Program-made: the position numbers and the translations under genes
Assembly (NCBI RefSeq): GCF_001306055.1
Contig: NZ_LGHJ01000008.1
Coordinates: 30,001-62,000 of the forward strand
Reading direction: 5' to 3'
Length of the DNA stretch: 32,000 nucleotides
Source of the DNA: Bellilinea caldifistulae
GTDB taxonomy: Bacteria > Chloroflexota > Anaerolineae > Anaerolineales > Anaerolineaceae
In this document: piece after piece, positions 1 through 32,000 of the stretch
How positions within the stretch are numbered: the stretch's first letter is position 1
How the letters are laid out: each line of letters begins with the position of its first letter
Notes under the pieces: generated by a model
Databases searched by the model: none
What the model saw: the letters and a program-made list of their open reading frames with translations, nothing else
What the model was told of the DNA's origin: nothing

Positions 1-431
1 GATTCTGAAATCGCAGCTCTTAATGCATCAATTTCCTGAGTGAGCAACAAGTCGAACAGAGTGACAAAATCGTGTCCTGTCTGTATGGACTCAATATCCG
101 AAGAAGTAATGACCAAGGGGCAGGGATAATAACAATTTCGATGTTTCGACAAAGTATTATTTGTATACAAATACCCAAATTGGATAATTGACCCATCAAA
201 TAGCATACAATGATAATGCCTATTTTCTATCAGGTTTCGATATTCAGTTATTGTCGCAAACCTTCCAACCAAAGCATCAAATAGTCTATCTGGAGCATTT
301 GCCCAGGTCAGGATTGAATCGTGACCAGAGTCCCGAATAATTGCCGAATTCCAATCAATAGCTAACCCCTCCTCTAAAAGAAAAGAAAGCAATTCGTTTA
401 TCTGTCTTACCAGTGCTCTAGCGGTCATCAT
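1..431 (-). CDS. Hypothetical protein, N-terminal 143 codons, runs off the left window edge. Not in the supplied ORF track.
   Basis: The reverse strand reads ATGATGACCGCTAGAGCACTG... from 431 or 428 and stays open to position 1 (MMTARALVRQINELLSFLLEEGLAIDWNSAIIRDSGHDS...). The start overlaps the helicase TAG stop (418-420) by 11-14 nt. It has the same AT-rich composition as the helicase gene. I recognise no family motif. Confidence 0.5.
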   Translation of the reverse strand, partial: MMTARALVRQINELLSFLLEEGLAIDWNSAIIRDSGHDSILTWANAPDRLFDALVGRFATITEYRNLIENRHYHCMLFDGSIIQFGYLYTNNTLSKHRNCYYPCPLVITSSDIESIQTGHDFVTLFDLLLTQEIDALRAAISE

Positions 432-2562
432 CCTCACCCGATCTCCCAAACAGCTCTTCCAATTGGGTTCGAAGTTCGCTAGGCAAATTTTCGATGGCAA
501 GATCTCCACTTGTAACTTGGGCAACAAAGTCCGCGAGGGTTTGCTGCATTTTCTGAACCTTCTCTCTTTCCTTGGGGGTCATGTCACGATGGATTTTTCG
601 TAATCTTTCGAGTTCTACGGGAGTAGGAACTCGAAATCTAAGTTGGTAATTATCCAAAACCACCTTATCTACTTCAGACTTCAGTCCTTCCATAGCTGTT
701 CCGCACCCAAACAACCTAACCCACGCCTTAGATCGAGTTATTGCAGTGAAAATAATATTGCGGCGCTTGCTTAACTCAAATCCTTCAAATGCATACTCGC
801 TGTTCAAAACATAAACCATTGGGGCTTCATTACCTTTAGCCCTATAGATTCCGGTGATTGCAACCGACTCATCCTTGAAAAGTTCATCACGACTGCTGGT
901 TACGCCTGCAAGATGAGTAGGGATATTTAATTGATTTAACTCTCTAAACAATATGGCAGCCTCCTCTTGGGCAGTTAAAGGATCAGAGAGGATAATTAGA
1001 ATATCTCGAAATTCCAATTCGTCTTCGGTCAGATTCTTTTTTATCTCACGTGCGACTGCTTTAGCTTGTGTAACTTTATCGGGAAACACCTGACAAAGTA
1101 TTGCATCATCTGAATCAAGTAATTGTTCGAAATAATCTGGATACGAATCCGAACGGCGTTTGAGAGCTACCTCTTGCCCTGGAGCAAGTGCACCAGATAC
1201 GACATGATACCCAACTTCTTCCCAGAGCCCCTGGGGATCATTGAAATATTGAACCAAACCTTGGTCGCGCTTTATGCCAAATCCAAGAGCATGAGCGATT
1301 GTTAATGCCCAGGGGGTGTTACGGTAACAAACGGGTAAAACAATATCCTGAGATGGCGATCCTTTCTCATTACGTAGCTCAGAGACTCGAGGCGAACCGC
1401 TAGAATCTTTTCCGAACAATTCGGAAGGTGGCACCATCGAATAACGACTGAGGTTTTGTAATTCGTCGTAAGCGTATACTATTCGTTTGGGTTCACGGGT
1501 CGCAAGATATGCCAACTCAAAGAAGGATTGTGGGAAATCCTGCGCTTCGTCTATAAGGACTACATCAAATATTGGCTGGAATTTCGCTTCACCGACTTCT
1601 TGTAGCAATTCTTGGCATACACCATCAAAAGCTGTAGGAGCGCCAAATGTACTTTTTGCATAATTGAAATCCTTGGGCAAAACGCCGTGAGCCATGGCAA
1701 CTTCGGAATAAAAGCCGGGCTGATTCGAACTACCCCAAGCATGAATGATGCGCAAATTTTCCCAGTTGGGTTCATCATTAATTTGATCGAAAGTGAAACG
1801 TCTGACAAGATCCTCAAATTGTTGATAGAGTGATCGGGTTTGAAAAGTAATCGCGATCTTCCATTCCGGTTTTAGTACATGAAGATAAGCTGCTTTCAAA
1901 GCCAAAACGATCGTCTTGCCTGAACCCGCTAGACCGCGAATTCTCTGCACCCCATCAGGCATTTCAACCGCGGCACTATTTTGCCATTTATCCAAATTAG
2001 CGATCTCTTTCTCTATCTCTTTTATGCGAGCACCACGAGAATCCGGCCTCTTGACAGAAGAGCGCTTACGTGAAGGCTTGATGGTTGTAACGCGCTCGAC
2101 CGCGGCATTTATTTTCTCGAGCAGATCGTGACTCACGGGTTGGAAGTCTCGGATAACATTTACCAAACTGTCCGGTCCTGTTAGTAACAAGCCATCCTCA
2201 CGAACTACTCCTCGCATTCCTGGGACAAGTGTTACTACGTTAATCTCAAAAGGGAGGCGTCGTCCCTCAACCAAGTTCTTGTATCGTTTGAGTTTAATTT
2301 CTAAAATTCTATATAGATCGTCTTGTCGTTGTCTCAGACGATTATCTTCGGCTGATCCTTGGGCGCGATCATCAAAATCAATTACAACCACACCACATTC
2401 CTGAGTGGTTAATAAAGCATCGATGAAAACTGTTTCTTCTACATCGGCTAGGATAGGATAGCCGATATAAAGAGTGCCATTCATCTCTACATCATTGAGT
2501 AACTCGATCAGCGTGTTTGCAGCTAAAGGATTACTCTTATGACCAACAACTAAATTCAACAT
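418..2562 (-). CDS. Superfamily 1 (UvrD/AAA_19-like) DNA helicase with a degenerate NERD/PD-(D/E)xK-like N-terminal domain
   Basis: 714 aa ORF. Walker A is GLAGSGKT, Walker B is VVLIDEAQDF, and CYRNT plus motif VI-like TAITRSKAW are present. N-terminal FIDALL...GVVVIDFDD resembles a NERD core but lacks ExK. SD GGAGGA lies 9 nt upstream of the ATG. The gene is AT-rich, unlike brxL. Confidence 0.8.
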   Translation of the reverse strand: MLNLVVGHKSNPLAANTLIELLNDVEMNGTLYIGYPILADVEETVFIDALLTTQECGVVVIDFDDRAQGSAEDNRLRQRQDDLYRILEIKLKRYKNLVEGRRLPFEINVVTLVPGMRGVVREDGLLLTGPDSLVNVIRDFQPVSHDLLEKINAAVERVTTIKPSRKRSSVKRPDSRGARIKEIEKEIANLDKWQNSAAVEMPDGVQRIRGLAGSGKTIVLALKAAYLHVLKPEWKIAITFQTRSLYQQFEDLVRRFTFDQINDEPNWENLRIIHAWGSSNQPGFYSEVAMAHGVLPKDFNYAKSTFGAPTAFDGVCQELLQEVGEAKFQPIFDVVLIDEAQDFPQSFFELAYLATREPKRIVYAYDELQNLSRYSMVPPSELFGKDSSGSPRVSELRNEKGSPSQDIVLPVCYRNTPWALTIAHALGFGIKRDQGLVQYFNDPQGLWEEVGYHVVSGALAPGQEVALKRRSDSYPDYFEQLLDSDDAILCQVFPDKVTQAKAVAREIKKNLTEDELEFRDILIILSDPLTAQEEAAILFRELNQLNIPTHLAGVTSSRDELFKDESVAITGIYRAKGNEAPMVYVLNSEYAFEGFELSKRRNIIFTAITRSKAWVRLFGCGTAMEGLKSEVDKVVLDNYQLRFRVPTPVELERLRKIHRDMTPKEREKVQKMQQTLADFVAQVTSGDLAIENLPSELRTQLEELFGRSGEDDDR

Positions 2563-2612
2563 GTTTAGTTATCCTCCAATTGACAGAAGTAGACATGATT
2601 CCAGTCACGCAT

Positions 2613-2640
2613 ATTCTAATCTAAAGATTGATAACTCCAA
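2613..2640 (-). promoter_or_regulatory. Candidate sigma70-type promoter for the helicase module
   Basis: On the minus strand, TTGGAG (2640-2635), a 16 nt spacer, then TAGAAT (2618-2613). It lies in the 78 nt AT-rich gap that begins exactly at the brxL stop. Confidence 0.3.
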
Positions 2641-4713
2641 TCACTCCAACCCCATCGCCCGGATGGCGGCGTTGATCGGGTCGGTATAGAAAGTCGCCTG
2701 CAGCTTGTTCAACACCTCATCCGGTACATCGGCCAGGTCGCGCTTATTTTCGCTCGGTATCAGCACATACTTGGCGCCGGAATCCAGCGCCAATTGCATC
2801 CGCTCGGTCAGGTTGGTTACTTTCAGCAGCAGTCCCTGAACGCTCATCTCGCCCAGCACCACCGTTTGCGCCCGGACAGGTTTGCCTAGCAAGGCTGAGA
2901 CCAACGATACGAAGAACGCCACCGCGGTTTCAGCGCCTTCCTTGGCTTGCTGCAGGTTAATCGCCTGCATGCTGAAATCGTAGCTTTTCAAATCGAGAGA
3001 GATACCCAATTTGTGGATGTTGGCTTTCAGATAAGCCTCGGCGGTCTTGATCCCTTCTTTCATGGCTTTCGATAGGTTGCCCAAGGGGATCATGCGCCCA
3101 GAGCCAGGATTGATCTGGGTTTGTAACAGGAACAAAGCCAACTTGCCGCTCTCGGCATCTCGACCAATGGTATAGACTGCTCCTGGAGCCAGGGTAATAG
3201 GTTCAATGATCAAACCGCCCCCCATCTCTGGCACTCTGACAAATTGCTCGTTGCCGGTTTCCAGGTCGCGATAGGAGAAATTCACGTCCCAGTACTCGAC
3301 GCCGGCGATTTTGCGCAATTGCTCCTTGACCCGCCGGCGCATTTCCATGGCAAAGATGAGGTATTCTTCGACCTCTTCTTTGGTAACCCGCCCATCCGGA
3401 TGGATCAGCTTAATCAAACCGGAAACTGTTTTCCGAACCGCTTTCTGGTCACGTCCGGTCAGATGGGAGCCAAATTGGAAGTACCTTTCGGGCACATCGG
3501 TGTAGCTGTCCTTGCGCAATGCCCGCATCACTTCAGCCAGATAATCCGAAACAAACCCGAAATGGTTGGTGTAGAACTCATCGCGCGTCTTTTGCAGTTC
3601 CCAACCAGGCAGGTAAAAGTGCAGGCGGTCGAAGAAGGCTGCGTCCATCTCCTTTGGCATGGGATAGAAAAGGTGCGAGGTTTTTACAATTGTTTCGATA
3701 TCGCCATCCAGATTGCCCAGGAAAACAATTGACCCTTCGGCGGTGATGATTTCGGAGCCGCGCGAGAAGTTGCCATCTTCCATGAACCCCTTCATGATGT
3801 TGATGCCATTTTTATCTTTGAAGCTGACCCCAGCCGCCTCATCAAAAGCCACAGTGTCCCACAAAGCGACCAAACCCTTGGCGCCCGTCGCCAGGTTGAC
3901 AAACATCTGAGCCACGGTTGTTTGCCCACCAGAAACAAGATGGCAGTACGGGCTGACTTGCTGATAAACAAAACTCTTACCCGTTCCCCGGGGGCCCAAC
4001 TCCACCATATTGAAGTTCTTTTCAACCAGTGGAATCAAACGGGAGAGATAGAGCAGCTTGACCCGATGGGTGAAATAGGGGTGGGTGGGCTCCAAACCCA
4101 GGCTGCGTAAGATAAAGTTGATCCATTCATCCCGGCTGAACTGCGCACGCGCAGCCCGGAAGCGGTCGAGTGAAAGGTTTGACACCTGGATCGGTTTCAA
4201 GTTTTCGATGACAAATGGGCGGTTTTGTCCCCGAAAGATGTAGGACTCGTCATATCCTAGACTCACCTCCGCCCAAATCCCACCTTGAACCAGGCGCTCG
4301 TGTTTGCGCAGATAGGCTTCGTCGATGTTTACAAAATCGAGGTTAATGTTAGCCAGCTCAGCCCAATACTTATCATGCGTCTCGACCAGGCGTACTTTCA
4401 CCTTATCAATGATTTCATAAACGCCATGCTGCTTGATGCGCGACTTTACCATTTCCCGCTCGCTGGGTTTGACGTACTTCGTCCGCAGCGTTTCACGCAC
4501 GTACTGCAAGCCTTCTTCGATGATCTCCGGGTCGGTTGTAGCGCAGTACTTGCCCAAGAGAAACTCGATCACAAACATCGGCACGCTAAACGCAGATCTC
4601 ACCCGGCGGAGCAGGTCTTTCCGCACCACCAAACCCGGAAACGCCTCTGTGGCTCGCTGATCGATTTCATCCAAGACCAAGGTTTCTAAACTGTTCATAA
4701 GCTCATCCTTCAC
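2641..4713 (-). CDS. brxL: BREX Lon-like protease/ATPase BrxL
   Basis: 690 aa. N-terminal FPGLVVRKDLLRRV, P-loop GPRGTGKS and a C-terminal Lon-protease-like region. It is the last gene after pglZ. The GTG at 4713 is the track start. The ATG at 4698, preceded by AAGGA, is an alternative. Confidence 0.9.
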   Translation of the reverse strand: MKDELMNSLETLVLDEIDQRATEAFPGLVVRKDLLRRVRSAFSVPMFVIEFLLGKYCATTDPEIIEEGLQYVRETLRTKYVKPSEREMVKSRIKQHGVYEIIDKVKVRLVETHDKYWAELANINLDFVNIDEAYLRKHERLVQGGIWAEVSLGYDESYIFRGQNRPFVIENLKPIQVSNLSLDRFRAARAQFSRDEWINFILRSLGLEPTHPYFTHRVKLLYLSRLIPLVEKNFNMVELGPRGTGKSFVYQQVSPYCHLVSGGQTTVAQMFVNLATGAKGLVALWDTVAFDEAAGVSFKDKNGINIMKGFMEDGNFSRGSEIITAEGSIVFLGNLDGDIETIVKTSHLFYPMPKEMDAAFFDRLHFYLPGWELQKTRDEFYTNHFGFVSDYLAEVMRALRKDSYTDVPERYFQFGSHLTGRDQKAVRKTVSGLIKLIHPDGRVTKEEVEEYLIFAMEMRRRVKEQLRKIAGVEYWDVNFSYRDLETGNEQFVRVPEMGGGLIIEPITLAPGAVYTIGRDAESGKLALFLLQTQINPGSGRMIPLGNLSKAMKEGIKTAEAYLKANIHKLGISLDLKSYDFSMQAINLQQAKEGAETAVAFFVSLVSALLGKPVRAQTVVLGEMSVQGLLLKVTNLTERMQLALDSGAKYVLIPSENKRDLADVPDEVLNKLQATFYTDPINAAIRAMGLE

Positions 4714-4716
4714 TGC

Positions 4717-7269
4717 CTAGCTCAGATCGCGCCCTGCCCGGATGGACATCCCATGGGCAAAATTATAGTGGGTGTCCTGATCCAACACCTGAAGTGGGAT
4801 TTGGGTTCCAGCCGCGATGATCGGCTCTCGATTCAAGAAGAGGGTAACGCTGATAGGCTCTGCGCTGCCGGGTTTGATCTCTATCGTTTTCTCATTGGAG
4901 CGCGGCGCCTCCGGCTCTCCGAGGAATACGCGCAACTTCAATCCCTCAACCTGGGTGTCGAACAGGTCTTTCGGCGCTGGCGTCTCCGGCGTTAATTCGA
5001 CTTTAACCGCCAGCGTAAAGATCTCGGTCTTGGGCAATTCCACCGTGACGCTCATCCGGCGCGGGACGGTCATCGAGACGAATTTCAAGTGGGGAATGAC
5101 CACTTCTTGAAGCGTGGCGCCGCCGTGAAAGAAACGCCCTGGCTCTGCAAAGCTGCGCAAGCCGGGAGGTAAGGCTACCTGCCAGTTTGGGTCCAACGGA
5201 AAGGGCACACTGGCAACCGGCAGTTTTTGACCCGCGTCGGTGATGCCCCAACGAGCAGCGCTCAACACCAACTGGCTCTTGTTCAGCTCGAGCGGCTGGA
5301 TGTTGGCGTTGGCGTTGAGCAAGACAAAGCCATGATCGGTCACCACATGGATCTCAGAATAACCCCAGCTTTTTAGCTTGCGGATTGCCCTGCCGAGGGT
5401 TGCGATCAGTTCTTCGAAATGCAGGATGACCTCATAGTTCGCCCCGTGACCCAGCTCATCCACGCCCCGATCGAACAACACCAGCATTTGGGGCAAAGAA
5501 GCAGGCTTTTCGGCGAGCTCCTGAAGATGATGGATCTCATCCTTCCGATTGCCCTTGCTGTCCACACCCAGATGGCTCGCTCCCGCAGCCTCAAGCAGCT
5601 TCCAACGATAAGCGCGGTAGCTCAAATCCCCACCGGCAGCCGGGGATGCCAAGACCGGTTTGCCCCCTTTGATCTCTAAATGAACGTCTGGAGTGGGCAG
5701 CAGGCTGGTCATCCCCACCCAGGTCTCGGAGGGCACATTCGCCAGGTAACCGCTCAGCTCGCCTTCCACCAAACTGGCGCGCAAGGCAGCCGCCAGATCG
5801 AAGCGCAAGGCGTCCACTACCAGGATCGCCTTGCGCGCCGCGCTGCTGGAAAAGAGCTCTGAAGCTAGTTCGGAGACCGATAGGCAGCCGCTGGGCGGCC
5901 ATTGAGCGGCATCGCGAAAGGCAGTGTAAAATGCCTGTCCGACGGCGTCCAGATATTTGGTATAAAAGTGATCGGCTGCCGCTGCCAGAAGCTCCATCTC
6001 ATCCGCCCGGAGCGCCGCAGCCATCAGCCGCCAGTGAGCCAGGTCGATCTGGTGCCAGTCCTTTATGTACGCCTCAACCAGATCGGAGGGCGTGAGCGAA
6101 GGATTGAGCACCCCGAGCACTTTGTCCACTCGCTCGACAAGATGGATCAACTCGAGCGCCAGCCCCCAGCCCAGGAGATCGCCCGTCCCCGATGCCCAGA
6201 AGCCCTTGACCTCTTCTTCGGCAATCCCCCGCTTTTCAATCAGGTAGCTGCGCAGTTCGCTTTCGCTTTGGGCAACCTGTTTCAATCCTTGAAGGTATTT
6301 CTTCCAACGTTCCGCCGCCAGCGAGTACAAGGCGTGCGGAGTCCCCGCTTTGCCTTCAGCCCAGGCGCGCAGATCGACCTTGGCATCCATTTTAAATTCC
6401 CAGCGCCGGTAAGTCTCCAGATGATCCCGGTCGCGTTGCCAGTGAGCCAGGAGCTTGCGCGCCGCGGCGCGGTGCTTCGGCTTTGGCAGTTCGGCAGATA
6501 AAGGATAATCCGCCGGGCTTCCGGTGGCTTCGTAGATCTCCTGGGCAATCAGCGACCTGACAAAAGCGGCTGCCCAGCCTTCCGGATCGTCCGGCAGGGA
6601 GGCGGTTTCGCCATATTGGGCAGCGACCTGGGAGCAAAACTCATCGGCGATGCCCTGTTGCTGGAGCATTTCCCATTCGTGCGCTGGATCAGCCAGGAAG
6701 CGCAGCAGGCGTTCCATTATATCCCCAACGATGCTCTCCTCGATCGCCGCGGCGGTCAGCACTTTCGACTTCCAAAAGGCTTCATCGCGGTCCAAATTGG
6801 TGCGCACATATTTCGCCAGCAGCGATTCGCCTCCGCCGCGCCAGAGGGCGTCCTGAGCGGCGCGGCTGCTGGGCAATGGCACGCCGTGTTTGCGCAAAAA
6901 AGCGAACAAGGTCGGTTGCCGCCCGTCGATCAGCCAGGTCAATCCCGAAAAGTGATATTCCATGAGCGGGTCGAGCGGCTCGATCTCCCACAAGGCGCTG
7001 GTCAAATCGCCGCGGTCGAATGGCAGCCAGAGAATCGCCTTCTTCCCTTGCGCAGGACCCGCCTCAAGCGCCCATTTCAGCCACAGCGCGCCGTGGTGAA
7101 GCTCCGGCTGATAAGCCAACAAGCAAACCCCTTGTTCAGCCAGTGATTTTTCGACCGCCGGCAAAAGGTGAGAAAACTCGGCGTTCCCGTCGAACCACAA
7201 TGCCACAGACGCCCGCGCATCGCGGGTAAACAGCTCGATGAAATCAGCAGTGATCCACTTCAAGATCAC
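4717..7269 (-). CDS. pglZ: BREX alkaline-phosphatase-superfamily protein PglZ
   Basis: 850 aa with the PglZ-type HVVTDHGF motif. The GTG start overlaps the upstream stop as GTGA. Its position between pglX and brxL is canonical. Confidence 0.92.
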   Translation of the reverse strand: MILKWITADFIELFTRDARASVALWFDGNAEFSHLLPAVEKSLAEQGVCLLAYQPELHHGALWLKWALEAGPAQGKKAILWLPFDRGDLTSALWEIEPLDPLMEYHFSGLTWLIDGRQPTLFAFLRKHGVPLPSSRAAQDALWRGGGESLLAKYVRTNLDRDEAFWKSKVLTAAAIEESIVGDIMERLLRFLADPAHEWEMLQQQGIADEFCSQVAAQYGETASLPDDPEGWAAAFVRSLIAQEIYEATGSPADYPLSAELPKPKHRAAARKLLAHWQRDRDHLETYRRWEFKMDAKVDLRAWAEGKAGTPHALYSLAAERWKKYLQGLKQVAQSESELRSYLIEKRGIAEEEVKGFWASGTGDLLGWGLALELIHLVERVDKVLGVLNPSLTPSDLVEAYIKDWHQIDLAHWRLMAAALRADEMELLAAAADHFYTKYLDAVGQAFYTAFRDAAQWPPSGCLSVSELASELFSSSAARKAILVVDALRFDLAAALRASLVEGELSGYLANVPSETWVGMTSLLPTPDVHLEIKGGKPVLASPAAGGDLSYRAYRWKLLEAAGASHLGVDSKGNRKDEIHHLQELAEKPASLPQMLVLFDRGVDELGHGANYEVILHFEELIATLGRAIRKLKSWGYSEIHVVTDHGFVLLNANANIQPLELNKSQLVLSAARWGITDAGQKLPVASVPFPLDPNWQVALPPGLRSFAEPGRFFHGGATLQEVVIPHLKFVSMTVPRRMSVTVELPKTEIFTLAVKVELTPETPAPKDLFDTQVEGLKLRVFLGEPEAPRSNEKTIEIKPGSAEPISVTLFLNREPIIAAGTQIPLQVLDQDTHYNFAHGMSIRAGRDLS

Positions 7270-9047
7270 GCCATGCCTCCCGGGGATTTCTCCACACCGG
7301 TCACCCTGCGGATTTCGGCGATGATCGCCGCTTCCCGGATCGAGAGGAACTTCTCATACACCTTTCGCAATTCAGCGTGTCCCAAGTCTTCCGTCGCTGC
7401 GCGCATTATTTCCAAGGCATCTGGACCGATGAAATGCGGCTGCAACAGTTCAGATTTCGCTCCGGCGGGGAAGATGTCCTCGCTCTGCAAGTATTCCGCC
7501 GGCGACTTGGCTTTGATCTTGTTGTTGGTCTCATCGCTGATCAGGGTGCGATTCACGATGGTGTTGATCTCCACCCGTTTCGTAAAGCCACGCTGTTGTA
7601 GATACCCGCGTGGGAAGATGTGGTGATCCTGCAAATCCTGGAGCTGGATGCTTTCGCCCCTGCGCCAGTCCCTGGCATTGCGCAACGCCAGCAGGCAAAA
7701 GACACCGCTGTAGACGGCGCTGCCGGTGGTCGCCGAATCGCGAATGGTATAGCTCGGGGAACCAATCAGAGCTTTGGCTTCGGTGAAAACGGATGGCTCC
7801 GGGCTGCCCTTTTGCCAGTATTCCAGCATTTCGATGTAATCTTTGCGCGACTTGCTCTCCACCGCGCTGGAGTAGCGCTCCATGAACACATTGCACCAAT
7901 ACCAGCGGCGCAAATCGGCGCGCGCCGCTTCCCCCAGCTTCTTCTCCTCGATGGTGGCGCGCAAGGCAGCCAGGGTGGGCAGCAAGCCAGAGCCAGGCAG
8001 CCACTTCGGATCGAAAGCGCCAAAACCATCCGGCGCAACGAGGGTGACCAATTCCAAAGCCTTTTCCATCGCCTGGGCTGCCCGGCGCCAATCTTTTTCA
8101 AAGTTTTCTGGGTCCAGATCGATCAGCTCTCGAGGAGTTGGTTTTACGTCTCTCAGCAGCGCCAGCGTGCGCAGCAATAAGACGCCAAAGTTGTTCTTTT
8201 CCGCCTTCCCCTCAGACCAGGCTGCCAGGCGCGGGTGCGCCTTACAGGCTCTCTCCCACAGGTTGTGCAGTTTGATGCCATGCCGATACAGCCGGGCGGT
8301 GAGCAGATCGTAGACCGAGAGCGCCACCCCGGTCGAATTGAGCTTTTCGAAAATGGCGCACACCCGACCGATGGCTTCGGAGTCAGAGTCTTCTACGCGG
8401 GGCAATTCCACCAGGGGAACCTGGTAGTTCTGGAAGGCGGTCACCAGATCCGTCCACGGATCGCGCCACTTGTCGCGGAAGTTCTGGTGGTCCGCTGGGC
8501 TGTTCTCGCGCAACCAGTCGTCCAAGCCATCGCGCCATTTGAGAAAATCCCGCGAGTTGAGCAAGCGCGTGCAGGGCAGGACGAGCTTCTGATACTGGGT
8601 CTGCTCGGTGAGCAAATCGGCCAGCTCGTCCTCGGCTCGGTCAAAGACGATTTCATCGTCATAGACATCTTCCAGAAGGAGTTTCAAGTCCAGAAAGAAC
8701 CATCTTCTGCGGCTGGAGTCTTTCAAGCCCAGGTTGGGCGCTGTCAGGGCGTAGAGCAAGGCGGTGATCCGTTGTTGCCCGTCCAGCACCAGCGATTCGG
8801 GCCTTGGTTGGTGGTATTGCGGCTTTGCGCCGCGAAAAAAGCGCGGCGCAAAAGGCGGGTTGTTCGGGTCGCAGCGCAGCAGAAGCAACGATCCGATGTA
8901 GTAACGCCGCACGATGGAGCGCAGCAAATCCGCCACCTCCTCGCGGCTCCAGACAAACTCGCGCTGGAACTCGGGGAGGCACACCGCCCCTTTGTGGGCT
9001 TGCTCGATGATGTTCACCAGATTGCGCTTATCGGGAAAAAGCTCCAC
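7266..9047 (-). CDS. brxU: DUF262 + DUF1524 (GmrSD family) type IV restriction enzyme, BrxU-like
   Basis: 593 aa. N-terminal DUF262 motifs QREFVW and DGQQRITAL. C-terminal His-Me finger-like DHHIFP...NRTLISDETNNKI. It has its own SD, AGGAGGAG, 4 nt before the GTG. Its stop overlaps the pglZ start by 4 nt. Confidence 0.85.
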   Translation of the reverse strand: MELFPDKRNLVNIIEQAHKGAVCLPEFQREFVWSREEVADLLRSIVRRYYIGSLLLLRCDPNNPPFAPRFFRGAKPQYHQPRPESLVLDGQQRITALLYALTAPNLGLKDSSRRRWFFLDLKLLLEDVYDDEIVFDRAEDELADLLTEQTQYQKLVLPCTRLLNSRDFLKWRDGLDDWLRENSPADHQNFRDKWRDPWTDLVTAFQNYQVPLVELPRVEDSDSEAIGRVCAIFEKLNSTGVALSVYDLLTARLYRHGIKLHNLWERACKAHPRLAAWSEGKAEKNNFGVLLLRTLALLRDVKPTPRELIDLDPENFEKDWRRAAQAMEKALELVTLVAPDGFGAFDPKWLPGSGLLPTLAALRATIEEKKLGEAARADLRRWYWCNVFMERYSSAVESKSRKDYIEMLEYWQKGSPEPSVFTEAKALIGSPSYTIRDSATTGSAVYSGVFCLLALRNARDWRRGESIQLQDLQDHHIFPRGYLQQRGFTKRVEINTIVNRTLISDETNNKIKAKSPAEYLQSEDIFPAGAKSELLQPHFIGPDALEIMRAATEDLGHAELRKVYEKFLSIREAAIIAEIRRVTGVEKSPGGMA

Positions 9048-9096
9048 AGACTCCTCCTACGAGATGAAATCAATCATTTCAGCCAACTTCATTCTC

Positions 9097-12000
9097 TCAG
9101 CGCCCCTCCGGCGCCAGCAGGCTATCCAGGTCTTTCTTGGAGAGCACCTGCGCCGCCAGGAGACCCAGGCGCTGCACGGGGGCGATGTTGACCCGCACGC
9201 CGTCGTTGATGTCCGGATCCCAACCCACGGGTTGCTCCTCTGGGCTCTTCCAGGGCACCCAGATGCGCGCCTCGCGCTGGCGCCCCTCTTGCAGCAATCC
9301 CAGCCGACGGTCGAACTCCTCCACGTCGGCGATCTTCTCTTCCAGTTCGGCGGCGCGGTCCAGCGCCCGGCGGTCCAGCGCAGCCTGGTTCTGCGCCTCG
9401 CCGAGCTGGCGGCGCAGTTCTTTCAGGGTCTCGCTCACGTAGCGCGAGCGCAGCAGCTTCAGGCGATCTTTGTCGAACTTGTGATAATAGACGATTGCCT
9501 GAAAAGCGCCCTTGGGGCTGGTCAGGTGCCAGGCGATGGGGCGTTTTTTGAATTGGGAAACATGGCGCTTGAAGAACTCATCTTTGAACCAACGGTCAAG
9601 GGTGATTGGTTTATGTTTTCCCCATCCATCGTGTTTCTTCAATCCCAAAAAAATTCCAATTTCGCGTTCTACAATATGACCGTGTTCAGCCCCAAAAATA
9701 TTGTCTAAATATTGACTAAAACGTTTCGCGAGTACTTCTTCGCCTGTTCCAGGCGTAATTGGTATTATGCCGTCAACATCTATTTGCTCCGAATCTTGGG
9801 TAATCTTACCTCCGGCTTGCTCAACAACTTGTCGAGTAGGCCAATGAAATCCTAACGCTGCAAGCAATTTGGCTGAAAGATAATCCTGGACTAATTCATT
9901 AACTTCTAATGTGCATTTAAAATTCTCAACAATCCACAGTTCTCTTAGAAGCCAATAAACTGAAATTGGATGAATTGACAAGTTGGTAGATAGTTCTTCG
10001 ACAAGTGTTTCAGGTGGTATTGACAACTTAAAATTTGAAAAATTATTAACCACAACATTATTATTTGGATCTGGTGAATTATCTTTAGTTTGGTTAAGAC
10101 TTTCTGCATATTTGGGGACACCTGACAAATAAGCTCTGAGACGGTCCTTTAGATGTTCTAATTCACGATTTGATAGCTGAATACGATTATGGGAACGTAG
10201 TGCCTCATAGATATGATCAGGTAGCGTCTCCATTTCAGGAAGGGCCTCTATAATTGCGTCATACCCCTCAACTAATGGGTACCAAGATACAGGTAAACCG
10301 ATTTGCTCATAAACATGCTCTACGGTTTTTGGTGAGAGCGAATAATAATTGACTATTTTAAGCTCACACCAACCCTCCAATATATGCATCCAGCATTGGC
10401 GGAGATATCTATCGAAGATCTCTTGAATTATGGTCTCGGAAAAAGATCCTGTTGTTTTTAATTGATTATAAACATAGTCTCGGCTTGTAATATTTTCCCC
10501 TTCAAAAAGTACCCGCAAACGTAATATTATTTGAACAACTTTTGAAAGTTCATCATCCCTTAATTCCTCTAATGGAGGAACTGGAAGACTTTCGATATTT
10601 CCACTTGTATATGAATAATTCGGGGATACAAATGATAATAGATAACTTGCTAAGCGCGAATTTAATATTACAAGGATCAACCATCGATATAAAATCGATG
10701 TGTCTAAGTAGCGGCTTGTATCAAGAAAGATGAATCCTTTAGGTAGATACTTTGCATATACACGATAGCTGCTGAGTTTTGAGAATGTTAACCCCTCAAG
10801 CTTATAATAACGTGTGTTTTGAGGTCTTGACTTAAGTTTTCCATTTGCGTTTATGAAATTTCTTAATAAATGTCCATCTTCTCCCCATAAAACAACTAGG
10901 TTTGGAGATGTGTAATAACTGCGTGAATCTCCTCCGCTCATACACGGTACCCACCCCGGAGGCTCTGGATGGAATGATGTTACCTCCCACCATAGCCTTG
11001 TCCATCTTGGATTGTCTCCTGTAGCCAACCCGGATTTTGCAGAAGCGTATTTACCAAGCACTATATCTGAGCCAAGTATTTCCAACAATTCATCCCCTGC
11101 CCAATAACTTAAAGTTGCCCAAGGAAGTTTTACGAACCATCTTTGGCTAGCAATAAAAAATCTATCGCGTGGTCTATTCTTTATTACATCAAGCAACATT
11201 GATTGTTTATCTGTTCTATCATAAACCCTAAGATATTGACCAGAATACTCACTATCCATTTTTCCAGCAATGAAAAGACATATGTTTACAGCTGCGCCAC
11301 TAATCTCTGAGAAGCCTCCCTGACCAATATCGGCGTACATTTTCATCACAGCGTTATTGAAAAAATGCTTTCTTGCTTCGAAGAATGTCTCTGTATACCA
11401 ATATACTCGCTGAACAACCATTGAAATTAGCCCATCTTCAGAAATTAGCGATACGCATCTATCAATGAATGCAGCAAAAAGATCATTCGACGATAAAGGA
11501 TATTTTGTTGTCAAGAAGCCCCTGAGTGTATCCCCAAAGGCGAGACTACCCATATAAGGAGGATTTGTACATACAACATCATAACGTCGTGACAGTAAGC
11601 TCAATAAACCAATACTCTTCCATCCCTCCATACCAAAGATACGGCTTGTTAAATTCGTGCTTTGGTTTTCAACGTTGAAAACTTCCCGCAGGCGTTGGAA
11701 CAAAACCTGCTTGTATCCTTCCCAATCCCTGGCGGACGAGATCAGCGGGGCATCCCGATCCTCTTTCGCCTTCATTTTCCGAATGGCATCCTCGACCTCT
11801 TCTTCCACCCGCACCAGGCTGCCCAGCTCGCGCACGTGCTCCAGCGAATGCCAGATGGCGCGTATCGCCTCCTGGATGGCAGGGTCATCTTGATACTGGG
11901 CAAGCAGGTTTTCATACGCCTCGCCGCGGCTGAGCACGGCGTCGGCGACCACCAGGTTCAGGCGCGGCGGTCCGCCGGACTCATCCCAGCCCAGCTCTTT

Positions 12001-13158
12001 GGCTTTGAGATAGAGCGCCAGCGCCGCCAGTTGCACCGCCCGTAGGTCGATGTCGATGCCGTGCAGGTTGTTTTCGAGGATGACGCGCGCCGTCTGCTCG
12101 GCGGGCACCGACCAGCCGGCGGGCAGGCGACCATCGGCTTCCATCTGGCGTTCCTCTTTATATAACTGCGCTAGCAGGTCGAACGCCACTACTAGAAAAT
12201 GCCCGCTGCCCATCGCCGGGTCGAGCAGCTTCCACTCTTTGAGCGGTTTGGGCAGGCGGGTGTGCGGCGTGGCGGGGGTGACGTAATAGGGCCAGGCTTC
12301 TTTGGCGGGCGAATCGGGGTACATCTCCATCCAATAGGCGCCGATGGAATTCTGCAGCAGGAAGTCCACCATGTAGCGCTCGGTGTAGAGGGCAGTGTAG
12401 GTGGCGATATCCGGTCCGGTGTATTTCTTGGTCTTCTTCAGCTTTTGGGTGAAGGATTCTCCGGCGGTGACTTTCTCCTTCTCCTCGGTCTGGAAGTACT
12501 GATACACCCAGCCCAGCAGCTCGTCGGTGCGGAAGGCGTCCTCGGGCAGCTCGTTCAGCCGGTCAACCACCATCCGCAAGGTGCGGAAGGAAGGCCAGAC
12601 CTGGGCGTAAGGATCCGCCGGGTCAAATAGCACGCCGATCTCTTCGGTGACCGTGGCGCAGGCTTGCAGCAGCCCTTCGCGCCAGAGCAGCTCTTCCGCC
12701 TGGGCGCCGTGGCGGTAGCGGCTCTCGCGGGAGCGCAAGGTCCACAGCCACTTGGAGCGCCCGCCGAACTCCGCCCGGCAGGTCACCGCTTCGGTGCGCT
12801 CGCCTTCGATCACCAGGTGGCCGCGCAGCTCCAGGCATTTCAACCCCACCAGCCGGTTGAGGTGGGTGTAGGCGGCTTCGCGGCGCACGGCTTCCAGGGC
12901 GCCGGCGAAGGAGCCGATCGACTCCTGCTCTTTTGCCAGGATGGCTTCCAGCTCGGCGCGAATTGCCCGTTCCTGATCGGTCAGATAACTAAGCTTCTCC
13001 ACCGGAACCGGGGAGTCTTTGCTCCCATCAAAACCCAGGCGGCGCAGCTCGCGCTCCAGGTCCTCTTCCAGCGTGCGGCGCAGCTCGATGATCAAAGGCT
13101 TCAGCCGCTTCTTGACCTCATCGCTCAATGCAGGGCGTCCGTTGACTGGCTGGCTCAT
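9097..13158 (-). CDS. pglX: BREX N6-adenine DNA methyltransferase PglX
   Basis: 1353 aa. Motif I is LLDPAMGSGHF (about 12.2 kb). Motif IV, NPPY, is encoded at 11554-11565. The conserved C-terminal region contains KKRPIAWHL. The ATGA start overlaps the brxC stop. Confidence 0.93.
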   Translation of the reverse strand: MSQPVNGRPALSDEVKKRLKPLIIELRRTLEEDLERELRRLGFDGSKDSPVPVEKLSYLTDQERAIRAELEAILAKEQESIGSFAGALEAVRREAAYTHLNRLVGLKCLELRGHLVIEGERTEAVTCRAEFGGRSKWLWTLRSRESRYRHGAQAEELLWREGLLQACATVTEEIGVLFDPADPYAQVWPSFRTLRMVVDRLNELPEDAFRTDELLGWVYQYFQTEEKEKVTAGESFTQKLKKTKKYTGPDIATYTALYTERYMVDFLLQNSIGAYWMEMYPDSPAKEAWPYYVTPATPHTRLPKPLKEWKLLDPAMGSGHFLVVAFDLLAQLYKEERQMEADGRLPAGWSVPAEQTARVILENNLHGIDIDLRAVQLAALALYLKAKELGWDESGGPPRLNLVVADAVLSRGEAYENLLAQYQDDPAIQEAIRAIWHSLEHVRELGSLVRVEEEVEDAIRKMKAKEDRDAPLISSARDWEGYKQVLFQRLREVFNVENQSTNLTSRIFGMEGWKSIGLLSLLSRRYDVVCTNPPYMGSLAFGDTLRGFLTTKYPLSSNDLFAAFIDRCVSLISEDGLISMVVQRVYWYTETFFEARKHFFNNAVMKMYADIGQGGFSEISGAAVNICLFIAGKMDSEYSGQYLRVYDRTDKQSMLLDVIKNRPRDRFFIASQRWFVKLPWATLSYWAGDELLEILGSDIVLGKYASAKSGLATGDNPRWTRLWWEVTSFHPEPPGWVPCMSGGDSRSYYTSPNLVVLWGEDGHLLRNFINANGKLKSRPQNTRYYKLEGLTFSKLSSYRVYAKYLPKGFIFLDTSRYLDTSILYRWLILVILNSRLASYLLSFVSPNYSYTSGNIESLPVPPLEELRDDELSKVVQIILRLRVLFEGENITSRDYVYNQLKTTGSFSETIIQEIFDRYLRQCWMHILEGWCELKIVNYYSLSPKTVEHVYEQIGLPVSWYPLVEGYDAIIEALPEMETLPDHIYEALRSHNRIQLSNRELEHLKDRLRAYLSGVPKYAESLNQTKDNSPDPNNNVVVNNFSNFKLSIPPETLVEELSTNLSIHPISVYWLLRELWIVENFKCTLEVNELVQDYLSAKLLAALGFHWPTRQVVEQAGGKITQDSEQIDVDGIIPITPGTGEEVLAKRFSQYLDNIFGAEHGHIVEREIGIFLGLKKHDGWGKHKPITLDRWFKDEFFKRHVSQFKKRPIAWHLTSPKGAFQAIVYYHKFDKDRLKLLRSRYVSETLKELRRQLGEAQNQAALDRRALDRAAELEEKIADVEEFDRRLGLLQEGRQREARIWVPWKSPEEQPVGWDPDINDGVRVNIAPVQRLGLLAAQVLSKKDLDSLLAPEGR
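9550..11680 (-). other. AT-rich block inside pglX (about residues 493-1203), a putative exchanged catalytic-loop/target-recognition segment
   Basis: Hand counts of 60-nt lines give 23% G+C at 10021-10080 and 40% at 11581-11640, against 58% at 11701-11760, 73% at 12661-12720 and 58% at 9481-9540. The reading frame is uninterrupted. Confidence 0.75.
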
Positions 13159-16100
13159 GCTTCCACCACCACCTCATAGCCTTCATCCAGTTTGGCTTGA
13201 ATCTCGGCGCCGATGCTCTGCCAGAAGGCGTCGAATTCATCGCGGCGCACAAAGCGGCGCCCGGTTAATTTCTCCCGCAAGCTCAGGCGGTGCACCTTCT
13301 GCTCGGGCTTCTCACCGCCATCGCCCACTTTCTTTTGGGCTTCCCGTTGCGCCTGCCATTCGCGCTCGCAGCGGTCGAAGATGGCTTTGCGGTAGCCCGG
13401 GATTGCCATGCGCAAAGCCTCCAGCTCGCTCACCTTGCGCTTTTCCGAGGCAGCCAGCAACTTGTCGGCGGTCTTCAGATCATCAATTGCCGGCAGCGCC
13501 AGCAGCGCATTCGCACCGAAGTACTCGTCCAGGATCGCCCGCTGGCGCGAGAGCCCCAGGCGGGTGAATGCTTCTGCCGCCTCGATCTCGGACTTCAAGG
13601 CGGCAATCGCCTGATCGCAACTGGCGTAGGCAGCCTGATAGACCTGGCGATAGCGATCCAGCACCGCCAACGCCGCCTCCTGGAGTTGTTTCCACTTGGT
13701 CATGATGTCTTTTACCCCTACGATGGCATCGAAATCCTCCAGATTTTCGCGCGCCTTCTTTCCCGCCTCGCCCTCGAAGACCGCCGGCGTGCTGCGGGCG
13801 TAATCCAGCGCAGCCACATAGGTCAGATAGGCGCGGTCGCGCCCCTGCTCGACGAAGGTCTCATACGTTTTGAGGAACGCCGCCACACCTTTCCAGCCTT
13901 CTTGATCCTCGATGAAGCGGCGCACACACGCCACCGGGTCGCGCTGCGCCAAGGCTTGGGCGGTGACCGGCTCAACCCGCTGGTAGGTCTCCGGCAGAGG
14001 CAGCTTGAGGTCGCGCACCCGCACGCGGATGGCGTTCGCCTGGGTCGTCATCTTCTGCCCCAGCTCGCGGATGCGCTCCGCCAGACCATGGGCGGTGTCC
14101 GGCAAGCCAACCTCGCCCAAGGCGATCAGCCCGTCTTTGGCTTGCTTCATCTCGTCGGGTTTCAAGCCGCCCACTGTGGGGTAGAAGCGTGTCTTTTTGA
14201 ATTTGGTCGGCTTGGTGAACGCCTCTTCGGCGCGCGGATCGGAGACATCGTAGATGGGTTGGTCAGAATCGGCTGGCTGCAGATGCACCGCGCCGCCGCG
14301 CAGCATGGCTGCCAGGGTCAGGCGCACCAGGGCTTCTGGCCAGCCGAAGGGAATTCGCTCGAAGCTCTCCAGGATCGCCTTGCCGTCCAGGTCGAGCCCT
14401 TCATCTTCGCGGCGCTTCAGCTCATCGAAGATCGCCTCCACCAGCGGGGCGCTGCGCATCAAATGGTCCTGGGCGTCGAACAGATCCAGCGCTGGGTCCA
14501 GCCGCGCCAGGTTTTTCGCCTTCGCATCCAGGTAACGGGCGATGTTCTTCTCGTCAAAGGCTTTGTCAGCGTCTTTGAAGCGCTCATACAGGTTGCCCGC
14601 TACCACGCCGACGAATTCCTGCGCGATGGCTTTCAACTCCTTGGATCCGTCCAATTCCGCCCGATCACCAGAGTAGTAGGCCACGCCTCTGCGCAGGCAA
14701 CTCTCCAGTAATCCGACGATGTGATTTTCCAGTGCCGCGCGCTCCTTTTCCTTTTCCTTCAACACCCGCACGGTCTCGTCGCTGCGGTCGTTGCGCCACT
14801 TGGGCAGTTGGGGCACTTTTTCCAACGCCTCCAGGCGTTTGAGCTTCTCGACCAGCGAGCTTTCGCCGGCTGCCACCCACCAGATCACCTTGCCGCGCAC
14901 ACCTTTGCCCAGGTTTTCGAGCTCGATCTCTTCGACTTTCGGCGCAGAGAGCGGGCTGGAAAGCTCCACCAGGATCTCGCCGCCGGTGTTGATCGGCTCG
15001 CCGTCCAGGCTGAGCGAGAAGGGGATGATCCCGGTTGAACCGAGCTGGATCTTGAAATCGCCGAGCTTCGAACGGGTGAGCACGCGCTCTTTTAGCAGCT
15101 CGGTGGCTTTGCGCTTTGCCACCCCAACGCCGTAGTCGCGAATCTTGTCGATGATATCTTCTTCGACCCCGCGTTCTTTTTCGCTCAGGTAGCGGTATTG
15201 CTCTGTGGCTTCGTCCCTGGCTACCAGACCGGCTTTCTGCAGGCGGTCGAGGGTCGTGCGGACATCATCACGCAGTTTTGCCAGGTCTACGTCTATTTCG
15301 CTTGCCAACAGTCGGGCGATAGTTTCGGGGGTGCGCGGCACCCACTCGACGCGCGAGATCAGCCACAGCGCTTTGAGCACCCGGCTAGGGGGGATCGGCG
15401 TGCCGGGGATCTGCTGGTCGGTCTCCCGGATGAGTTTAATGCCTGTGGTCCCCAGATAATCCGATGAACTGAGTTCATCAGTCACCTGGTCAAAGATCAA
15501 ATCCAGGGGCGCCAAGATCCCCAGGGGATCCTCCGCCAGCCGAATCAAGACTCCCTGGACGACTCCGATCATGCTGCGTTCCGTGCCAGAGAGCTTGAAG
15601 CCGCGCATGGCGTTGAACAGCTCTTGAACCAGGGGGACCATGTAGGGCAGGAAGGGGTAAGAAGCGCGAAAACTTTCCCTGCTCAGGACGGCTAACTCGC
15701 GCTCGATTTGCAGGCGGCTCAAGTCAGCAAGCTGACCTTCCTTGTACAGCTCATCCACAGCGCCCAGGTTCGCCTCGCGTTTGCGCAGCAGGCGTTCTTG
15801 CACCACCCGGCGCACATCCTCGCCGGTCAAGGTGATCTTGGTCGAAAAACGGGCGTCCAATTTGCCCAGGCTGCTCAACTTGAGGCCGGTGCGCTCGACC
15901 ACCTGATCTAAGGCTTCTTGCGAGGTGCAGATAAACCAGATCCGGCCGCGCCCCTGCACGCCGCACTGTTCGACGATGGCACGTAGTTCCTCAATACGGT
16001 CGTTGCTATCGCCAATAAACTGACCCATCTCATCGATGACAAAGATCAAATGCGGTTCGCGCGATTTTACCTTCGGTGCATAGCTTTCCAGATAGGCTGT

Positions 16101-16913
16101 AATCTCCTTGGCGAGAAGCTCCGGGGTGACGCGATTGTGATCGCGTTGATAGGTTGCGATCGTCTCTCTGGCGCTTGCAATGGGTTTATCCATCGCCTTT
16201 GCCAGCGCCTCGGCGATTTCGTCGCCGTAAAATCCGTGCTCGGGGCGGTCCGCCTGCCAGGGGCGCCCAGTCTGTTGGCGATATGCTTCAAGGAAAGCGT
16301 CGTAAAGCCCTTCGCTCTGCAATTTGCGCTCCAAGCGAGCCAACCAGATGGTGGGGGCCAGGTTCTGGCTCTCGTAGAATGTTCGCAAGCAACTCTCGGT
16401 GACCGATTCAGGATTGGCTTGATCCAGCCTGGACTTGATTTCAAACGCCAGAGTCTGACACCAGGCCTTGTTCTTGACCTCGGAAAGCGCAGCCTTCAGA
16501 TCGGAGGATAGGTACAGTGTAGGATCATCCAGATGCACCTGGAAGATATCAATAGCGGTTTTTTGATTTTCTAGGTCAACCACCTCATTAGCCAGCAGGT
16601 TGCCCAAAACCTTTGCCAGGTGGCTCTTGCCGCTGCCAAAAAAACCCGCAATCCAAACCGCCATCCCGTCGCCGCCATCGCCTGTTTTGATGCGTTGCTC
16701 CAGGCTGTAGGTGAAATTATCCAGAAATTTTCGCAATTCGCGTGCCAGCGCGTCGGTGATCACAAATTGCTTCAGATCTTCCAGAAGATTTGCCCGGTCG
16801 TAGACTTTGACAGCCGGCTCGATCCTTCTGGACAAGTCACGAGCGATGACATCGCGGATTTTCATTCTTTCATTGCTCATCTTAGATCCTCGCTGCTCGG
16901 TAGTTGTATCCAT
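13155..16913 (-). CDS. brxC: BREX P-loop ATPase BrxC/PglY
   Basis: 1252 aa with Walker A GFFGSGKSH. The likely true start is the ATG at 16880 (MSNERMKIRD...), 1 nt after the brxB TAA stop, which gives 1241 aa. Confidence 0.93.
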   Translation of the reverse strand: MDTTTEQRGSKMSNERMKIRDVIARDLSRRIEPAVKVYDRANLLEDLKQFVITDALARELRKFLDNFTYSLEQRIKTGDGGDGMAVWIAGFFGSGKSHLAKVLGNLLANEVVDLENQKTAIDIFQVHLDDPTLYLSSDLKAALSEVKNKAWCQTLAFEIKSRLDQANPESVTESCLRTFYESQNLAPTIWLARLERKLQSEGLYDAFLEAYRQQTGRPWQADRPEHGFYGDEIAEALAKAMDKPIASARETIATYQRDHNRVTPELLAKEITAYLESYAPKVKSREPHLIFVIDEMGQFIGDSNDRIEELRAIVEQCGVQGRGRIWFICTSQEALDQVVERTGLKLSSLGKLDARFSTKITLTGEDVRRVVQERLLRKREANLGAVDELYKEGQLADLSRLQIERELAVLSRESFRASYPFLPYMVPLVQELFNAMRGFKLSGTERSMIGVVQGVLIRLAEDPLGILAPLDLIFDQVTDELSSSDYLGTTGIKLIRETDQQIPGTPIPPSRVLKALWLISRVEWVPRTPETIARLLASEIDVDLAKLRDDVRTTLDRLQKAGLVARDEATEQYRYLSEKERGVEEDIIDKIRDYGVGVAKRKATELLKERVLTRSKLGDFKIQLGSTGIIPFSLSLDGEPINTGGEILVELSSPLSAPKVEEIELENLGKGVRGKVIWWVAAGESSLVEKLKRLEALEKVPQLPKWRNDRSDETVRVLKEKEKERAALENHIVGLLESCLRRGVAYYSGDRAELDGSKELKAIAQEFVGVVAGNLYERFKDADKAFDEKNIARYLDAKAKNLARLDPALDLFDAQDHLMRSAPLVEAIFDELKRREDEGLDLDGKAILESFERIPFGWPEALVRLTLAAMLRGGAVHLQPADSDQPIYDVSDPRAEEAFTKPTKFKKTRFYPTVGGLKPDEMKQAKDGLIALGEVGLPDTAHGLAERIRELGQKMTTQANAIRVRVRDLKLPLPETYQRVEPVTAQALAQRDPVACVRRFIEDQEGWKGVAAFLKTYETFVEQGRDRAYLTYVAALDYARSTPAVFEGEAGKKARENLEDFDAIVGVKDIMTKWKQLQEAALAVLDRYRQVYQAAYASCDQAIAALKSEIEAAEAFTRLGLSRQRAILDEYFGANALLALPAIDDLKTADKLLAASEKRKVSELEALRMAIPGYRKAIFDRCEREWQAQREAQKKVGDGGEKPEQKVHRLSLREKLTGRRFVRRDEFDAFWQSIGAEIQAKLDEGYEVVVEA

Positions 16914-17406
16914 CTTTCACCCCCAAAAAATGGAGGGCTGGTCCATTTTCGGTGCCTGGAAAGGGGATCACCAGGGTGTTGGTGATTTTTCCTTCGATGG
17001 CTTCCAGAAGGGCGGAATAACTGATCCAAGGGAATAAGGCTGCGGTATGTTTGCAGAGCAAAATAACATTTGGGTTACCTTTTGCCGCTTGCTGTATCTT
17101 GGCAACCGCTTCCCTCTGCACCAGGCTGGCGAGACTGCGCCGGGCATCGGGCGAGCCTTCTGCATCCAGTTTAAATGCCCTCTCCAATAAATTCCGCTCT
17201 TTCAGAGAGTCGAAAACCAGGGTTCGGAAATCCAATACGGCTATCTGGACCCCTTGCGCCTTCAATTCCTGAATGACTTCTTCGTAACCTGCTCGAAACG
17301 AAAGCTCTTCCTCGGGAGGGTAAATCACCAAAAGCGCGCCCCCTGCGTGGGCGCCGGTCAATAGTTGGGAGCGCAGTAGATTCAATTTATCATTGATCAG
17401 GCTCAT
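16882..17406 (-). CDS. brxB: BREX protein BrxB (DUF1788)
   Basis: 174 aa, of the size and position expected between brxA and brxC. SD GGGGGA lies before the ATG, 7 nt after the brxA stop. Confidence 0.85.
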   Translation of the reverse strand: MSLINDKLNLLRSQLLTGAHAGGALLVIYPPEEELSFRAGYEEVIQELKAQGVQIAVLDFRTLVFDSLKERNLLERAFKLDAEGSPDARRSLASLVQREAVAKIQQAAKGNPNVILLCKHTAALFPWISYSALLEAIEGKITNTLVIPFPGTENGPALHFLGVKDGYNYRAARI

Positions 17407-17413
17407 ATTCCCC

Positions 17414-18175
17414 CTACACCTTAGTCAACTCAAGGTAGATCACTCCACCTTGAGATTCGTAGCGAACATAACCTTGTTGGTCAAGTTCCTCGAGCGCTGC
17501 GATCACATCTCGCAAAGTAAGCCCCATAGCTGCAAACAATCCGTGCTCTGGCGCTTTCACTATCGGTTCGCCCCCTCCCAAAATCAATTGGATAGCAAAC
17601 AGAATGACCTGAGGCGAAATATAGGGTCTGCGGATTTCTTTTTTGGCGGAGCCGCTGGCGTATCCGCAATCGCGAACCGCGCTCAAATAATGCCGCGCAA
17701 TCCGTTTACGGGTGACTGGGTTCCAGGTTTTAATGACCGGATGCGCTTTCTCCATAAATTCCAACTCGCGCTCGATGTCGCTCGTCTCTCCTTCAAATAT
17801 CGGACCGGACAGTTTCGGCGCTAACCATCGCTGGGATAGCTCATAAGTCAGAGCATCATTCCAAAGCAGTAATGTGAACGCCAGCAAGTTGGCTTGATCC
17901 GGATTTGCAACTCTACGGAAAGACGACACAAATAATGTATTCGCCTTGGGAGTGTCCTTGCGGAAGTAGCGCTCAGCCAATTTCCGGTACACTTCTTTGC
18001 GGCTGGAAATACTGGCTCGTCTGAGGATATTATCCTCCAAGATTAGCCGGTGGAGATCTTCACGGGCGTTCTCAGGGTTGATGTAGTCGATCACGCCGCG
18101 CAGCTCCTCCAGCATGGCTCCTTGCCGGCTGAGCAGAGCGGTAATTTTTATGGAGCGAGGTTCCGATGAGTTCAT
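17414..18175 (-). CDS. brxA: BREX protein BrxA (DUF1819)
   Basis: I use the internal start M61 of the 313 aa track ORF (MNSSEPRSIKI...), which gives 253 aa. The ATG at 18175-18173 overlaps the TGA of the upstream HTH gene (ATGA). It is the first core BREX gene. Confidence 0.85.
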   Translation of the reverse strand: MNSSEPRSIKITALLSRQGAMLEELRGVIDYINPENAREDLHRLILEDNILRRASISSRKEVYRKLAERYFRKDTPKANTLFVSSFRRVANPDQANLLAFTLLLWNDALTYELSQRWLAPKLSGPIFEGETSDIERELEFMEKAHPVIKTWNPVTRKRIARHYLSAVRDCGYASGSAKKEIRRPYISPQVILFAIQLILGGGEPIVKAPEHGLFAAMGLTLRDVIAALEELDQQGYVRYESQGGVIYLELTKV

Positions 18176-18396
18176 GAGCGTTTGAGTCCTTCTGCTTGAA
18201 TAACCACATCTGCTTCGTCCAACCTTTGCCCGGCAATCCAGTTGATCAGAGTTGCACGGTGAAAACGCCAGTGCCGACCGACCTTCTGGCAAGGTATTTT
18301 GCCCTCCTGAGCTAGTTTGTATAGAGAGGAACGAGGAATGCGGAGATATTGACAAACTTCGTTGATGGTCATAATTTCAGGGAATTCCGTGGACAT
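18172..18396 (-). CDS. Small excisionase/MerR-type helix-turn-helix protein (HTH_17-like), first gene of the BREX operon
   Basis: 74 aa. MTINEVCQYLRIPRSSLYKLAQEGKIPCQKVGRHWRF matches the excisionase-family DNA-binding domain pattern. It is coupled to brxA through an ATGA overlap. Confidence 0.8.
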   Translation of the reverse strand: MSTEFPEIMTINEVCQYLRIPRSSLYKLAQEGKIPCQKVGRHWRFHRATLINWIAGQRLDEADVVIQAEGLKRS

Positions 18397-18436
18397 CGGT
18401 TACCTTCCCCAGAAAGGGAATAAAAACTCACGTATC

Positions 18437-18466
18437 AATATACTTGACATTGCTCATAATTGTCAA
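18437..18466 (-). promoter_or_regulatory. Candidate BREX operon promoter
   Basis: On the minus strand, TTGACA (18466-18461), an 18 nt spacer, then TATATT (18442-18437). This is about 40 nt upstream of the HTH ATG, and GGAAGG lies before the start. A plus-strand TTGACA at 18444-18449 forms a 6 bp inverted repeat with it. Confidence 0.45.
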
Positions 18467-18696
18467 TTAGTTCCAGGTATGATTCTTAATCGTACAGGTA
18501 TTTCCAAGGAAAAGCAATATAAATGTGGACAACTTATTGTCGGTCTGGTTTTCTCCTCCCTGATTTAGGATTTTTGGATGATCATTCCATATAAACCCGC
18601 AAACCCTGACCCACAATACCTCTTGTTGGTCATCCCTGATAACGCCTCTTACCTCAATATTAAGAGAATTTAAGCCAAACATGACCGATTCCCCCC

Positions 18697-18726
18697 TTGC
18701 ACTGGATGGAAATTCTGTGATATACT
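18697..18726 (+). promoter_or_regulatory. Candidate promoter of the EspR-like operon
   Basis: TTGCAC (18697-18702), an 18 nt spacer, then TATACT (18721-18726). SD AAGGAAA lies before the ATG at 18785. A short CTGTG...CACAG inverted repeat flanks the -10 element. Confidence 0.35.
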
Positions 18727-18784
18727 TTTGACCACAGTATACATAACACGCCATTAATATATCATGTAGTAGCAAGGAAAAACG

Positions 18785-19186
18785 ATGACCGACACGCCGA
18801 TCGATTTCGCAAAGAAACTGAACACGCTTTTTGAGACCAAAATCAAACCGGATGGAACCAAGTACACACAAGAGGAGGTGATCCAGGGAACCAAGGGTGT
18901 GCTAACCCGAGCCTATCTATGGAAACTGCGCACCGGGCGCGCTAAGAACCCCGGATTTAACGTCGTTCAGGCTTTAGCCGATTTCTTCGACATTGATATC
19001 AATTATTTTCGGGTTTCTGAAGACGAAGAGAAAGCGCTGCTCGAAAAAGCGCGACGAAACAAACTCGTGAGCGAGGTTGCATTACGGGCAAGCATGTTTA
19101 GCGAAGAAACCGTGCTGGCCATTATCAATATGATGGAATACATTGAAAAAAACCGTTCAGAGAAAGGCGAATCACAGGAGACTTGA
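18785..19186 (+). CDS. EspR-like (XRE-family) HTH nucleoid-associated/transcription regulator
   Basis: 133 aa. FAKKLNTLFETKIKPDGTKYTQEEV...YLWKLRTGRAKNPGFNVVQALADFFDIDINYF parallels M. tuberculosis EspR as I recall it from memory (FAARLNRLFDTVYPPGRGPHTSAEV...YLSQLRSGNRTNPSGATMAALANFFRIKAAYF). The length matches. Confidence 0.8.
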   Translation: MTDTPIDFAKKLNTLFETKIKPDGTKYTQEEVIQGTKGVLTRAYLWKLRTGRAKNPGFNVVQALADFFDIDINYFRVSEDEEKALLEKARRNKLVSEVALRASMFSEETVLAIINMMEYIEKNRSEKGESQET

Positions 19187-19717
19187 GTGGTGAACCCCAG
19201 ATTAAAATCCGAGAAAATTCTGGCAGATCTTCAATACAATTTTCAGGACTTCACGATTGACCATTTCATCAAGTGGATTGGGGAACTGAAGAGTCGCCGG
19301 ATTTTATCTTACCCTCTCAATATGTCGGCTGGGTTGTTTGGCGCCTGGTTGACGGACGATGAGGAACCGAATGAGTATATTTTCTATCGCGCCGACGTCC
19401 CCCCAATGCATCAAATCCACATCCAGCTCCATGAGTTGGCGCATTTTCTATTAGGACACCCAACGCTGCATATCACCCGTGAGCTACTGGCCGCTGCGTT
19501 ACGTGGGGAGGGGGAATTGCCATTTAATGAATTGGCCCGTTTGCGCTCGACCTTGAAACCGGAGGACTCGCGATCCATTCGCGAGGTCGAGTCGGAGATC
19601 CTGGCCTCTGTCATTCAGGAGCAGATCATCCGGCACTCACAACTTGATCAGCTAACCAGGGGCATCTCTTCCGATAAGAATATTGCTAATTATCTCAAGG
19701 ATCTTGGGATGATTTGA
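19187..19717 (+). CDS. ImmA/IrrE-like (DUF955) Zn-metallopeptidase
   Basis: 176 aa with a HExxH motif in QLHELAHFLLGH. The GTG start directly abuts the upstream stop. The pairing with an XRE/EspR-type HTH is typical. Confidence 0.7.
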   Translation: MVNPRLKSEKILADLQYNFQDFTIDHFIKWIGELKSRRILSYPLNMSAGLFGAWLTDDEEPNEYIFYRADVPPMHQIHIQLHELAHFLLGHPTLHITRELLAAALRGEGELPFNELARLRSTLKPEDSRSIREVESEILASVIQEQIIRHSQLDQLTRGISSDKNIANYLKDLGMI

Positions 19718-20850
19718 TGAACGCGGCGGTTGAGATTTCTCTGTGCATCCTGGCCTGGCTGGTCGCGCTGATCCGTCTGCCTTCCGTTTTGGAGAGCAAC
19801 GCATGGAGATCGGATCGCATCGCTTTCCGCATTTGGATCGCCACGTTTTTCTTCGCCTTGACCATGACCTTCCTGGTGACGCCGATAGGCGATGCGATCA
19901 ACCGCTTAACTGCGCCCAATTTTTCACGTCTGCTGGCCTACTGCTCGGTTGCTTTTACCCTGTATTTGACAACCTCATCCTCAATGGCCACATTTTCAAC
20001 GCCCAAAAATGCGCGCCAACTTCGCTATCTCAAACCTTACCTGCTGTTTACCCTTGGGCTGTTGACTGTCATTTATGTGTTTTTCGTCTCCCACACGTCC
20101 CGCTGGGTGGAGGAGCCCACACCGGCAACGGCTGCGGAAATGGCTTTCAAGCTGACCCTGTTTTCGTATGCAACGATTTTGTGCATCCTGATGGCGTTAG
20201 CCTGCTACCGCTATCTGGAGCAGGAAATGGTGGCGGTTACGAAATACCGGATCATCGCCATCATCCTGACAGCTTCAGGTGGCGCGGCCTTCTTCTTTAC
20301 CAAAACGATCCTCGCTCTCGGTTACCTCTGGACGCCGCTTGGCTCTCCCTCGATCCATACGATGTCCAAGGCTCTGATGACTGCCACTGCGATGTTGTGG
20401 GCTGGGTCGTTTTTGCACAACAATGTCTATACTCGTGCGCTCTCGATTTTCCGCGGGTTTCGATATTGGCTTGCCTATCAAGATCTTTCTTACCTGGTCA
20501 AATCCCTGGATCGTTACTGCCCCCCAGTGGCATTCATCGAAGAAAAGCCTTCTTTTGGCGGCTTCATGCGCAGATCTGAGTATTACCTGTACCGGGCAAC
20601 GATCCGGATTTTCGATGGGAAAGCATTCATCGGTGATATTCTGAATAGAGAAAAAGGCAAGGAACTCCCCAAAGGGTGGACAGATCTTACCCTCGAAGAG
20701 GCAAATCAAATCTTCCAGGCGTTGAAAAATATCTACGCCGTGGGGGATTTTTGGGATATCGTCCGCAGTTTCAGGATCGCGAGTAGAAATTTAGCGCGCT
20801 CTCGGTCTTTTGGCGCTCAGGAGGCGTACGGTTGGCGACCACAGTCATGA
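19717..20850 (+). CDS. Polytopic membrane protein with a cytosolic C-terminal domain, possibly a MAB_1171c-type putative transporter
   Basis: The N-terminal 240 aa or so contain several hydrophobic helices. The C-terminal 130 aa or so are soluble. The ATG at 19717 overlaps the upstream TGA (TGATG); the track start at 19714 is a TTG. The family name is from memory of actinobacterial HTH/ImmA neighbourhoods and is unverified. Confidence 0.65.
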   Translation: MNAAVEISLCILAWLVALIRLPSVLESNAWRSDRIAFRIWIATFFFALTMTFLVTPIGDAINRLTAPNFSRLLAYCSVAFTLYLTTSSSMATFSTPKNARQLRYLKPYLLFTLGLLTVIYVFFVSHTSRWVEEPTPATAAEMAFKLTLFSYATILCILMALACYRYLEQEMVAVTKYRIIAIILTASGGAAFFFTKTILALGYLWTPLGSPSIHTMSKALMTATAMLWAGSFLHNNVYTRALSIFRGFRYWLAYQDLSYLVKSLDRYCPPVAFIEEKPSFGGFMRRSEYYLYRATIRIFDGKAFIGDILNREKGKELPKGWTDLTLEEANQIFQALKNIYAVGDFWDIVRSFRIASRNLARSRSFGAQEAYGWRPQS

Positions 20851-21437
20851 ACGCTGCAACCGCCGATAAGCTCGCCGAGGTTGTCTCTTACGTCTTTCAC
20901 CCCCTCCTCGTCGTCATCCCCACCCTGGTGATCGCCATGGTGCGCCTGGGCAGCACCCTTGGGCAGGCGATTTTCTGGACGGTATTGTCGATCGTGAGCG
21001 TGAACGTGCCAATGGCAATATTGTTGTTCTGGGGTGTTCGCTCCGGCAAGTATTCCGACGCCAGTGTATCGATTCGTGAGCAGCGCACCAGCATCTACGC
21101 CGTCGGCGGCGCCTGCCTGGTGATTCTGCTGGCTGTGCTGATCATCGGCAAAGCTCCGGTGATTATCATAGCCTGCCTGATCTCAGCGGTGATTGCCACC
21201 GCGATCGGTTATTGGGTCAATCGCCACACCAAGCTCAGCCTGCACTCGGCAGCGATGGCGGGCTGCACTGCGGTGTTGCTGTGGACGGTTCCGCTGATCG
21301 GCGTGATCATGGCGGTATTTGCCCCGCTGGTCGGCTGGGCGCGCATTCGACTAAAGCATCACACCCCGGTTCAAATTCTGATTGGATGGATGGTGTCTAT
21401 GATTTGTGTGTTTGTGGTCTTTCAACTGATGCTGTAA
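20847..21437 (+). CDS. PAP2-superfamily-like integral membrane protein
   Basis: The ATG at 20847 overlaps the upstream TGA (ATGA). There are about 6 TM segments. The PAP2 motifs are degenerate: KYSDASVSIREQR, SLHS and ARIRLKHHTPVQILIG. Confidence 0.5.
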   Translation: MNAATADKLAEVVSYVFHPLLVVIPTLVIAMVRLGSTLGQAIFWTVLSIVSVNVPMAILLFWGVRSGKYSDASVSIREQRTSIYAVGGACLVILLAVLIIGKAPVIIIACLISAVIATAIGYWVNRHTKLSLHSAAMAGCTAVLLWTVPLIGVIMAVFAPLVGWARIRLKHHTPVQILIGWMVSMICVFVVFQLML

Positions 21438-21466
21438 TTCCGGCATGATCGCCGGATGAAATAAAA

Positions 21467-21502
21467 GGACGGCCGCTAACTGGTCAAGGTCGCCGGCCGT
21501 CC
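21467..21502. terminator. GC-rich hairpin between the PAP2-like and SSB-like genes
   Basis: GGACGGCCG (21467-21475) pairs with CGGCCGTCC (21494-21502), with an 18 nt loop. The U-tract (TTTTATTT) lies on the minus-strand side only. A second 5 bp hairpin, CCGGC/GCCGG, lies at about 21440-21455. Confidence 0.3.
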
Positions 21503-21599
21503 GGGTGAGCAGGTGTTCATGGCGTTTCCGCCACGGATCGCTGCCCGCTTTAATTATAACCGATTTGGTAGTGAAGCTCCTCTTCTCAGGAGGCGGTAC

Positions 21600-22079
21600 A
21601 TGGCAAGAAACAATCACGTCTGGGTCAAAGGCGACATCACCGGGGATATCTATTTCGATATCCTGAAGCTGGATGGCAAGGAGGTCCAATACCTGCGCAT
21701 GTACCTGATGATCAAAGGCGTCAAGGGCGCCAACGGCGTCAAAGGTCTGCGGGTCTGTGTGTACGGACCGCTGGCTGAGCTGGTCTATGGTCATGTTCAC
21801 AAAGGCAGCCGGATTGGGGTCATCGGTCATATCCAGCAGCGCAACCTGCGGGATGGAAAGATGGTGTTTGAGATTGTCGCCGTTGAAGTGGATTTTTTGC
21901 GCAATATCGAGTGGCAAACCGGAGAGCGAGTGCGACAGGACCTGGTGCAGCGCGGTTTGCTGCGCTCATCCCATCGGGATGAAGACAACGGCGGGGGTGG
22001 CGTCACAGACTACGCCGACCTCTCCGAGCACCTCAGCGTTGCCGTTCCGGAGGATTTGATCGAAGATGAACAAGCCTGA
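21600..22079 (+). CDS. ssb: Single-stranded DNA-binding (OB-fold) protein, SSB-like
   Basis: An internal ATG at 21600 lies 6 nt after AGGAGG. NHVWVKGDITGD...LRVCVYGPLAE...HKGSRIGVIGHIQQRN...FEIVAVEVDFL follows the SSB OB-fold pattern. The tail is acidic (EDLIEDEQA). Confidence 0.65.
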   Translation: MARNNHVWVKGDITGDIYFDILKLDGKEVQYLRMYLMIKGVKGANGVKGLRVCVYGPLAELVYGHVHKGSRIGVIGHIQQRNLRDGKMVFEIVAVEVDFLRNIEWQTGERVRQDLVQRGLLRSSHRDEDNGGGGVTDYADLSEHLSVAVPEDLIEDEQA

Positions 22080-22581
22080 AGAGATCACGATTTCCATCTG
22101 GGTGCTCATCCTCCCTGCCCTGGCGATTCTGTTGGGGATTGGCTGGTTTGCCTCGCCGCGCGACGAGAACAACCGCCCGCTGTTGCTGCTACCAGATGTC
22201 AAAGCGGTAGAGGAATACCGGCGGCTGGCAAACCACTGGAGGGATGAGTTACGGCTGGTGGATGGTGAGATTGCCCTGATCCTGGCCAGCAATACATCCG
22301 ATTTATTCAGCCGATCTCGCCAGGCGCAGAACACCCTGGAGCACAACCTGCGCATCATTCAGGAGATTGACCGTCATGACCCCCCGGCAACGCTGGTGGG
22401 TTTACAGGAAGAGCTCAAGCTGGTTTCGCAATCTTATCTGGAAGCCTCGCGCCTGGCGCTGCGCTGGCTCAGTTTGCCCGATCCCGCTAACCACGATCAG
22501 GCACAAAATAAGCTGGTCGAATCCCGAAACATGCTGAGCGACATGGAGGCGAGCCAATGGCTGGAGAAGAGATCACCATAG
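22066..22581 (+). CDS. Membrane-anchored hypothetical protein
   Basis: 171 aa with one N-terminal TM helix (ISIWVLILPALAILLGIGWF). It overlaps the ssb-like stop by 14 nt and the next gene by 25 nt. Confidence 0.55.
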   Translation: MNKPEEITISIWVLILPALAILLGIGWFASPRDENNRPLLLLPDVKAVEEYRRLANHWRDELRLVDGEIALILASNTSDLFSRSRQAQNTLEHNLRIIQEIDRHDPPATLVGLQEELKLVSQSYLEASRLALRWLSLPDPANHDQAQNKLVESRNMLSDMEASQWLEKRSP

Positions 22582-23816
22582 AGAACCTGCGCCAGTTGCT
22601 GTCGATCCAGACCGATCTGCGCGAGCAGGCTGAAACGCGCTGGCGCAAGGCTCAACGCGTGCTGGTATCGTTGTTGGAAACCTTTGCGCCAGAAGAAGTG
22701 GATCAGCGCCTGAAAAACGGACGCCCGCTCGACCACCTGCCGGTGGATGAGCTGGAGCAGTTGGTGCGCCAGCAGGTGGGCAACCGCCTGCACCAGGTAC
22801 AGCGCTTATTGAACGACAGCCAAACCGCCCAGCGCCTTCAAAACCTGCGCGAGCAATTAGAAAAATTGATAGCCCAAAATGAGGAACTCCAGAAAGAGAA
22901 CAAGCAGTTACAAGACCGGATTAACCGTCTGGACGCTAAGAAGATCGATATGCTAGACCAGCTCGCAGCGCTGCGCGCTGTATCTCAGGAGAAACAACAA
23001 ATTATGGCAGAACAAAAATCGGGCATTTCTGACCAGAATGAAAGCGATCCGCCTGAGCCTGCCTGGATGGCGATCTGGCGGCAGGTAGAGACCTTCGAGC
23101 GCGACGCCAGCGTCCTGAAGATGATTGCCGAGACTGGCCTGGCGCGCCGCCCGGTGATCGAAGCCCAGGCAGCCGAACTGCTCGGCATCAAAAAAGCCGG
23201 CGGCAGCCTCCAGGCTTTGATGACCCGACTGGAGGATCTCCACCTGATCGAGAGATTCCGCCCGTGGACGACGGATGGCGCCGGCACCGGCGGCAAATTT
23301 CCGGACCTGGTGCGCCTGACCGATCAGGGTCGCCTGGCGTACTGGCTGCTGACTAACCAACAGCCGCAGGTGAACGAATATGATCTATTGCTCGAACGCC
23401 ATGTTTCGCCGGAGCACACCCTGCTCAACCTGCAGGCTGCCGATGTGCTGCGCGAGGCTGGTTACCAGGTGGACCTGACCCCGCCGGAGATAACGTTGCC
23501 GGATGGCGGCTTGTTCCGCCCCGACCTGGTGATCGTTGATGACCAGGGAGTGACCCATTTCGTGGAAGTGGAGCGCGACGTGGATAAAAACCTCGAGCAG
23601 CGCCAGGCGAAGTGGCGCAATTTCTACCAGGCCAGCGGGGGGAGGATGTTTGTGGTGTGCGACAACCGGTCGTGTATGAGGAATATCCGCAGCGAGATTA
23701 ATTACTGCCTGGGGAATAGACCGCTTGTTGTTTCACTGACCAATCTGGCGGATTTGCAAACGGGGAAACGAGGAGAGGAAGATGGTATATGGCTAGAAAC
23801 GCGAAATCGGGGGTAG
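22557..23816 (+). CDS. Coiled-coil / winged-helix / PD-(D/E)xK-like protein, replication-relaxation-like
   Basis: 419 aa. It has a long heptad-rich N-terminus (LREQLEKLIAQNEELQKENKQLQDRINRLD), a wHTH-like LLGIKKAGGSLQALMTRLEDLHLIER, and a C-terminal RPDLVIVDD...HFVEVERDVDK nuclease-fold signature. Confidence 0.55.
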   Translation: MAGEEITIENLRQLLSIQTDLREQAETRWRKAQRVLVSLLETFAPEEVDQRLKNGRPLDHLPVDELEQLVRQQVGNRLHQVQRLLNDSQTAQRLQNLREQLEKLIAQNEELQKENKQLQDRINRLDAKKIDMLDQLAALRAVSQEKQQIMAEQKSGISDQNESDPPEPAWMAIWRQVETFERDASVLKMIAETGLARRPVIEAQAAELLGIKKAGGSLQALMTRLEDLHLIERFRPWTTDGAGTGGKFPDLVRLTDQGRLAYWLLTNQQPQVNEYDLLLERHVSPEHTLLNLQAADVLREAGYQVDLTPPEITLPDGGLFRPDLVIVDDQGVTHFVEVERDVDKNLEQRQAKWRNFYQASGGRMFVVCDNRSCMRNIRSEINYCLGNRPLVVSLTNLADLQTGKRGEEDGIWLETRNRG

Positions 23817-23843
23817 TGTTTTATTGTCACAGAACAATGGGTT

Positions 23844-23903
23844 ATCTACCGGTCTGTGGTTCAGCCGCACGCGGAGCGGATCGGCTGGATGCACGGGTTA
23901 GCC
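23844..23903 (-). repeat. attC-like site c (60 bp), terminal and probably degenerate
   Basis: Minus-strand sense: GGCTAAC-CCGTGCATCC-AGCCG(AT)CCGC-TCC-GCG(T)GCGGCT-GAACCACAGACC-GGTAGAT. It starts 6 nt after the TAG of the 272 aa gene and aligns along its length with site b. The R' box has G in place of the first T of GTT. Confidence 0.5.
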
Positions 23904-23909
23904 CGCACC

Positions 23910-24728
23910 CTACTTTTCGGGAATGCGCCGGACAATAGTGCCTTTCAGAATGTCTTCAAATGAGAGTTTGCCTGTGGGTCCAAACTGAAGTACCAAAGCA
24001 AACTCGCGATTGCGGTACGTTTTGTCTAACTCTTGCCAATGGTCAATCAAATACTGGATTGCACCCATTGTTCCAATTACGCCAAGGCCAGCCCCAATAA
24101 TAATTGTGGTATCGTTGCGTGTCTGGTCAATTACCCGTTCAAGTATTGCTATATCGTGTTGATTACTGGCTGGCCGTATAACTTCGCCCTTATCCTTTCC
24201 CTTCATTACTTGGATAGCTGTTCCGTTATGAGATATTTGCAACTGGACAAGGTTATGAATGACACAGTAGTTCGTAACTACATTGTAGCCCTGACTGCCC
24301 GCAGTGATTATTGAACGAGTCGAAAAATTTATTTCACTTTCTTCCATTGGGCTTGCATTGACGCTTACAGTCAAGGGGCGGAAGAAAGCGTATTTCTCCT
24401 GTAGAGATTTTCTGACGACAGGTGGAATGTACTCGAATGCGTCGACCGTCAAGGCTTTTGCAAGTCGCGCACTGATGCTGAGTTCCTCGGTTGGGATAGT
24501 AATTCCTTGATACGAGCGCGGTAGTCCATCAAAGCCGACAGCACAACCACGCGGGATAAGGAGACTGGAAAGATAAACGACTGATTGTCTCGCTTTTTTG
24601 TCAGCTCCGAGAAAGTTGAACAGTTTGCGTTGTCTACTGAGGCTGAAAATAATGAAGCCGACGAAAGCAACGATAAACCCAATAACATATGGAGCGATTG
24701 TAAGGGTTATATCCCCGATAGATGGCAT
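23910..24728 (-). CDS. Single-pass membrane protein with a Gly-rich-loop Rossmann-like (possibly SLOG/LOG-like) domain; cargo of cassette 2
   Basis: 272 aa with an N-terminal TM helix (ITLTIAPYVIGFIVAFVGFIIF). Strand-plus-glycine-loop signatures SIITAGSQGYN and TTIIIGAGLGVIGTMGA are present. The gene is AT-rich. The domain call is pattern-based only. Confidence 0.6.
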   Translation of the reverse strand: MPSIGDITLTIAPYVIGFIVAFVGFIIFSLSRQRKLFNFLGADKKARQSVVYLSSLLIPRGCAVGFDGLPRSYQGITIPTEELSISARLAKALTVDAFEYIPPVVRKSLQEKYAFFRPLTVSVNASPMEESEINFSTRSIITAGSQGYNVVTNYCVIHNLVQLQISHNGTAIQVMKGKDKGEVIRPASNQHDIAILERVIDQTRNDTTIIIGAGLGVIGTMGAIQYLIDHWQELDKTYRNREFALVLQFGPTGKLSFEDILKGTIVRRIPEK

Positions 24729-24768
24729 AAAGACCAGACCTTTCTGAAGACTACGATTGCAGCGAGCA

Positions 24769-24832
24769 GGCTAACGATTTACGCTCGAGCCGCAGCGCTG
24801 AAGTCGCTGTCGGCTCAAAGCGCGGGTTAGCC
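24769..24832 (-). repeat. attC-like site b (64 bp)
   Basis: Minus-strand sense: GGCTAAC-CCGCGCTTT-GAGCCG(A)CAGCG-ACTTCAG-CGCTGCGGCTC-GAGCGTAAATC-GTTAGCC. The outer 7-mers are perfectly complementary and fit RYYYAAC/GTTRRRY except for one position each. The TAA stop of the 302 aa gene (24827-24829) lies inside GGCTAAC. The 5' arm carries one bulged base. Confidence 0.6.
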
Positions 24833-25735
24833 GCTGTGCTCTTTAACTGGAGCCTTATCGTTGGAGCGCTGAGCCTCATAAAGCCAAAAATTCACTGGGA
24901 ACCGCGGGTCATATGTTTTGAACCCACGCGATGATGTCAGCCCTACGCGAAGCCTGTGATTCTTGCAACGCTCATTGAGGTATTTGATAACACAAAATCT
25001 TTCGCGCTCGCTGTTACTAAGGCTAACATTTGTGTTTGAGCCGAATTCAAAGGTTAATTGCCCCTGCTCAGTAGGTAACCAAGACATATATCTTGAGTGT
25101 GTTAAGTACGAATACGCTCCGATACCTGCAAAAAGATCCGCCACTTGGCAAATGGGCTCTTTTGCTGATACGACTTCGCGAATTTGCAAAATCTGAAATT
25201 CATGTAAGAGGCGAATACTAAAGGGTTGTTGACCAAATAGATCGGTGTTTATGCTTATCGTAAGGCCTGCACTATCTAGATAATCCTGAACACTTGCCCA
25301 ATCTAGGGCTGAATTCTGATCAGGGAAAAGATACCACCTGCTTTCAGAAGGCCATCTATGCTGCAATACATTCTTGAAGAGATGGTAGTACATTCTCTCA
25401 ATGTTCGCTATGTCATCTCTGCCGCGGATCTGGTGACGGCTATCTTGCGTATCCCATATCAACACATCTATCCGTAGATGATTGCAGACAGCCAACCTTA
25501 TAGCAACATCAATGATTTTGAAGGCAGCAAAACGCTCGCGTGCTTGTCGAAGTTTAGCCCATTTGAATTCTCTTATTTCTGAACTTTCGATGCATTCGCG
25601 AAATGTTTGTTTGATCTTGTCATGATTTTCAGCCGCAAAGGTAACAACTGCGATACTACGATACCGTTCTTTGGTGTAGTAGGATTCGTCAGCATACGCT
25701 ATGTGTGTGGCAACTATGTCAATGTTCATTATCAT
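24827..25735 (-). CDS. DUF3800-like protein; cargo of cassette 1
   Basis: 302 aa. N-terminal IAYADESYY and C-terminal CQVADLFAGIGAY resemble the DUF3800 DESG...Q-ADl signature as I remember it. The gene is AT-rich and has no obvious SD. Confidence 0.6.
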   Translation of the reverse strand: MIMNIDIVATHIAYADESYYTKERYRSIAVVTFAAENHDKIKQTFRECIESSEIREFKWAKLRQARERFAAFKIIDVAIRLAVCNHLRIDVLIWDTQDSRHQIRGRDDIANIERMYYHLFKNVLQHRWPSESRWYLFPDQNSALDWASVQDYLDSAGLTISINTDLFGQQPFSIRLLHEFQILQIREVVSAKEPICQVADLFAGIGAYSYLTHSRYMSWLPTEQGQLTFEFGSNTNVSLSNSERERFCVIKYLNERCKNHRLRVGLTSSRGFKTYDPRFPVNFWLYEAQRSNDKAPVKEHSG

Positions 25736-25760
25736 AATCTGGTTGGCATCGGTGGAAGGC

Positions 25761-25845
25761 GGCTAACAAATTAATAATTGATGTGGCGGTCAGTGCCAAT
25801 GCCGAAGCCCAAATCAACTTGCCGCCACATCAATCCGAGTTGAGC
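25761..25845 (-). repeat. attC-like site a (85 bp)
   Basis: Minus-strand sense: GCTCAAC-TCGG-ATTGATGTGGCGG-(32 nt)-CCGCCACATCAAT-TATTAATTT-GTTAGCC. GCTCAAC fits RYYYAAC exactly. The 13 bp arms are perfect (25777-25789 and 25822-25834). GTTAGCC lies 31 nt upstream of the 302 aa ORF. Confidence 0.5.
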
Positions 25846-25875
25846 TAAGCCGTTTTATACAACACCTCCAGCTAT

Positions 25876-25904
25876 TAGAGGATTTAAAGCACACTGTCAA
25901 GTCA
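25876..25904 (-). promoter_or_regulatory. Weak candidate promoter reading into the cassette array
   Basis: On the minus strand, TTGACA, a 17 nt spacer, then TAATAG, upstream of site a. The -10 element is poor (3/6). Confidence 0.2.
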
Positions 25905-26066
25905 GCTCCGCGGTCAAACTGGTGATTATGAATGAATTTTAACCAAAAAACCATTCGGCGCAAGCAGGAAACCGGGCAAAAGAGCCGTTTGAAAGAATTT
26001 GGCTTTGATTGAAGTCTCTGAAGCTTGGGAGCAGGACGGATAGGTCATTTTTGTCTGAATCATGGT

Positions 26067-26143
26067 TGGTTCAAACCCCCTGGTATAAACCCGGAACACA
26101 CCTGGTTTAAACCGGGGTAACGGCTTAAGGAGGGTTTGAACCA
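26067..26143. repeat. 12 bp perfect inverted repeat enclosing two direct repeats, in an ORF-free AT-rich spacer
   Basis: TGGTTCAAACCC (26067-26078) and GGGTTTGAACCA (26132-26143). The 53 nt loop holds CCTGGTATAAACCCGG and CCTGGTTTAAACCGGG (13/16 identical) and the palindrome GGTTTAAACC. Confidence 0.6.
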
Positions 26144-26220
26144 GTCTGGTAATTTTAACCGTGTTAAATTGGACAAAAATTATTGAGAATTGGTTGTAGA
26201 ATTGATTTTTAGAGTTATCG

Positions 26221-26694
26221 ATGATCCGCTCGTTGTTTTCCGCCCTTGGAATCTTGATCCGCCTGCTCCTGGCGCTCGTCCTGATCGCCGGATTAGTTCT
26301 CGTCGCCTTCGTGGCGTACCGAGGCTCTCAGCCCATGCAGCTTGCCAGCGCGAACGGGATGACCTACTGGCAGTTCATGCGCGACCGGATCGGCGCCATC
26401 CGTGAGTTGCCGGTAAAATGCCAGCAGATGCACTTCACCAGCTTTGCGATCGCAGTGCCGCTTTACCCGGCTTTGTACACCTACATCGGCATCTACCCGG
26501 AGAGTTATCTCGCCGGGCACACCCAGCCCGATCCGTCGATCCCCAGGGATATCGGCTGGACCGACGCGCCAGATACCTGGTGGCGGCTGGTGGAGGACGT
26601 CTCCTGGGAAGCCTGGGTCACCCAGCACCTGCCCACGGTCATGCCCGAGTGCAACCTGAAACCGCCATCCCTGCCTGGTGTTAGCAAACCTTAA
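26221..26694 (+). CDS. Membrane-anchored hypothetical protein
   Basis: 157 aa with an N-terminal TM helix (LGILIRLLLALVLIAGLVLVAFVAY). The gene is GC-rich. Its TAA stop lies inside the left copy of the IS target duplication. Confidence 0.6.
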   Translation: MIRSLFSALGILIRLLLALVLIAGLVLVAFVAYRGSQPMQLASANGMTYWQFMRDRIGAIRELPVKCQQMHFTSFAIAVPLYPALYTYIGIYPESYLAGHTQPDPSIPRDIGWTDAPDTWWRLVEDVSWEAWVTQHLPTVMPECNLKPPSLPGVSKP

Positions 26695-26707
26695 CCAAAA
26701 CAAGGGT
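26690..26707. repeat. Left target-site duplication of the IS
   Basis: CTTAACCAAAACAAGGGT, identical to 28243-28260. The last 1-2 nt may instead belong to the terminal inverted repeat, so the TSD is 16-18 bp. Confidence 0.8.
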
Positions 26708-28244
26708 GTCATTGTTCAGGGAAAATGACACCCTAAGTGGTAAGGGAAAATGTCACCTTGACCAATGGGTGAGTGTAAGTATAATCTACAGCACCCCAAA
26801 AGAAAGGCGAGAAGATCAGGAGTAATCCGGTCAGCTCGTCTTTTTTCATGGTAGTTTGTCATCCCAATTTATTGCCTTTCAACGATTTGCCATACTGCTT
26901 CCAAGGGTGGTCAGCAGGGGGTTTCCAGGGTTGTCTGGGTTGTTTGGGCAGGGTAGTGGCTTGTGGCATATCAGGTGGTGGTGCGAGGGTAGCTGGGTGA
27001 AATTGACCGACCCGAGGGGGAGCGGAGGTGGCAGGCTGAAAGGTGATTAGGTGCTGTCCCTGGTAGAAAACGGCCAGACTGCCATCCATGGCGTGGTGCA
27101 GCTCGACCCTGGCTTTAGCGTAGCTCTTGCGGTGGGGTCCGGGCGGGATCTGGAGGCGATACTTGTTGAAAGGGATGGTATTATCGTTAGTCACGGTGCG
27201 GGGGTACTTGAAGCAGAAGTAGTCGGCTGGATCACGATCGGGTGGCCAGGGCAGATAAGCCGAGCCCGGTTGAGCTGCTTCGATCTGAAAGCGGGCATTG
27301 AACTTGGGCAGGTAAGCTGCCAGGACCCGGTTGGCACTCTCCAGGTCGTTAGCTCCCGCCTTGCGTAATTCCTTGACCAGCCGATCCTGGAGGGTGCCCC
27401 ACAGGCGTTCGACACGCCCTTTGGCCTGTGGGCTGCGGGCAGCGATCAATTGGATGCCCAATTCGTCCACCAAGCGCCCAAACTGGGTGCGCGGCAGCCC
27501 GCCGTACAGCTCTTGCTCGATGCTTGGCTGGCTAGGGCTCTGAAAGATGGTATGCTGATCGGCGTAGATCGACTGGGGAATCCCTTTGCTTCTGCAAACC
27601 TGCTCCAGCACCAGGAAGTAGCCAGCCGCATCTTCTTCTTCCCGAAAGACTGCCCAGGGCACTTCGTTGTCGGCATCATCGATCATGGCCACCAGGGTTA
27701 ACCACGGACCACGCCCTTCCAACCAATCGTGGCGACTGCCGTCAGTTTGCAGCATCATCCCCGCCTGCGGGTAGCGCTCTCGGCGACTGCGATACTCGGG
27801 AGCTCGCCGCTTCCGGGGGCTGCCTTGCCCAGCTGCCCGTCGGATGCGCCGCAACGTTGAGCGCGATACCACGATCGGCTCGGCCTGTTCAGCCAGCTCT
27901 TCGGTGAAGTGGCAGTCGTTGTAGTCCCGGTAGGTCTCCTTTGCCAACCGGAGGATCTCCTGCCTCATCACCTCTGAGATGCGGTTGGCAGGGCTTCTGC
28001 CACGGTTCCCGTGCTCCAGGGCAGCTATCCCTCGCTGACGATATGCTGCCACTAACCGGCGAAACTGCCGCTTTGAGATGCCAAGCACTTCGGCTGCCTG
28101 TTGGGCTCGTATTTTTCCGGCTTCATAGTCGATCACCATCTTCAATTTGTGCTGTTCTTTCATCGTCAATGTCACCTTGTTTTCCATGGGGTGACATTTT
28201 CCCTGAACAGTCAAGGAGTGTCAATATCGCTGAACAACAACACT
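26706..28244 (-). mobile_element. Insertion sequence of about 1.54 kb, ISNCY/IS1202-group-like
   Basis: The terminal inverted repeats are GTGTCATTGTTCAGGGAAAATGACACCC (left) and GTGTTGTTGTTCAGCGATATTGACACTCC (right, reverse complement), about 22/28 identical. There is a single DDE transposase ORF. The flanking direct repeat is 16-18 bp. Subterminal AGGGAAAATGNCACC motifs lie at 26718-26732, 26743-26757 and 28190-28204 (reverse complement), with a degenerate copy at 28217-28231. Confidence 0.85.
26859..28187 (-). CDS. DDE (rve-type) transposase, ISNCY/IS1202-like
   Basis: The likely start is MENKVTLTMKEQHKL (ATG at 28187); the track start at 28214 is 9 codons upstream. It has an N-terminal HTH (AAEVLGISKRQFRRLVAAYRQRGIAALEHGNRGR). 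The catalytic-core pattern is LQTDGSRHDW ... IDDADN ... IYADQHTIF ... SPQAKGRVER. Confidence 0.88.
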   Translation of the reverse strand: MENKVTLTMKEQHKLKMVIDYEAGKIRAQQAAEVLGISKRQFRRLVAAYRQRGIAALEHGNRGRSPANRISEVMRQEILRLAKETYRDYNDCHFTEELAEQAEPIVVSRSTLRRIRRAAGQGSPRKRRAPEYRSRRERYPQAGMMLQTDGSRHDWLEGRGPWLTLVAMIDDADNEVPWAVFREEEDAAGYFLVLEQVCRSKGIPQSIYADQHTIFQSPSQPSIEQELYGGLPRTQFGRLVDELGIQLIAARSPQAKGRVERLWGTLQDRLVKELRKAGANDLESANRVLAAYLPKFNARFQIEAAQPGSAYLPWPPDRDPADYFCFKYPRTVTNDNTIPFNKYRLQIPPGPHRKSYAKARVELHHAMDGSLAVFYQGQHLITFQPATSAPPRVGQFHPATLAPPPDMPQATTLPKQPRQPWKPPADHPWKQYGKSLKGNKLG

Positions 28245-28260
28245 TAACCAAAACAAGGGT
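28243..28260. repeat. Right target-site duplication of the IS
   Basis: CTTAACCAAAACAAGGGT, identical to 26690-26707. Confidence 0.8.
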
Positions 28261-28479
28261 TGACAAAATCGCGAAATCGTGTAAACTAATAATCACAACC
28301 AAATAGGCCAGTTTTCGAAACGTTTGCCCTTCTGCCCTCGTGCGGGATGGCAAAGCCAGAACGACTGAAGCAGTTCGTCTGGTCATCGTTGGTCGACCAA
28401 TGCGCCACACGTGGCATTCGCTTGGGAGCGGATGCAGCGGTGGCGTTTTTTGTTTCCTGGTAAAACTGGAGGTGTCATC

Positions 28480-29076
28480 GTGAGCGAAATCGTCATTCCA
28501 AAGCGCTATATTATCCTCAGCCTGGTTTTGATCGGTCTGGTCGCAGCGGCGATCTGGTTCGCGCCGCAGCTCTACGGCGGCTCACTGGCGCAGGCTGGCG
28601 AGTCTGTCACAACTGTTTCTCCATCGGTTGATCCATCGGAAGCCGAGGATGCCGCTGCCAGAGATGCTGCCCTTGCCGGCACCAAAGCCTTTTACACCGT
28701 GGACTACACAACCGGTCAACAGCACTGGCTGGACCAACTCTGCTCGGTGAGCACCCAAACCGGTTGTATCGTCTACCAGAACGTCATCGTCCCCAACTTG
28801 TGGAGCCAGCTGGAAGAGGGAAAGACCGTCACCACCGTGGAAGTCTCCGCCCAGCAGAAAGTCCAGGAGCAGGTTGCCAGCACCCGCGATCATGCCCCCA
28901 TGCAGGTCTGGCGCTTGAATATTCAACTCTCGTCCCCCTGGCCGATGCAGAAAGAACCGATCACGGATTTTCCCGCCCTGGTTCTGGTGATCAAAGAAAA
29001 TGGATCCTGGAAGTTCGAGCGCTTCCTGACCGATGAAGAGCTCCAGGCATTTTCGACAGACGGAGGCCAGCCGTGA
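28480..29076 (+). CDS. Membrane-anchored hypothetical protein
   Basis: The GTG at 28480 lies 7 nt after GGAGG (28468-28472). The N-terminal TM helix is YIILSLVLIGLVAAAIWF. The track ORF begins 23 codons earlier, at a GTG with no SD. Confidence 0.6.
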   Translation: MSEIVIPKRYIILSLVLIGLVAAAIWFAPQLYGGSLAQAGESVTTVSPSVDPSEAEDAAARDAALAGTKAFYTVDYTTGQQHWLDQLCSVSTQTGCIVYQNVIVPNLWSQLEEGKTVTTVEVSAQQKVQEQVASTRDHAPMQVWRLNIQLSSPWPMQKEPITDFPALVLVIKENGSWKFERFLTDEELQAFSTDGGQP

Positions 29077-30431
29077 AGACCATCCGTTTTCTCCTCCTGA
29101 TTTCTTTCCTTGCCGCTCTGGTTGTGCCTACTCAGGCTGCCCAGGCGGATGAAGGCGACTCACCCTGGGGTGATTTCCTCAACCCGGATGGCTCGATTGC
29201 CTGGGACCAATTGACCGACCTCGGGACGGTATCCGAGCCGGCGGATTGGATGGATATCACGCTGCCAGGCGGTCTGGTGATCGATCTGGACGCCACTTAT
29301 CATCGCTACCAGACCCCCACTGGCAATATCGTCGTGCTGCCCTCGCCTGCCACGCTCTTCTTCATGGCTTTGCATCCGGTGGAGAGCGGCTTGACGGACG
29401 CCGAAAGCATGCTGGGTAATGGCGCTTCGATCCTGGCGATGCTGGTTGGGCCATCCATGACATCGGATCAGCTCGCCCAACTGGTCTCGCAGGGTTATAC
29501 CGATCCGGCGGAATTCTTCCAGGCGGTGATCGACGGTCGGGAGGACATCTGGTCGATTATCAACCGCAATTTCTTTTTCGAAATCATGATCATGTCCTTC
29601 GATAGCGGTTTTCTCGTCAACGCCTTATTGCTCTACCTGAACGGCGTTGCCGATTGCGAAAGCATTCCCGGCGGCTGCGCCGGTTTGCTGGCAGATTGCT
29701 CGGATGGCAATTGCCTGCCCGAGACGCCCATCTGCCCCGCGCCAACCATCACCCAGGCGCCTGTCACCCTGACGATCCACAAGGTTGCTCCGGAAAACCC
29801 ATTGGTGGTCGGCCAGGATCCAGAAAAACGCGGCGCAGACATCCAGGCTCAGGCGAGTATTCCTCCTGTCATCTTCACCTGGTACGAGCAAATCCATGAT
29901 CCACCCACCTGTGAGTCCACCAGTTCCGGCAACGGCGGGGGTTGCCCCGGTCCTGGGAGCCGCTATGAGGACAACTGGGACCCGTCGATGGAGAACAATC
30001 CCGGTTATGAGGTTGTCGATGGCGAGATCCACTGCATCGAGCACGTGGAAATCTTGCCCGAGGCAATAACCGAGGTTCAGGCCAATGCCCAGCTCAGCCC
30101 AGAAAGCCGCTACTGGATTTTGAACGACCTGACCAGCAAGTATTACGAAGCCTACATCCACCAGCCGCGCTTCAACCTGGTTCCGGAGATGGCTCAGATG
30201 AGCAGCAGCTGCGGCGGGGATGGCGTCTGCACAGCCGAAACCCAGGTGCTCAATGTGCCCTTTGCCGATCCAGGCACTTTCAACCTGAGAATGTGGGTGT
30301 ACACCGCTGGAACGTTCTTCAACTGGAACGGTGTGTCCATTCCCATCACACAGCCCAGGGTGCTCTTTACTGAGGACGCCATGCAGGTTTACGTCACCCT
30401 GGTCACGTTGCTTCCGGCAGGCGCTCCATGA
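29073..30431 (+). CDS. Secreted hypothetical protein with Cys-rich central segments
   Basis: 452 aa with a signal-peptide-like N-terminus (MKTIRFLLLISFLAALVVPTQAAQA). The GTGA start overlaps the upstream stop. Cys clusters include CESIPGGCAGLLADCSDGNCLPETPIC. Confidence 0.65.
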   Translation: MKTIRFLLLISFLAALVVPTQAAQADEGDSPWGDFLNPDGSIAWDQLTDLGTVSEPADWMDITLPGGLVIDLDATYHRYQTPTGNIVVLPSPATLFFMALHPVESGLTDAESMLGNGASILAMLVGPSMTSDQLAQLVSQGYTDPAEFFQAVIDGREDIWSIINRNFFFEIMIMSFDSGFLVNALLLYLNGVADCESIPGGCAGLLADCSDGNCLPETPICPAPTITQAPVTLTIHKVAPENPLVVGQDPEKRGADIQAQASIPPVIFTWYEQIHDPPTCESTSSGNGGGCPGPGSRYEDNWDPSMENNPGYEVVDGEIHCIEHVEILPEAITEVQANAQLSPESRYWILNDLTSKYYEAYIHQPRFNLVPEMAQMSSSCGGDGVCTAETQVLNVPFADPGTFNLRMWVYTAGTFFNWNGVSIPITQPRVLFTEDAMQVYVTLVTLLPAGAP

Positions 30432-31126
30432 ACGAGCTGGACCGCATTAGTTTATTGCTGACCGATCTGCCGGTGTATTTGGCTAACGGCGTACTGGTCA
30501 TCCTGTATTGGCTGGCTGCCCATATGCCTGCCCTGACCAGCCTGCTATGCGCCTTGCTGATGGCATGGCTGCCTGATGCTGAAATCCAGCAGCGCGCCGG
30601 TTTTCGCCCGCGTCGCAGCGAGCGCGGTTCCTCCGGTGACTCGGGTGGGAAGATGCCGCGCACTGCCCAGGTGATGACGGGCATGGTGCTGGCAGCCTGG
30701 ATCATCGCCCAGTGGGATATGGGAGCGCCGGTGCCCTGGATTGGCGCAGCCATGTGGGTGGCAGGATTGGCAGCCATTTTAGCCTTATCCGCCCAGCGTT
30801 TCAACCTGTTGTGGTACGTCAAGGCTGGCATCGCCATGTATGCTCTGGCGGTCATCGGCAGCCGCATTTACCTGGGATACACCGCCGGCCTGACCCCGGA
30901 GCAGTGGGCGGCACTGATCGGTTCTTCCGAGAGCGCCGCGGTGGTGATTGCCAACACTCGCAGCAACGTGACCACCATTCTGCTTTGGGCATTATGGCTT
31001 ATCGTGCCTCTCGGTTATTTTTCGATGTTGGTTCAACAGATCTTTATCAATCCAATGTCCATGGTCAACCCACTGGCCGGCGCGCAGGATATGCTGCGCG
31101 CCTTGCGAGTACGGGATTCGCGTTGA
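30428..31126 (+). CDS. Polytopic membrane protein
   Basis: 232 aa with about 6 hydrophobic helices. The start is a 4-nt ATGA overlap with the upstream gene. Confidence 0.65.
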   Translation: MNELDRISLLLTDLPVYLANGVLVILYWLAAHMPALTSLLCALLMAWLPDAEIQQRAGFRPRRSERGSSGDSGGKMPRTAQVMTGMVLAAWIIAQWDMGAPVPWIGAAMWVAGLAAILALSAQRFNLLWYVKAGIAMYALAVIGSRIYLGYTAGLTPEQWAALIGSSESAAVVIANTRSNVTTILLWALWLIVPLGYFSMLVQQIFINPMSMVNPLAGAQDMLRALRVRDSR

Positions 31127-31132
31127 CAGTAG

Positions 31133-31185
31133 GGGCGGGTCTGCTCATGGCAATCTCGTCACCACATCTACAGGTAGACCCGCCC
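31133..31185 (+). other. Stem-loop immediately after the membrane-protein stop
   Basis: GGGCGGGTCT (31133-31142) pairs perfectly with AGACCCGCCC (31176-31185), with a 33 nt loop and no clear U-tract. Confidence 0.4.
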
Positions 31186-31370
31186 TTACCTGCAGAGCGC
31201 CACATGCCAGGAACGGAGATCCTAATCCCTCATAAACCATTTCCGCTCCCAGGATGTGTTGCTCTGCGCGGCCTTCGGGCTGTCAAAGGCAACACCAACG
31301 TCGGCCAGGAAGTCGAACGTTGGAAACCAATCCCCACACGTTGGCTTTTTGTACTTACATGGAGGATTTT

Positions 31371-31595
31371 ATGGACCCTTACACGATTGGAAGACTGGCT
31401 CTACCGGTGGTGATCGGCATCATGGCTGTGGCTGCTATTCTGGCACTGGCGATGGGCATTTTCACGGCTGTGAAGACCATGACCAGCGTTCAGCGTTTCT
31501 TCCAGCATATGGAAGAGACACGGCGGCCTGCGGTCACGATCAACTTCTTCGGCGGCAGACGAACTTCCAAACCTCCCATGCGGGCAAAGGAATGA
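31371..31595 (+). CDS. Small single-TM protein
   Basis: The ATG at 31371 lies 4 nt after GGAGGA. The 74 aa product includes the TM helix LALPVVIGIMAVAAILALAMGIF. It is nested within the longer 31254 track ORF. Confidence 0.5.
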   Translation: MDPYTIGRLALPVVIGIMAVAAILALAMGIFTAVKTMTSVQRFFQHMEETRRPAVTINFFGGRRTSKPPMRAKE

Positions 31596-31725
31596 GCAAT
31601 AACTGGACACGATCAGGCGTGGCATGGGTACGCCTGAACTTCCTCCAGATTGGATTGTGGCTTGATATCTGTGGGTGTTCACCCCCAGATGTGAACCCAT
31701 AATCCAAAGATTGCCAGCTAAGGAC

Positions 31726-32000
31726 ATGAACGATCGATCATTTCTCCACTCTATCAAGAAAGTCAGCGACTGGCTGCCAAACTGGTCCAGTTGGCTTCAT
31801 CCGCCTCGCAACGGTACGCCAGCAATTCCCGCTGACCTGCAGGTGGAAAAATCCGGTGTGTGCTTTATCGATGGGCAAGACGAGTTGGACTATCTCTGGT
31901 ACCGGCTGCGAGAGATCGAGGGTGGGCGAGAGTATGCCGGTTTTCGGGTTGTTCGCCTGTTGCAGTTGAGTTTCTTGCCCCTGGAAGCCCGCTCTGACCC
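31726..32000 (+). CDS. Hypothetical protein, N-terminal 91 codons, runs off the right edge. Not in the ORF track.
   Basis: The frame is open from the ATG at 31726 to the window end (MNDRSFLHSIKKVSDWLPNW...EYAGFRVVRLLQLSFLPLEARSD). It follows the small TM gene on the same strand. Confidence 0.45.
   Translation, partial: MNDRSFLHSIKKVSDWLPNWSSWLHPPRNGTPAIPADLQVEKSGVCFIDGQDELDYLWYRLREIEGGREYAGFRVVRLLQLSFLPLEARSD

Follow-up and report, generated by a model that had tools for sequence, protein, structure and literature searches.

The stretch analysed here (the window) is 32,000 nt of the Bellilinea caldifistulae contig NZ_LGHJ01000008.1, positions 30,001 to 62,000. Its left end encodes the last gene of a type 1 BREX operon, an SF1 helicase and the first part of a DUF2290 gene, all on the minus strand (Table 1).

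Table 1. Features at the left end of the window (positions counted from its first nucleotide)
Feature	Position	Strand	Remarks
DUF2290 gene, first 143 of 247 codons	431..1	minus	The other 313 nt are outside the window, to its left
Gene overlap, 14 nt	418..431	minus	Helicase TAG (420-418) inside the start of the DUF2290 gene (ATGATG 431-426)
SF1 helicase gene, 714 aa	2562 to 418	minus	ATG 2562-2560, TAG 420-418
Helicase parts			Degenerate NERD-like N-terminal domain ~aa 1-130, core ~aa 185-640, helical C-terminal tail
Helicase N-terminal domain, aa 1-130	2173..2562	minus	Probable restriction-endonuclease/NERD-like topology, ExK lost
Helicase motifs, by residue			GSGKT 213-217, DEAQD 338-342, YDELQ 365-369, YRN 413-415, RAKGNE 574-579, T606/R610
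AT-rich spacer, 78 nt, GC 0.35	2563..2640	minus	Contains the helicase Shine-Dalgarno sequence; left edge of the BREX operon
brxL, last gene of the type 1 BREX operon	2641..4713	minus	TGA 2643-2641; context for the pair

The helicase gene has its own Shine-Dalgarno sequence, as an earlier note on this DNA had claimed; GGAGG was read at 2577-2573, 10 nt 5′ of the ATG. Its product matched the Pfam family UvrD_C_2, and alignment with 60 homologues showed motifs I-VI to be invariant. The AF2 model (pLDDT 86) had SLFN11, PcrA/UvrD/Rep and Dna2 as its top PDB fold matches. With motifs intact and the fold in agreement, the earlier identification as an SF1 helicase stands. A place among the housekeeping SF1 enzymes (UvrD/PcrA/Rep, RecD), which that note had listed as grounds for dropping its reading, was rejected: the sole match of the helicase profile to PDB sequences was the Walker-A region of PcrA (E=1.6e-5), which is no full-length relationship, fold similarity was TM 0.35-0.45, and the genes lie on plasmids, in ICEs and in defence islands. 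A protein search of a phage genome collection with the helicase gave no match. PHROGs returned a generic helicase match only, and the NCBIfam match to 'STM2767 family helicase' was sub-threshold (128 bits; the cut-off is 550).

The N-terminal domain of the helicase was compared with that of a helicase from Halapricum (WP_229123120.1), which has no adjoining DUF2290 gene and shares 30% identity with the window helicase over residues 24-652. NCBI annotates the Halapricum protein with a nuclease-related domain, and the window domain aligned residue for residue to its PDF...VECK. At the aligned positions the Halapricum sequence is PDF...GLIIVECKG, and the former catalytic site of the window helicase reads D48 ... 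I61-D62-F63-D64. The window domain therefore failed a test for the D...(D/E)xK signature, with D48 present and D62-F63-D64 at the ExK site, and the earlier reading of DFD instead of ExK was right for this protein. Position 48 was Asp or Glu in all 60 homologues; position 62 was Asp in 43 of them and otherwise His, Ala, Asn, Ser or Ile, and position 64 was variable. In more distant members position 62 was Leu, Asn or Ser. D81 and R101 were conserved alongside D48, and the catalytic Lys was absent from every DUF2290-partnered helicase examined. In the model, helices and strands followed one another in a sequence compatible with a NERD fold; Pfam NERD (PF08378) did not match the N-terminal domains of 10 family members at E<=10, and a profile of 42 such domains found nothing relevant in the PDB. 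Judged from the alignment to the Halapricum nuclease domain and from residue conservation, the domain is probably a NERD-like nuclease fold minus the ExK lysine, much as the degenerate NERD/PD-(D/E)xK-like N-terminus proposed earlier. Residual metal binding is possible, as D48 and D81 are still conserved. The label of a nuclease-helicase type pair, also given earlier, is doubtful for the helicase itself because the catalytic lysine is lost family-wide.

At the 3′-end of the helicase gene, in-frame ATG codons at 431-429 and 428-426, with a GAGG motif just 5′ of them, begin a frame that is open to base 1 (143 codons). This partner ORF, previously unlisted, was followed into the left flank on the source contig (GCA_001050215.2, DF967971.1; locus L001), where it closes at 247 aa (L001 12132-12875) and is thus a real gene. 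No motif had been recognised in it before; its family is nonetheless recognisable, as the 143-aa fragment matched Pfam PF10053 (DUF2290) with E=4e-15 and the full 247-aa protein matched the PADLOC models PDLC02998 (E=7e-35) and PDLC02999 (E=3e-26). The junction between the two genes looks like one of translational coupling. A survey of 80 genome loci, 77 of which had at least 800 nt downstream of the helicase gene and entered the pairing count, revealed DUF2290 directly 3′ of the helicase on the same strand in 76 of the 77. These loci span Acidobacteria, Actinomycetota, Cyanobacteria, Bacillota, Pseudomonadota, Planctomycetota, Chloroflexota and Saccharibacteria. The type II restriction enzyme and Dcm-type methylase found at the only locus without DUF2290 (L077) were considered as an alternative partner and set aside as a separate system. 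The 76 junctions comprised 41 overlaps (17 of 4 nt and 8 of 14 nt) and 35 gaps of 0-10 nt, the extremes being a 35-nt overlap and a 10-nt gap. The pairing is near-obligate. Both the recurrence of the helicase with the same partner, which the earlier note had asked to be surveyed, and its suggestion of a coupled two-gene unit thus agree with the tight junctions seen across the family.

DUF2290 was modelled with confidence (pLDDT 88.6, pTM 0.86). A fold search of the model against the PDB and BFVD gave no match at E<0.05 or TM>0.25, and weak fold matches to UTRA, p32 and BLIP-like proteins were dismissed as noise. Its profile found nothing among PDB sequences, PHROGs held no family and NCBIfam no model for it, and neither a known nuclease fold nor a known nuclease motif was detected. 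Across 173 diverse sequences a cluster of polar residues (D79, Q84, H97, R98, R160, D162, H172, H176, R185 and Y64) was 89-100% conserved. A His-Me-finger was considered for residues 175-205 (strand-strand-helix) and is not claimed; in the wide set the conservation of H196 was below 85%. The family comprises ~1583 clusters at 50% identity, and among the best 150 of the ~1583 cluster representatives nearly all were stand-alone proteins of ~200-300 aa. An apparent fusion (P0272), in which a deletion joins helicase residues 1-405 to DUF2290, is no real architecture and was discarded as a functional clue.

The pair belongs to a described system, named Rst_HelicaseDUF2290 in DefenseFinder and helicase-DUF2290 in PADLOC. 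The window helicase matched the PADLOC model PDLC03002 'Helicase' with 797 bits (E=2.6e-240), residues 1-706 aligning to positions 1-705 of the 707 in the model. The marks of the system are present, namely the PF10053 partner, the helicase profile match and an adjacent, co-oriented and conserved pair; membership is assigned from the PADLOC and Pfam profiles. A helicase and DUF2290 pair carried in a P4-like satellite hotspot of Klebsiella pneumoniae SB5961 has been validated and blocks phage T7 (Rousset et al. 2022; PMC9122126). Because of the PADLOC match and this validation, the window pair is to be regarded as known rather than undescribed. Against the phages tried on it, a homologue from Lactococcus was not protective (PMC11381338), and in P. 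aeruginosa MPAO1 the effects of a deletion depended on the phage. The Klebsiella system and the window pair share the gene order (helicase, then DUF2290), the full-length helicase profile, PF10053 and carriage on a mobile element or in a hotspot. The Klebsiella copy is carried by a P4 satellite, whereas the window pair sits in another host lineage and in an integrative BREX island. The closest E. coli copies found encode helicases 41-45% identical to that of the window. Additionally, the system was found on small plasmids, on a conjugative plasmid and in ICEs.

Other two-gene systems resemble the pair without including it. Hachiman (HamA, a DUF1837 nuclease, with the helicase HamB; PMC12278908) likewise combines a helicase with a small effector and provides a plausible model to work from: on sensing aberrant DNA, the helicase would restrain or license the effector. 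However, Hachiman joins an SF2 helicase (HamB) to a PD-(D/E)xK nuclease (HamA), whereas the window encodes an SF1 helicase and a partner of an unrelated, unmatched fold, and PADLOC gave no HamA or HamB match. Gabija (GajA, an OLD-family nuclease, and GajB, a UvrD-like helicase) shares with the pair an SF1 UvrD-like ATPase and a separate effector, but the window has no GajA/OLD/TOPRIM partner and differs in gene order and N-terminal domain. The PADLOC GajB matches to the window helicase were weak (E 3e-5 to 3e-4) and covered the Walker A region and ~residues 480-550 only. Nhi, AbiO and single-gene NERD-helicases such as that of Halapricum have the same architecture, an N-terminal NERD-type fold followed by an SF1 helicase; they lack a DUF2290 partner, and the Halapricum protein keeps D...ExK, whereas the window family has lost ExK and carries DUF2290. 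PADLOC matches to Nhi and AbiO were marginal (E ~1e-3) and limited to short helicase-core segments. With no HamA or GajA partner, and with profile matches absent or marginal, membership of Hachiman, Gabija or Nhi was rejected. Systems embedded in or adjacent to BREX, namely BrxU/GmrSD, PARIS and Septu (PMC8565348, 10.1101/2024.01.29.577857), are likewise co-oriented with and tightly docked to BREX genes, but most Helicase-DUF2290 copies are not near BREX.

The boundary between the pair and the BREX operon lies at the 3′-end of brxL, whose product matched Pfam BrxL_N, BrxL_ATPase and Lon_C and the PADLOC BrxL model (933 bits). GC and GC3 were 0.53 and 0.66 for brxL and 0.59 and 0.70 for pglZ, compared to 0.44 and 0.38 for the helicase gene and 0.39 and 0.36 for its partner. 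In 100-nt windows the GC content fell from 0.55 (2700-2799) to 0.36 (2500-2599), and the AT-rich block extends past the window across two more genes. The sharp change in composition reported earlier at this point is thus confirmed by the drop in GC3 from 0.66 to 0.38. The plausible promoter proposed for the helicase fared less well, as a scan for consensus promoters found no minus-strand match in 2563-2640 and the best candidate (TTGGAG-N16-TAGAAT) was picked out by eye. A terminator scan found none after brxL, so the pair may be co-transcribed with BREX and, being co-oriented with brxL, may also be co-regulated with it. An Rfam scan of positions 1-3200 found no RNA family, and the repeats in this section were short chance matches only.

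Related islands were compared downstream of brxL. A sister element (L102; BrxL 83% and integrase 51% identical) had just 388 nt between brxL and the integrase gene. Beside a BrxL 98% identical to that of the window, the helicase was cut at residue 427 in five of the six places listed; of these, only L096 continues beyond the cut, and the next gene there encodes an IS1-family transposase. The slot between pglX and pglZ also varied, holding a GmrSD-like gene in the window and Septu or Helicase-DUF2290 in relatives. Among the 80 surveyed loci, BREX lay within 10 kb of only one. The earlier question whether the pair recurs beside BREX therefore has a divided answer: it does so at 1 of 80 diverse loci, and among close relatives L087 repeats the arrangement after brxL. 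Where the pair does adjoin BREX, four placements were seen, after brxL (window, L087), between pglX and pglZ (L089, L090), inside pglX (L055, Halomonas) and after brxA of a type 3 BREX (L092), always co-oriented and with spacers of 37-97 nt. Two more close relatives adjoin restriction-modification (RM) genes, one type III-like and one type I.

Our preferred reading, to which we give a probability of about 0.9, is that positions 1-2562 of the window are a new member of Helicase-DUF2290, separately acquired from a lower-GC source into a variable cargo slot between brxL and the integrase of an integrative element that carries the type 1 BREX as its main cargo, and not a BREX subunit. The earlier note had left two alternatives, and the profiles, the empty site and the truncated siblings support its second, an independent defence pair inserted in the island. 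Its first, that this type 1 BREX has here an undescribed accessory subunit on which restriction or methylation depends in the lineage, could draw on the strand shared with brxL, the 78-nt spacer without an intervening terminator and the same arrangement in L087. It is nevertheless very improbable, since the system is a described one and the same BREX persists with a truncated helicase and hence without a functional pair. The sister BREX has an empty site, the composition of the pair is foreign to the BREX operon, and the pair overwhelmingly occurs without BREX. A test of the pair as a core type 1 BREX component failed on the same grounds of truncation in siblings, absence from L102 and rarity near BREX. 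Nor is it one of the BREX helicases: no BrxHI or BrxHII model was among the PADLOC matches at E<=0.01, and BrxHI/BrxHII are SF2 Ski2-like or RapA-like (the BrxH classes are described in PMC12839542), whereas the window helicase is SF1 by motifs and fold. A different role beside BREX would be that Helicase-DUF2290 is selected to sit in or next to methylation-based systems as a second line of defence, coming into play once these have been blocked (the DNA mimic Ocr of T7 would be one such blocker), in the manner of PARIS. The four independent placements, the two relatives beside RM and the uniform orientation and spacing at BREX would fit this, as would the validated homologue: it blocks T7 only, and T7 encodes Ocr, which inhibits both BREX and RM. 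That back-up systems can be embedded in BREX has already been described (10.1101/2024.01.29.577857). We consider it distinctly unlikely, as BREX is near so few of the diverse loci. RM or BREX-like neighbours, at least 9 of 80 in a low-sensitivity test, reflect the usual clustering in defence islands. Plasmids of 4.5-11 kb without RM or BREX carry the pair as their main cargo, and no trigger has been reported.

As a member of Helicase-DUF2290, the pair may work as follows. Translational coupling would yield both proteins in a fixed proportion, and they would act as a complex. The SF1 helicase, whose ATPase and translocation motifs are all under strict selection, would serve as sensor and motor, loading on a nucleic-acid structure or nucleoprotein produced during phage infection, while its NERD-like domain, having no catalytic lysine, would be a DNA-binding or docking scaffold. 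The stand-alone DUF2290 protein (~230 aa) would be the effector, most likely cleaving phosphodiester bonds in nucleic acid. This assignment, with the helicase as sensor and motor and DUF2290 as effector, is our best guess; a nuclease activity of DUF2290 is suggested solely by residue conservation and by analogy with Hachiman and Gabija. The loss of ExK in partnered helicases and its retention in the partnerless relative would fit such a division of labour, as would the invariant helicase motifs and the conserved polar cluster and unmatched fold of DUF2290. The roles could conceivably be reversed, with the helicase as a bifunctional nuclease-helicase like Nhi or Dna2, acting through its NERD-like domain, and DUF2290 as a regulator, an antitoxin-like inhibitor or a phage sensor. 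The alignment of the N-terminal domain to the D...ExK nuclease domain of the partnerless helicase speaks for this, as do the conservation of D48 (always acidic in the 60 homologues), D81 and R101 and the presence of two nuclease-helicase proteins, Dna2 and SLFN11, among the best fold matches. We think it unlikely, because the partnered clade lacks the catalytic Lys altogether, position 62 (the equivalent of the Glu) is variable, Pfam NERD does not match, and the polar cluster of DUF2290 is enzyme-like and far more strictly conserved. Bolder still, and as much a long shot as the second-line role, is the combined proposal that Helicase-DUF2290 is a dedicated second-line module of methylation-based immunity, triggered when that immunity is neutralised (e.g. 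by DNA-mimic anti-restriction proteins). DUF2290 would in that case represent a novel fold with nuclease or phosphodiesterase activity, which the helicase licenses after giving up the nuclease function of its own NERD domain.

The analysis yields a testable anatomy for the system: an invariant helicase core, a NERD-like domain that is without its catalytic lysine in the DUF2290-partnered helicases only, and a confidently modelled DUF2290 that has no structural relative and carries a conserved Asp/His/Arg cluster. We found no mention of the recurrent docking of the pair at BREX in the BREX literature searched, and it can be tested as a hypothesis at little cost; DUF2290 is unmentioned in the main text and the searched supplements of papers on BREX diversity and 'embedded defences'. 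As a locus this is nothing unusual: a defence system already in the catalogues, located inside a defence island. Its neighbourhood is a clean natural experiment in the modular exchange of a mobile BREX island, with the slot after brxL in empty, IS-truncated and intact states and with GmrSD and Septu alternating between pglX and pglZ.

The identical helicase protein was found to be encoded on contig DF967971.1 (3.7 Mb) of assembly GCA_001050215.2. On this contig (L001, position 12562 of which corresponds to window base 1) the partner ORF, which runs off the window, closes at 247 amino acids and carries PF10053 (DUF2290). The helicase matched the PADLOC profile PDLC03002, the helicase of helicase-DUF2290, with 797 bits (residues 1–706 against model positions 1–705 of 707) and the partner matched both DUF2290 models of that system (full protein E = 7e-35). 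Rousset et al. 2022 (PMC9122126) described this system, which couples an ATP-dependent helicase with DUF2290, and validated it using a pair taken from a K. pneumoniae SB5961 hotspot of P4-like satellites; that pair specifically inhibits T7. Therefore, the statements in the earlier note that the partner held no recognisable motif and that the pair might be undescribed are superseded. The pair is a catalogued system; later papers list or delete Helicase-DUF2290 and give no mechanism, and a Hachiman-like mode is hypothesised in one preprint. We consider it very likely (approximately 0.9) that these two genes form a Helicase-DUF2290 system and are independent of BREX.

In a pattern scan that took one genome from each GTDB species, 80 loci from many phyla were identified, with 38–50% helicase identity. 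For 77 of these, the sequence continued for 800 nt or more beyond the helicase, and in 76 of the 77 a DUF2290 ORF followed directly on the same strand, which shows that the helicase recurs with the same partner and disposes of the concern that the partner frame might close or lack conservation; the pairing is near-obligate. The exception, L077, had a separate type II RM system as its neighbour. The two genes overlapped in 41 of the 76 loci (by 4 nt in 17 and by 14 nt in eight) and were separated by a gap of 0–10 nt in the remainder. A full HMMER scan gave 1583 DUF2290 clusters at 50% identity, and the best 150 of the 1583 representatives were almost all stand-alone proteins of approximately 200–300 amino acids. 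A single long match among these 150, considered as a fusion, was rejected as a deletion artefact.

The composition step at the TGA stop of brxL (2643–2641) is real: GC dropped from 0.55 to 0.36 across it in 100-nt windows, and the GC3 values were 0.66 (brxL) and 0.70 (pglZ) versus 0.38 (helicase) and 0.36 (partner). The earlier note was also correct in assigning the helicase its own SD (GGAGG at 2577–2573, preceding the ATG) and in placing an unlisted partner ORF over the helicase stop, the overlap being 14 nt. The promoter it had thought plausible was not called in the spacer by a consensus scan, nor was a terminator called 3′ of brxL, and the pair may therefore have a transcript of its own or be co-transcribed with BREX. 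No Rfam families and no meaningful repeats were found in window 1–3200. The mechanical brxL ORF, from the GTG at 4713, encodes 690 amino acids; the database homologues and the contig gene call have 685, from an ATG five codons downstream.

Features of the window and of the compared loci (L-numbers)
Feature	Location	Strand	Details
brxL	window 2641–4713	minus	Pfam BrxL_N, BrxL_ATPase, Lon_C; PADLOC BrxL 933 bits
brxL–helicase spacer	window		78 nt; AT-rich, GC 0.35
Helicase ORF	window, ATG 2562–2560 to TAG 420–418	minus	714 codons
Partner ORF	window, in-frame ATGs 431–429 and 428–426, open to base 1	minus	read from sequence
GmrSD_N/DUF262 protein	window 7266–9047	minus	593 amino acids; between pglX and pglZ, end overlaps pglZ start
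pglX	window 9097–13158	minus	N-terminal part (11500–13158) GC3 0.76; C-terminal ~800 codons (9097–11499) GC3 0.40
GMT-wHTH + DUF5131	within L001 13040–16800		PADLOC candidate PDC-M30/M41; also AT-rich
RmrA-like HTH-M78 peptidase protein	within L001 13040–16800, after PDC-M30/M41		overlaps DUF3368/PIN gene
Tyrosine integrase, RHH protein, ParA, FtsK	L001, after the defence candidates		backbone of integrative element
Docking 1, after brxL	window; L087		L087 helicase 91% identical
Docking 2, between pglX and pglZ-brxL	L089 1–7810 (metagenome contig, type 1 BREX); L090		65% identical
Docking 3, inside pglX	L055 1–5534		Halomonas sp. PR-M31, NZ_JIBT01000009.1
Docking 4, 97 nt after brxA	L092 1–8406 (metagenome contig)		brxA is last gene of type 3 BREX (PglXI, PglZ, BrxA)
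Archaeal helicase	L082 3911–6064		Halapricum desulfuricans plasmid pHSR-Est01; 30% identical to window helicase

The earlier note had left two readings, a BREX accessory or an independent defence pair inserted in the island. The pair is not part of BREX on four grounds: a sister element, sibling loci, the cargo slot of the source genome and other carriers. In the sister element L102 (BrxL 83% identical, tyrosine integrase 51% identical, ParA present) merely 388 nt separate brxL from the integrase gene, the site being empty; its pglX–pglZ slot holds Septu (PtuA and PtuB) whereas that of the window holds the GmrSD-like gene. Of six places at which a 98%-identical BrxL cluster was sampled, one kept an intact helicase gene, and in the other five (L096, L098–L101) the same BREX was accompanied by a helicase ending at residue 427, with 92% identity over the part retained. 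The only truncated copy extending further (L096, 10137–12070) was followed by an IS1-family transposase gene on the opposite strand, and the rest of the island (DUF2290, PDC pair, integrase) was replaced by unrelated metabolic genes. Directly adjoining the pair in the source genome, to the left of the window, are further defence candidates, with integrase, ParA and FtsK after them; thus the brxL-to-integrase stretch is a slot for variable cargo in an integrative element. The pair is also carried on 4.5–11 kb Acinetobacter plasmids, an IncI-gamma/K1 E. coli plasmid, Corynebacterium and Lactococcus plasmids and E. coli ICEs, and the helicase matched neither BrxHI nor BrxHII in PADLOC. This evidence sets aside the accessory reading and bears out that of an independent pair. 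One Acinetobacter pittii plasmid record (L083, 4546 bp) contained little beyond a BrnT/BrnA toxin-antitoxin pair and helicase-DUF2290, so that very small replicons can have helicase-DUF2290 as their main cargo.

The pair was nonetheless docked at BREX in four independent ways. Recurrence next to brxL held for L087, but BREX lay within 10 kb of the pair in only one of the 80 diverse loci. In L089 and L090 the ORF upstream of the pair aligned to the PglX C-terminus. In L055 the upstream pglX ORF ended at the alignment to window PglX residue ~659 and a downstream 630-amino acid ORF resumed at residue ~658, with pglZ and brxL next; this PglX is either split or insertionally disrupted. Of two other close relatives, one adjoined a type III-like RM system and the other a type I RM system with GmrSD; for two further ones no BREX or RM-type neighbour was seen. 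Independent systems embedded in BREX are an already described phenomenon; DUF2290 was absent from the texts and supplements of the BREX-diversity and embedded-defence papers, as far as these are searchable. We read the recurrent docking of this independent pair as defence-island and embedding behaviour, a functional back-up role to BREX being a minority hypothesis.

Elsewhere in the island, the best PADLOC matches of the GmrSD_N/DUF262 protein were PDC-M55C and HEC-05 (BrxU family), making it a candidate embedded BrxU-like type IV restriction system. The pglX gene was compositionally chimeric, and its target-recognition and C-terminal region looks like a recombinational swap from a low-GC donor. 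PglX has 1366 amino acids on sibling contigs versus 1353 in the window.

Helicase motifs I to VI were invariant in 60 homologues. The AF2 model (pLDDT 86) gave fold matches to SF1 enzymes, namely SLFN11 (2.7e-16), PcrA/UvrD/Rep (~1e-12), Dna2, Upf1 and RecD, with TM scores of only 0.3–0.45; a profile search of PDB sequences found no solved structure for any member of the family. The N-terminal domain did not match Pfam NERD. It did align with that of an archaeal helicase (L082), annotated by NCBI as nuclease-related domain-containing, which has no adjoining DUF2290 gene and lies beside an IS6 transposase. The archaeal protein has a canonical D...ExK (PDF...GLIIVECKG) where the window has IDA...VVVIDFDD, in agreement with the earlier reading of ExK as replaced by DFD. 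Partnered helicases retain D48 but never have the Lys, and at the Glu position they carry Asp, Asn, His, Ser or Leu; because of this, DFD in its family context would mean a retired nuclease site. The Halapricum helicase may represent the ancestral bifunctional state.

The predicted DUF2290 model was confident (pLDDT 88.6, pTM 0.86); a fold search of PDB and BFVD gave no match (best E-value 0.05, TM scores <0.25), nor did a sequence search against solved structures. Residues Y64, D79, Q84, H97, R98, C104, R160, D162, H172, H176 and R185 were 89–100% conserved in 173 diverse DUF2290s and, judged by sequence conservation, form a putative enzyme-like constellation suited to phosphate binding.

We propose that translation of helicase and DUF2290 would be coupled and that the two proteins would form a complex. 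Its helicase would be the sensor, translocating on a phage-specific nucleic-acid structure, DUF2290 would supply the effector chemistry, probably phosphodiester cleavage, and the dead NERD domain would be a scaffold. We give this division of labour roughly even odds. The earlier observation is thus confirmed and its interpretation supported in part. The defence-island setting of the pair is unremarkable; the remaining interest lies in its unsolved mechanism, in a DUF2290 protein that has no solved structural relative and in the repeated docking onto BREX.

What the first reader, a model, noticed from the sequence alone, without database searches (positions are those of the whole stretch)
9550..11680. 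pglX is a compositional chimera: a 2.1 kb AT-rich block carrying NPPY and the probable specificity region sits inside a GC-rich gene
- **Composition.** Hand counts of 60-nt lines give about 23-45% G+C inside the block (about residues 493-1203). The flanks give 58-73%: the N-terminal 490 residues, including SAM-binding motif I, and the last 150 residues, including the conserved PIAWHL tail.
- **Intact frame.** The frame runs unbroken across both junctions.
- **Junction position.** The upstream junction (about 11.65-11.70 kb) falls between motif I and motif IV, so the catalytic loop and everything usually assigned to target recognition came from a different, lower-GC lineage.
- **Implication.** This looks like a domain-level swap that would re-target BREX methylation and restriction while keeping the interfaces to the other Brx proteins. 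The block resembles the helicase module in composition, which hints at a common donor.
Basis: partly seen in the sequence, partly recalled or inferred. Interest (0 to 1): 0.7.

Follow-up and report, generated by a model that had tools for sequence, protein, structure and literature searches.

The report
Swappable AT-rich specificity cassette in BREX pglX
The BREX phage-defence methyltransferase gene of Bellilinea caldifistulae carries a sharply AT-rich middle section that is one of at least five interchangeable versions swapped between related strains by recombination, probably changing which DNA motif the system marks and attacks.

Summary
pglX (window 9097-13158, minus strand, 1353 aa, intact) has third-codon-position GC (GC3) of 0.81 outside and 0.30 inside a block from codon ~491 to ~1193.

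The swap interpretation is supported and turns out to be broader than proposed. Close relatives from independent metagenomes share 91-97% identical N-terminal and tail protein sequences. They carry at least five unrelated middle alleles (19-37% identical), all AT-rich. Synonymous divergence jumps 3-4 fold exactly at both GC junctions.

The window's recognition domain is closest (61-65%) to that of a distant, fully GC-rich relative. The same allele sits at ~100% identity over 4.2 kb on a backbone that is otherwise ~87% identical. Crossover points vary, and there are no silent copies or nearby recombinase. This points to homologous recombination, not programmed switching.

The block covers the NPPY half of the methyltransferase domain, the hinge, the recognition domain, the spacer helices and part of the C-terminal domain.

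Not shown: a low-GC donor (best hit 33-43% identity among 1.84 billion representatives) and any link to the helicase. The closest known analogue is the type III modA recognition-domain alleles. This is a new member of a known kind, with moderate interest.

The parts
9097..13158 (-). pglX (brxX), an intact 1353-aa BREX type 1 adenine methyltransferase and specificity factor. It is WP_061914281.1 of Bellilinea caldifistulae.
   Evidence: ORF and translation. Pfam Eco57I/MmeI_Mtase and PADLOC PglX, E = 5e-157. Aligns to Salmonella PglX 8C45, E = 8e-88. Exact-sequence look-up.
11686..13158 (-). GC-rich 5' part, codons 1-491: N-terminal helical bundle plus the SAM-binding half of the methyltransferase domain (motif I DPAMGSG at 12202-12222). 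This is the conserved backbone.
   Evidence: GC3 0.80. 91-94% aa identity to L083, L084 and L001. Domain mapping via 8C45 and PMC11341690.
11656..11700 (-). 5' compositional and recombination junction (codons 487-501). It lies in the BrxX-specific insertion between motif I and motif IV.
   Evidence: Change-point support interval. Four-fold-site divergence between window and L001 jumps from 0.21 to 0.63 here. L004 homology also ends here. In L083 and L084 the junction lies further upstream, around codons 400-461.
9580..11685 (-). AT-rich exchangeable cassette, codons 492-1193 (GC 0.38, GC3 0.30).
   Evidence: Replaced by unrelated AT-rich sequence in L001, L006, L083, L084/85 and L007-9.
11545..11700 (-). 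Motif IV stretch inside the cassette (codons 487-538, NPPY at 11554-11565). It is conserved as protein, but its synonymous sites are saturated between alleles.
11179..11544 (-). C-terminal half of the methyltransferase domain plus the hinge (codons 539-660). 28-30% identical to L083 and L084, 44% to L089.
   Evidence: Domain map.
10549..11178 (-). Target recognition domain (codons 661-870). 26% identical to alleles on sister backbones, 61-65% to the GC-rich L089.
   Evidence: TRD assignment by alignment to 8C45 residues 662-849.
10027..10548 (-). Helical spacer region (codons 871-1044). This is the most divergent part, 18-27% identical to all relatives.
   Evidence: No hit above 33-43% identity for codons 597-1044 among 1.84 billion representatives.
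9580..10026 (-). First part of the C-terminal domain (codons 1045-1193, including IHPISVYWLL). It is family-conserved but still AT-rich and allele-specific.
   Evidence: 38-41% identity between the three full-length AT-rich alleles in codons 1045-1170, against 56-83% among GC-rich relatives. Four-fold divergence 0.77-0.83.
9541..9612 (-). 3' junction (codons 1183-1206) at the conserved WF..EFFKRHVSQFKKRPIAWHL motif.
   Evidence: Change point. DNA homology to L006, L007, L008, L009, L083 and L084 resumes at codons 1171-1194. Protein fragments P0133, P0136, P0138 and P0140 diverge upstream of this motif.
9100..9579 (-). GC-rich conserved tail (codons 1194-1353).
   Evidence: GC3 0.83. 97% aa identity to L083 and L084.
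9418..13629 (-). Tract essentially 100% identical to metagenomic loci L132 and L133, whose surrounding 19 kb is only about 87% identical. This is a recent en bloc transfer of the pglX allele, with crossovers in the 3' end of brxC and in the pglX tail.
13155..18355 (-). brxA (17414-18355), brxB (16882-17406), brxC (13155-16913): the upstream BREX genes, part of the conserved backbone.
   Evidence: 85-90% nt identity to L001, L006, L084 and L085.
2641..9047 (-). GmrSD/BrxU-like type IV enzyme (7266-9047), pglZ (4717-7269), brxL (2641-4713): the downstream part of the BREX operon.

Best explanation
**What it is.** The AT-rich block is one allele of a hypervariable, exchangeable specificity cassette inside pglX.

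**Population pattern.** Bellilinea-like BREX islands share a GC-rich backbone: brxA-brxB-brxC, pglX codons 1 to ~460-490, pglX codons ~1194-1353, and pglZ-brxL. On this backbone sit alternative, deeply diverged middle segments.

**How it moves.** The segments are moved between backbones by ordinary homologous recombination. Crossovers fall in conserved coding stretches on either side: LGSLVRVEEEV to NPPYMGS on the 5' side, and EFFKRHVSQFKKRPIAWHL on the 3' side. Sometimes crossovers fall further out, in brxC and the pglX tail.

**What the cassette contains.** It carries every part of PglX known to contact DNA: the motif IV half of the methyltransferase domain with its base-reading loop, the hinge, the TRD, the spacer helices and the following DNA-binding part of the C-terminal domain.

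**Expected effect.** Replacing it should change the 6-bp BREX motif for both self-methylation and phage exclusion. The N-terminal bundle and the C-terminal tail, which are thought to engage BrxB/C/Z, stay constant.

**Shown versus inferred.**
- Shown: the composition step, the allele set, the incongruent ancestry, the recombination tracts and the domain content.
- Inferred: that alleles differ in motif, that phage-driven diversifying selection maintains them, and why they are AT-rich.

**AT-richness.** I lean towards residence of the cassettes in a lower-GC pool of the same PglX subfamily, but this is not demonstrated.
For: 1. There is a sharp in-frame GC3 step from 0.81 to 0.30 and back to 0.83.
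2. Eight intact full-length ORFs were compared, of which three (window, L083, L084) carry a strongly AT-rich middle.
3. Segment identities for window vs L083 and L084 are: N-terminus 94/93%, tail 97/97%, MTD C-half 28/30%, TRD 26/26%, spacer 19/24%. The window's TRD is 61% identical to L089, whose N-terminus is only 63% identical (65% by tblastn).
4. There are at least five distinct alleles. L083's allele recurs in L009 at 91% nt identity. L084 equals L085 at 99.98%.
5. Four-fold-site divergence steps at both junctions: 0.08-0.24 rising to 0.64-0.78, and 0.77-0.83 falling to 0.17-0.21. Fisher p values range from 6e-4 to 2e-6.
6. The window and L132 are 90.1% identical over 23 kb but about 100% identical over 13629-9418 (mismatch-free tracts of 2772 and 1433 nt). 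L132's backbone is closest to L001 and L084, which carry other alleles.
7. Pairwise 5' homology end-points scatter over codons 460, 484, 536-538, 589, 597, 648 and 661. This fits homologous recombination.
8. The domain content comes from alignment to 8C45 plus published domain maps. PglX is experimentally the specificity determinant for both methylation and defence.
Against: - No methylome or phage data exist for any allele, so the change of motif is inferred.
- No donor was found. The best matches to the core are 33-43% identical among 1.84 billion representatives and 32% in the word-indexed search. The closest TRD relative (L089) is GC-rich.
- All alleles in this clade have nearly the same low GC3 (0.29-0.36) although they are unrelated in sequence. 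That fits poorly with several independent donors.
- Some relatives have disrupted pglX (L006 called as three ORFs, L002 with no ORF in the middle). Part of the diversity could therefore be decay or assembly error.
Confidence: 0.8

Rival explanations
1. The AT-richness arises in place rather than by import. Alleles are kept for a long time by balancing selection. They are too diverged to recombine with one another, so they escape GC-biased gene conversion (or whatever force keeps the backbone GC-rich) and drift to the AT-biased mutational equilibrium. Recombination still shuffles whole alleles between backbones.
For: - All five alleles have the same low GC3 (0.29-0.36) despite 19-37% identity.
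- A positive dip is nearly universal in PglX: 41 of 42 loci, and larger in GC-rich hosts.
- In the conserved 1045-1170 segment, every AT-rich allele is nearest to GC-rich members of the same subfamily rather than to PglX from low-GC genomes.
- The window's nearest TRD relative is GC-rich.
- No low-GC donor was found among ~15 billion proteins.
- The GC boundaries coincide with the limits of inter-allele homology.
Against: - GC1 also drops strongly (0.68 to 0.48), which implies long residence at low GC.
- Other low-GC genes in the island (the helicase, ORFs 23910-25735) are not hypervariable. They are ~82-92% identical to L132, like the backbone. So plain import of low-GC DNA does occur here.
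- No direct measurement of substitution direction was possible.
Confidence: 0.25
2. There was no swap. The low GC is an intrinsic compositional or amino-acid constraint of the PglX recognition region, and all parts of the gene share one history.
For: A small dip in the middle of pglX is seen in 41 of 42 homologous loci (median 0.04), reaching 0.15-0.16 in L010 and L059.
Against: - Orthologous middles are GC-rich in L089, L091, L125 and L003, with GC3 of 0.6-0.7.
- Nearest neighbours differ by segment.
- Synonymous divergence steps at the junctions.
- An identical allele sits on a backbone that is ~12% diverged.
Confidence: 0.03
3. Programmed switching: a phase-variable or shufflon-like system in which a site-specific recombinase exchanges the expressed cassette with silent copies.
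For: - Such arrangements are known for type I hsdS and have been suggested for some BREX loci (my own knowledge, not tested here).
- A perfect 18-bp palindrome lies exactly at the 5' junction, window 11665-11682.
Against: - No second pglX fragment exists anywhere in the 32-kb window (tblastn), and there is no repeat of the block.
- No recombinase is adjacent. The only integrase-like ORF is an rve-type transposase 13 kb away.
- Crossover points vary between allele pairs.
- The palindrome is absent from L001, L083 and L084.
Confidence: 0.03
4. Artefact or decay: the block is a mis-assembled foreign fragment, or a region of relaxed constraint that is degenerating.
For: - Several metagenomic contigs end or start inside the block (L001, L007-9).
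- Some relatives have frameshifted pglX.
Against: - The isolate genome and two independent metagenome assemblies give the same sequence.
- The frame is open over 1353 codons.
- The block aligns along its length to solved PglX structures, with NPPY and TRD elements preserved.
- L083 and L084 alleles are also intact.
Confidence: 0.02

Closest known systems
Type III modA DNA-recognition-domain (DRD) alleles of Haemophilus influenzae and pathogenic Neisseria (PMC3311624, PMC1557822)
   Same: [quoted passage not shown]
- Alleles are only ~29-38% identical in the centre.
- The centre has significantly lower GC than the flanks.
- The domain is replaced en bloc by homologous recombination in the conserved flanks.
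- The same allele occurs in different flanking backgrounds (compare).
   Different: - The system here is BREX rather than type III R-M.
- The cassette is much larger (~700 codons against ~200-250).
- It includes the catalytic NPPY half of the methyltransferase fold, the spacer helices and part of the C-terminal domain, so the catalytic domain itself is chimeric.
- There are no phase-variable repeats and no uptake sequences.
- The hosts are environmental Anaerolineae.
- No donor species was identified here, whereas some modA DRDs match other species.
Characterised BREX type 1 PglX/BrxX (Salmonella 8C45/8Q56, E. coli 9EWZ)
   Same: - Same four-part architecture and motifs.
- The TRD is reported as the most variable part.
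- PglX sets the motif for both methylation and defence.
- Specificity was changed by TRD engineering.
   Different: - Published work describes variability by conservation scoring and engineered point or loop changes.
- I found no description of natural allelic cassettes, an intragenic GC step, or en bloc exchange.
- Identity to these proteins is low and the alignment is partial.
Type I hsdS / type IIG (MmeI-family) TRD exchange and domain movement (PMC3467074, PMC3575425; otherwise my own knowledge)
   Same: - Specificity evolves by moving recognition domains between homologous frames.
- Methylation and restriction specificity change together, so the swap is safe for the host.
   Different: - Here the recognition module is fused within a 1353-aa BREX methyltransferase.
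- It moves together with half of the catalytic domain.
- I did not read these papers in detail.

Membership tests
BREX type 1 PglX/BrxX methyltransferase | Gamma-class N6-adenine methyltransferase motifs: motif I (GxG) followed by motif IV (NPPY) | tested here: met
   DPAMGSG at codons 313-319 and NPPY at 532-535. Pfam Eco57I 3e-18 and MmeI_Mtase 1e-8.
BREX type 1 PglX/BrxX methyltransferase | Four-part architecture (N-terminal helical bundle, MTD, TRD plus spacer, C-terminal region), ~1200-1350 aa | tested here: met
   PADLOC PglX models, E = 5e-157, one covering residues 13-1331. Alignment to 8C45 over 149-871 and 1126-1286. Domain limits from PMC11341690 and PMC11842806.
BREX type 1 PglX/BrxX methyltransferase | Operon context brxA-brxB-brxC-pglX-pglZ-brxL | tested here: met
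   All six genes were identified on the minus strand, 2641-18355.
BREX type 1 PglX/BrxX methyltransferase | Methylates a 6-bp non-palindromic motif and is required for phage exclusion | not testable with these tools
   Needs a methylome and phage assays.
Allelic recognition-domain cassettes of R-M methyltransferases (modA DRD type) | Highly conserved 5' and 3' coding flanks, with a centre of very low identity among close relatives | tested here: met
   Flanks 91-97% aa, centre 19-50%. DNA homology ends at codons 461-538 and resumes at 1171-1194.
Allelic recognition-domain cassettes of R-M methyltransferases (modA DRD type) | The same allele on different backbones, and different alleles on the same backbone (en bloc transfer) | tested here: met
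   Window and L132 are ~100% identical over 4.2 kb within a locus that is otherwise ~87% identical. L132, L001 and L084 have backbones 94-96% identical with three different alleles.
Allelic recognition-domain cassettes of R-M methyltransferases (modA DRD type) | Variable region has lower GC than the flanks | tested here: met
   GC3 is 0.29-0.36 against 0.78-0.85 in the window, L083 and L084. Total GC of the middle is also low (0.31-0.45) in L001 and L006-9.
Allelic recognition-domain cassettes of R-M methyltransferases (modA DRD type) | Variable region matches homologues in other species (identifiable donors) | tested here: inconclusive
   The best match is L089's TRD at 61-65%, from an unnamed metagenome contig that is GC-rich. 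Nothing exceeds 33-43% in 1.84 billion representatives.
Allelic recognition-domain cassettes of R-M methyltransferases (modA DRD type) | Different alleles recognise different DNA sequences | not testable with these tools
   Inferred from TRD function in solved PglX/BrxX.
Phase-variable / shufflon-type specificity switching | Silent or inverted partial gene copies near the expressed gene | tested here: not met
   tblastn of PglX and blastn of the block against the whole window found no second copy.
Phase-variable / shufflon-type specificity switching | Adjacent site-specific recombinase and a fixed crossover site | tested here: not met
   No recombinase lies in or next to the operon. Crossover points vary.

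The most novel reading that the evidence does not exclude
The low GC of the cassette is not a mark of foreign origin. It is produced in place. Alleles held by phage-driven balancing selection are too diverged to form heteroduplex with one another. They therefore escape GC-biased gene conversion or repair and decay to the AT-rich mutational equilibrium. The freely recombining flanks stay GC-rich. If so, this pglX locus would be a clean natural experiment, with the same gene, strand and expression level, and a step at the exact limit of homology. It would also suggest a different explanation for the long-noted low GC of hypervariable defence and surface-antigen cassettes such as modA DRDs, hsdS and O-antigen loci.
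Probability: 0.25. Interest if true: 0.75.

Novelty: new member of a known kind. Interest (0 to 1): 0.55.

Why it matters
**Engineering.** BREX specificity has so far been changed only by engineered point or loop mutations, and several loop-swap hybrids lost function (PMC11842806). This locus shows where nature cuts and pastes PglX: about 45-130 codons upstream of NPPY, and at the FFKRHVSQFKKRPIAWHL motif. It also shows that the unit that works includes half of the catalytic domain, the spacers and part of the C-terminal domain, not just the TRD. That gives testable junctions for building BREX systems with new motifs.

**Ecology.** It shows that BREX in uncultured Anaerolineae populations is polymorphic for its recognition module, as expected under phage-driven frequency-dependent selection.

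**GC evolution.** The sharp intragenic GC3 step offers a system for separating "imported from low-GC donors" from "in-place AT decay of non-recombining alleles".

Tried and rejected
- **Donor hunt.**
  - The word-indexed search with codons 539-1200 gave only 9 hits, the best at 32% identity.
  - The exhaustive phmmer search of codons 597-1044 against 1.84 billion representatives gave a best of 33-43%.
  - tblastn of each allele segment against all ~130 held loci found no donor above 65%.
- **Silent cassettes and repeats.** None were found in the window.
- **18-bp palindrome at the 5' junction.** I considered it as a recombination site and rejected it. It is not conserved in relatives and is explained by the VFNVEN codons.
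- **Common donor with the helicase.** The codon-usage correlation (r = 0.60) is shared with other low-GC ORFs, and the two have different histories relative to L132.
- **Genome-collection scan.** It did not return the window's own genome; the nearest was a Thermodesulfobacteriota MAG at 57%. The organism came from the exact-sequence look-up instead.
- **Script corrections.** A first survey script used too strict an end-of-gene criterion and was redone. One script failed on a multi-record file.
- **Structure prediction.** Not attempted, because the protein exceeds the 1200-aa limit. Domain limits were taken from alignment to solved structures.
Full report
**Observation**

The window carries a complete type 1 BREX operon on the minus strand: brxA 17414-18355, brxB 16882-17406, brxC 13155-16913, pglX 9097-13158, a GmrSD-like gene 7266-9047, pglZ 4717-7269 and brxL 2641-4713. 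A helicase follows at 418-2562.

pglX is an unbroken 1353-codon ORF. GC in 300-nt bins is 0.34-0.43 between 9601 and 11700, and 0.58-0.70 on both sides. GC3 falls from about 0.8 to about 0.3 and returns.

A two-change-point likelihood fit puts the junctions at codon 491 (support 487-501, window ~11685) and codon 1193 (support 1183-1206, window 9543-9606). GC3 is 0.81 outside and 0.30 inside, and the log-likelihood gain is about 187 units.

The other genes of the window have GC3 of 0.54-0.74, so the block is the anomaly, not the flanks.

The source is Bellilinea caldifistulae (Anaerolineae, Chloroflexota). The protein is WP_061914281.1, already annotated as BREX-1 PglX.

**Relatives share the flanks but not the middle**

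The three segments were searched separately.
- **N-terminal 490 residues:** many relatives, at 93%, 70%, 67% and lower.
- **Codons 539-1200:** only nine hits among 5.8 billion proteins, the best 32% identical over half its length.
- **Last 309 residues:** fragments that are 93-97% identical to the window only from FFKRHVSQFKKRPIAWHL onward, each different upstream of that motif.

DNA of these relatives was fetched.
- L001 and L006 are collinear with the window at 85-88% nt identity through brxA-brxC and into pglX. Homology stops at codon 538.
- In L006 and L083 homology resumes at codons 1194 and 1171. In L084 and L085 it stops at codon 461 and resumes at 1190.
- In L007, L008 and L009 homology begins at codons 1177-1179.
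- In every case the intervening sequence is AT-rich (0.31-0.47) and unrelated at the DNA level.
- L083, L084, L086, L089, L091, L125 and L010 all encode intact 1329-1366-aa proteins.

**Number of alleles and mosaicism**

Pairwise comparison gives at least five distinct recognition-region alleles: the window, L001, L006, L083 and L084/L085.
- L083's allele recurs in an independent sample (L009, 91% nt identity through the AT-rich part).
- L084 and L085 are 99.98% identical.
- The 5' limits of pairwise homology scatter over codons 460, 484, 536-538, 589, 597, 648 and 661.

**Where the true junction lies**

DNA homology between the window and L001 or L006 runs to codon 538. But identity steps down from about 0.89 to about 0.75 at codon ~481-490.

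Four-fold-degenerate sites show why.

| Pair | Flank | Inside the cassette |
|---|---|---|
| Window vs L001, 5' side | 0.21 (50/238), codons 1-485 | 0.63 (10/16), codons 486-538 |
| L001 vs L006, 5' side | 0.41 | 1.0 (11/11) |
| Window vs L083, 5' side | 0.08-0.24, codons 1-455 | 0.64-0.78, codons 456-538 |
| Window vs L083, 3' side | 0.17-0.21, tail | 0.77-0.83, codons 1100-1193 |

Fisher p values are 6e-4 and 2e-6 for window vs L083.

The NPPY stretch is therefore conserved as protein but belongs to the old, exchanged part. The recombination junctions coincide with the GC change points. In L083 and L084 the 5' junction lies further upstream, around codons 400-461. This agrees with their earlier GC drop.

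The table gives amino-acid identity of the window to each relative, by segment.

| Segment (codons) | L083 | L084 | L089 |
|---|---|---|---|
| N-terminus (1-460) | 94 | 93 | 63 |
| MTD C-half (539-660) | 28 | 30 | 44 |
| TRD (661-870) | 26 | 26 | 61 |
| Spacer (871-1044) | 19 | 24 | 27 |
| 1045-1170 | 41 | 38 | 53 |
| Tail (1194-1353) | 97 | 97 | 71 |

Nearest neighbours therefore differ by segment. L089 is GC-rich throughout (GC3 0.62-0.87).

**Direct evidence of transfer**

A metagenomic protein, P0401, is 1351/1353 identical to the window's PglX. Its loci, L132 and L133, are only 90.1% identical to the window over 23 kb.

However, window 13629-9418 is essentially 100% identical. This tract covers the 3' end of brxC and pglX codons 1-1246, and it contains mismatch-free tracts of 2772 and 1433 nt. 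Identity is 92-99% as far as ~7857, and about 87% elsewhere.

L132's backbone is closest to L001 (94%, with many bins at 98-100%) and to L084 (96%). Both carry other alleles. So one allele sits on two backbones, and three alleles sit on one backbone type. This also excludes an assembly chimera.

**Is the dip a property of the domain?**

In 42 PglX loci from unrelated genomes the middle is lower in GC than the flanks in 41. The effect is small: median 0.04, and 0.07 where the N-terminal GC is at least 0.55. The maximum is 0.18, in L006. L010 and L059 reach 0.15-0.16. The window's dip is about 0.26.

L089, L091, L125 and L003 have GC-rich middles. So there is a weak general tendency, but the extreme step is specific to this clade and is tied to allele exchange.

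**What the cassette encodes**

Alignment to Salmonella PglX 8C45 covers query 149-871 against residues 145-860, and query 1126-1286 against 1016-1184. Published domain limits are:
- Salmonella PglX (PMC11341690): helical bundle 1-227, MTD 227-661, hinge 654-659, TRD 662-849, spacers 850-960, C-terminal region 961-1225.
- E. coli BrxX (PMC11842806): MTD 211-650, TRD 651-837, CTD 838-1205.

On this mapping the block contains the motif IV half of the MTD, including the loop region that reads the last base. It also contains the hinge, the TRD, the spacers and the first part of the C-terminal region.

The backbone keeps the N-terminal bundle, the SAM-binding half of the MTD and the last 160 residues. 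The N-terminal bundle has been proposed as an interface to other BREX proteins (PMC12839542).

PglX is experimentally the determinant of motif for both methylation and defence. A cassette change is therefore expected to retarget both together. That step is inferred, not shown.

**Mechanism**

Several observations point to ordinary homologous recombination in conserved coding flanks rather than programmed switching:
- Crossover points vary between allele pairs.
- No second pglX fragment or repeat exists in the window.
- No recombinase lies nearby.
- The recent tract extends into brxC.

A perfect 18-bp palindrome sits at the 5' junction (11665-11682). It is not conserved in relatives and is probably chance.

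**Origin of the AT-richness (unresolved)**

No donor was found.
- *For import from low-GC relatives:* GC1 also drops, from 0.68 to 0.48. Other low-GC, non-variable genes sit in the island.
- *For decay in place:* all alleles have nearly the same GC3 despite being unrelated in sequence. Their conserved parts are closest to GC-rich members of the same subfamily. The nearest TRD relative is GC-rich. A dip is nearly universal.

I give import about 0.5 and in-place decay about 0.25.

**Helicase hint**

The block's codon usage correlates with the helicase's (r = 0.60). It also correlates with ORF 24827-25735 (r = 0.56), and is anti-correlated with most other genes. This reflects shared low GC only.

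Relative to L132 the block is 100% identical while the helicase is about 82-92% identical. They did not travel together in the latest event.

**Comparison with what is known**

The closest documented analogue is the type III modA recognition-domain allele system. It has conserved flanks and a centre 29-38% identical between alleles. The centre has lower GC than the flanks and is replaced en bloc by homologous recombination (PMC3311624, PMC1557822).

[quoted passage not shown] It does not report natural allelic cassettes, an intragenic GC step or en bloc exchange.

The cassette here is larger than in modA, and it splits the catalytic domain.

**Verdict**

- Observation: confirmed.
- Interpretation: supported.
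- Novelty: new member of a known kind.
- Interest: 0.55.

Noticed in passing
window 7266-9047 (minus strand); L006 8315-9343; L002 14217-14883; L003 9247-9982 and 12991-13425: The slot between pglX and pglZ is itself variable. It holds a GmrSD_N (BrxU-like type IV restriction) gene in the window, L007, L084 and L132. It holds an Mrr_cat nuclease in L006 and PIN toxin-antitoxin genes in L002 and L003.
   Followed up: partly
L003 7208-12000; P0087, P0102 and similar ~694-aa proteins: In more distant relatives pglX is naturally split after the methyltransferase domain. One gene encodes the N-terminal ~680-694 aa and another the C-terminal ~500-667 aa. In L003 an MNT/HEPN toxin-antitoxin pair sits between the halves. 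Most N-terminal hits in the big database are such short forms.
   Followed up: partly
window 418-2562 (minus strand): A low-GC helicase (GC3 0.38, PADLOC PDLC03002, E = 3e-240) lies directly after brxL. It is also present in L132, at backbone-level identity.
   Followed up: partly
window 23910-25735 (minus strand): Two further low-GC ORFs (272 and 302 aa, GC3 0.43-0.44) have no Pfam match. Their codon usage resembles the block's (r = 0.25 and 0.56).
   Followed up: no
window 11665-11682: A perfect 18-bp palindrome, GTTTTCAACGTTGAAAAC, sits exactly at the 5' GC change point. About 0.12 are expected by chance in 32 kb. L006 has it with one mismatch. L001, L083 and L084 lack it.
   Followed up: yes
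L001 end, L004/L005 end, L007-L009 starts: Metagenome contigs of close relatives repeatedly end or begin inside the AT-rich block or at its 5' junction. This is what several alleles coexisting in one sample would produce, or low coverage of AT-rich DNA.
   Followed up: no
window ~18650-19860: A second divergence hotspot between the window and L132 (identity 0.67-0.77 against ~0.87 around it) lies upstream of brxA in a lower-GC stretch.
   Followed up: no
pglX codons 1-485, window vs L006: Synonymous divergence rises steadily towards the cassette (0.29, 0.38, 0.53, 0.48 per 120 codons). This is expected for sequence linked to a long-lived polymorphism or carrying older recombination scars.
   Followed up: no
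L006 4240-8309; L002 11752-13217; L001 6279-10004: Some relatives have broken genes. pglX is called as three ORFs in L006. No ORF is found in the middle of L002's pglX. brxC is split in L001. I could not tell whether these are pseudogenes or assembly errors.
   Followed up: no
window 26859-28214 (minus strand) and 19187-23816: An rve-type transposase with HTH domains lies here, along with a block of small ORFs. Relatives have SSB-like, HTH_17 and VRR_NUC-like genes in the same position. This block is collinear with L001 and L132, which suggests the BREX operon rides on a mobile island.
   Followed up: no

Follow-up and report, generated by a model that had tools for sequence, protein, structure and literature searches.

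Cassette locus and cargo genes

The window analysed here is a stretch of 32,000 nucleotides from Bellilinea caldifistulae (DF967971.1), a member of the Chloroflexota. Towards one end it contains two genes in tandem, each with a palindromic site directly 3' of it, and all features of both units lie on the minus strand. The features discussed below are as follows.

25761..25845, minus strand: site a, the 5' junction of cassette 1, a hairpin plus the core GTTAGCC (25767-25761)
24775..25766, minus strand: cassette 1, 992 bp, comprising TTAGCC, a 25-nt leader, the 302-aa gene and attC b up to its G
24827..25735, minus strand: 302-aa gene for a DUF3800-family protein whose fold is RNase H-like
24769..24832, minus strand: attC site b, intact, from GGCTAAC to GTTAGCC, directly 3' of the 302-aa gene
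23850..24774, minus strand: cassette 2, 925 bp, comprising TTAGCC, a 40-nt leader, the 272-aa gene and attC c
23910..24728, minus strand: 272-aa gene, encoding an N-terminal transmembrane helix and an alpha/beta domain
23844..23903, minus strand: attC site c, decayed, from GGCTAAC to GGTAGAT, directly 3' of the 272-aa gene
26706..28243, minus strand: ISNCY-family insertion sequence, 940 bp upstream of site a, given as context and lying outside the cassette array

An integron cassette consists of one promoterless gene together with its own attC site, and moves as a circle. The tyrosine recombinase IntI binds the folded bottom strand of attC and cleaves between the A and C of a conserved AAC, equivalent to G|TT on the top strand; strand exchange with attI or another attC site follows. 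For the sites described here, the recombinogenic ‘bottom’ strand corresponds to the window's plus strand.

An original prediction, made from the letters of the window, had placed two integron-style cassettes between three attC-like sites, and all of its features were re-found where it had put them. Cutting at G|TT does yield the two proposed units, one of 992 bp (25766-24775) and the other of 925 bp (24774-23850); both start with TTAGCC and end in a site led by GGCTAAC, and the TAA stop codon of the 302-aa reading frame does fall inside GGCTAAC (24829-24827). The presence of cassettes, of attC sites after both genes and of no integrase in view all stand; the reading of site a as an attC site does not, and the degenerate core of site c is no harmless variant.

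The 302-aa protein is 100% identical to a B. caldifistulae protein named ‘DUF3800 domain-containing’ in UniRef. Its AlphaFold model (pLDDT 88) has the RNase HII structure 1eke (E=9.5e-7) and 3puf as its best fold matches in the PDB. DUF3800 proteins carry an N-terminal DE motif and a C-terminal QxxD motif (PMC7736814), which the invariant residues of the 302-aa protein fit: these are D16, E17, D95, Q197 and D200, with D16, E17, Q197 and D200 invariant across 31 homologues. The DE and QxxD motifs and the RNase H2-like fold that mark the DUF3800 family (PF12686) are all found in this protein. The Pfam DUF3800 model falls below threshold on it and above threshold on more distant family members, and PADLOC gives a weak match to PDC-M04A (E=6e-7). 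The protein is a predicted nuclease. DUF3800 is found in type VII retrons as well, as their partner protein or domain (PMC7736814).

The 272-aa protein has no match in Pfam, NCBIfam or PADLOC, and its 55 homologues are nearly all metagenomic. Its model (pLDDT 85) contains a helix at residues 4-29; the best matches in the PDB fold search reach a TM score of at most 0.37, none of them meaningful. Sequence searches of the PDB returned no match for either protein. The 272-aa product is membrane-anchored and falls outside known families. For either cargo protein a role in defence is a plausible candidate function.

Two simple generalisations about these genes were rejected. They are not a fixed pair, as a homologue of the 272-aa protein elsewhere (L001) follows an unrelated 300-aa gene and DUF3800 homologues occur with other neighbours. 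Nor is every member of the DUF3800 family a cassette, as one homologue (L084) lies in a run of small co-oriented genes with no attC matches.

Sites b and c and the hairpin at site a

Two covariance models of our own were used. The first, R1, was built from 19 class 1 integron attC sites, all from plasmids; the second, R2, was built from environmental attC sites, its 56 training rows including site b and excluding site c. Sites b and c are the two best R1 matches in a search space of 64 kb, both full length and on the gene strand, and each match begins at or just past a stop codon. R2 finds nothing besides b and c in 52 kb (window and flanks). Over a further 97 kb of loci, R1 reaches 14 bits or more only at b and c themselves (again, in L007) and at a site directly after a DUF3800 homologue in L005/L006. 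Rfam models gave no match in the window at gathering thresholds. Among 56 attC matches that include site b, 92.6% of cells are paired, compared with 27-41% in slid controls; in 195 cells both partners of a pair have changed, and covariation is seen in 12 of the 15 inner-helix pairs.

Starting from R'' (GGCTAAC), site b has a 5-nt spacer and a 3-bp L box, then the 6-bp stem GAGCCG between a bulged T and a bulged A, and lastly a 5-bp stem with a 7-nt loop before R' (GTTAGCC). R'' and R' are fully complementary, and the AAC and GTT triplets are present. It is the best R1 match in the window (23.8 bits, E=0.0022, full length over model positions 1-60; on the scale of the 3.7-Mb contig the E-value would be about 0.25, and site c would not survive a first pass), and its opposite strand reaches only 10.5 bits. 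R2 gives it 52.7 bits, a score to be read with site b among the training rows. Folded as DNA, site b reaches -22.4 kcal/mol (z=-3.4), and none of 200 shuffles is as stable. In the fold of the bottom strand an extrahelical T and AA lie on the R''/L'' arm with a 6-bp stem between them, and the unpaired spacers are 3 and 6 nt long. Its register is that of the aadA1, aadB and catB3 attC sites, with the 6-bp stem at positions 17-22 and a bulge at 23; R'', the 5-nt spacer, the bulge at 16, the stem and the bulged A agree with an aadA1-type attC position for position. Site b has every feature of an attC site and is a predicted substrate of IntI.

Site c keeps R'' (GGCTAAC) and the inner stem CAGCCG/CGGCTG, and its apical stem is weak. 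The 6-bp stem is retained, with an internal loop at the position of the extrahelical base. In its R' core, GGTAGAT, the invariant triplet GTT has become GGT. R1 ranks site c second in the window, with a full-length match of 14.6 bits (E=0.26) ahead of 10.4 bits for the next match on a different sequence; under R2, which was not trained on it, site c scores 21.3 bits (E=0.0045). The proposed kinship of b and c is borne out by 19 common positions out of 23 in the 5' arm and by a common inner stem AGCCGA...CGGCT.

The attC sites of orthologous copies of cassette 2 are better preserved: the one in L030 scores 32.7 bits and ends in GTTACCG, the one in L019 scores 25.1 bits and ends in GTTAGGC, so that the window carries a change in the GTT triplet of strand exchange. 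The stem differs in a compensatory manner, CAGCCG/CGGCTG in site c corresponding to CAGGCG/CGCCTG in the orthologues. Set beside these copies, site c is an attC whose orthologues elsewhere are intact and whose own core is defective. Its standing as a second attC site leans on this orthology and on R2; by the class 1 model and by folding alone it is weak.

Site a is of a different kind. It runs from GCTCAAC through a perfect 13-bp stem (ATTGATGTGGCGG / CCGCCACATCAAT), a 32-nt loop and an AT-rich spacer, TATTAATTT, to GTTAGCC, and forms an inverted repeat (I3) with 18-nt arms of 89% complementarity. Bulged bases are absent, the 3' spacer measures 9 nt, and its R'' (GCTCAAC) and R' (GTTAGCC) pair through AAC/GTT only. 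Neither R1 nor R2 aligns to it, even in a search of 551 nt. The attC layout ascribed to all three sites holds fully for b and for c except in its R' core, and is not supported for a. Of the checks put forward with the original prediction, the covariance-model search favoured b and c, while folding energy set only b apart: a is marginal against shuffles (z=-2.3), and c on its own folds no better than they do (z=-1.3). The hairpin at site a is real, but its reading as an attC site finds no support, and cassette 1 is left without a recognisable upstream partner site. With a not supported and the core of c defective, only site b looks fully competent.

Related loci, apparent integrase decay and alternative readings

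A metagenome scan for the 272-aa family returned 18 loci with a homologue. In seven of these (L019, L022, L023, L024 and L030-L032) an R1 match of 25-39.5 bits lies directly after the homologue, and in L027 one lies directly before it; all are on the gene strand. L022, L023 and L024 are co-oriented attC arrays, and L023 also has an IntI N-terminal fragment divergent from the cassette. Similarity starts at GTT in at least nine loci. For cassette 2 it starts at the GTT of a GTTRRRY-type core in L004, L030, L025, L027, L022-L024 and L034, where the first bases past the G are complementary to the R'' of the cassette's own attC site. In L002 and L005, genes homologous to the 302-aa gene have GTTAGCC 24-30 nt 5' of their start codons, and their stop codons overlap with GGCTAA(C/A); beyond GTTAGCC on the upstream side, the sequence is unrelated.

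The motif pattern of the 5' arm of b and c was found in 46 genome stretches (about 17 of the 46 expected by chance). It coincides with a full-length R1 match in about 17 of them, and 25 loci have at least one attC match. Co-oriented arrays with it are seen, for example, beside intI in Chloroflexus sp. MS-G (L046), in MAGs of the Chloroflexota (L076, L080) and in MAGs of the Gemmatimonadota and Vicinamibacterales. In other genomes its relatives appear once or twice per assembly, in attC arrays. The scan returned no Bellilinea locus, and even b and c were absent, so the region or the genome must be missing or masked in the collection.

These observations argue that positions 23844-25767 (minus strand) are very probably two tandem integron gene cassettes on the B. 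caldifistulae chromosome, with no integron integrase nearby. Their recombination sites are one intact (b) and one decayed (c). The two sites lie 925 bp apart, within the 4 kb that must hold at least two attC sites in a CALIN, c being weak under the class 1 model and mutated in its core.

The lack of an integrase in the window, noted originally, also holds over 10 kb past each window end. A tblastn search with IntI1 gave nothing significant in the window (best E=8.4, inside pglZ), and IntI was not found in the 10-kb flanks (L007, L009). A complete integron has an intI gene with its IntI-specific insertion next to attI and Pc; neither such a gene nor a remnant of it was found from site a to the insertion sequence or past it. 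The only tyrosine recombinase found is a 307-aa Xer-like protein about 29 kb from the cassettes, which scores 89.8 bits on TIGR02249 (cut-off 265) compared with 194 bits on XerC. A 57-aa reading frame upstream of site a (...TMIQTKMTY...SIKAK), faintly resembling the C-terminus of IntI, was considered as an intI remnant and rejected, having no NCBIfam match at E<=10 and none by tblastn or tblastx.

As for the wider neighbourhood, the phage-defence locus BREX is present in the same region as had been noted, but not immediately beside the array: brxA ends at 18355, and about 5.5 kb of unrelated plus-strand genes extend from there to site c. The region also holds a GmrSD-like gene. On the upstream side, the transposase of the insertion sequence matches NF033594 (377 bits), and the element is flanked by terminal inverted repeats and a direct repeat of 16-17 nt. 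It was considered whether this element had split an integron. It is instead a simple insertion with a 16-17-nt duplication just after a 157-aa gene, and its excision in silico leaves an ordinary intergenic region with no integrase gene.

The junction at site a, ATTATTAATTTGTTAGCC, resembles TCTGTATATTAATAGTTAGCC, which lies by an IntI N-terminal remnant in Thermanaerothrix solaris (L043), and TCTGCCTAATTAATAGTTAGCC in L004, 185 nt after an IntI C-terminal remnant. From this likeness, site a may be the remnant of an attI-type site. A possible, though doubtful, extension is an integron that decayed in place, with site a as the attI remnant of an Anaerolineae platform, intI deleted or replaced by the divergent 157-aa gene, and the cassettes occupying the first two positions. 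With the core included, the junction reads ATTATTAATTT-GTTAGCC, compared with TATATTAATA-GTTAGCC beside the T. solaris remnant and CTAATTAATA-GTTAGCC in L004, and in L005 a degenerate integrase-like reading frame is followed downstream by a hairpin and CTAATTATT-GTTAGCC; yet the similarity covers about 10 AT-rich bases and the core, and may not be significant. The divergent gene does start 455 nt from the junction, where intI would be expected, and decay of IntI seems common in these lineages, with frameshifted or truncated copies in L046, L043, L004 and L018. However, neither tblastn, tblastx nor the TIGR02249 model finds an intI remnant in 25768-26900, the L004 fragment is co-directional with its cassette, unlike the classical layout, and the attI region of Chloroflexus (L046) differs in having direct repeats, ATAACATAGAGAGTC. 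A synteny comparison of the window with T. solaris (L043) gave one weak match, a 419-aa protein of 27% identity on the opposite side of the array, and searches with the L004 IntI C-terminal fragment returned mostly integrase fragments of 40-70 aa and no useful full-length Chloroflexota IntI.

A stronger form of this proposal would make site a the attI-type site (hairpin-TATTAAT-GTTAGCC) of an undescribed Anaerolineae integron lineage, whose platform lost its integrase in place while its first cassettes became fixed in a defence island. We consider this unlikely. If it were true and both genes were anti-phage, it would show that a defence island beside BREX in the Chloroflexota had gained single-gene modules through integron capture.

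There is a slimmer chance that the array is the detached end of an integron that can still be mobilised, with an IntI elsewhere in the genome or on a mobile element excising and reshuffling the cassettes. Site b is intact, an insertion sequence lies 940 bp away, and about half of CALINs are in replicons that also encode IntI, with rearrangements and insertion sequences known to split integrons (Cury et al., PMC4889954). Here, however, the insertion sequence split nothing integron-like, and with GGT for GTT in c and a not an attC site, both cassettes lack a full pair of good partner sites. Among Bellilinea contigs a second copy of the b/c motif was not recovered, a result qualified by the possible absence of the genome from the collection scanned.

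Lastly, the palindromes are very unlikely to be transcription terminators, or copies of a REP/MITE-type repeat lying by chance after genes, a reading that is largely refuted. Each does sit after a gene, and the hairpins of c and a fold little better than shuffles. But no T run follows a, b or c and a terminator scan picks none of them, the bulges of the stems keep the canonical attC register, R1, with its plasmid training set, detects b and c, and gene homology begins and ends at G|TT cores. Relatives of the motif are not scattered either: a genome has one or two, in co-oriented arrays beside intI, and the 52 kb around the sites contain no further copy.

On the favoured reading, of two cassettes left without an integrase, the array would be largely immobilised: at most site b could recombine, given IntI in trans, and both cassettes would now be resident genes.

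Comparison with known integrons

Elements of this type are already known; the locus adds an example to them and leaves the current understanding of integrons unchanged. It is a clean, checkable case of integron cassettes in a thermophilic Anaerolineae species that has been cultured, and illustrates the usual fate of cassettes, with a core decayed and the integrase lost. The 272-aa protein, a fold-orphan membrane protein, recurs as a cassette in many metagenomes, and both cargo genes are reasonable anti-phage candidates.

The closest category is the CALIN, described with IntegronFinder in 2016 (PMC4889954). Like a CALIN, the locus has a pair of attC sites in the same orientation, 925 bp apart, one promoterless-looking reading frame ahead of each, no intI within 10 kb of either window end, and cassettes unrelated to clinical resistance cassettes. 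It is likewise small, 83% of CALINs having fewer than six sites (PMC4889954). It differs in that one R' core is mutated, so that a strict caller might report a single attC site, and in that its upstream end is a non-attC hairpin junction.

A second comparison is with the anti-phage cassettes of sedentary chromosomal integrons (bioRxiv 10.1101/2024.07.02.601686). The present cassettes are likewise small and single-gene, one of them encodes a nuclease-fold protein of a defence-associated family, and the array lies in a region with BREX and the GmrSD-like gene. In contrast to sedentary chromosomal integrons, however, it has two cassettes rather than more than ten, it is 5.5 kb from BREX and not part of it, and a defence role for its cargo is a candidate function only.

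Chloroflexota are among the phyla known to carry integrons (PMC4889954). The integrons of Chloroflexus sp. MS-G (L046) and of an Anaerolineae MAG (L077) have the same GTTAGCC/GGCTAAC core and the 5'-arm motif GGCTAACCCGYGC....AGSCGA. They differ in having at least part of intI beside the array, divergent from the cassettes, where the window has none.

Site b itself is most like the 60-nt attC sites of the aadA1/aadA7 type found in class 1 integrons. Both have R'' of the form xxCTAAC, a 5-nt spacer, a 3-bp L box, a bulge, a stem xAGCCG, a bulged A, an apical stem, CGGCTx, a spacer and GTTAGxx, and AGCCGAC...GCGGCT is also common to them. They differ at the first extrahelical position, which is T/TT on the top strand (A/AA on the bottom) in b and C (G) in class 1, and in the 3' spacer, which is 8 nt in b, with its 7-nt loop, and 6 nt in class 1. 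The hosts differ as well, the class 1 sites residing on proteobacterial plasmids and b in a thermophilic member of the Chloroflexota. This nearly position-for-position match between b and clinical class 1 attC sites points to an attC fold that is conserved across phyla.

Sites a, b and c on the minus strand

[quoted passage not shown] The minus strand was read directly from 23600 to 26100, and all features of the original prediction were found where it had placed them, including the three palindromes:

Site a, 25845-25761, minus strand: GCTCAAC, a perfect 13-bp stem, a 32-nt loop, TATTAATTT and GTTAGCC
Site b, 24832-24769, minus strand: GGCTAAC at the start, GTTAGCC at the end
Site c, 23903-23844, minus strand: GGCTAAC at the start, GGTAGAT at the end

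As predicted, the 302-aa ORF ends in a TAA stop within the GGCTAAC of site b, and cuts at G|TT yield two units, one of 992 bp and one of 925 bp, which both start with TTAGCC. All three palindromes had been proposed as attC sites; b is intact and c is an attC with a damaged core, but a fails the attC tests. Site b has exactly the register of class 1 sites, with a 7-nt R'' (an outer core box), a 5-nt spacer, a 3-bp L box, a bulge at position 16, a 6-bp stem (xAGCCG) at 17–22 and a bulged A at position 23; when its bottom strand (the plus strand of the window) is folded, an extrahelical T and AA lie on the R''/L'' arm. Folding as DNA, which had been suggested as a check, favoured b, clearly better than shuffles (z=-3.4), was marginal for a (z=-2.3) and did not set c apart from shuffles (z=-1.3). 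A terminator scan found no terminator-like features at any of the three.

Comparison with attC covariance models, also suggested, bears out b, differs between models for c and goes against a. An Rfam search of the window gave no match. Two models, R1 and R2, were built for this analysis and differ from the attC model of IntegronFinder. R1 derives from 19 different attC sites in eight class 1 integron arrays on plasmids (the aadA1 attC sequence is an exact match in plasmid R100); variable centres were cut out to leave 60 gapless columns, on which the canonical structure was imposed. When the whole window was searched on both strands with filters off, b was the best R1 match (23.8 bits, E=0.0022) and c the second (14.6 bits, E=0.26), both on the minus strand over model positions 1–60, with E-values that are rough owing to short calibration; the next match on other sequence scored 10.4 bits. 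Site a gave no alignment to R1, even with the search confined to 551 nt. R2, trained on 56 environmental sites with b among them and c left out, scored c at 21.3 bits (E=0.0045, similarly rough) and found no further site in the window and 10 kb on each side. In the 56-site alignment 92.6% of cells are paired, against 27–41% with partners slid, and both sides of a pair have changed in 195 cells, figures somewhat flattered because the alignment was fitted to the model.

Relatives of the cassettes and their sites

The gene before site c encodes a 272-aa protein; metagenomes scanned with an alignment of its family yielded 18 loci. R1 matches of 25–39.5 bits lie directly 3' of the homologue in L019, L022, L023, L024 and L030–L032, and another lies directly 5' of it in L027; the gene strand carries every one of them, and L022–L024 contain co-oriented attC arrays. 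The 5' flanks of these cassettes are unrelated up to a GTTRRRY-type core (GTTAGCC, GTTAACC, GTTAGGC or GTTAGAT) and aligned from GTT on, while the bases past the core G are complementary to the R'' of the cassette's own attC. Alignment starting at GTT, with this complementarity, is the signature of an integron cassette. Among the closest cassettes, the attC ends ...CGCCTGATGCACACC-GTTACCG in L030 and ...CGCCTGATGCGCACC-GTTAGGC in L019; site c ends ...CGGCTGAACCACAGACC-GGTAGAT, giving an R' triplet of GGT, and a compensatory stem swap separates c from its orthologues (CAGCCG/CGGCTG versus CAGGCG/CGCCTG). Site c is the orthologue of the attC in these closest cassettes.

Cassette evidence is thinner for the DUF3800 family, to which the 302-aa protein belongs. 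Both L002 (Chloroflexus) and L005 have GTTAGCC 5' of the DUF3800 gene and GGCTAA(C/A) on its stop codon, and L005 has a 23.8-bit attC core directly 3' of the gene. Sites at the homologues of L002 and L083 are decayed, and that of L084 has no site. On two unrelated contigs (L002 10001-12990 and L083 698-3382) the homologue lies directly 5' of an N4/N6 DNA methyltransferase gene, which may reflect a DUF3800 and restriction-modification module or neighbouring cassettes. In L002 the methyltransferase is followed by a NotI-like endonuclease, and this in turn by an attC-like site scoring 12.4 bits.

The 5' arm common to b and c (GGCTAACCCGYGCNNNNAGSCGA) was used as a motif query against one genome per species and found in 46 stretches, where about 17 are expected by chance on our own estimate; R1 matches were present in 25 of the 46 loci, and in about 17 a full-length attC match begins with the motif. 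Co-oriented arrays occur at several of these loci, for example in Chloroflexus sp. MS-G (beside intI; L046) and in an Anaerolineae MAG (L077). In the genomes matched, the motif is found once or twice each and so does not behave like a REP element. The search recovered no Bellilinea locus and missed b and c themselves; the genome or the b/c region must be absent from the collection or masked in it.

A frameshifted 272-aa cassette with an attC was also observed in a Thermoguttaceae (Planctomycetota) MAG (L073 4269-5159). Its tblastn and attC-model scores equal those of three peat metagenome contigs (L030–L032); either the cassette has spread across phyla or the MAG was binned wrongly.

Integrase search and the upstream junction

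That no integrase is in view holds: tblastn with IntI1 over the window gave nothing significant (best E=8.4, within pglZ). When the search for intI was carried 10 kb to each side, the right flank held Tad-pilus-like genes and the left a single tyrosine recombinase of 307 aa, about 29 kb from the cassettes; by score this is Xer-like, with 194 bits for XerC and only 89.8 bits for the integron-integrase model (cut-off 265). An insertion sequence lies upstream of the cassettes:

ISNCY-family insertion sequence, 26706-28243, 940 bp beyond site a: imperfect terminal inverted repeats

It is flanked by a direct repeat of unusual length, TTAACCAAAACAAGGG(T), at 26690-26705 and 28244-28259, and was inserted directly past the stop codon of a 157-aa gene. 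The idea that it split an integrase was rejected, as it interrupted none.

In site a, the GTTAGCC core of the cassette comes after a real hairpin. Its 3' end, ATTATTAATTT-GTTAGCC, resembles junctions beside IntI remnants in L043 (Thermanaerothrix solaris) and L004, and a junction in L005, which would suit an attI-type remnant of an integron decayed in place; we consider this rather unlikely because the likeness is short and AT-rich.

Decayed intI genes appear very common. In L023 an N-terminal piece of IntI is oriented divergently to the cassette, and L004 has a C-terminal remnant (TIGR02249 at 58 bits, higher than any Xer model). The protein database holds hundreds of 40–70-aa integron-integrase C-terminal fragments (P0176–P0295), some on contigs >100 kb, and a frameshifted intI in L018 (1113-1615) keeps part of the IntI-specific insertion. 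In L004 (2080-2345) an element of about 130 nt lies 5' of the remnant, with inverted repeats GTAAGCGTTCAGCCGTCAGC...GCTGACGGCTAATAGCTGAACGCTTAC at its ends and a duplicated ACATCAGG on both flanks; it resembles a MITE that went into intI. The cultured relative T. solaris (L043 1665-3545) has an IntI N-terminal remnant, a junction TATTAATAGTTAGCC and a 254-aa membrane-protein cassette with a GGCTAACCCG... motif in its stop region; R1 found no attC there, and the locus looks like another decayed Anaerolineae integron.

Neighbourhood, cargo and known systems

The 302-aa protein is identical (100%) to one from Bellilinea caldifistulae, and proteins encoded nearby assign the window to contig DF967971.1 (3.70 Mb) of GCA_001050215.2. 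The cassettes had been placed beside BREX, which is present in the window, but unrelated genes on the plus strand fill the roughly 5.5 kb between it and site c.

BREX locus, 2641-18355, minus strand: BrxL, PglZ, an inserted GmrSD-like gene, PglX, BrxC, BrxB and BrxA
GmrSD_N/DUF262-type gene, 7266-9047, minus strand: inserted between pglX and pglZ; PADLOC PDC-M55C, HEC-05

In pglX (9097-13158, minus strand), GC content is 0.37–0.42 over 2 kb at 9501-11500, the rest of the gene being at about 0.6. This stretch covers the C-terminal half of the BREX methyltransferase, and it could represent an exchanged specificity domain. To the left of the window (L009 12132-22145), a helicase is followed by DUF2290, a GMT-wHTH protein, DUF5131, an HTH/M78 peptidase pair, a PIN protein, a Xer-like recombinase, RHH, ParA and FtsK/SpoIIIE. 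The arrangement resembles the margin of an integrative element, on which the entire defence region may be carried.

The 272-aa protein combines an N-terminal transmembrane helix with an alpha/beta domain, and gave no match in family or fold searches. DE and QxxD motifs typical of DUF3800 are present in the 302-aa protein, and its model has a confident RNase H2-like fold with 1eke and 3puf as best PDB matches; both structures have also been reported as templates for the DUF3800 protein that partners type VII retrons. A defence role for either protein is conjecture.

The CALIN reading of the original prediction stands: the locus has a pair of attC sites less than 4 kb apart, no intI was found in the window or its 10-kb flanks, and this fits the published definition of a CALIN (PMC4889954). 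CALINs are well described, integrons are known in Chloroflexota and defence-type cassettes have been reported; what is new is a further example of a CALIN, at this Bellilinea caldifistulae locus.

Follow-up and report, generated by a model that had tools for sequence, protein, structure and literature searches.

Within a 32,000-nt window of the Bellilinea caldifistulae genome (the whole stretch of DNA analyzed here), the low-GC block at 23.8–26.2 kb is a short, integrase-less (CALIN-type) cassette cluster, whose two genes, A and B, are separate and functionally unrelated single-gene integron cassettes. Cassette A probably supplies an accessory anti-phage nuclease and cassette B possibly a membrane-tethered ligand binder, and the block with its two unrelated cassettes would have been acquired horizontally; a type 1 BREX island lies at a distance of 5.5 kb.

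A first-pass annotation of the window had called both ORFs, described them as AT-rich cassette cargo in a GC-rich neighborhood and noted a BREX island nearby. The ORFs and a complete type 1 BREX gene set were borne out (Table 1), as was the difference in composition: GC content is 0.436 (GC3 0.43) for gene A and 0.452 (GC3 0.44) for gene B, as against 0.55–0.61 (GC3 0.66–0.80) for the flanking genes. Likewise present were the four motifs that had been quoted, namely ADES at residue 15 and QVADLF at residue 197 of protein A, and IITAGSQG at residue 140 and IIIGAGLGVIGTMGA at residue 209 of protein B. The two proteins are identical to BECAL_01133 (A) and BECAL_01132 (B) of B. caldifistulae, both annotated as ‘hypothetical’; the NCBI start of protein A lies two codons downstream of the start used here. 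To the left of the cassettes, a plus-strand gene block yielded an SSB-like protein as its sole match, and an IS element forms the right-hand limit of the cluster region. Genes A and B are neither inside the brx operon nor directly abutting it on the same strand, and so do not qualify as BREX-embedded or accessory genes. A promoter and terminator scan of the cassette region gave counts no higher than in shuffled sequences.

Table 1. Coordinates of the cassette cluster and surrounding features in the window.
Feature	Position	Strand	Description
BREX island, complete type 1	2641–18355		BrxA, B, C, PglX, PglZ, BrxL and an embedded GmrSD_N gene
Seven ORFs between BREX operon end (18355) and cassettes	18785–23816	+	
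Decayed attC of cassette B	23836–23903	−	R″ GGCTAAC; R′ degenerated to GGTAGAT
Gene B	23910–24728	−	272 aa
attC of cassette A	24769–24832	−	64 nt; R″ GGCTAAC, imperfect L″/L′ stem, R′ GTTAGCC
Gene A	24827–25735	−	302 aa
Probable attC of preceding cassette	25761–25845	−	Candidate R″ GCTCAAC; R′ GTTAGCC (25767–25761)
Low-GC leader upstream of cassette A	25767–26220	−	GC 0.435; 57-aa ORF (25926–26099)
IS element	26706–28243	−	HTH and rve transposase at 26859–28214; terminal inverted repeats of 26–30 nt

Each of the two genes is bounded by attC-type sites. That of cassette A displays the full R″–L″…L′–R′ arrangement with an imperfect hairpin: R″ contains the TAA stop of gene A, the 7-nt R″/R′ pair is perfect, and the single-stranded DNA fold (−19.4 kcal/mol, z = −3.85) was matched by none of 200 shuffles. 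The arrangement is partial in cassette B, where R″ starts 7 nt past the stop of gene B, and the inner stem CCAGCCGA/GCGGCTG is retained along with a D3 repeat shared with the cassette A site; as a fold, this site is not significant (z = −0.8). The boundary between the two cassettes falls between the G and the TTAGCC of GTTAGCC (24775/24774). Upstream of gene A, the probable attC of a preceding cassette comprises an L″/L′ hairpin of 13–18 bp at 25834–25777 (fold z = −2.7), and its R′ delimits cassette A on the 5′ side, 32 nt upstream of the ATG. GTTAGCC also occurs 47 nt before the ATG of gene B. In homologues, the boundary is positioned at −29 to −38 for A and at −42 to −50 for B, with GTTRRRY found in the latter interval in most B-homologue loci. 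A reading of the upstream hairpin as a DUF3800-associated ncRNA was rejected, as it had no Rfam match and is better explained by an attC given the adjacent GTTAGCC; the Rfam DUF3800 ncRNA motif was found neither in the window at gathering threshold, nor over 23400–26900 at E ≤ 10, nor in 25 A loci. Our regex- and energy-based attC detector proved noisy in GC-rich loci, with comparable counts on either strand; the attC calls come from array repeats and from looking directly at sites next to stop codons.

No intI was detected in the window, either among the ORFs tested against the Pfam Phage_integrase model or by tblastn with the IntI of another locus (L004), which makes the cluster CALIN-type. 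With the adjacent platform (intI, attI, Pc) absent from the window and the cassette B site in decay, the cassettes may show little expression or be unable to move. Homologues of each gene occur in genuine integron arrays elsewhere, in line with the initial description as cassette cargo. For instance, an A homologue (P0018, 59% identity) belongs to an extended array whose attCs measure ~130 nt (L107), with the stop codon inside R″ and a GTTAGCCGCC boundary, both as in the window; A is also an integron cassette in L037, and an attC remnant accompanies it in L105. The B homologue P0142 belongs to the textbook integron of L004, which has attI, at least 15 cassettes and an intI carrying the IntI patch YPGAHKQWIWQYVFP. 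Clear attCs of 72, 130, 131 and 154 nt follow B homologues in L004 and L090–L095, and B is a genuine mobile cassette.

To our knowledge, no experimental work has addressed integron cargo or immunity in Chloroflexota, for which A and B provide two concrete, clonable single-gene candidates. Should neither gene protect against phage, the locus would still be a clean integrase-less cassette cluster beside a defense island. Integron cassettes have been shown experimentally to be reservoirs of anti-phage genes (10.1101/2024.07.02.601719). Judged by their description, A and B resemble these protective cassettes (BRiCs), which come from mobile and sedentary integrons, in being small, promoter-less, single-gene and attC-bounded; about one-third of BRiCs have TM helices and many are of unknown fold (10.1101/2024.07.02.601719). 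The cassettes also occur outside integrons. In contrast to BRiCs, the host here is a thermophilic member of the Chloroflexota instead of a proteobacterium, and the cluster is devoid of intI, attI and Pc, with one attC decayed.

Protein A is a divergent member of the DUF3800 superfamily, as the first-pass annotation had proposed from two short motifs. The Pfam DUF3800 profile (PF12686) aligned over positions 1–145 of 149 with a sub-threshold score of 17.0 bits (GA 21; E = 0.01). Among the 342 homologues of A, many at 45–52% identity carry a precomputed PF12686 assignment, and the UniRef name of the identical protein is DUF3800. Both motifs of DUF3800, DE (D16-E17) and QxxD (Q197-V-A-D200), are present, and D16, E17, D95, Q197 and D200 are invariant across 47 sequences of the family. 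The AF2 model (pLDDT 88.4, pTM 0.89) predicts an RNase H2-like fold, with RNase HII (1eke; E = 4.5e-5, prob 1.0), human RNase H2A (3puf) and RNase HI structures as best Foldseek matches. This fold together with the intact D-E…D…QxxD carboxylates makes A most likely a metal-dependent nuclease, with a putative catalytic geometry deduced from sequence positions and the modeled fold. The accompanying view that DUF3800 has no assigned function is partly out of date, as the retron DUF3800 protein has been modeled with a nuclease fold of the RNase H2 type, its best templates being those that also rank highest for A (1EKE, 3PUF; PMC7736814).

More generally, published work has linked DUF3800 to retrons and to Cas12a2/a3, placing these proteins, like the A family, in defense and mobile-element contexts (PMC7736814, PMC10910872, PMC13594972). 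The DE and QxxD motifs are common to A, the retron type VII effector, the TPR-DUF3800 proteins of Cas12a2/Cas12a3 and the PADLOC candidate PDC-M04A. Unlike these DUF3800 proteins, A is a solo protein of ~300 aa without an RT, TPR or Cas partner and without an associated Rfam DUF3800 ncRNA motif, and possesses an extra, conserved C-terminal extension of ~95 aa (NFWxYxPQ..DKAP). Whereas the retron protein has DEED and lacks the Q, in A the canonical DEDD is preserved, as is the Q of QxxD. Apparently, A would need no fixed protein or ncRNA partner.

Type I restriction-modification (R-M) genes lie on the same strand as A in 41 of 83 loci, strictly in the order hsdS/M–A–hsdR in 25 of them, and seven further loci contain Type III R-M genes. 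When flanks of 3 kb or more on each side were required, 33 of 50 loci (66%) were R-M linked. A homologue from Chloroflexus (76% identity) adjoins a NotI-type (Type II) R-M system, a STAND NTPase and a HEPN protein. In being codirectional between hsdS/hsdM and hsdR (at least 25 loci), the A family is akin to Type I R-M-embedded genes such as prrC, the rlo genes, tgvAB and the PDC/HEC candidates of PADLOC, an arrangement that forms the basis of ‘guilt-by-embedding’ (10.1101/2024.01.29.577857; PMC11411939). The window copy differs from these genes in being an integron cassette outside any R-M or BREX operon, and no hsd genes were found in the window. In PADLOC-DB v2.0.0 (2023; older than the BRiC papers), the only match for A or B was a weak one of A to PDC-M04A (E = 6e-7; residues 13–142, profile positions 7–133 of 232), which extends over half its length, is confined to the N-terminal half of A and recurs weakly in 43 of the 47 members of the A family. 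What defines a PDC is its location inside a BREX, DISARM or Type I R-M locus (10.1101/2024.01.29.577857). With the R-M embedding of its family and the PDC-M04A match, the earlier suggestion of a defense role for A is plausible, and the protein is a credible stand-alone defense nuclease candidate. From the predominance of the family in R-M operons plus its occurrence as a solo cassette, we infer that A may act as an autonomous accessory anti-phage nuclease, whose substrate could be an intermediate of phage replication, such as RNA/DNA hybrids. A joins three topics that are usually separate (DUF3800/RNase H2-like nucleases, Type I/III R-M-embedded genes and integron cassettes), which suggests the same small nuclease module moving between R-M and integron platforms.

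Protein B brings to light a large superfamily that is devoid of Pfam, NCBIfam, PADLOC or structural annotation. It has 55 close homologues and, by profile search, 696 representative clusters (~700 at 50% identity), while its own 90%-identity cluster comprises Chloroflexota and one Planctomycetota MAG; searches of B against PADLOC, Pfam, NCBIfam and PHROGs gave no match. In agreement with the first-pass annotation, B contains a single N-terminal TM helix (about residues 5–30), followed by a cytoplasmic alpha/beta domain. This helix is found in 141 of 143 superfamily representatives, K/R residues are enriched after it, and B is anchored by it in an N-out, C-in topology. E82, G144, N149 and G214 are invariant in the superfamily and, in the AF2 model (pLDDT 85), map to strand C-termini and helix N-termini, as is typical of a small-ligand pocket, possibly for phosphate or a nucleotide. 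Our best guess is that B may be a membrane-tethered ligand-binding enzyme or sensor acting alone; mutagenesis can now start from a confident model and a well-defined group of invariant residues.

The surroundings of B point in two directions. Close homologues lie among EAD7-TPR, HNH and helicase-nuclease genes (L003) or near recombinases and an EVE-domain gene (L002), and these few defense-like neighborhoods, together with the integron cassette status, faintly suggest the defense role that had been proposed. Against it stands the translational coupling, seen in all three distant relatives examined, to a large protein that includes a uridine-cytidine-kinase-like domain; glycolysis and SecG genes surround one of the three. 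Such kinase coupling and housekeeping-like operons lead away from defense for the wider superfamily. The kinase domain is the only solid assignment in this partner; a glycosyltransferase identity, faintly hinted at by Pfam, was unconfirmed by a PDB profile search and discarded. Viral contigs contained no relative of A or B, and plasmids none of B; for neither family does the context of viral contigs provide a direct phage link.

It is conceivable, if unlikely, that neither is an immune gene, with A serving as an accessory nucleic-acid-processing RNase H-like enzyme and B having a metabolic or envelope function at the membrane; the two would then be ordinary adaptive or neutral integron cargo. 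The majority of integron cassettes have no defense role, and the distant relatives of B, its lack of a defense-database match and its weak structural matches to carbohydrate-related proteins all fit this explanation. The R-M association of two-thirds of the A family, its similarity to a PADLOC candidate and the neighbors of close B homologues, however, speak against it.

The arrangement of prrC within Type I R-M loci is well established. It is cited as the archetype of Type I-embedded genes (10.1101/2024.01.29.577857). A might be a comparable guard, kept latent by a Type I R-M complex until a phage inhibits restriction and thereby sets it free, in which case the cassette copy would be orphaned from its partner and inert or deregulated. 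Indeed, A relatives in Type I operons are often located directly between hsdS and hsdR, with overlapping or nearly overlapping codons, as is prrC. Yet the family also accompanies Type III and NotI-type R-M systems and forms solo integron cassettes in the window, L107 and L037 at the least, the window itself lacking hsd genes. Such varied R-M partners and solo cassettes argue against dependence on one specific complex, rendering the guard improbable. The predicted fold of A is RNase H-like, in contrast to the ABC-ATPase/anticodon nuclease PrrC or to GmrSD. Similarly doubtful is a more far-reaching version of the immune scenario, whereby R-M operons would repeatedly have recruited A, an immune nuclease of RNase H2-like type able to act autonomously, as a second line of defense, and B, in its solitary integron-borne form at the inner face of the membrane, would be a new single-gene anti-phage effector or sensor binding a nucleotide-like ligand.

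The initial reading of B as a membrane-tethered LOG/SLOG-type nucleotide sensor or processor fared poorly. B does share with LOG/SLOG domains an alpha/beta architecture and glycine-rich strand-loop-helix motifs at strand ends (GSQGYN; AGLGVIGTMGA), its conserved residues are located where alpha/beta folds bind phosphate ligands, and the partner of its distant relatives resembles a nucleoside kinase. However, the top 50 PDB Foldseek matches of the pLDDT-85 model included no LOG, SLOG, TIR or DprA structure; the best were BcsB flavodoxin-like and GH N-terminal domains (TM scores 0.3–0.37), and no close analogue emerged, the highest query-normalized TM score being 0.37. A PDB sequence profile search returned nothing, and the viral structures of BFVD contained no analogue. 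The glutamate of the LOG-type PGGxGTxxE motif is absent (B consensus AG-x4-GT-x-GA), and the glycine-loop signature GxGxxG[TS] occurs in only 34 of 149 superfamily representatives, that is, the signature motifs are not conserved. We rejected the SLOG/LOG fold for B on these grounds and consider a sensor or processor of this type very unlikely.

Apart from the window, A and B were never found together: B was missing within 7–8 kb of A in all 83 A loci (80 genome loci and three more), and A in all 24 B loci. The two are therefore independent, which agrees with the prior remark that they may act separately if they are distinct cassettes. A single co-transcribed defense system of a nuclease and a membrane effector or sensor, as might be suspected from their adjacency (98 nt apart, same strand, similarly low GC) and from PDC-M04 being a multi-gene candidate, is effectively refuted by this lack of co-occurrence, the complete attC between the genes, other integron arrays holding A or B singly, and B matching no PADLOC model in a scan of A and B. 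Finally, the leader upstream of cassette A, which could be a cassette with few ORFs or what is left of the integron platform, contains four GGTTYAAACC palindromes at 26067–26143.

ORF calling on the window recovered both AT-rich genes at exactly the coordinates, strands and lengths described in the first-pass annotation, along with all four motifs it had quoted (residues 15 and 197 of the 302-aa protein A, 140 and 209 of the 272-aa protein B). That both genes are real is borne out by their numerous conserved homologues, of which A has 342 and B has 55 close ones plus a superfamily of 696 representative clusters (profile search, E <= 1e-3). Their lower GC content relative to flanking genes was likewise evident (GC 0.436 and GC3 0.43 for A, 0.452 and 0.44 for B, vs. 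0.55-0.61 and 0.66-0.80), the low-GC block extending from ~23840 to 26220.

Features of the window and, in the last three rows, loci of distant relatives of protein B
Feature	Position	Strand	Remarks
UvrD-like helicase gene	418-2562	-	past BREX operon, directly abutting brxL; GC 0.44, GC3 0.38
Complete type 1 BREX operon	2641-18355	-	BrxA, BrxB, BrxC, PglX, PglZ, BrxL
GmrSD_N (DUF262) gene	7266-9047	-	593 aa; inside BREX operon, between PglX and PglZ
PglX gene	9097-13158		BREX methyltransferase
Seven ORFs	18785-23816	+	Pfam: one SSB-like match, few sub-threshold matches
Gene B	23910-24728	-	272 aa; BECAL_01132, annotated 'hypothetical protein'
attC_B (decayed attC 3' of gene B)	GGCTAAC starting 7 nt past B stop	-	conserved inner stem; R' decayed to GGTAGAT
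attC_A (attC 3' of gene A)	24832-24769	-	64 nt; R''-L''...L'-R' layout of attC
Gene A	24827-25735	-	302 aa; BECAL_01133, annotated 'hypothetical protein'
Third site, 5' of cassette A	25834-25777; 25767-25761	-	hairpin with 18-bp arms, then GTTAGCC; z = -2.7
Low-GC leader upstream of cassette A	25767-26220	-	455 nt; 57-aa ORF at 25926-26099
GC-rich ORF	right of cassettes		157 aa
IS (HTH + rve transposase)	~26706-28243		right of cassettes; terminal inverted repeats 26-30 nt
IS terminal inverted repeat ends	26706-26757 / 28189-28243
Distant B relative and partner	L110:5876-8864
Distant B relative and partner	L114:6554-8858
Distant B relative and partner	L118:884-3858

The TAA stop of gene A lies inside GGCTAAC on the minus strand, with the exact inverse GTTAGCC 50 nt further on, and the single-stranded fold of the resulting attC_A was strong (z = -3.85; none of 200 shuffles as good). 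The fold of the decayed attC_B is no longer significant. Alignment revealed R'' and L'' boxes common to the window sites and to attCs from real arrays, and the GTTRRRY boundary of cassette B, at -47 nt from the start, falls within the range seen upstream of most B homologues (-42 to -50 nt).

Related loci provide independent proof that A and B are integron cassettes. The B homologue P0142 sits in a textbook integron (L004), whose divergent intI carries the IntI-specific patch YPGAHKQWIWQYVFP, whose attI ends in GTTAGGC, and which holds at least 15 cassettes with an attC of ~130 nt each; attCs following other B homologues measure 72, 131 and 154 nt. In the long array of L107, the A homologue P0018 (59% identity) forms a cassette whose stop-in-R'' arrangement and upstream boundary GTTAGCCGCC are both identical to those of the window, and a Chloroflexus homologue of A (76% identity) retains the cassette boundary and a truncated attC. 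With attC-type sites at both genes and homologues in genuine arrays, the initial description of the two genes as cassette cargo thus holds, as does the proposal that they are separate cassettes that may act independently: A and B were never found together, no B homologue lying within 7-8 kb of A at 83 A loci (80 genome loci and three others) and no A homologue occurring at 24 B loci. Since neither ORF domain searches nor a search with the L004 IntI identified an intI in the window, the cluster is a remnant of the integrase-less (CALIN) type. Overall, the locus exemplifies something already known, candidate defence genes carried as integron cassettes near a defence island; unusual are the host, Bellilinea caldifistulae (Chloroflexota), and the degraded, integrase-less form of the cluster.

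Protein A had been called DUF3800-like. At 17 bits, its Pfam match fell short of the gathering score (21) yet spanned almost the entire profile; many A homologues match PF12686, and the UniRef name of an identical protein is DUF3800. Across 47 family sequences, D16-E17, D95 and Q197xxD200 are invariant, as are many residues of a C-terminal extension outside the Pfam model. The confident AlphaFold model (pLDDT 88.4, pTM 0.89) best matched archaeal RNase HII (1eke; E = 4.5e-5, prob 1.0), followed by human RNase H2A (3puf) and then RNase HI enzymes. In agreement with its first label, A thus belongs to the DUF3800/RNase H2-like group as a divergent member. Templates 1eke and 3puf also served to model the DUF3800 protein of type VII retrons (PMC7736814), a Cas12a2-associated TPR-DUF3800 protein was reported to adopt an RNase H fold (PMC10910872), and DUF3800 has been described as frequently associated with mobile elements and defence systems (PMC13594972). 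DUF3800 genes are accompanied by eleven orphan ncRNA motifs (PMC5737381), none of which was detected in the window or in 25 A-family loci, many A-family loci leaving no intergenic space for an ncRNA.

Among the neighbours of A homologues in 80 genome loci (34-57% identity; from numerous bacterial phyla and several archaea), clustering yielded three dominant families, which Pfam identified as HsdS, HsdR and HsdM; a smaller group corresponds to Type III Mod and Res. Type I restriction-modification (R-M) genes, always on the same strand, accompany the A-family gene at 41 of 83 loci, including 25 of the 83 with a strict hsdS/M-A-hsdR order and often overlapping or near-abutting codons; Type III R-M does so at 7/83. 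Of the 50 loci that extend 3 kb or more to either side of the gene, 33 showed an R-M association. The Chloroflexus sp. MAG homologue adjoins a NotI-type Type II R-M system (L105:7001-14897), next to genes for a 1555-aa AAA_16-TPR (STAND-like NTPase) protein and a HEPN_Swt1 protein, surroundings that look like a compact defence island. Furthermore, the PADLOC model PDC-M04A weakly matched the N-terminal half of 43 of 47 A-family members, PDCs being candidates whose defining trait is that they lie embedded within BREX, DISARM or Type I R-M loci (10.1101/2024.01.29.577857). The R-M association and this match bear out the candidacy of A as a defence gene. Because members of the family accompany three R-M types and also stand alone as a cassette, we infer that A acts autonomously, as an accessory nuclease, rather than depending on one particular complex, its nuclease activity, substrate and anti-phage effect all being predictions. 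Retron, Cas12a2/a3 and PADLOC-candidate contexts are already known for the group at large; what the present clade adds is tight embedding in R-M operons, mobility as an integron cassette, and the lack of an ncRNA or protein partner. In several Type I R-M operons with an A-family gene (L009, L019/L020, L021/L025/L026), Fic/DOC, ORF6N and Abi_C-domain proteins recur beside it as additional embedded genes, and these loci act as multi-gene embedding hotspots.

Protein B matched nothing in Pfam, NCBIfam, PADLOC or PHROGs, nor did 50 diverse superfamily members match Pfam or PADLOC; B belongs to an uncharacterised superfamily without family assignment. Its N-terminal transmembrane anchor, noted at the outset, is a shared trait, located immediately N-terminal to the domain in 141 of 143 superfamily representatives, and the excess of K/R residues after the helix (2.6 vs. 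0.3 before it) implies an N-out, C-in orientation that places the domain in the cytoplasm. The LOG/SLOG assignment, however, found no support: no LOG, SLOG, TIR or DprA structure was among the top 50 PDB matches of the confident B model (pLDDT 85, pTM 0.82), and the GxGxxG-like loop on which it drew occurs in only 34 of 149 representatives. The best PDB matches, BcsB flavodoxin-like and GH115/GH84/GH67 N-terminal domains (E >= 3e-3, TM 0.3-0.37), leave the model without a convincing structural analogue, and neither BFVD nor a PDB sequence profile search returned a match. Conserved instead are AG-x4-GT-x-GA, G[SGA]xx[YF]N (127/149) and the invariant residues E82, G144, N149 and G214. In the model these residues map to the C-terminal ends of strands and the N-terminal ends of helices, where alpha/beta folds usually form their ligand crevice, making a small, possibly phosphorylated ligand plausible.

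The window clade of B is a solitary cassette, whose 90%-identity cluster contains copies on contigs of 132-420 kb as well as a protein from a Thermoguttaceae (Planctomycetota) MAG, indicating very recent inter-phylum transfer. Some copies outside integrons have EAD7-TPR, HNH and helicase-nuclease genes as neighbours (L003), others recombinases and an EVE-domain gene (L002). In each of three distant relatives inspected (23-24% identity), the gene forms a conserved, translationally coupled pair with that of a homologous protein of 480-713 aa, with an unannotated N-terminal domain of ~430 aa and, in two of the three, a C-terminal uridine-cytidine-kinase/PRK-like domain (PDB profile, E ~1e-6); one pair (L110) has glycolysis genes and secG around it, the neighbours being deoC, gap, tpiA and secG. 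The context of the superfamily is thus mixed, and a defence role for B, advanced too confidently in the first-pass annotation, rests mainly on the general prior for integron cassettes, which are anti-phage gene reservoirs with transmembrane helices in a third of those genes (10.1101/2024.07.02.601719).

No tRNA or Rfam family was found in the window. The terminal repeat of the IS recurs in degenerate form (77% match) at 23814-23839, immediately beside the decayed R' of attC_B, so that IS-end-like sequences bracket the cassette block; an earlier IS insertion may have eroded this site and left the copy behind, or the match may have arisen by chance. The leader of cassette A resembles neither a known attI nor a clean cassette; among its four GGTTYAAACC palindromes is a perfect inverted pair of 12 nt (26067-26078 / 26132-26143). 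In the BREX operon, the GmrSD_N gene resembles BrxU-type type IV restriction enzymes, which are known as genes embedded in BREX loci, and the low-GC helicase gene beside brxL may be another horizontally acquired accessory of the BREX island. The PglX gene has a ~2-kb central block, especially 9501-11500, with a GC content of 0.39 between ends of 0.61-0.66, a pattern suggesting that horizontally acquired DNA has taken the place of an internal module, possibly the target-recognition region.
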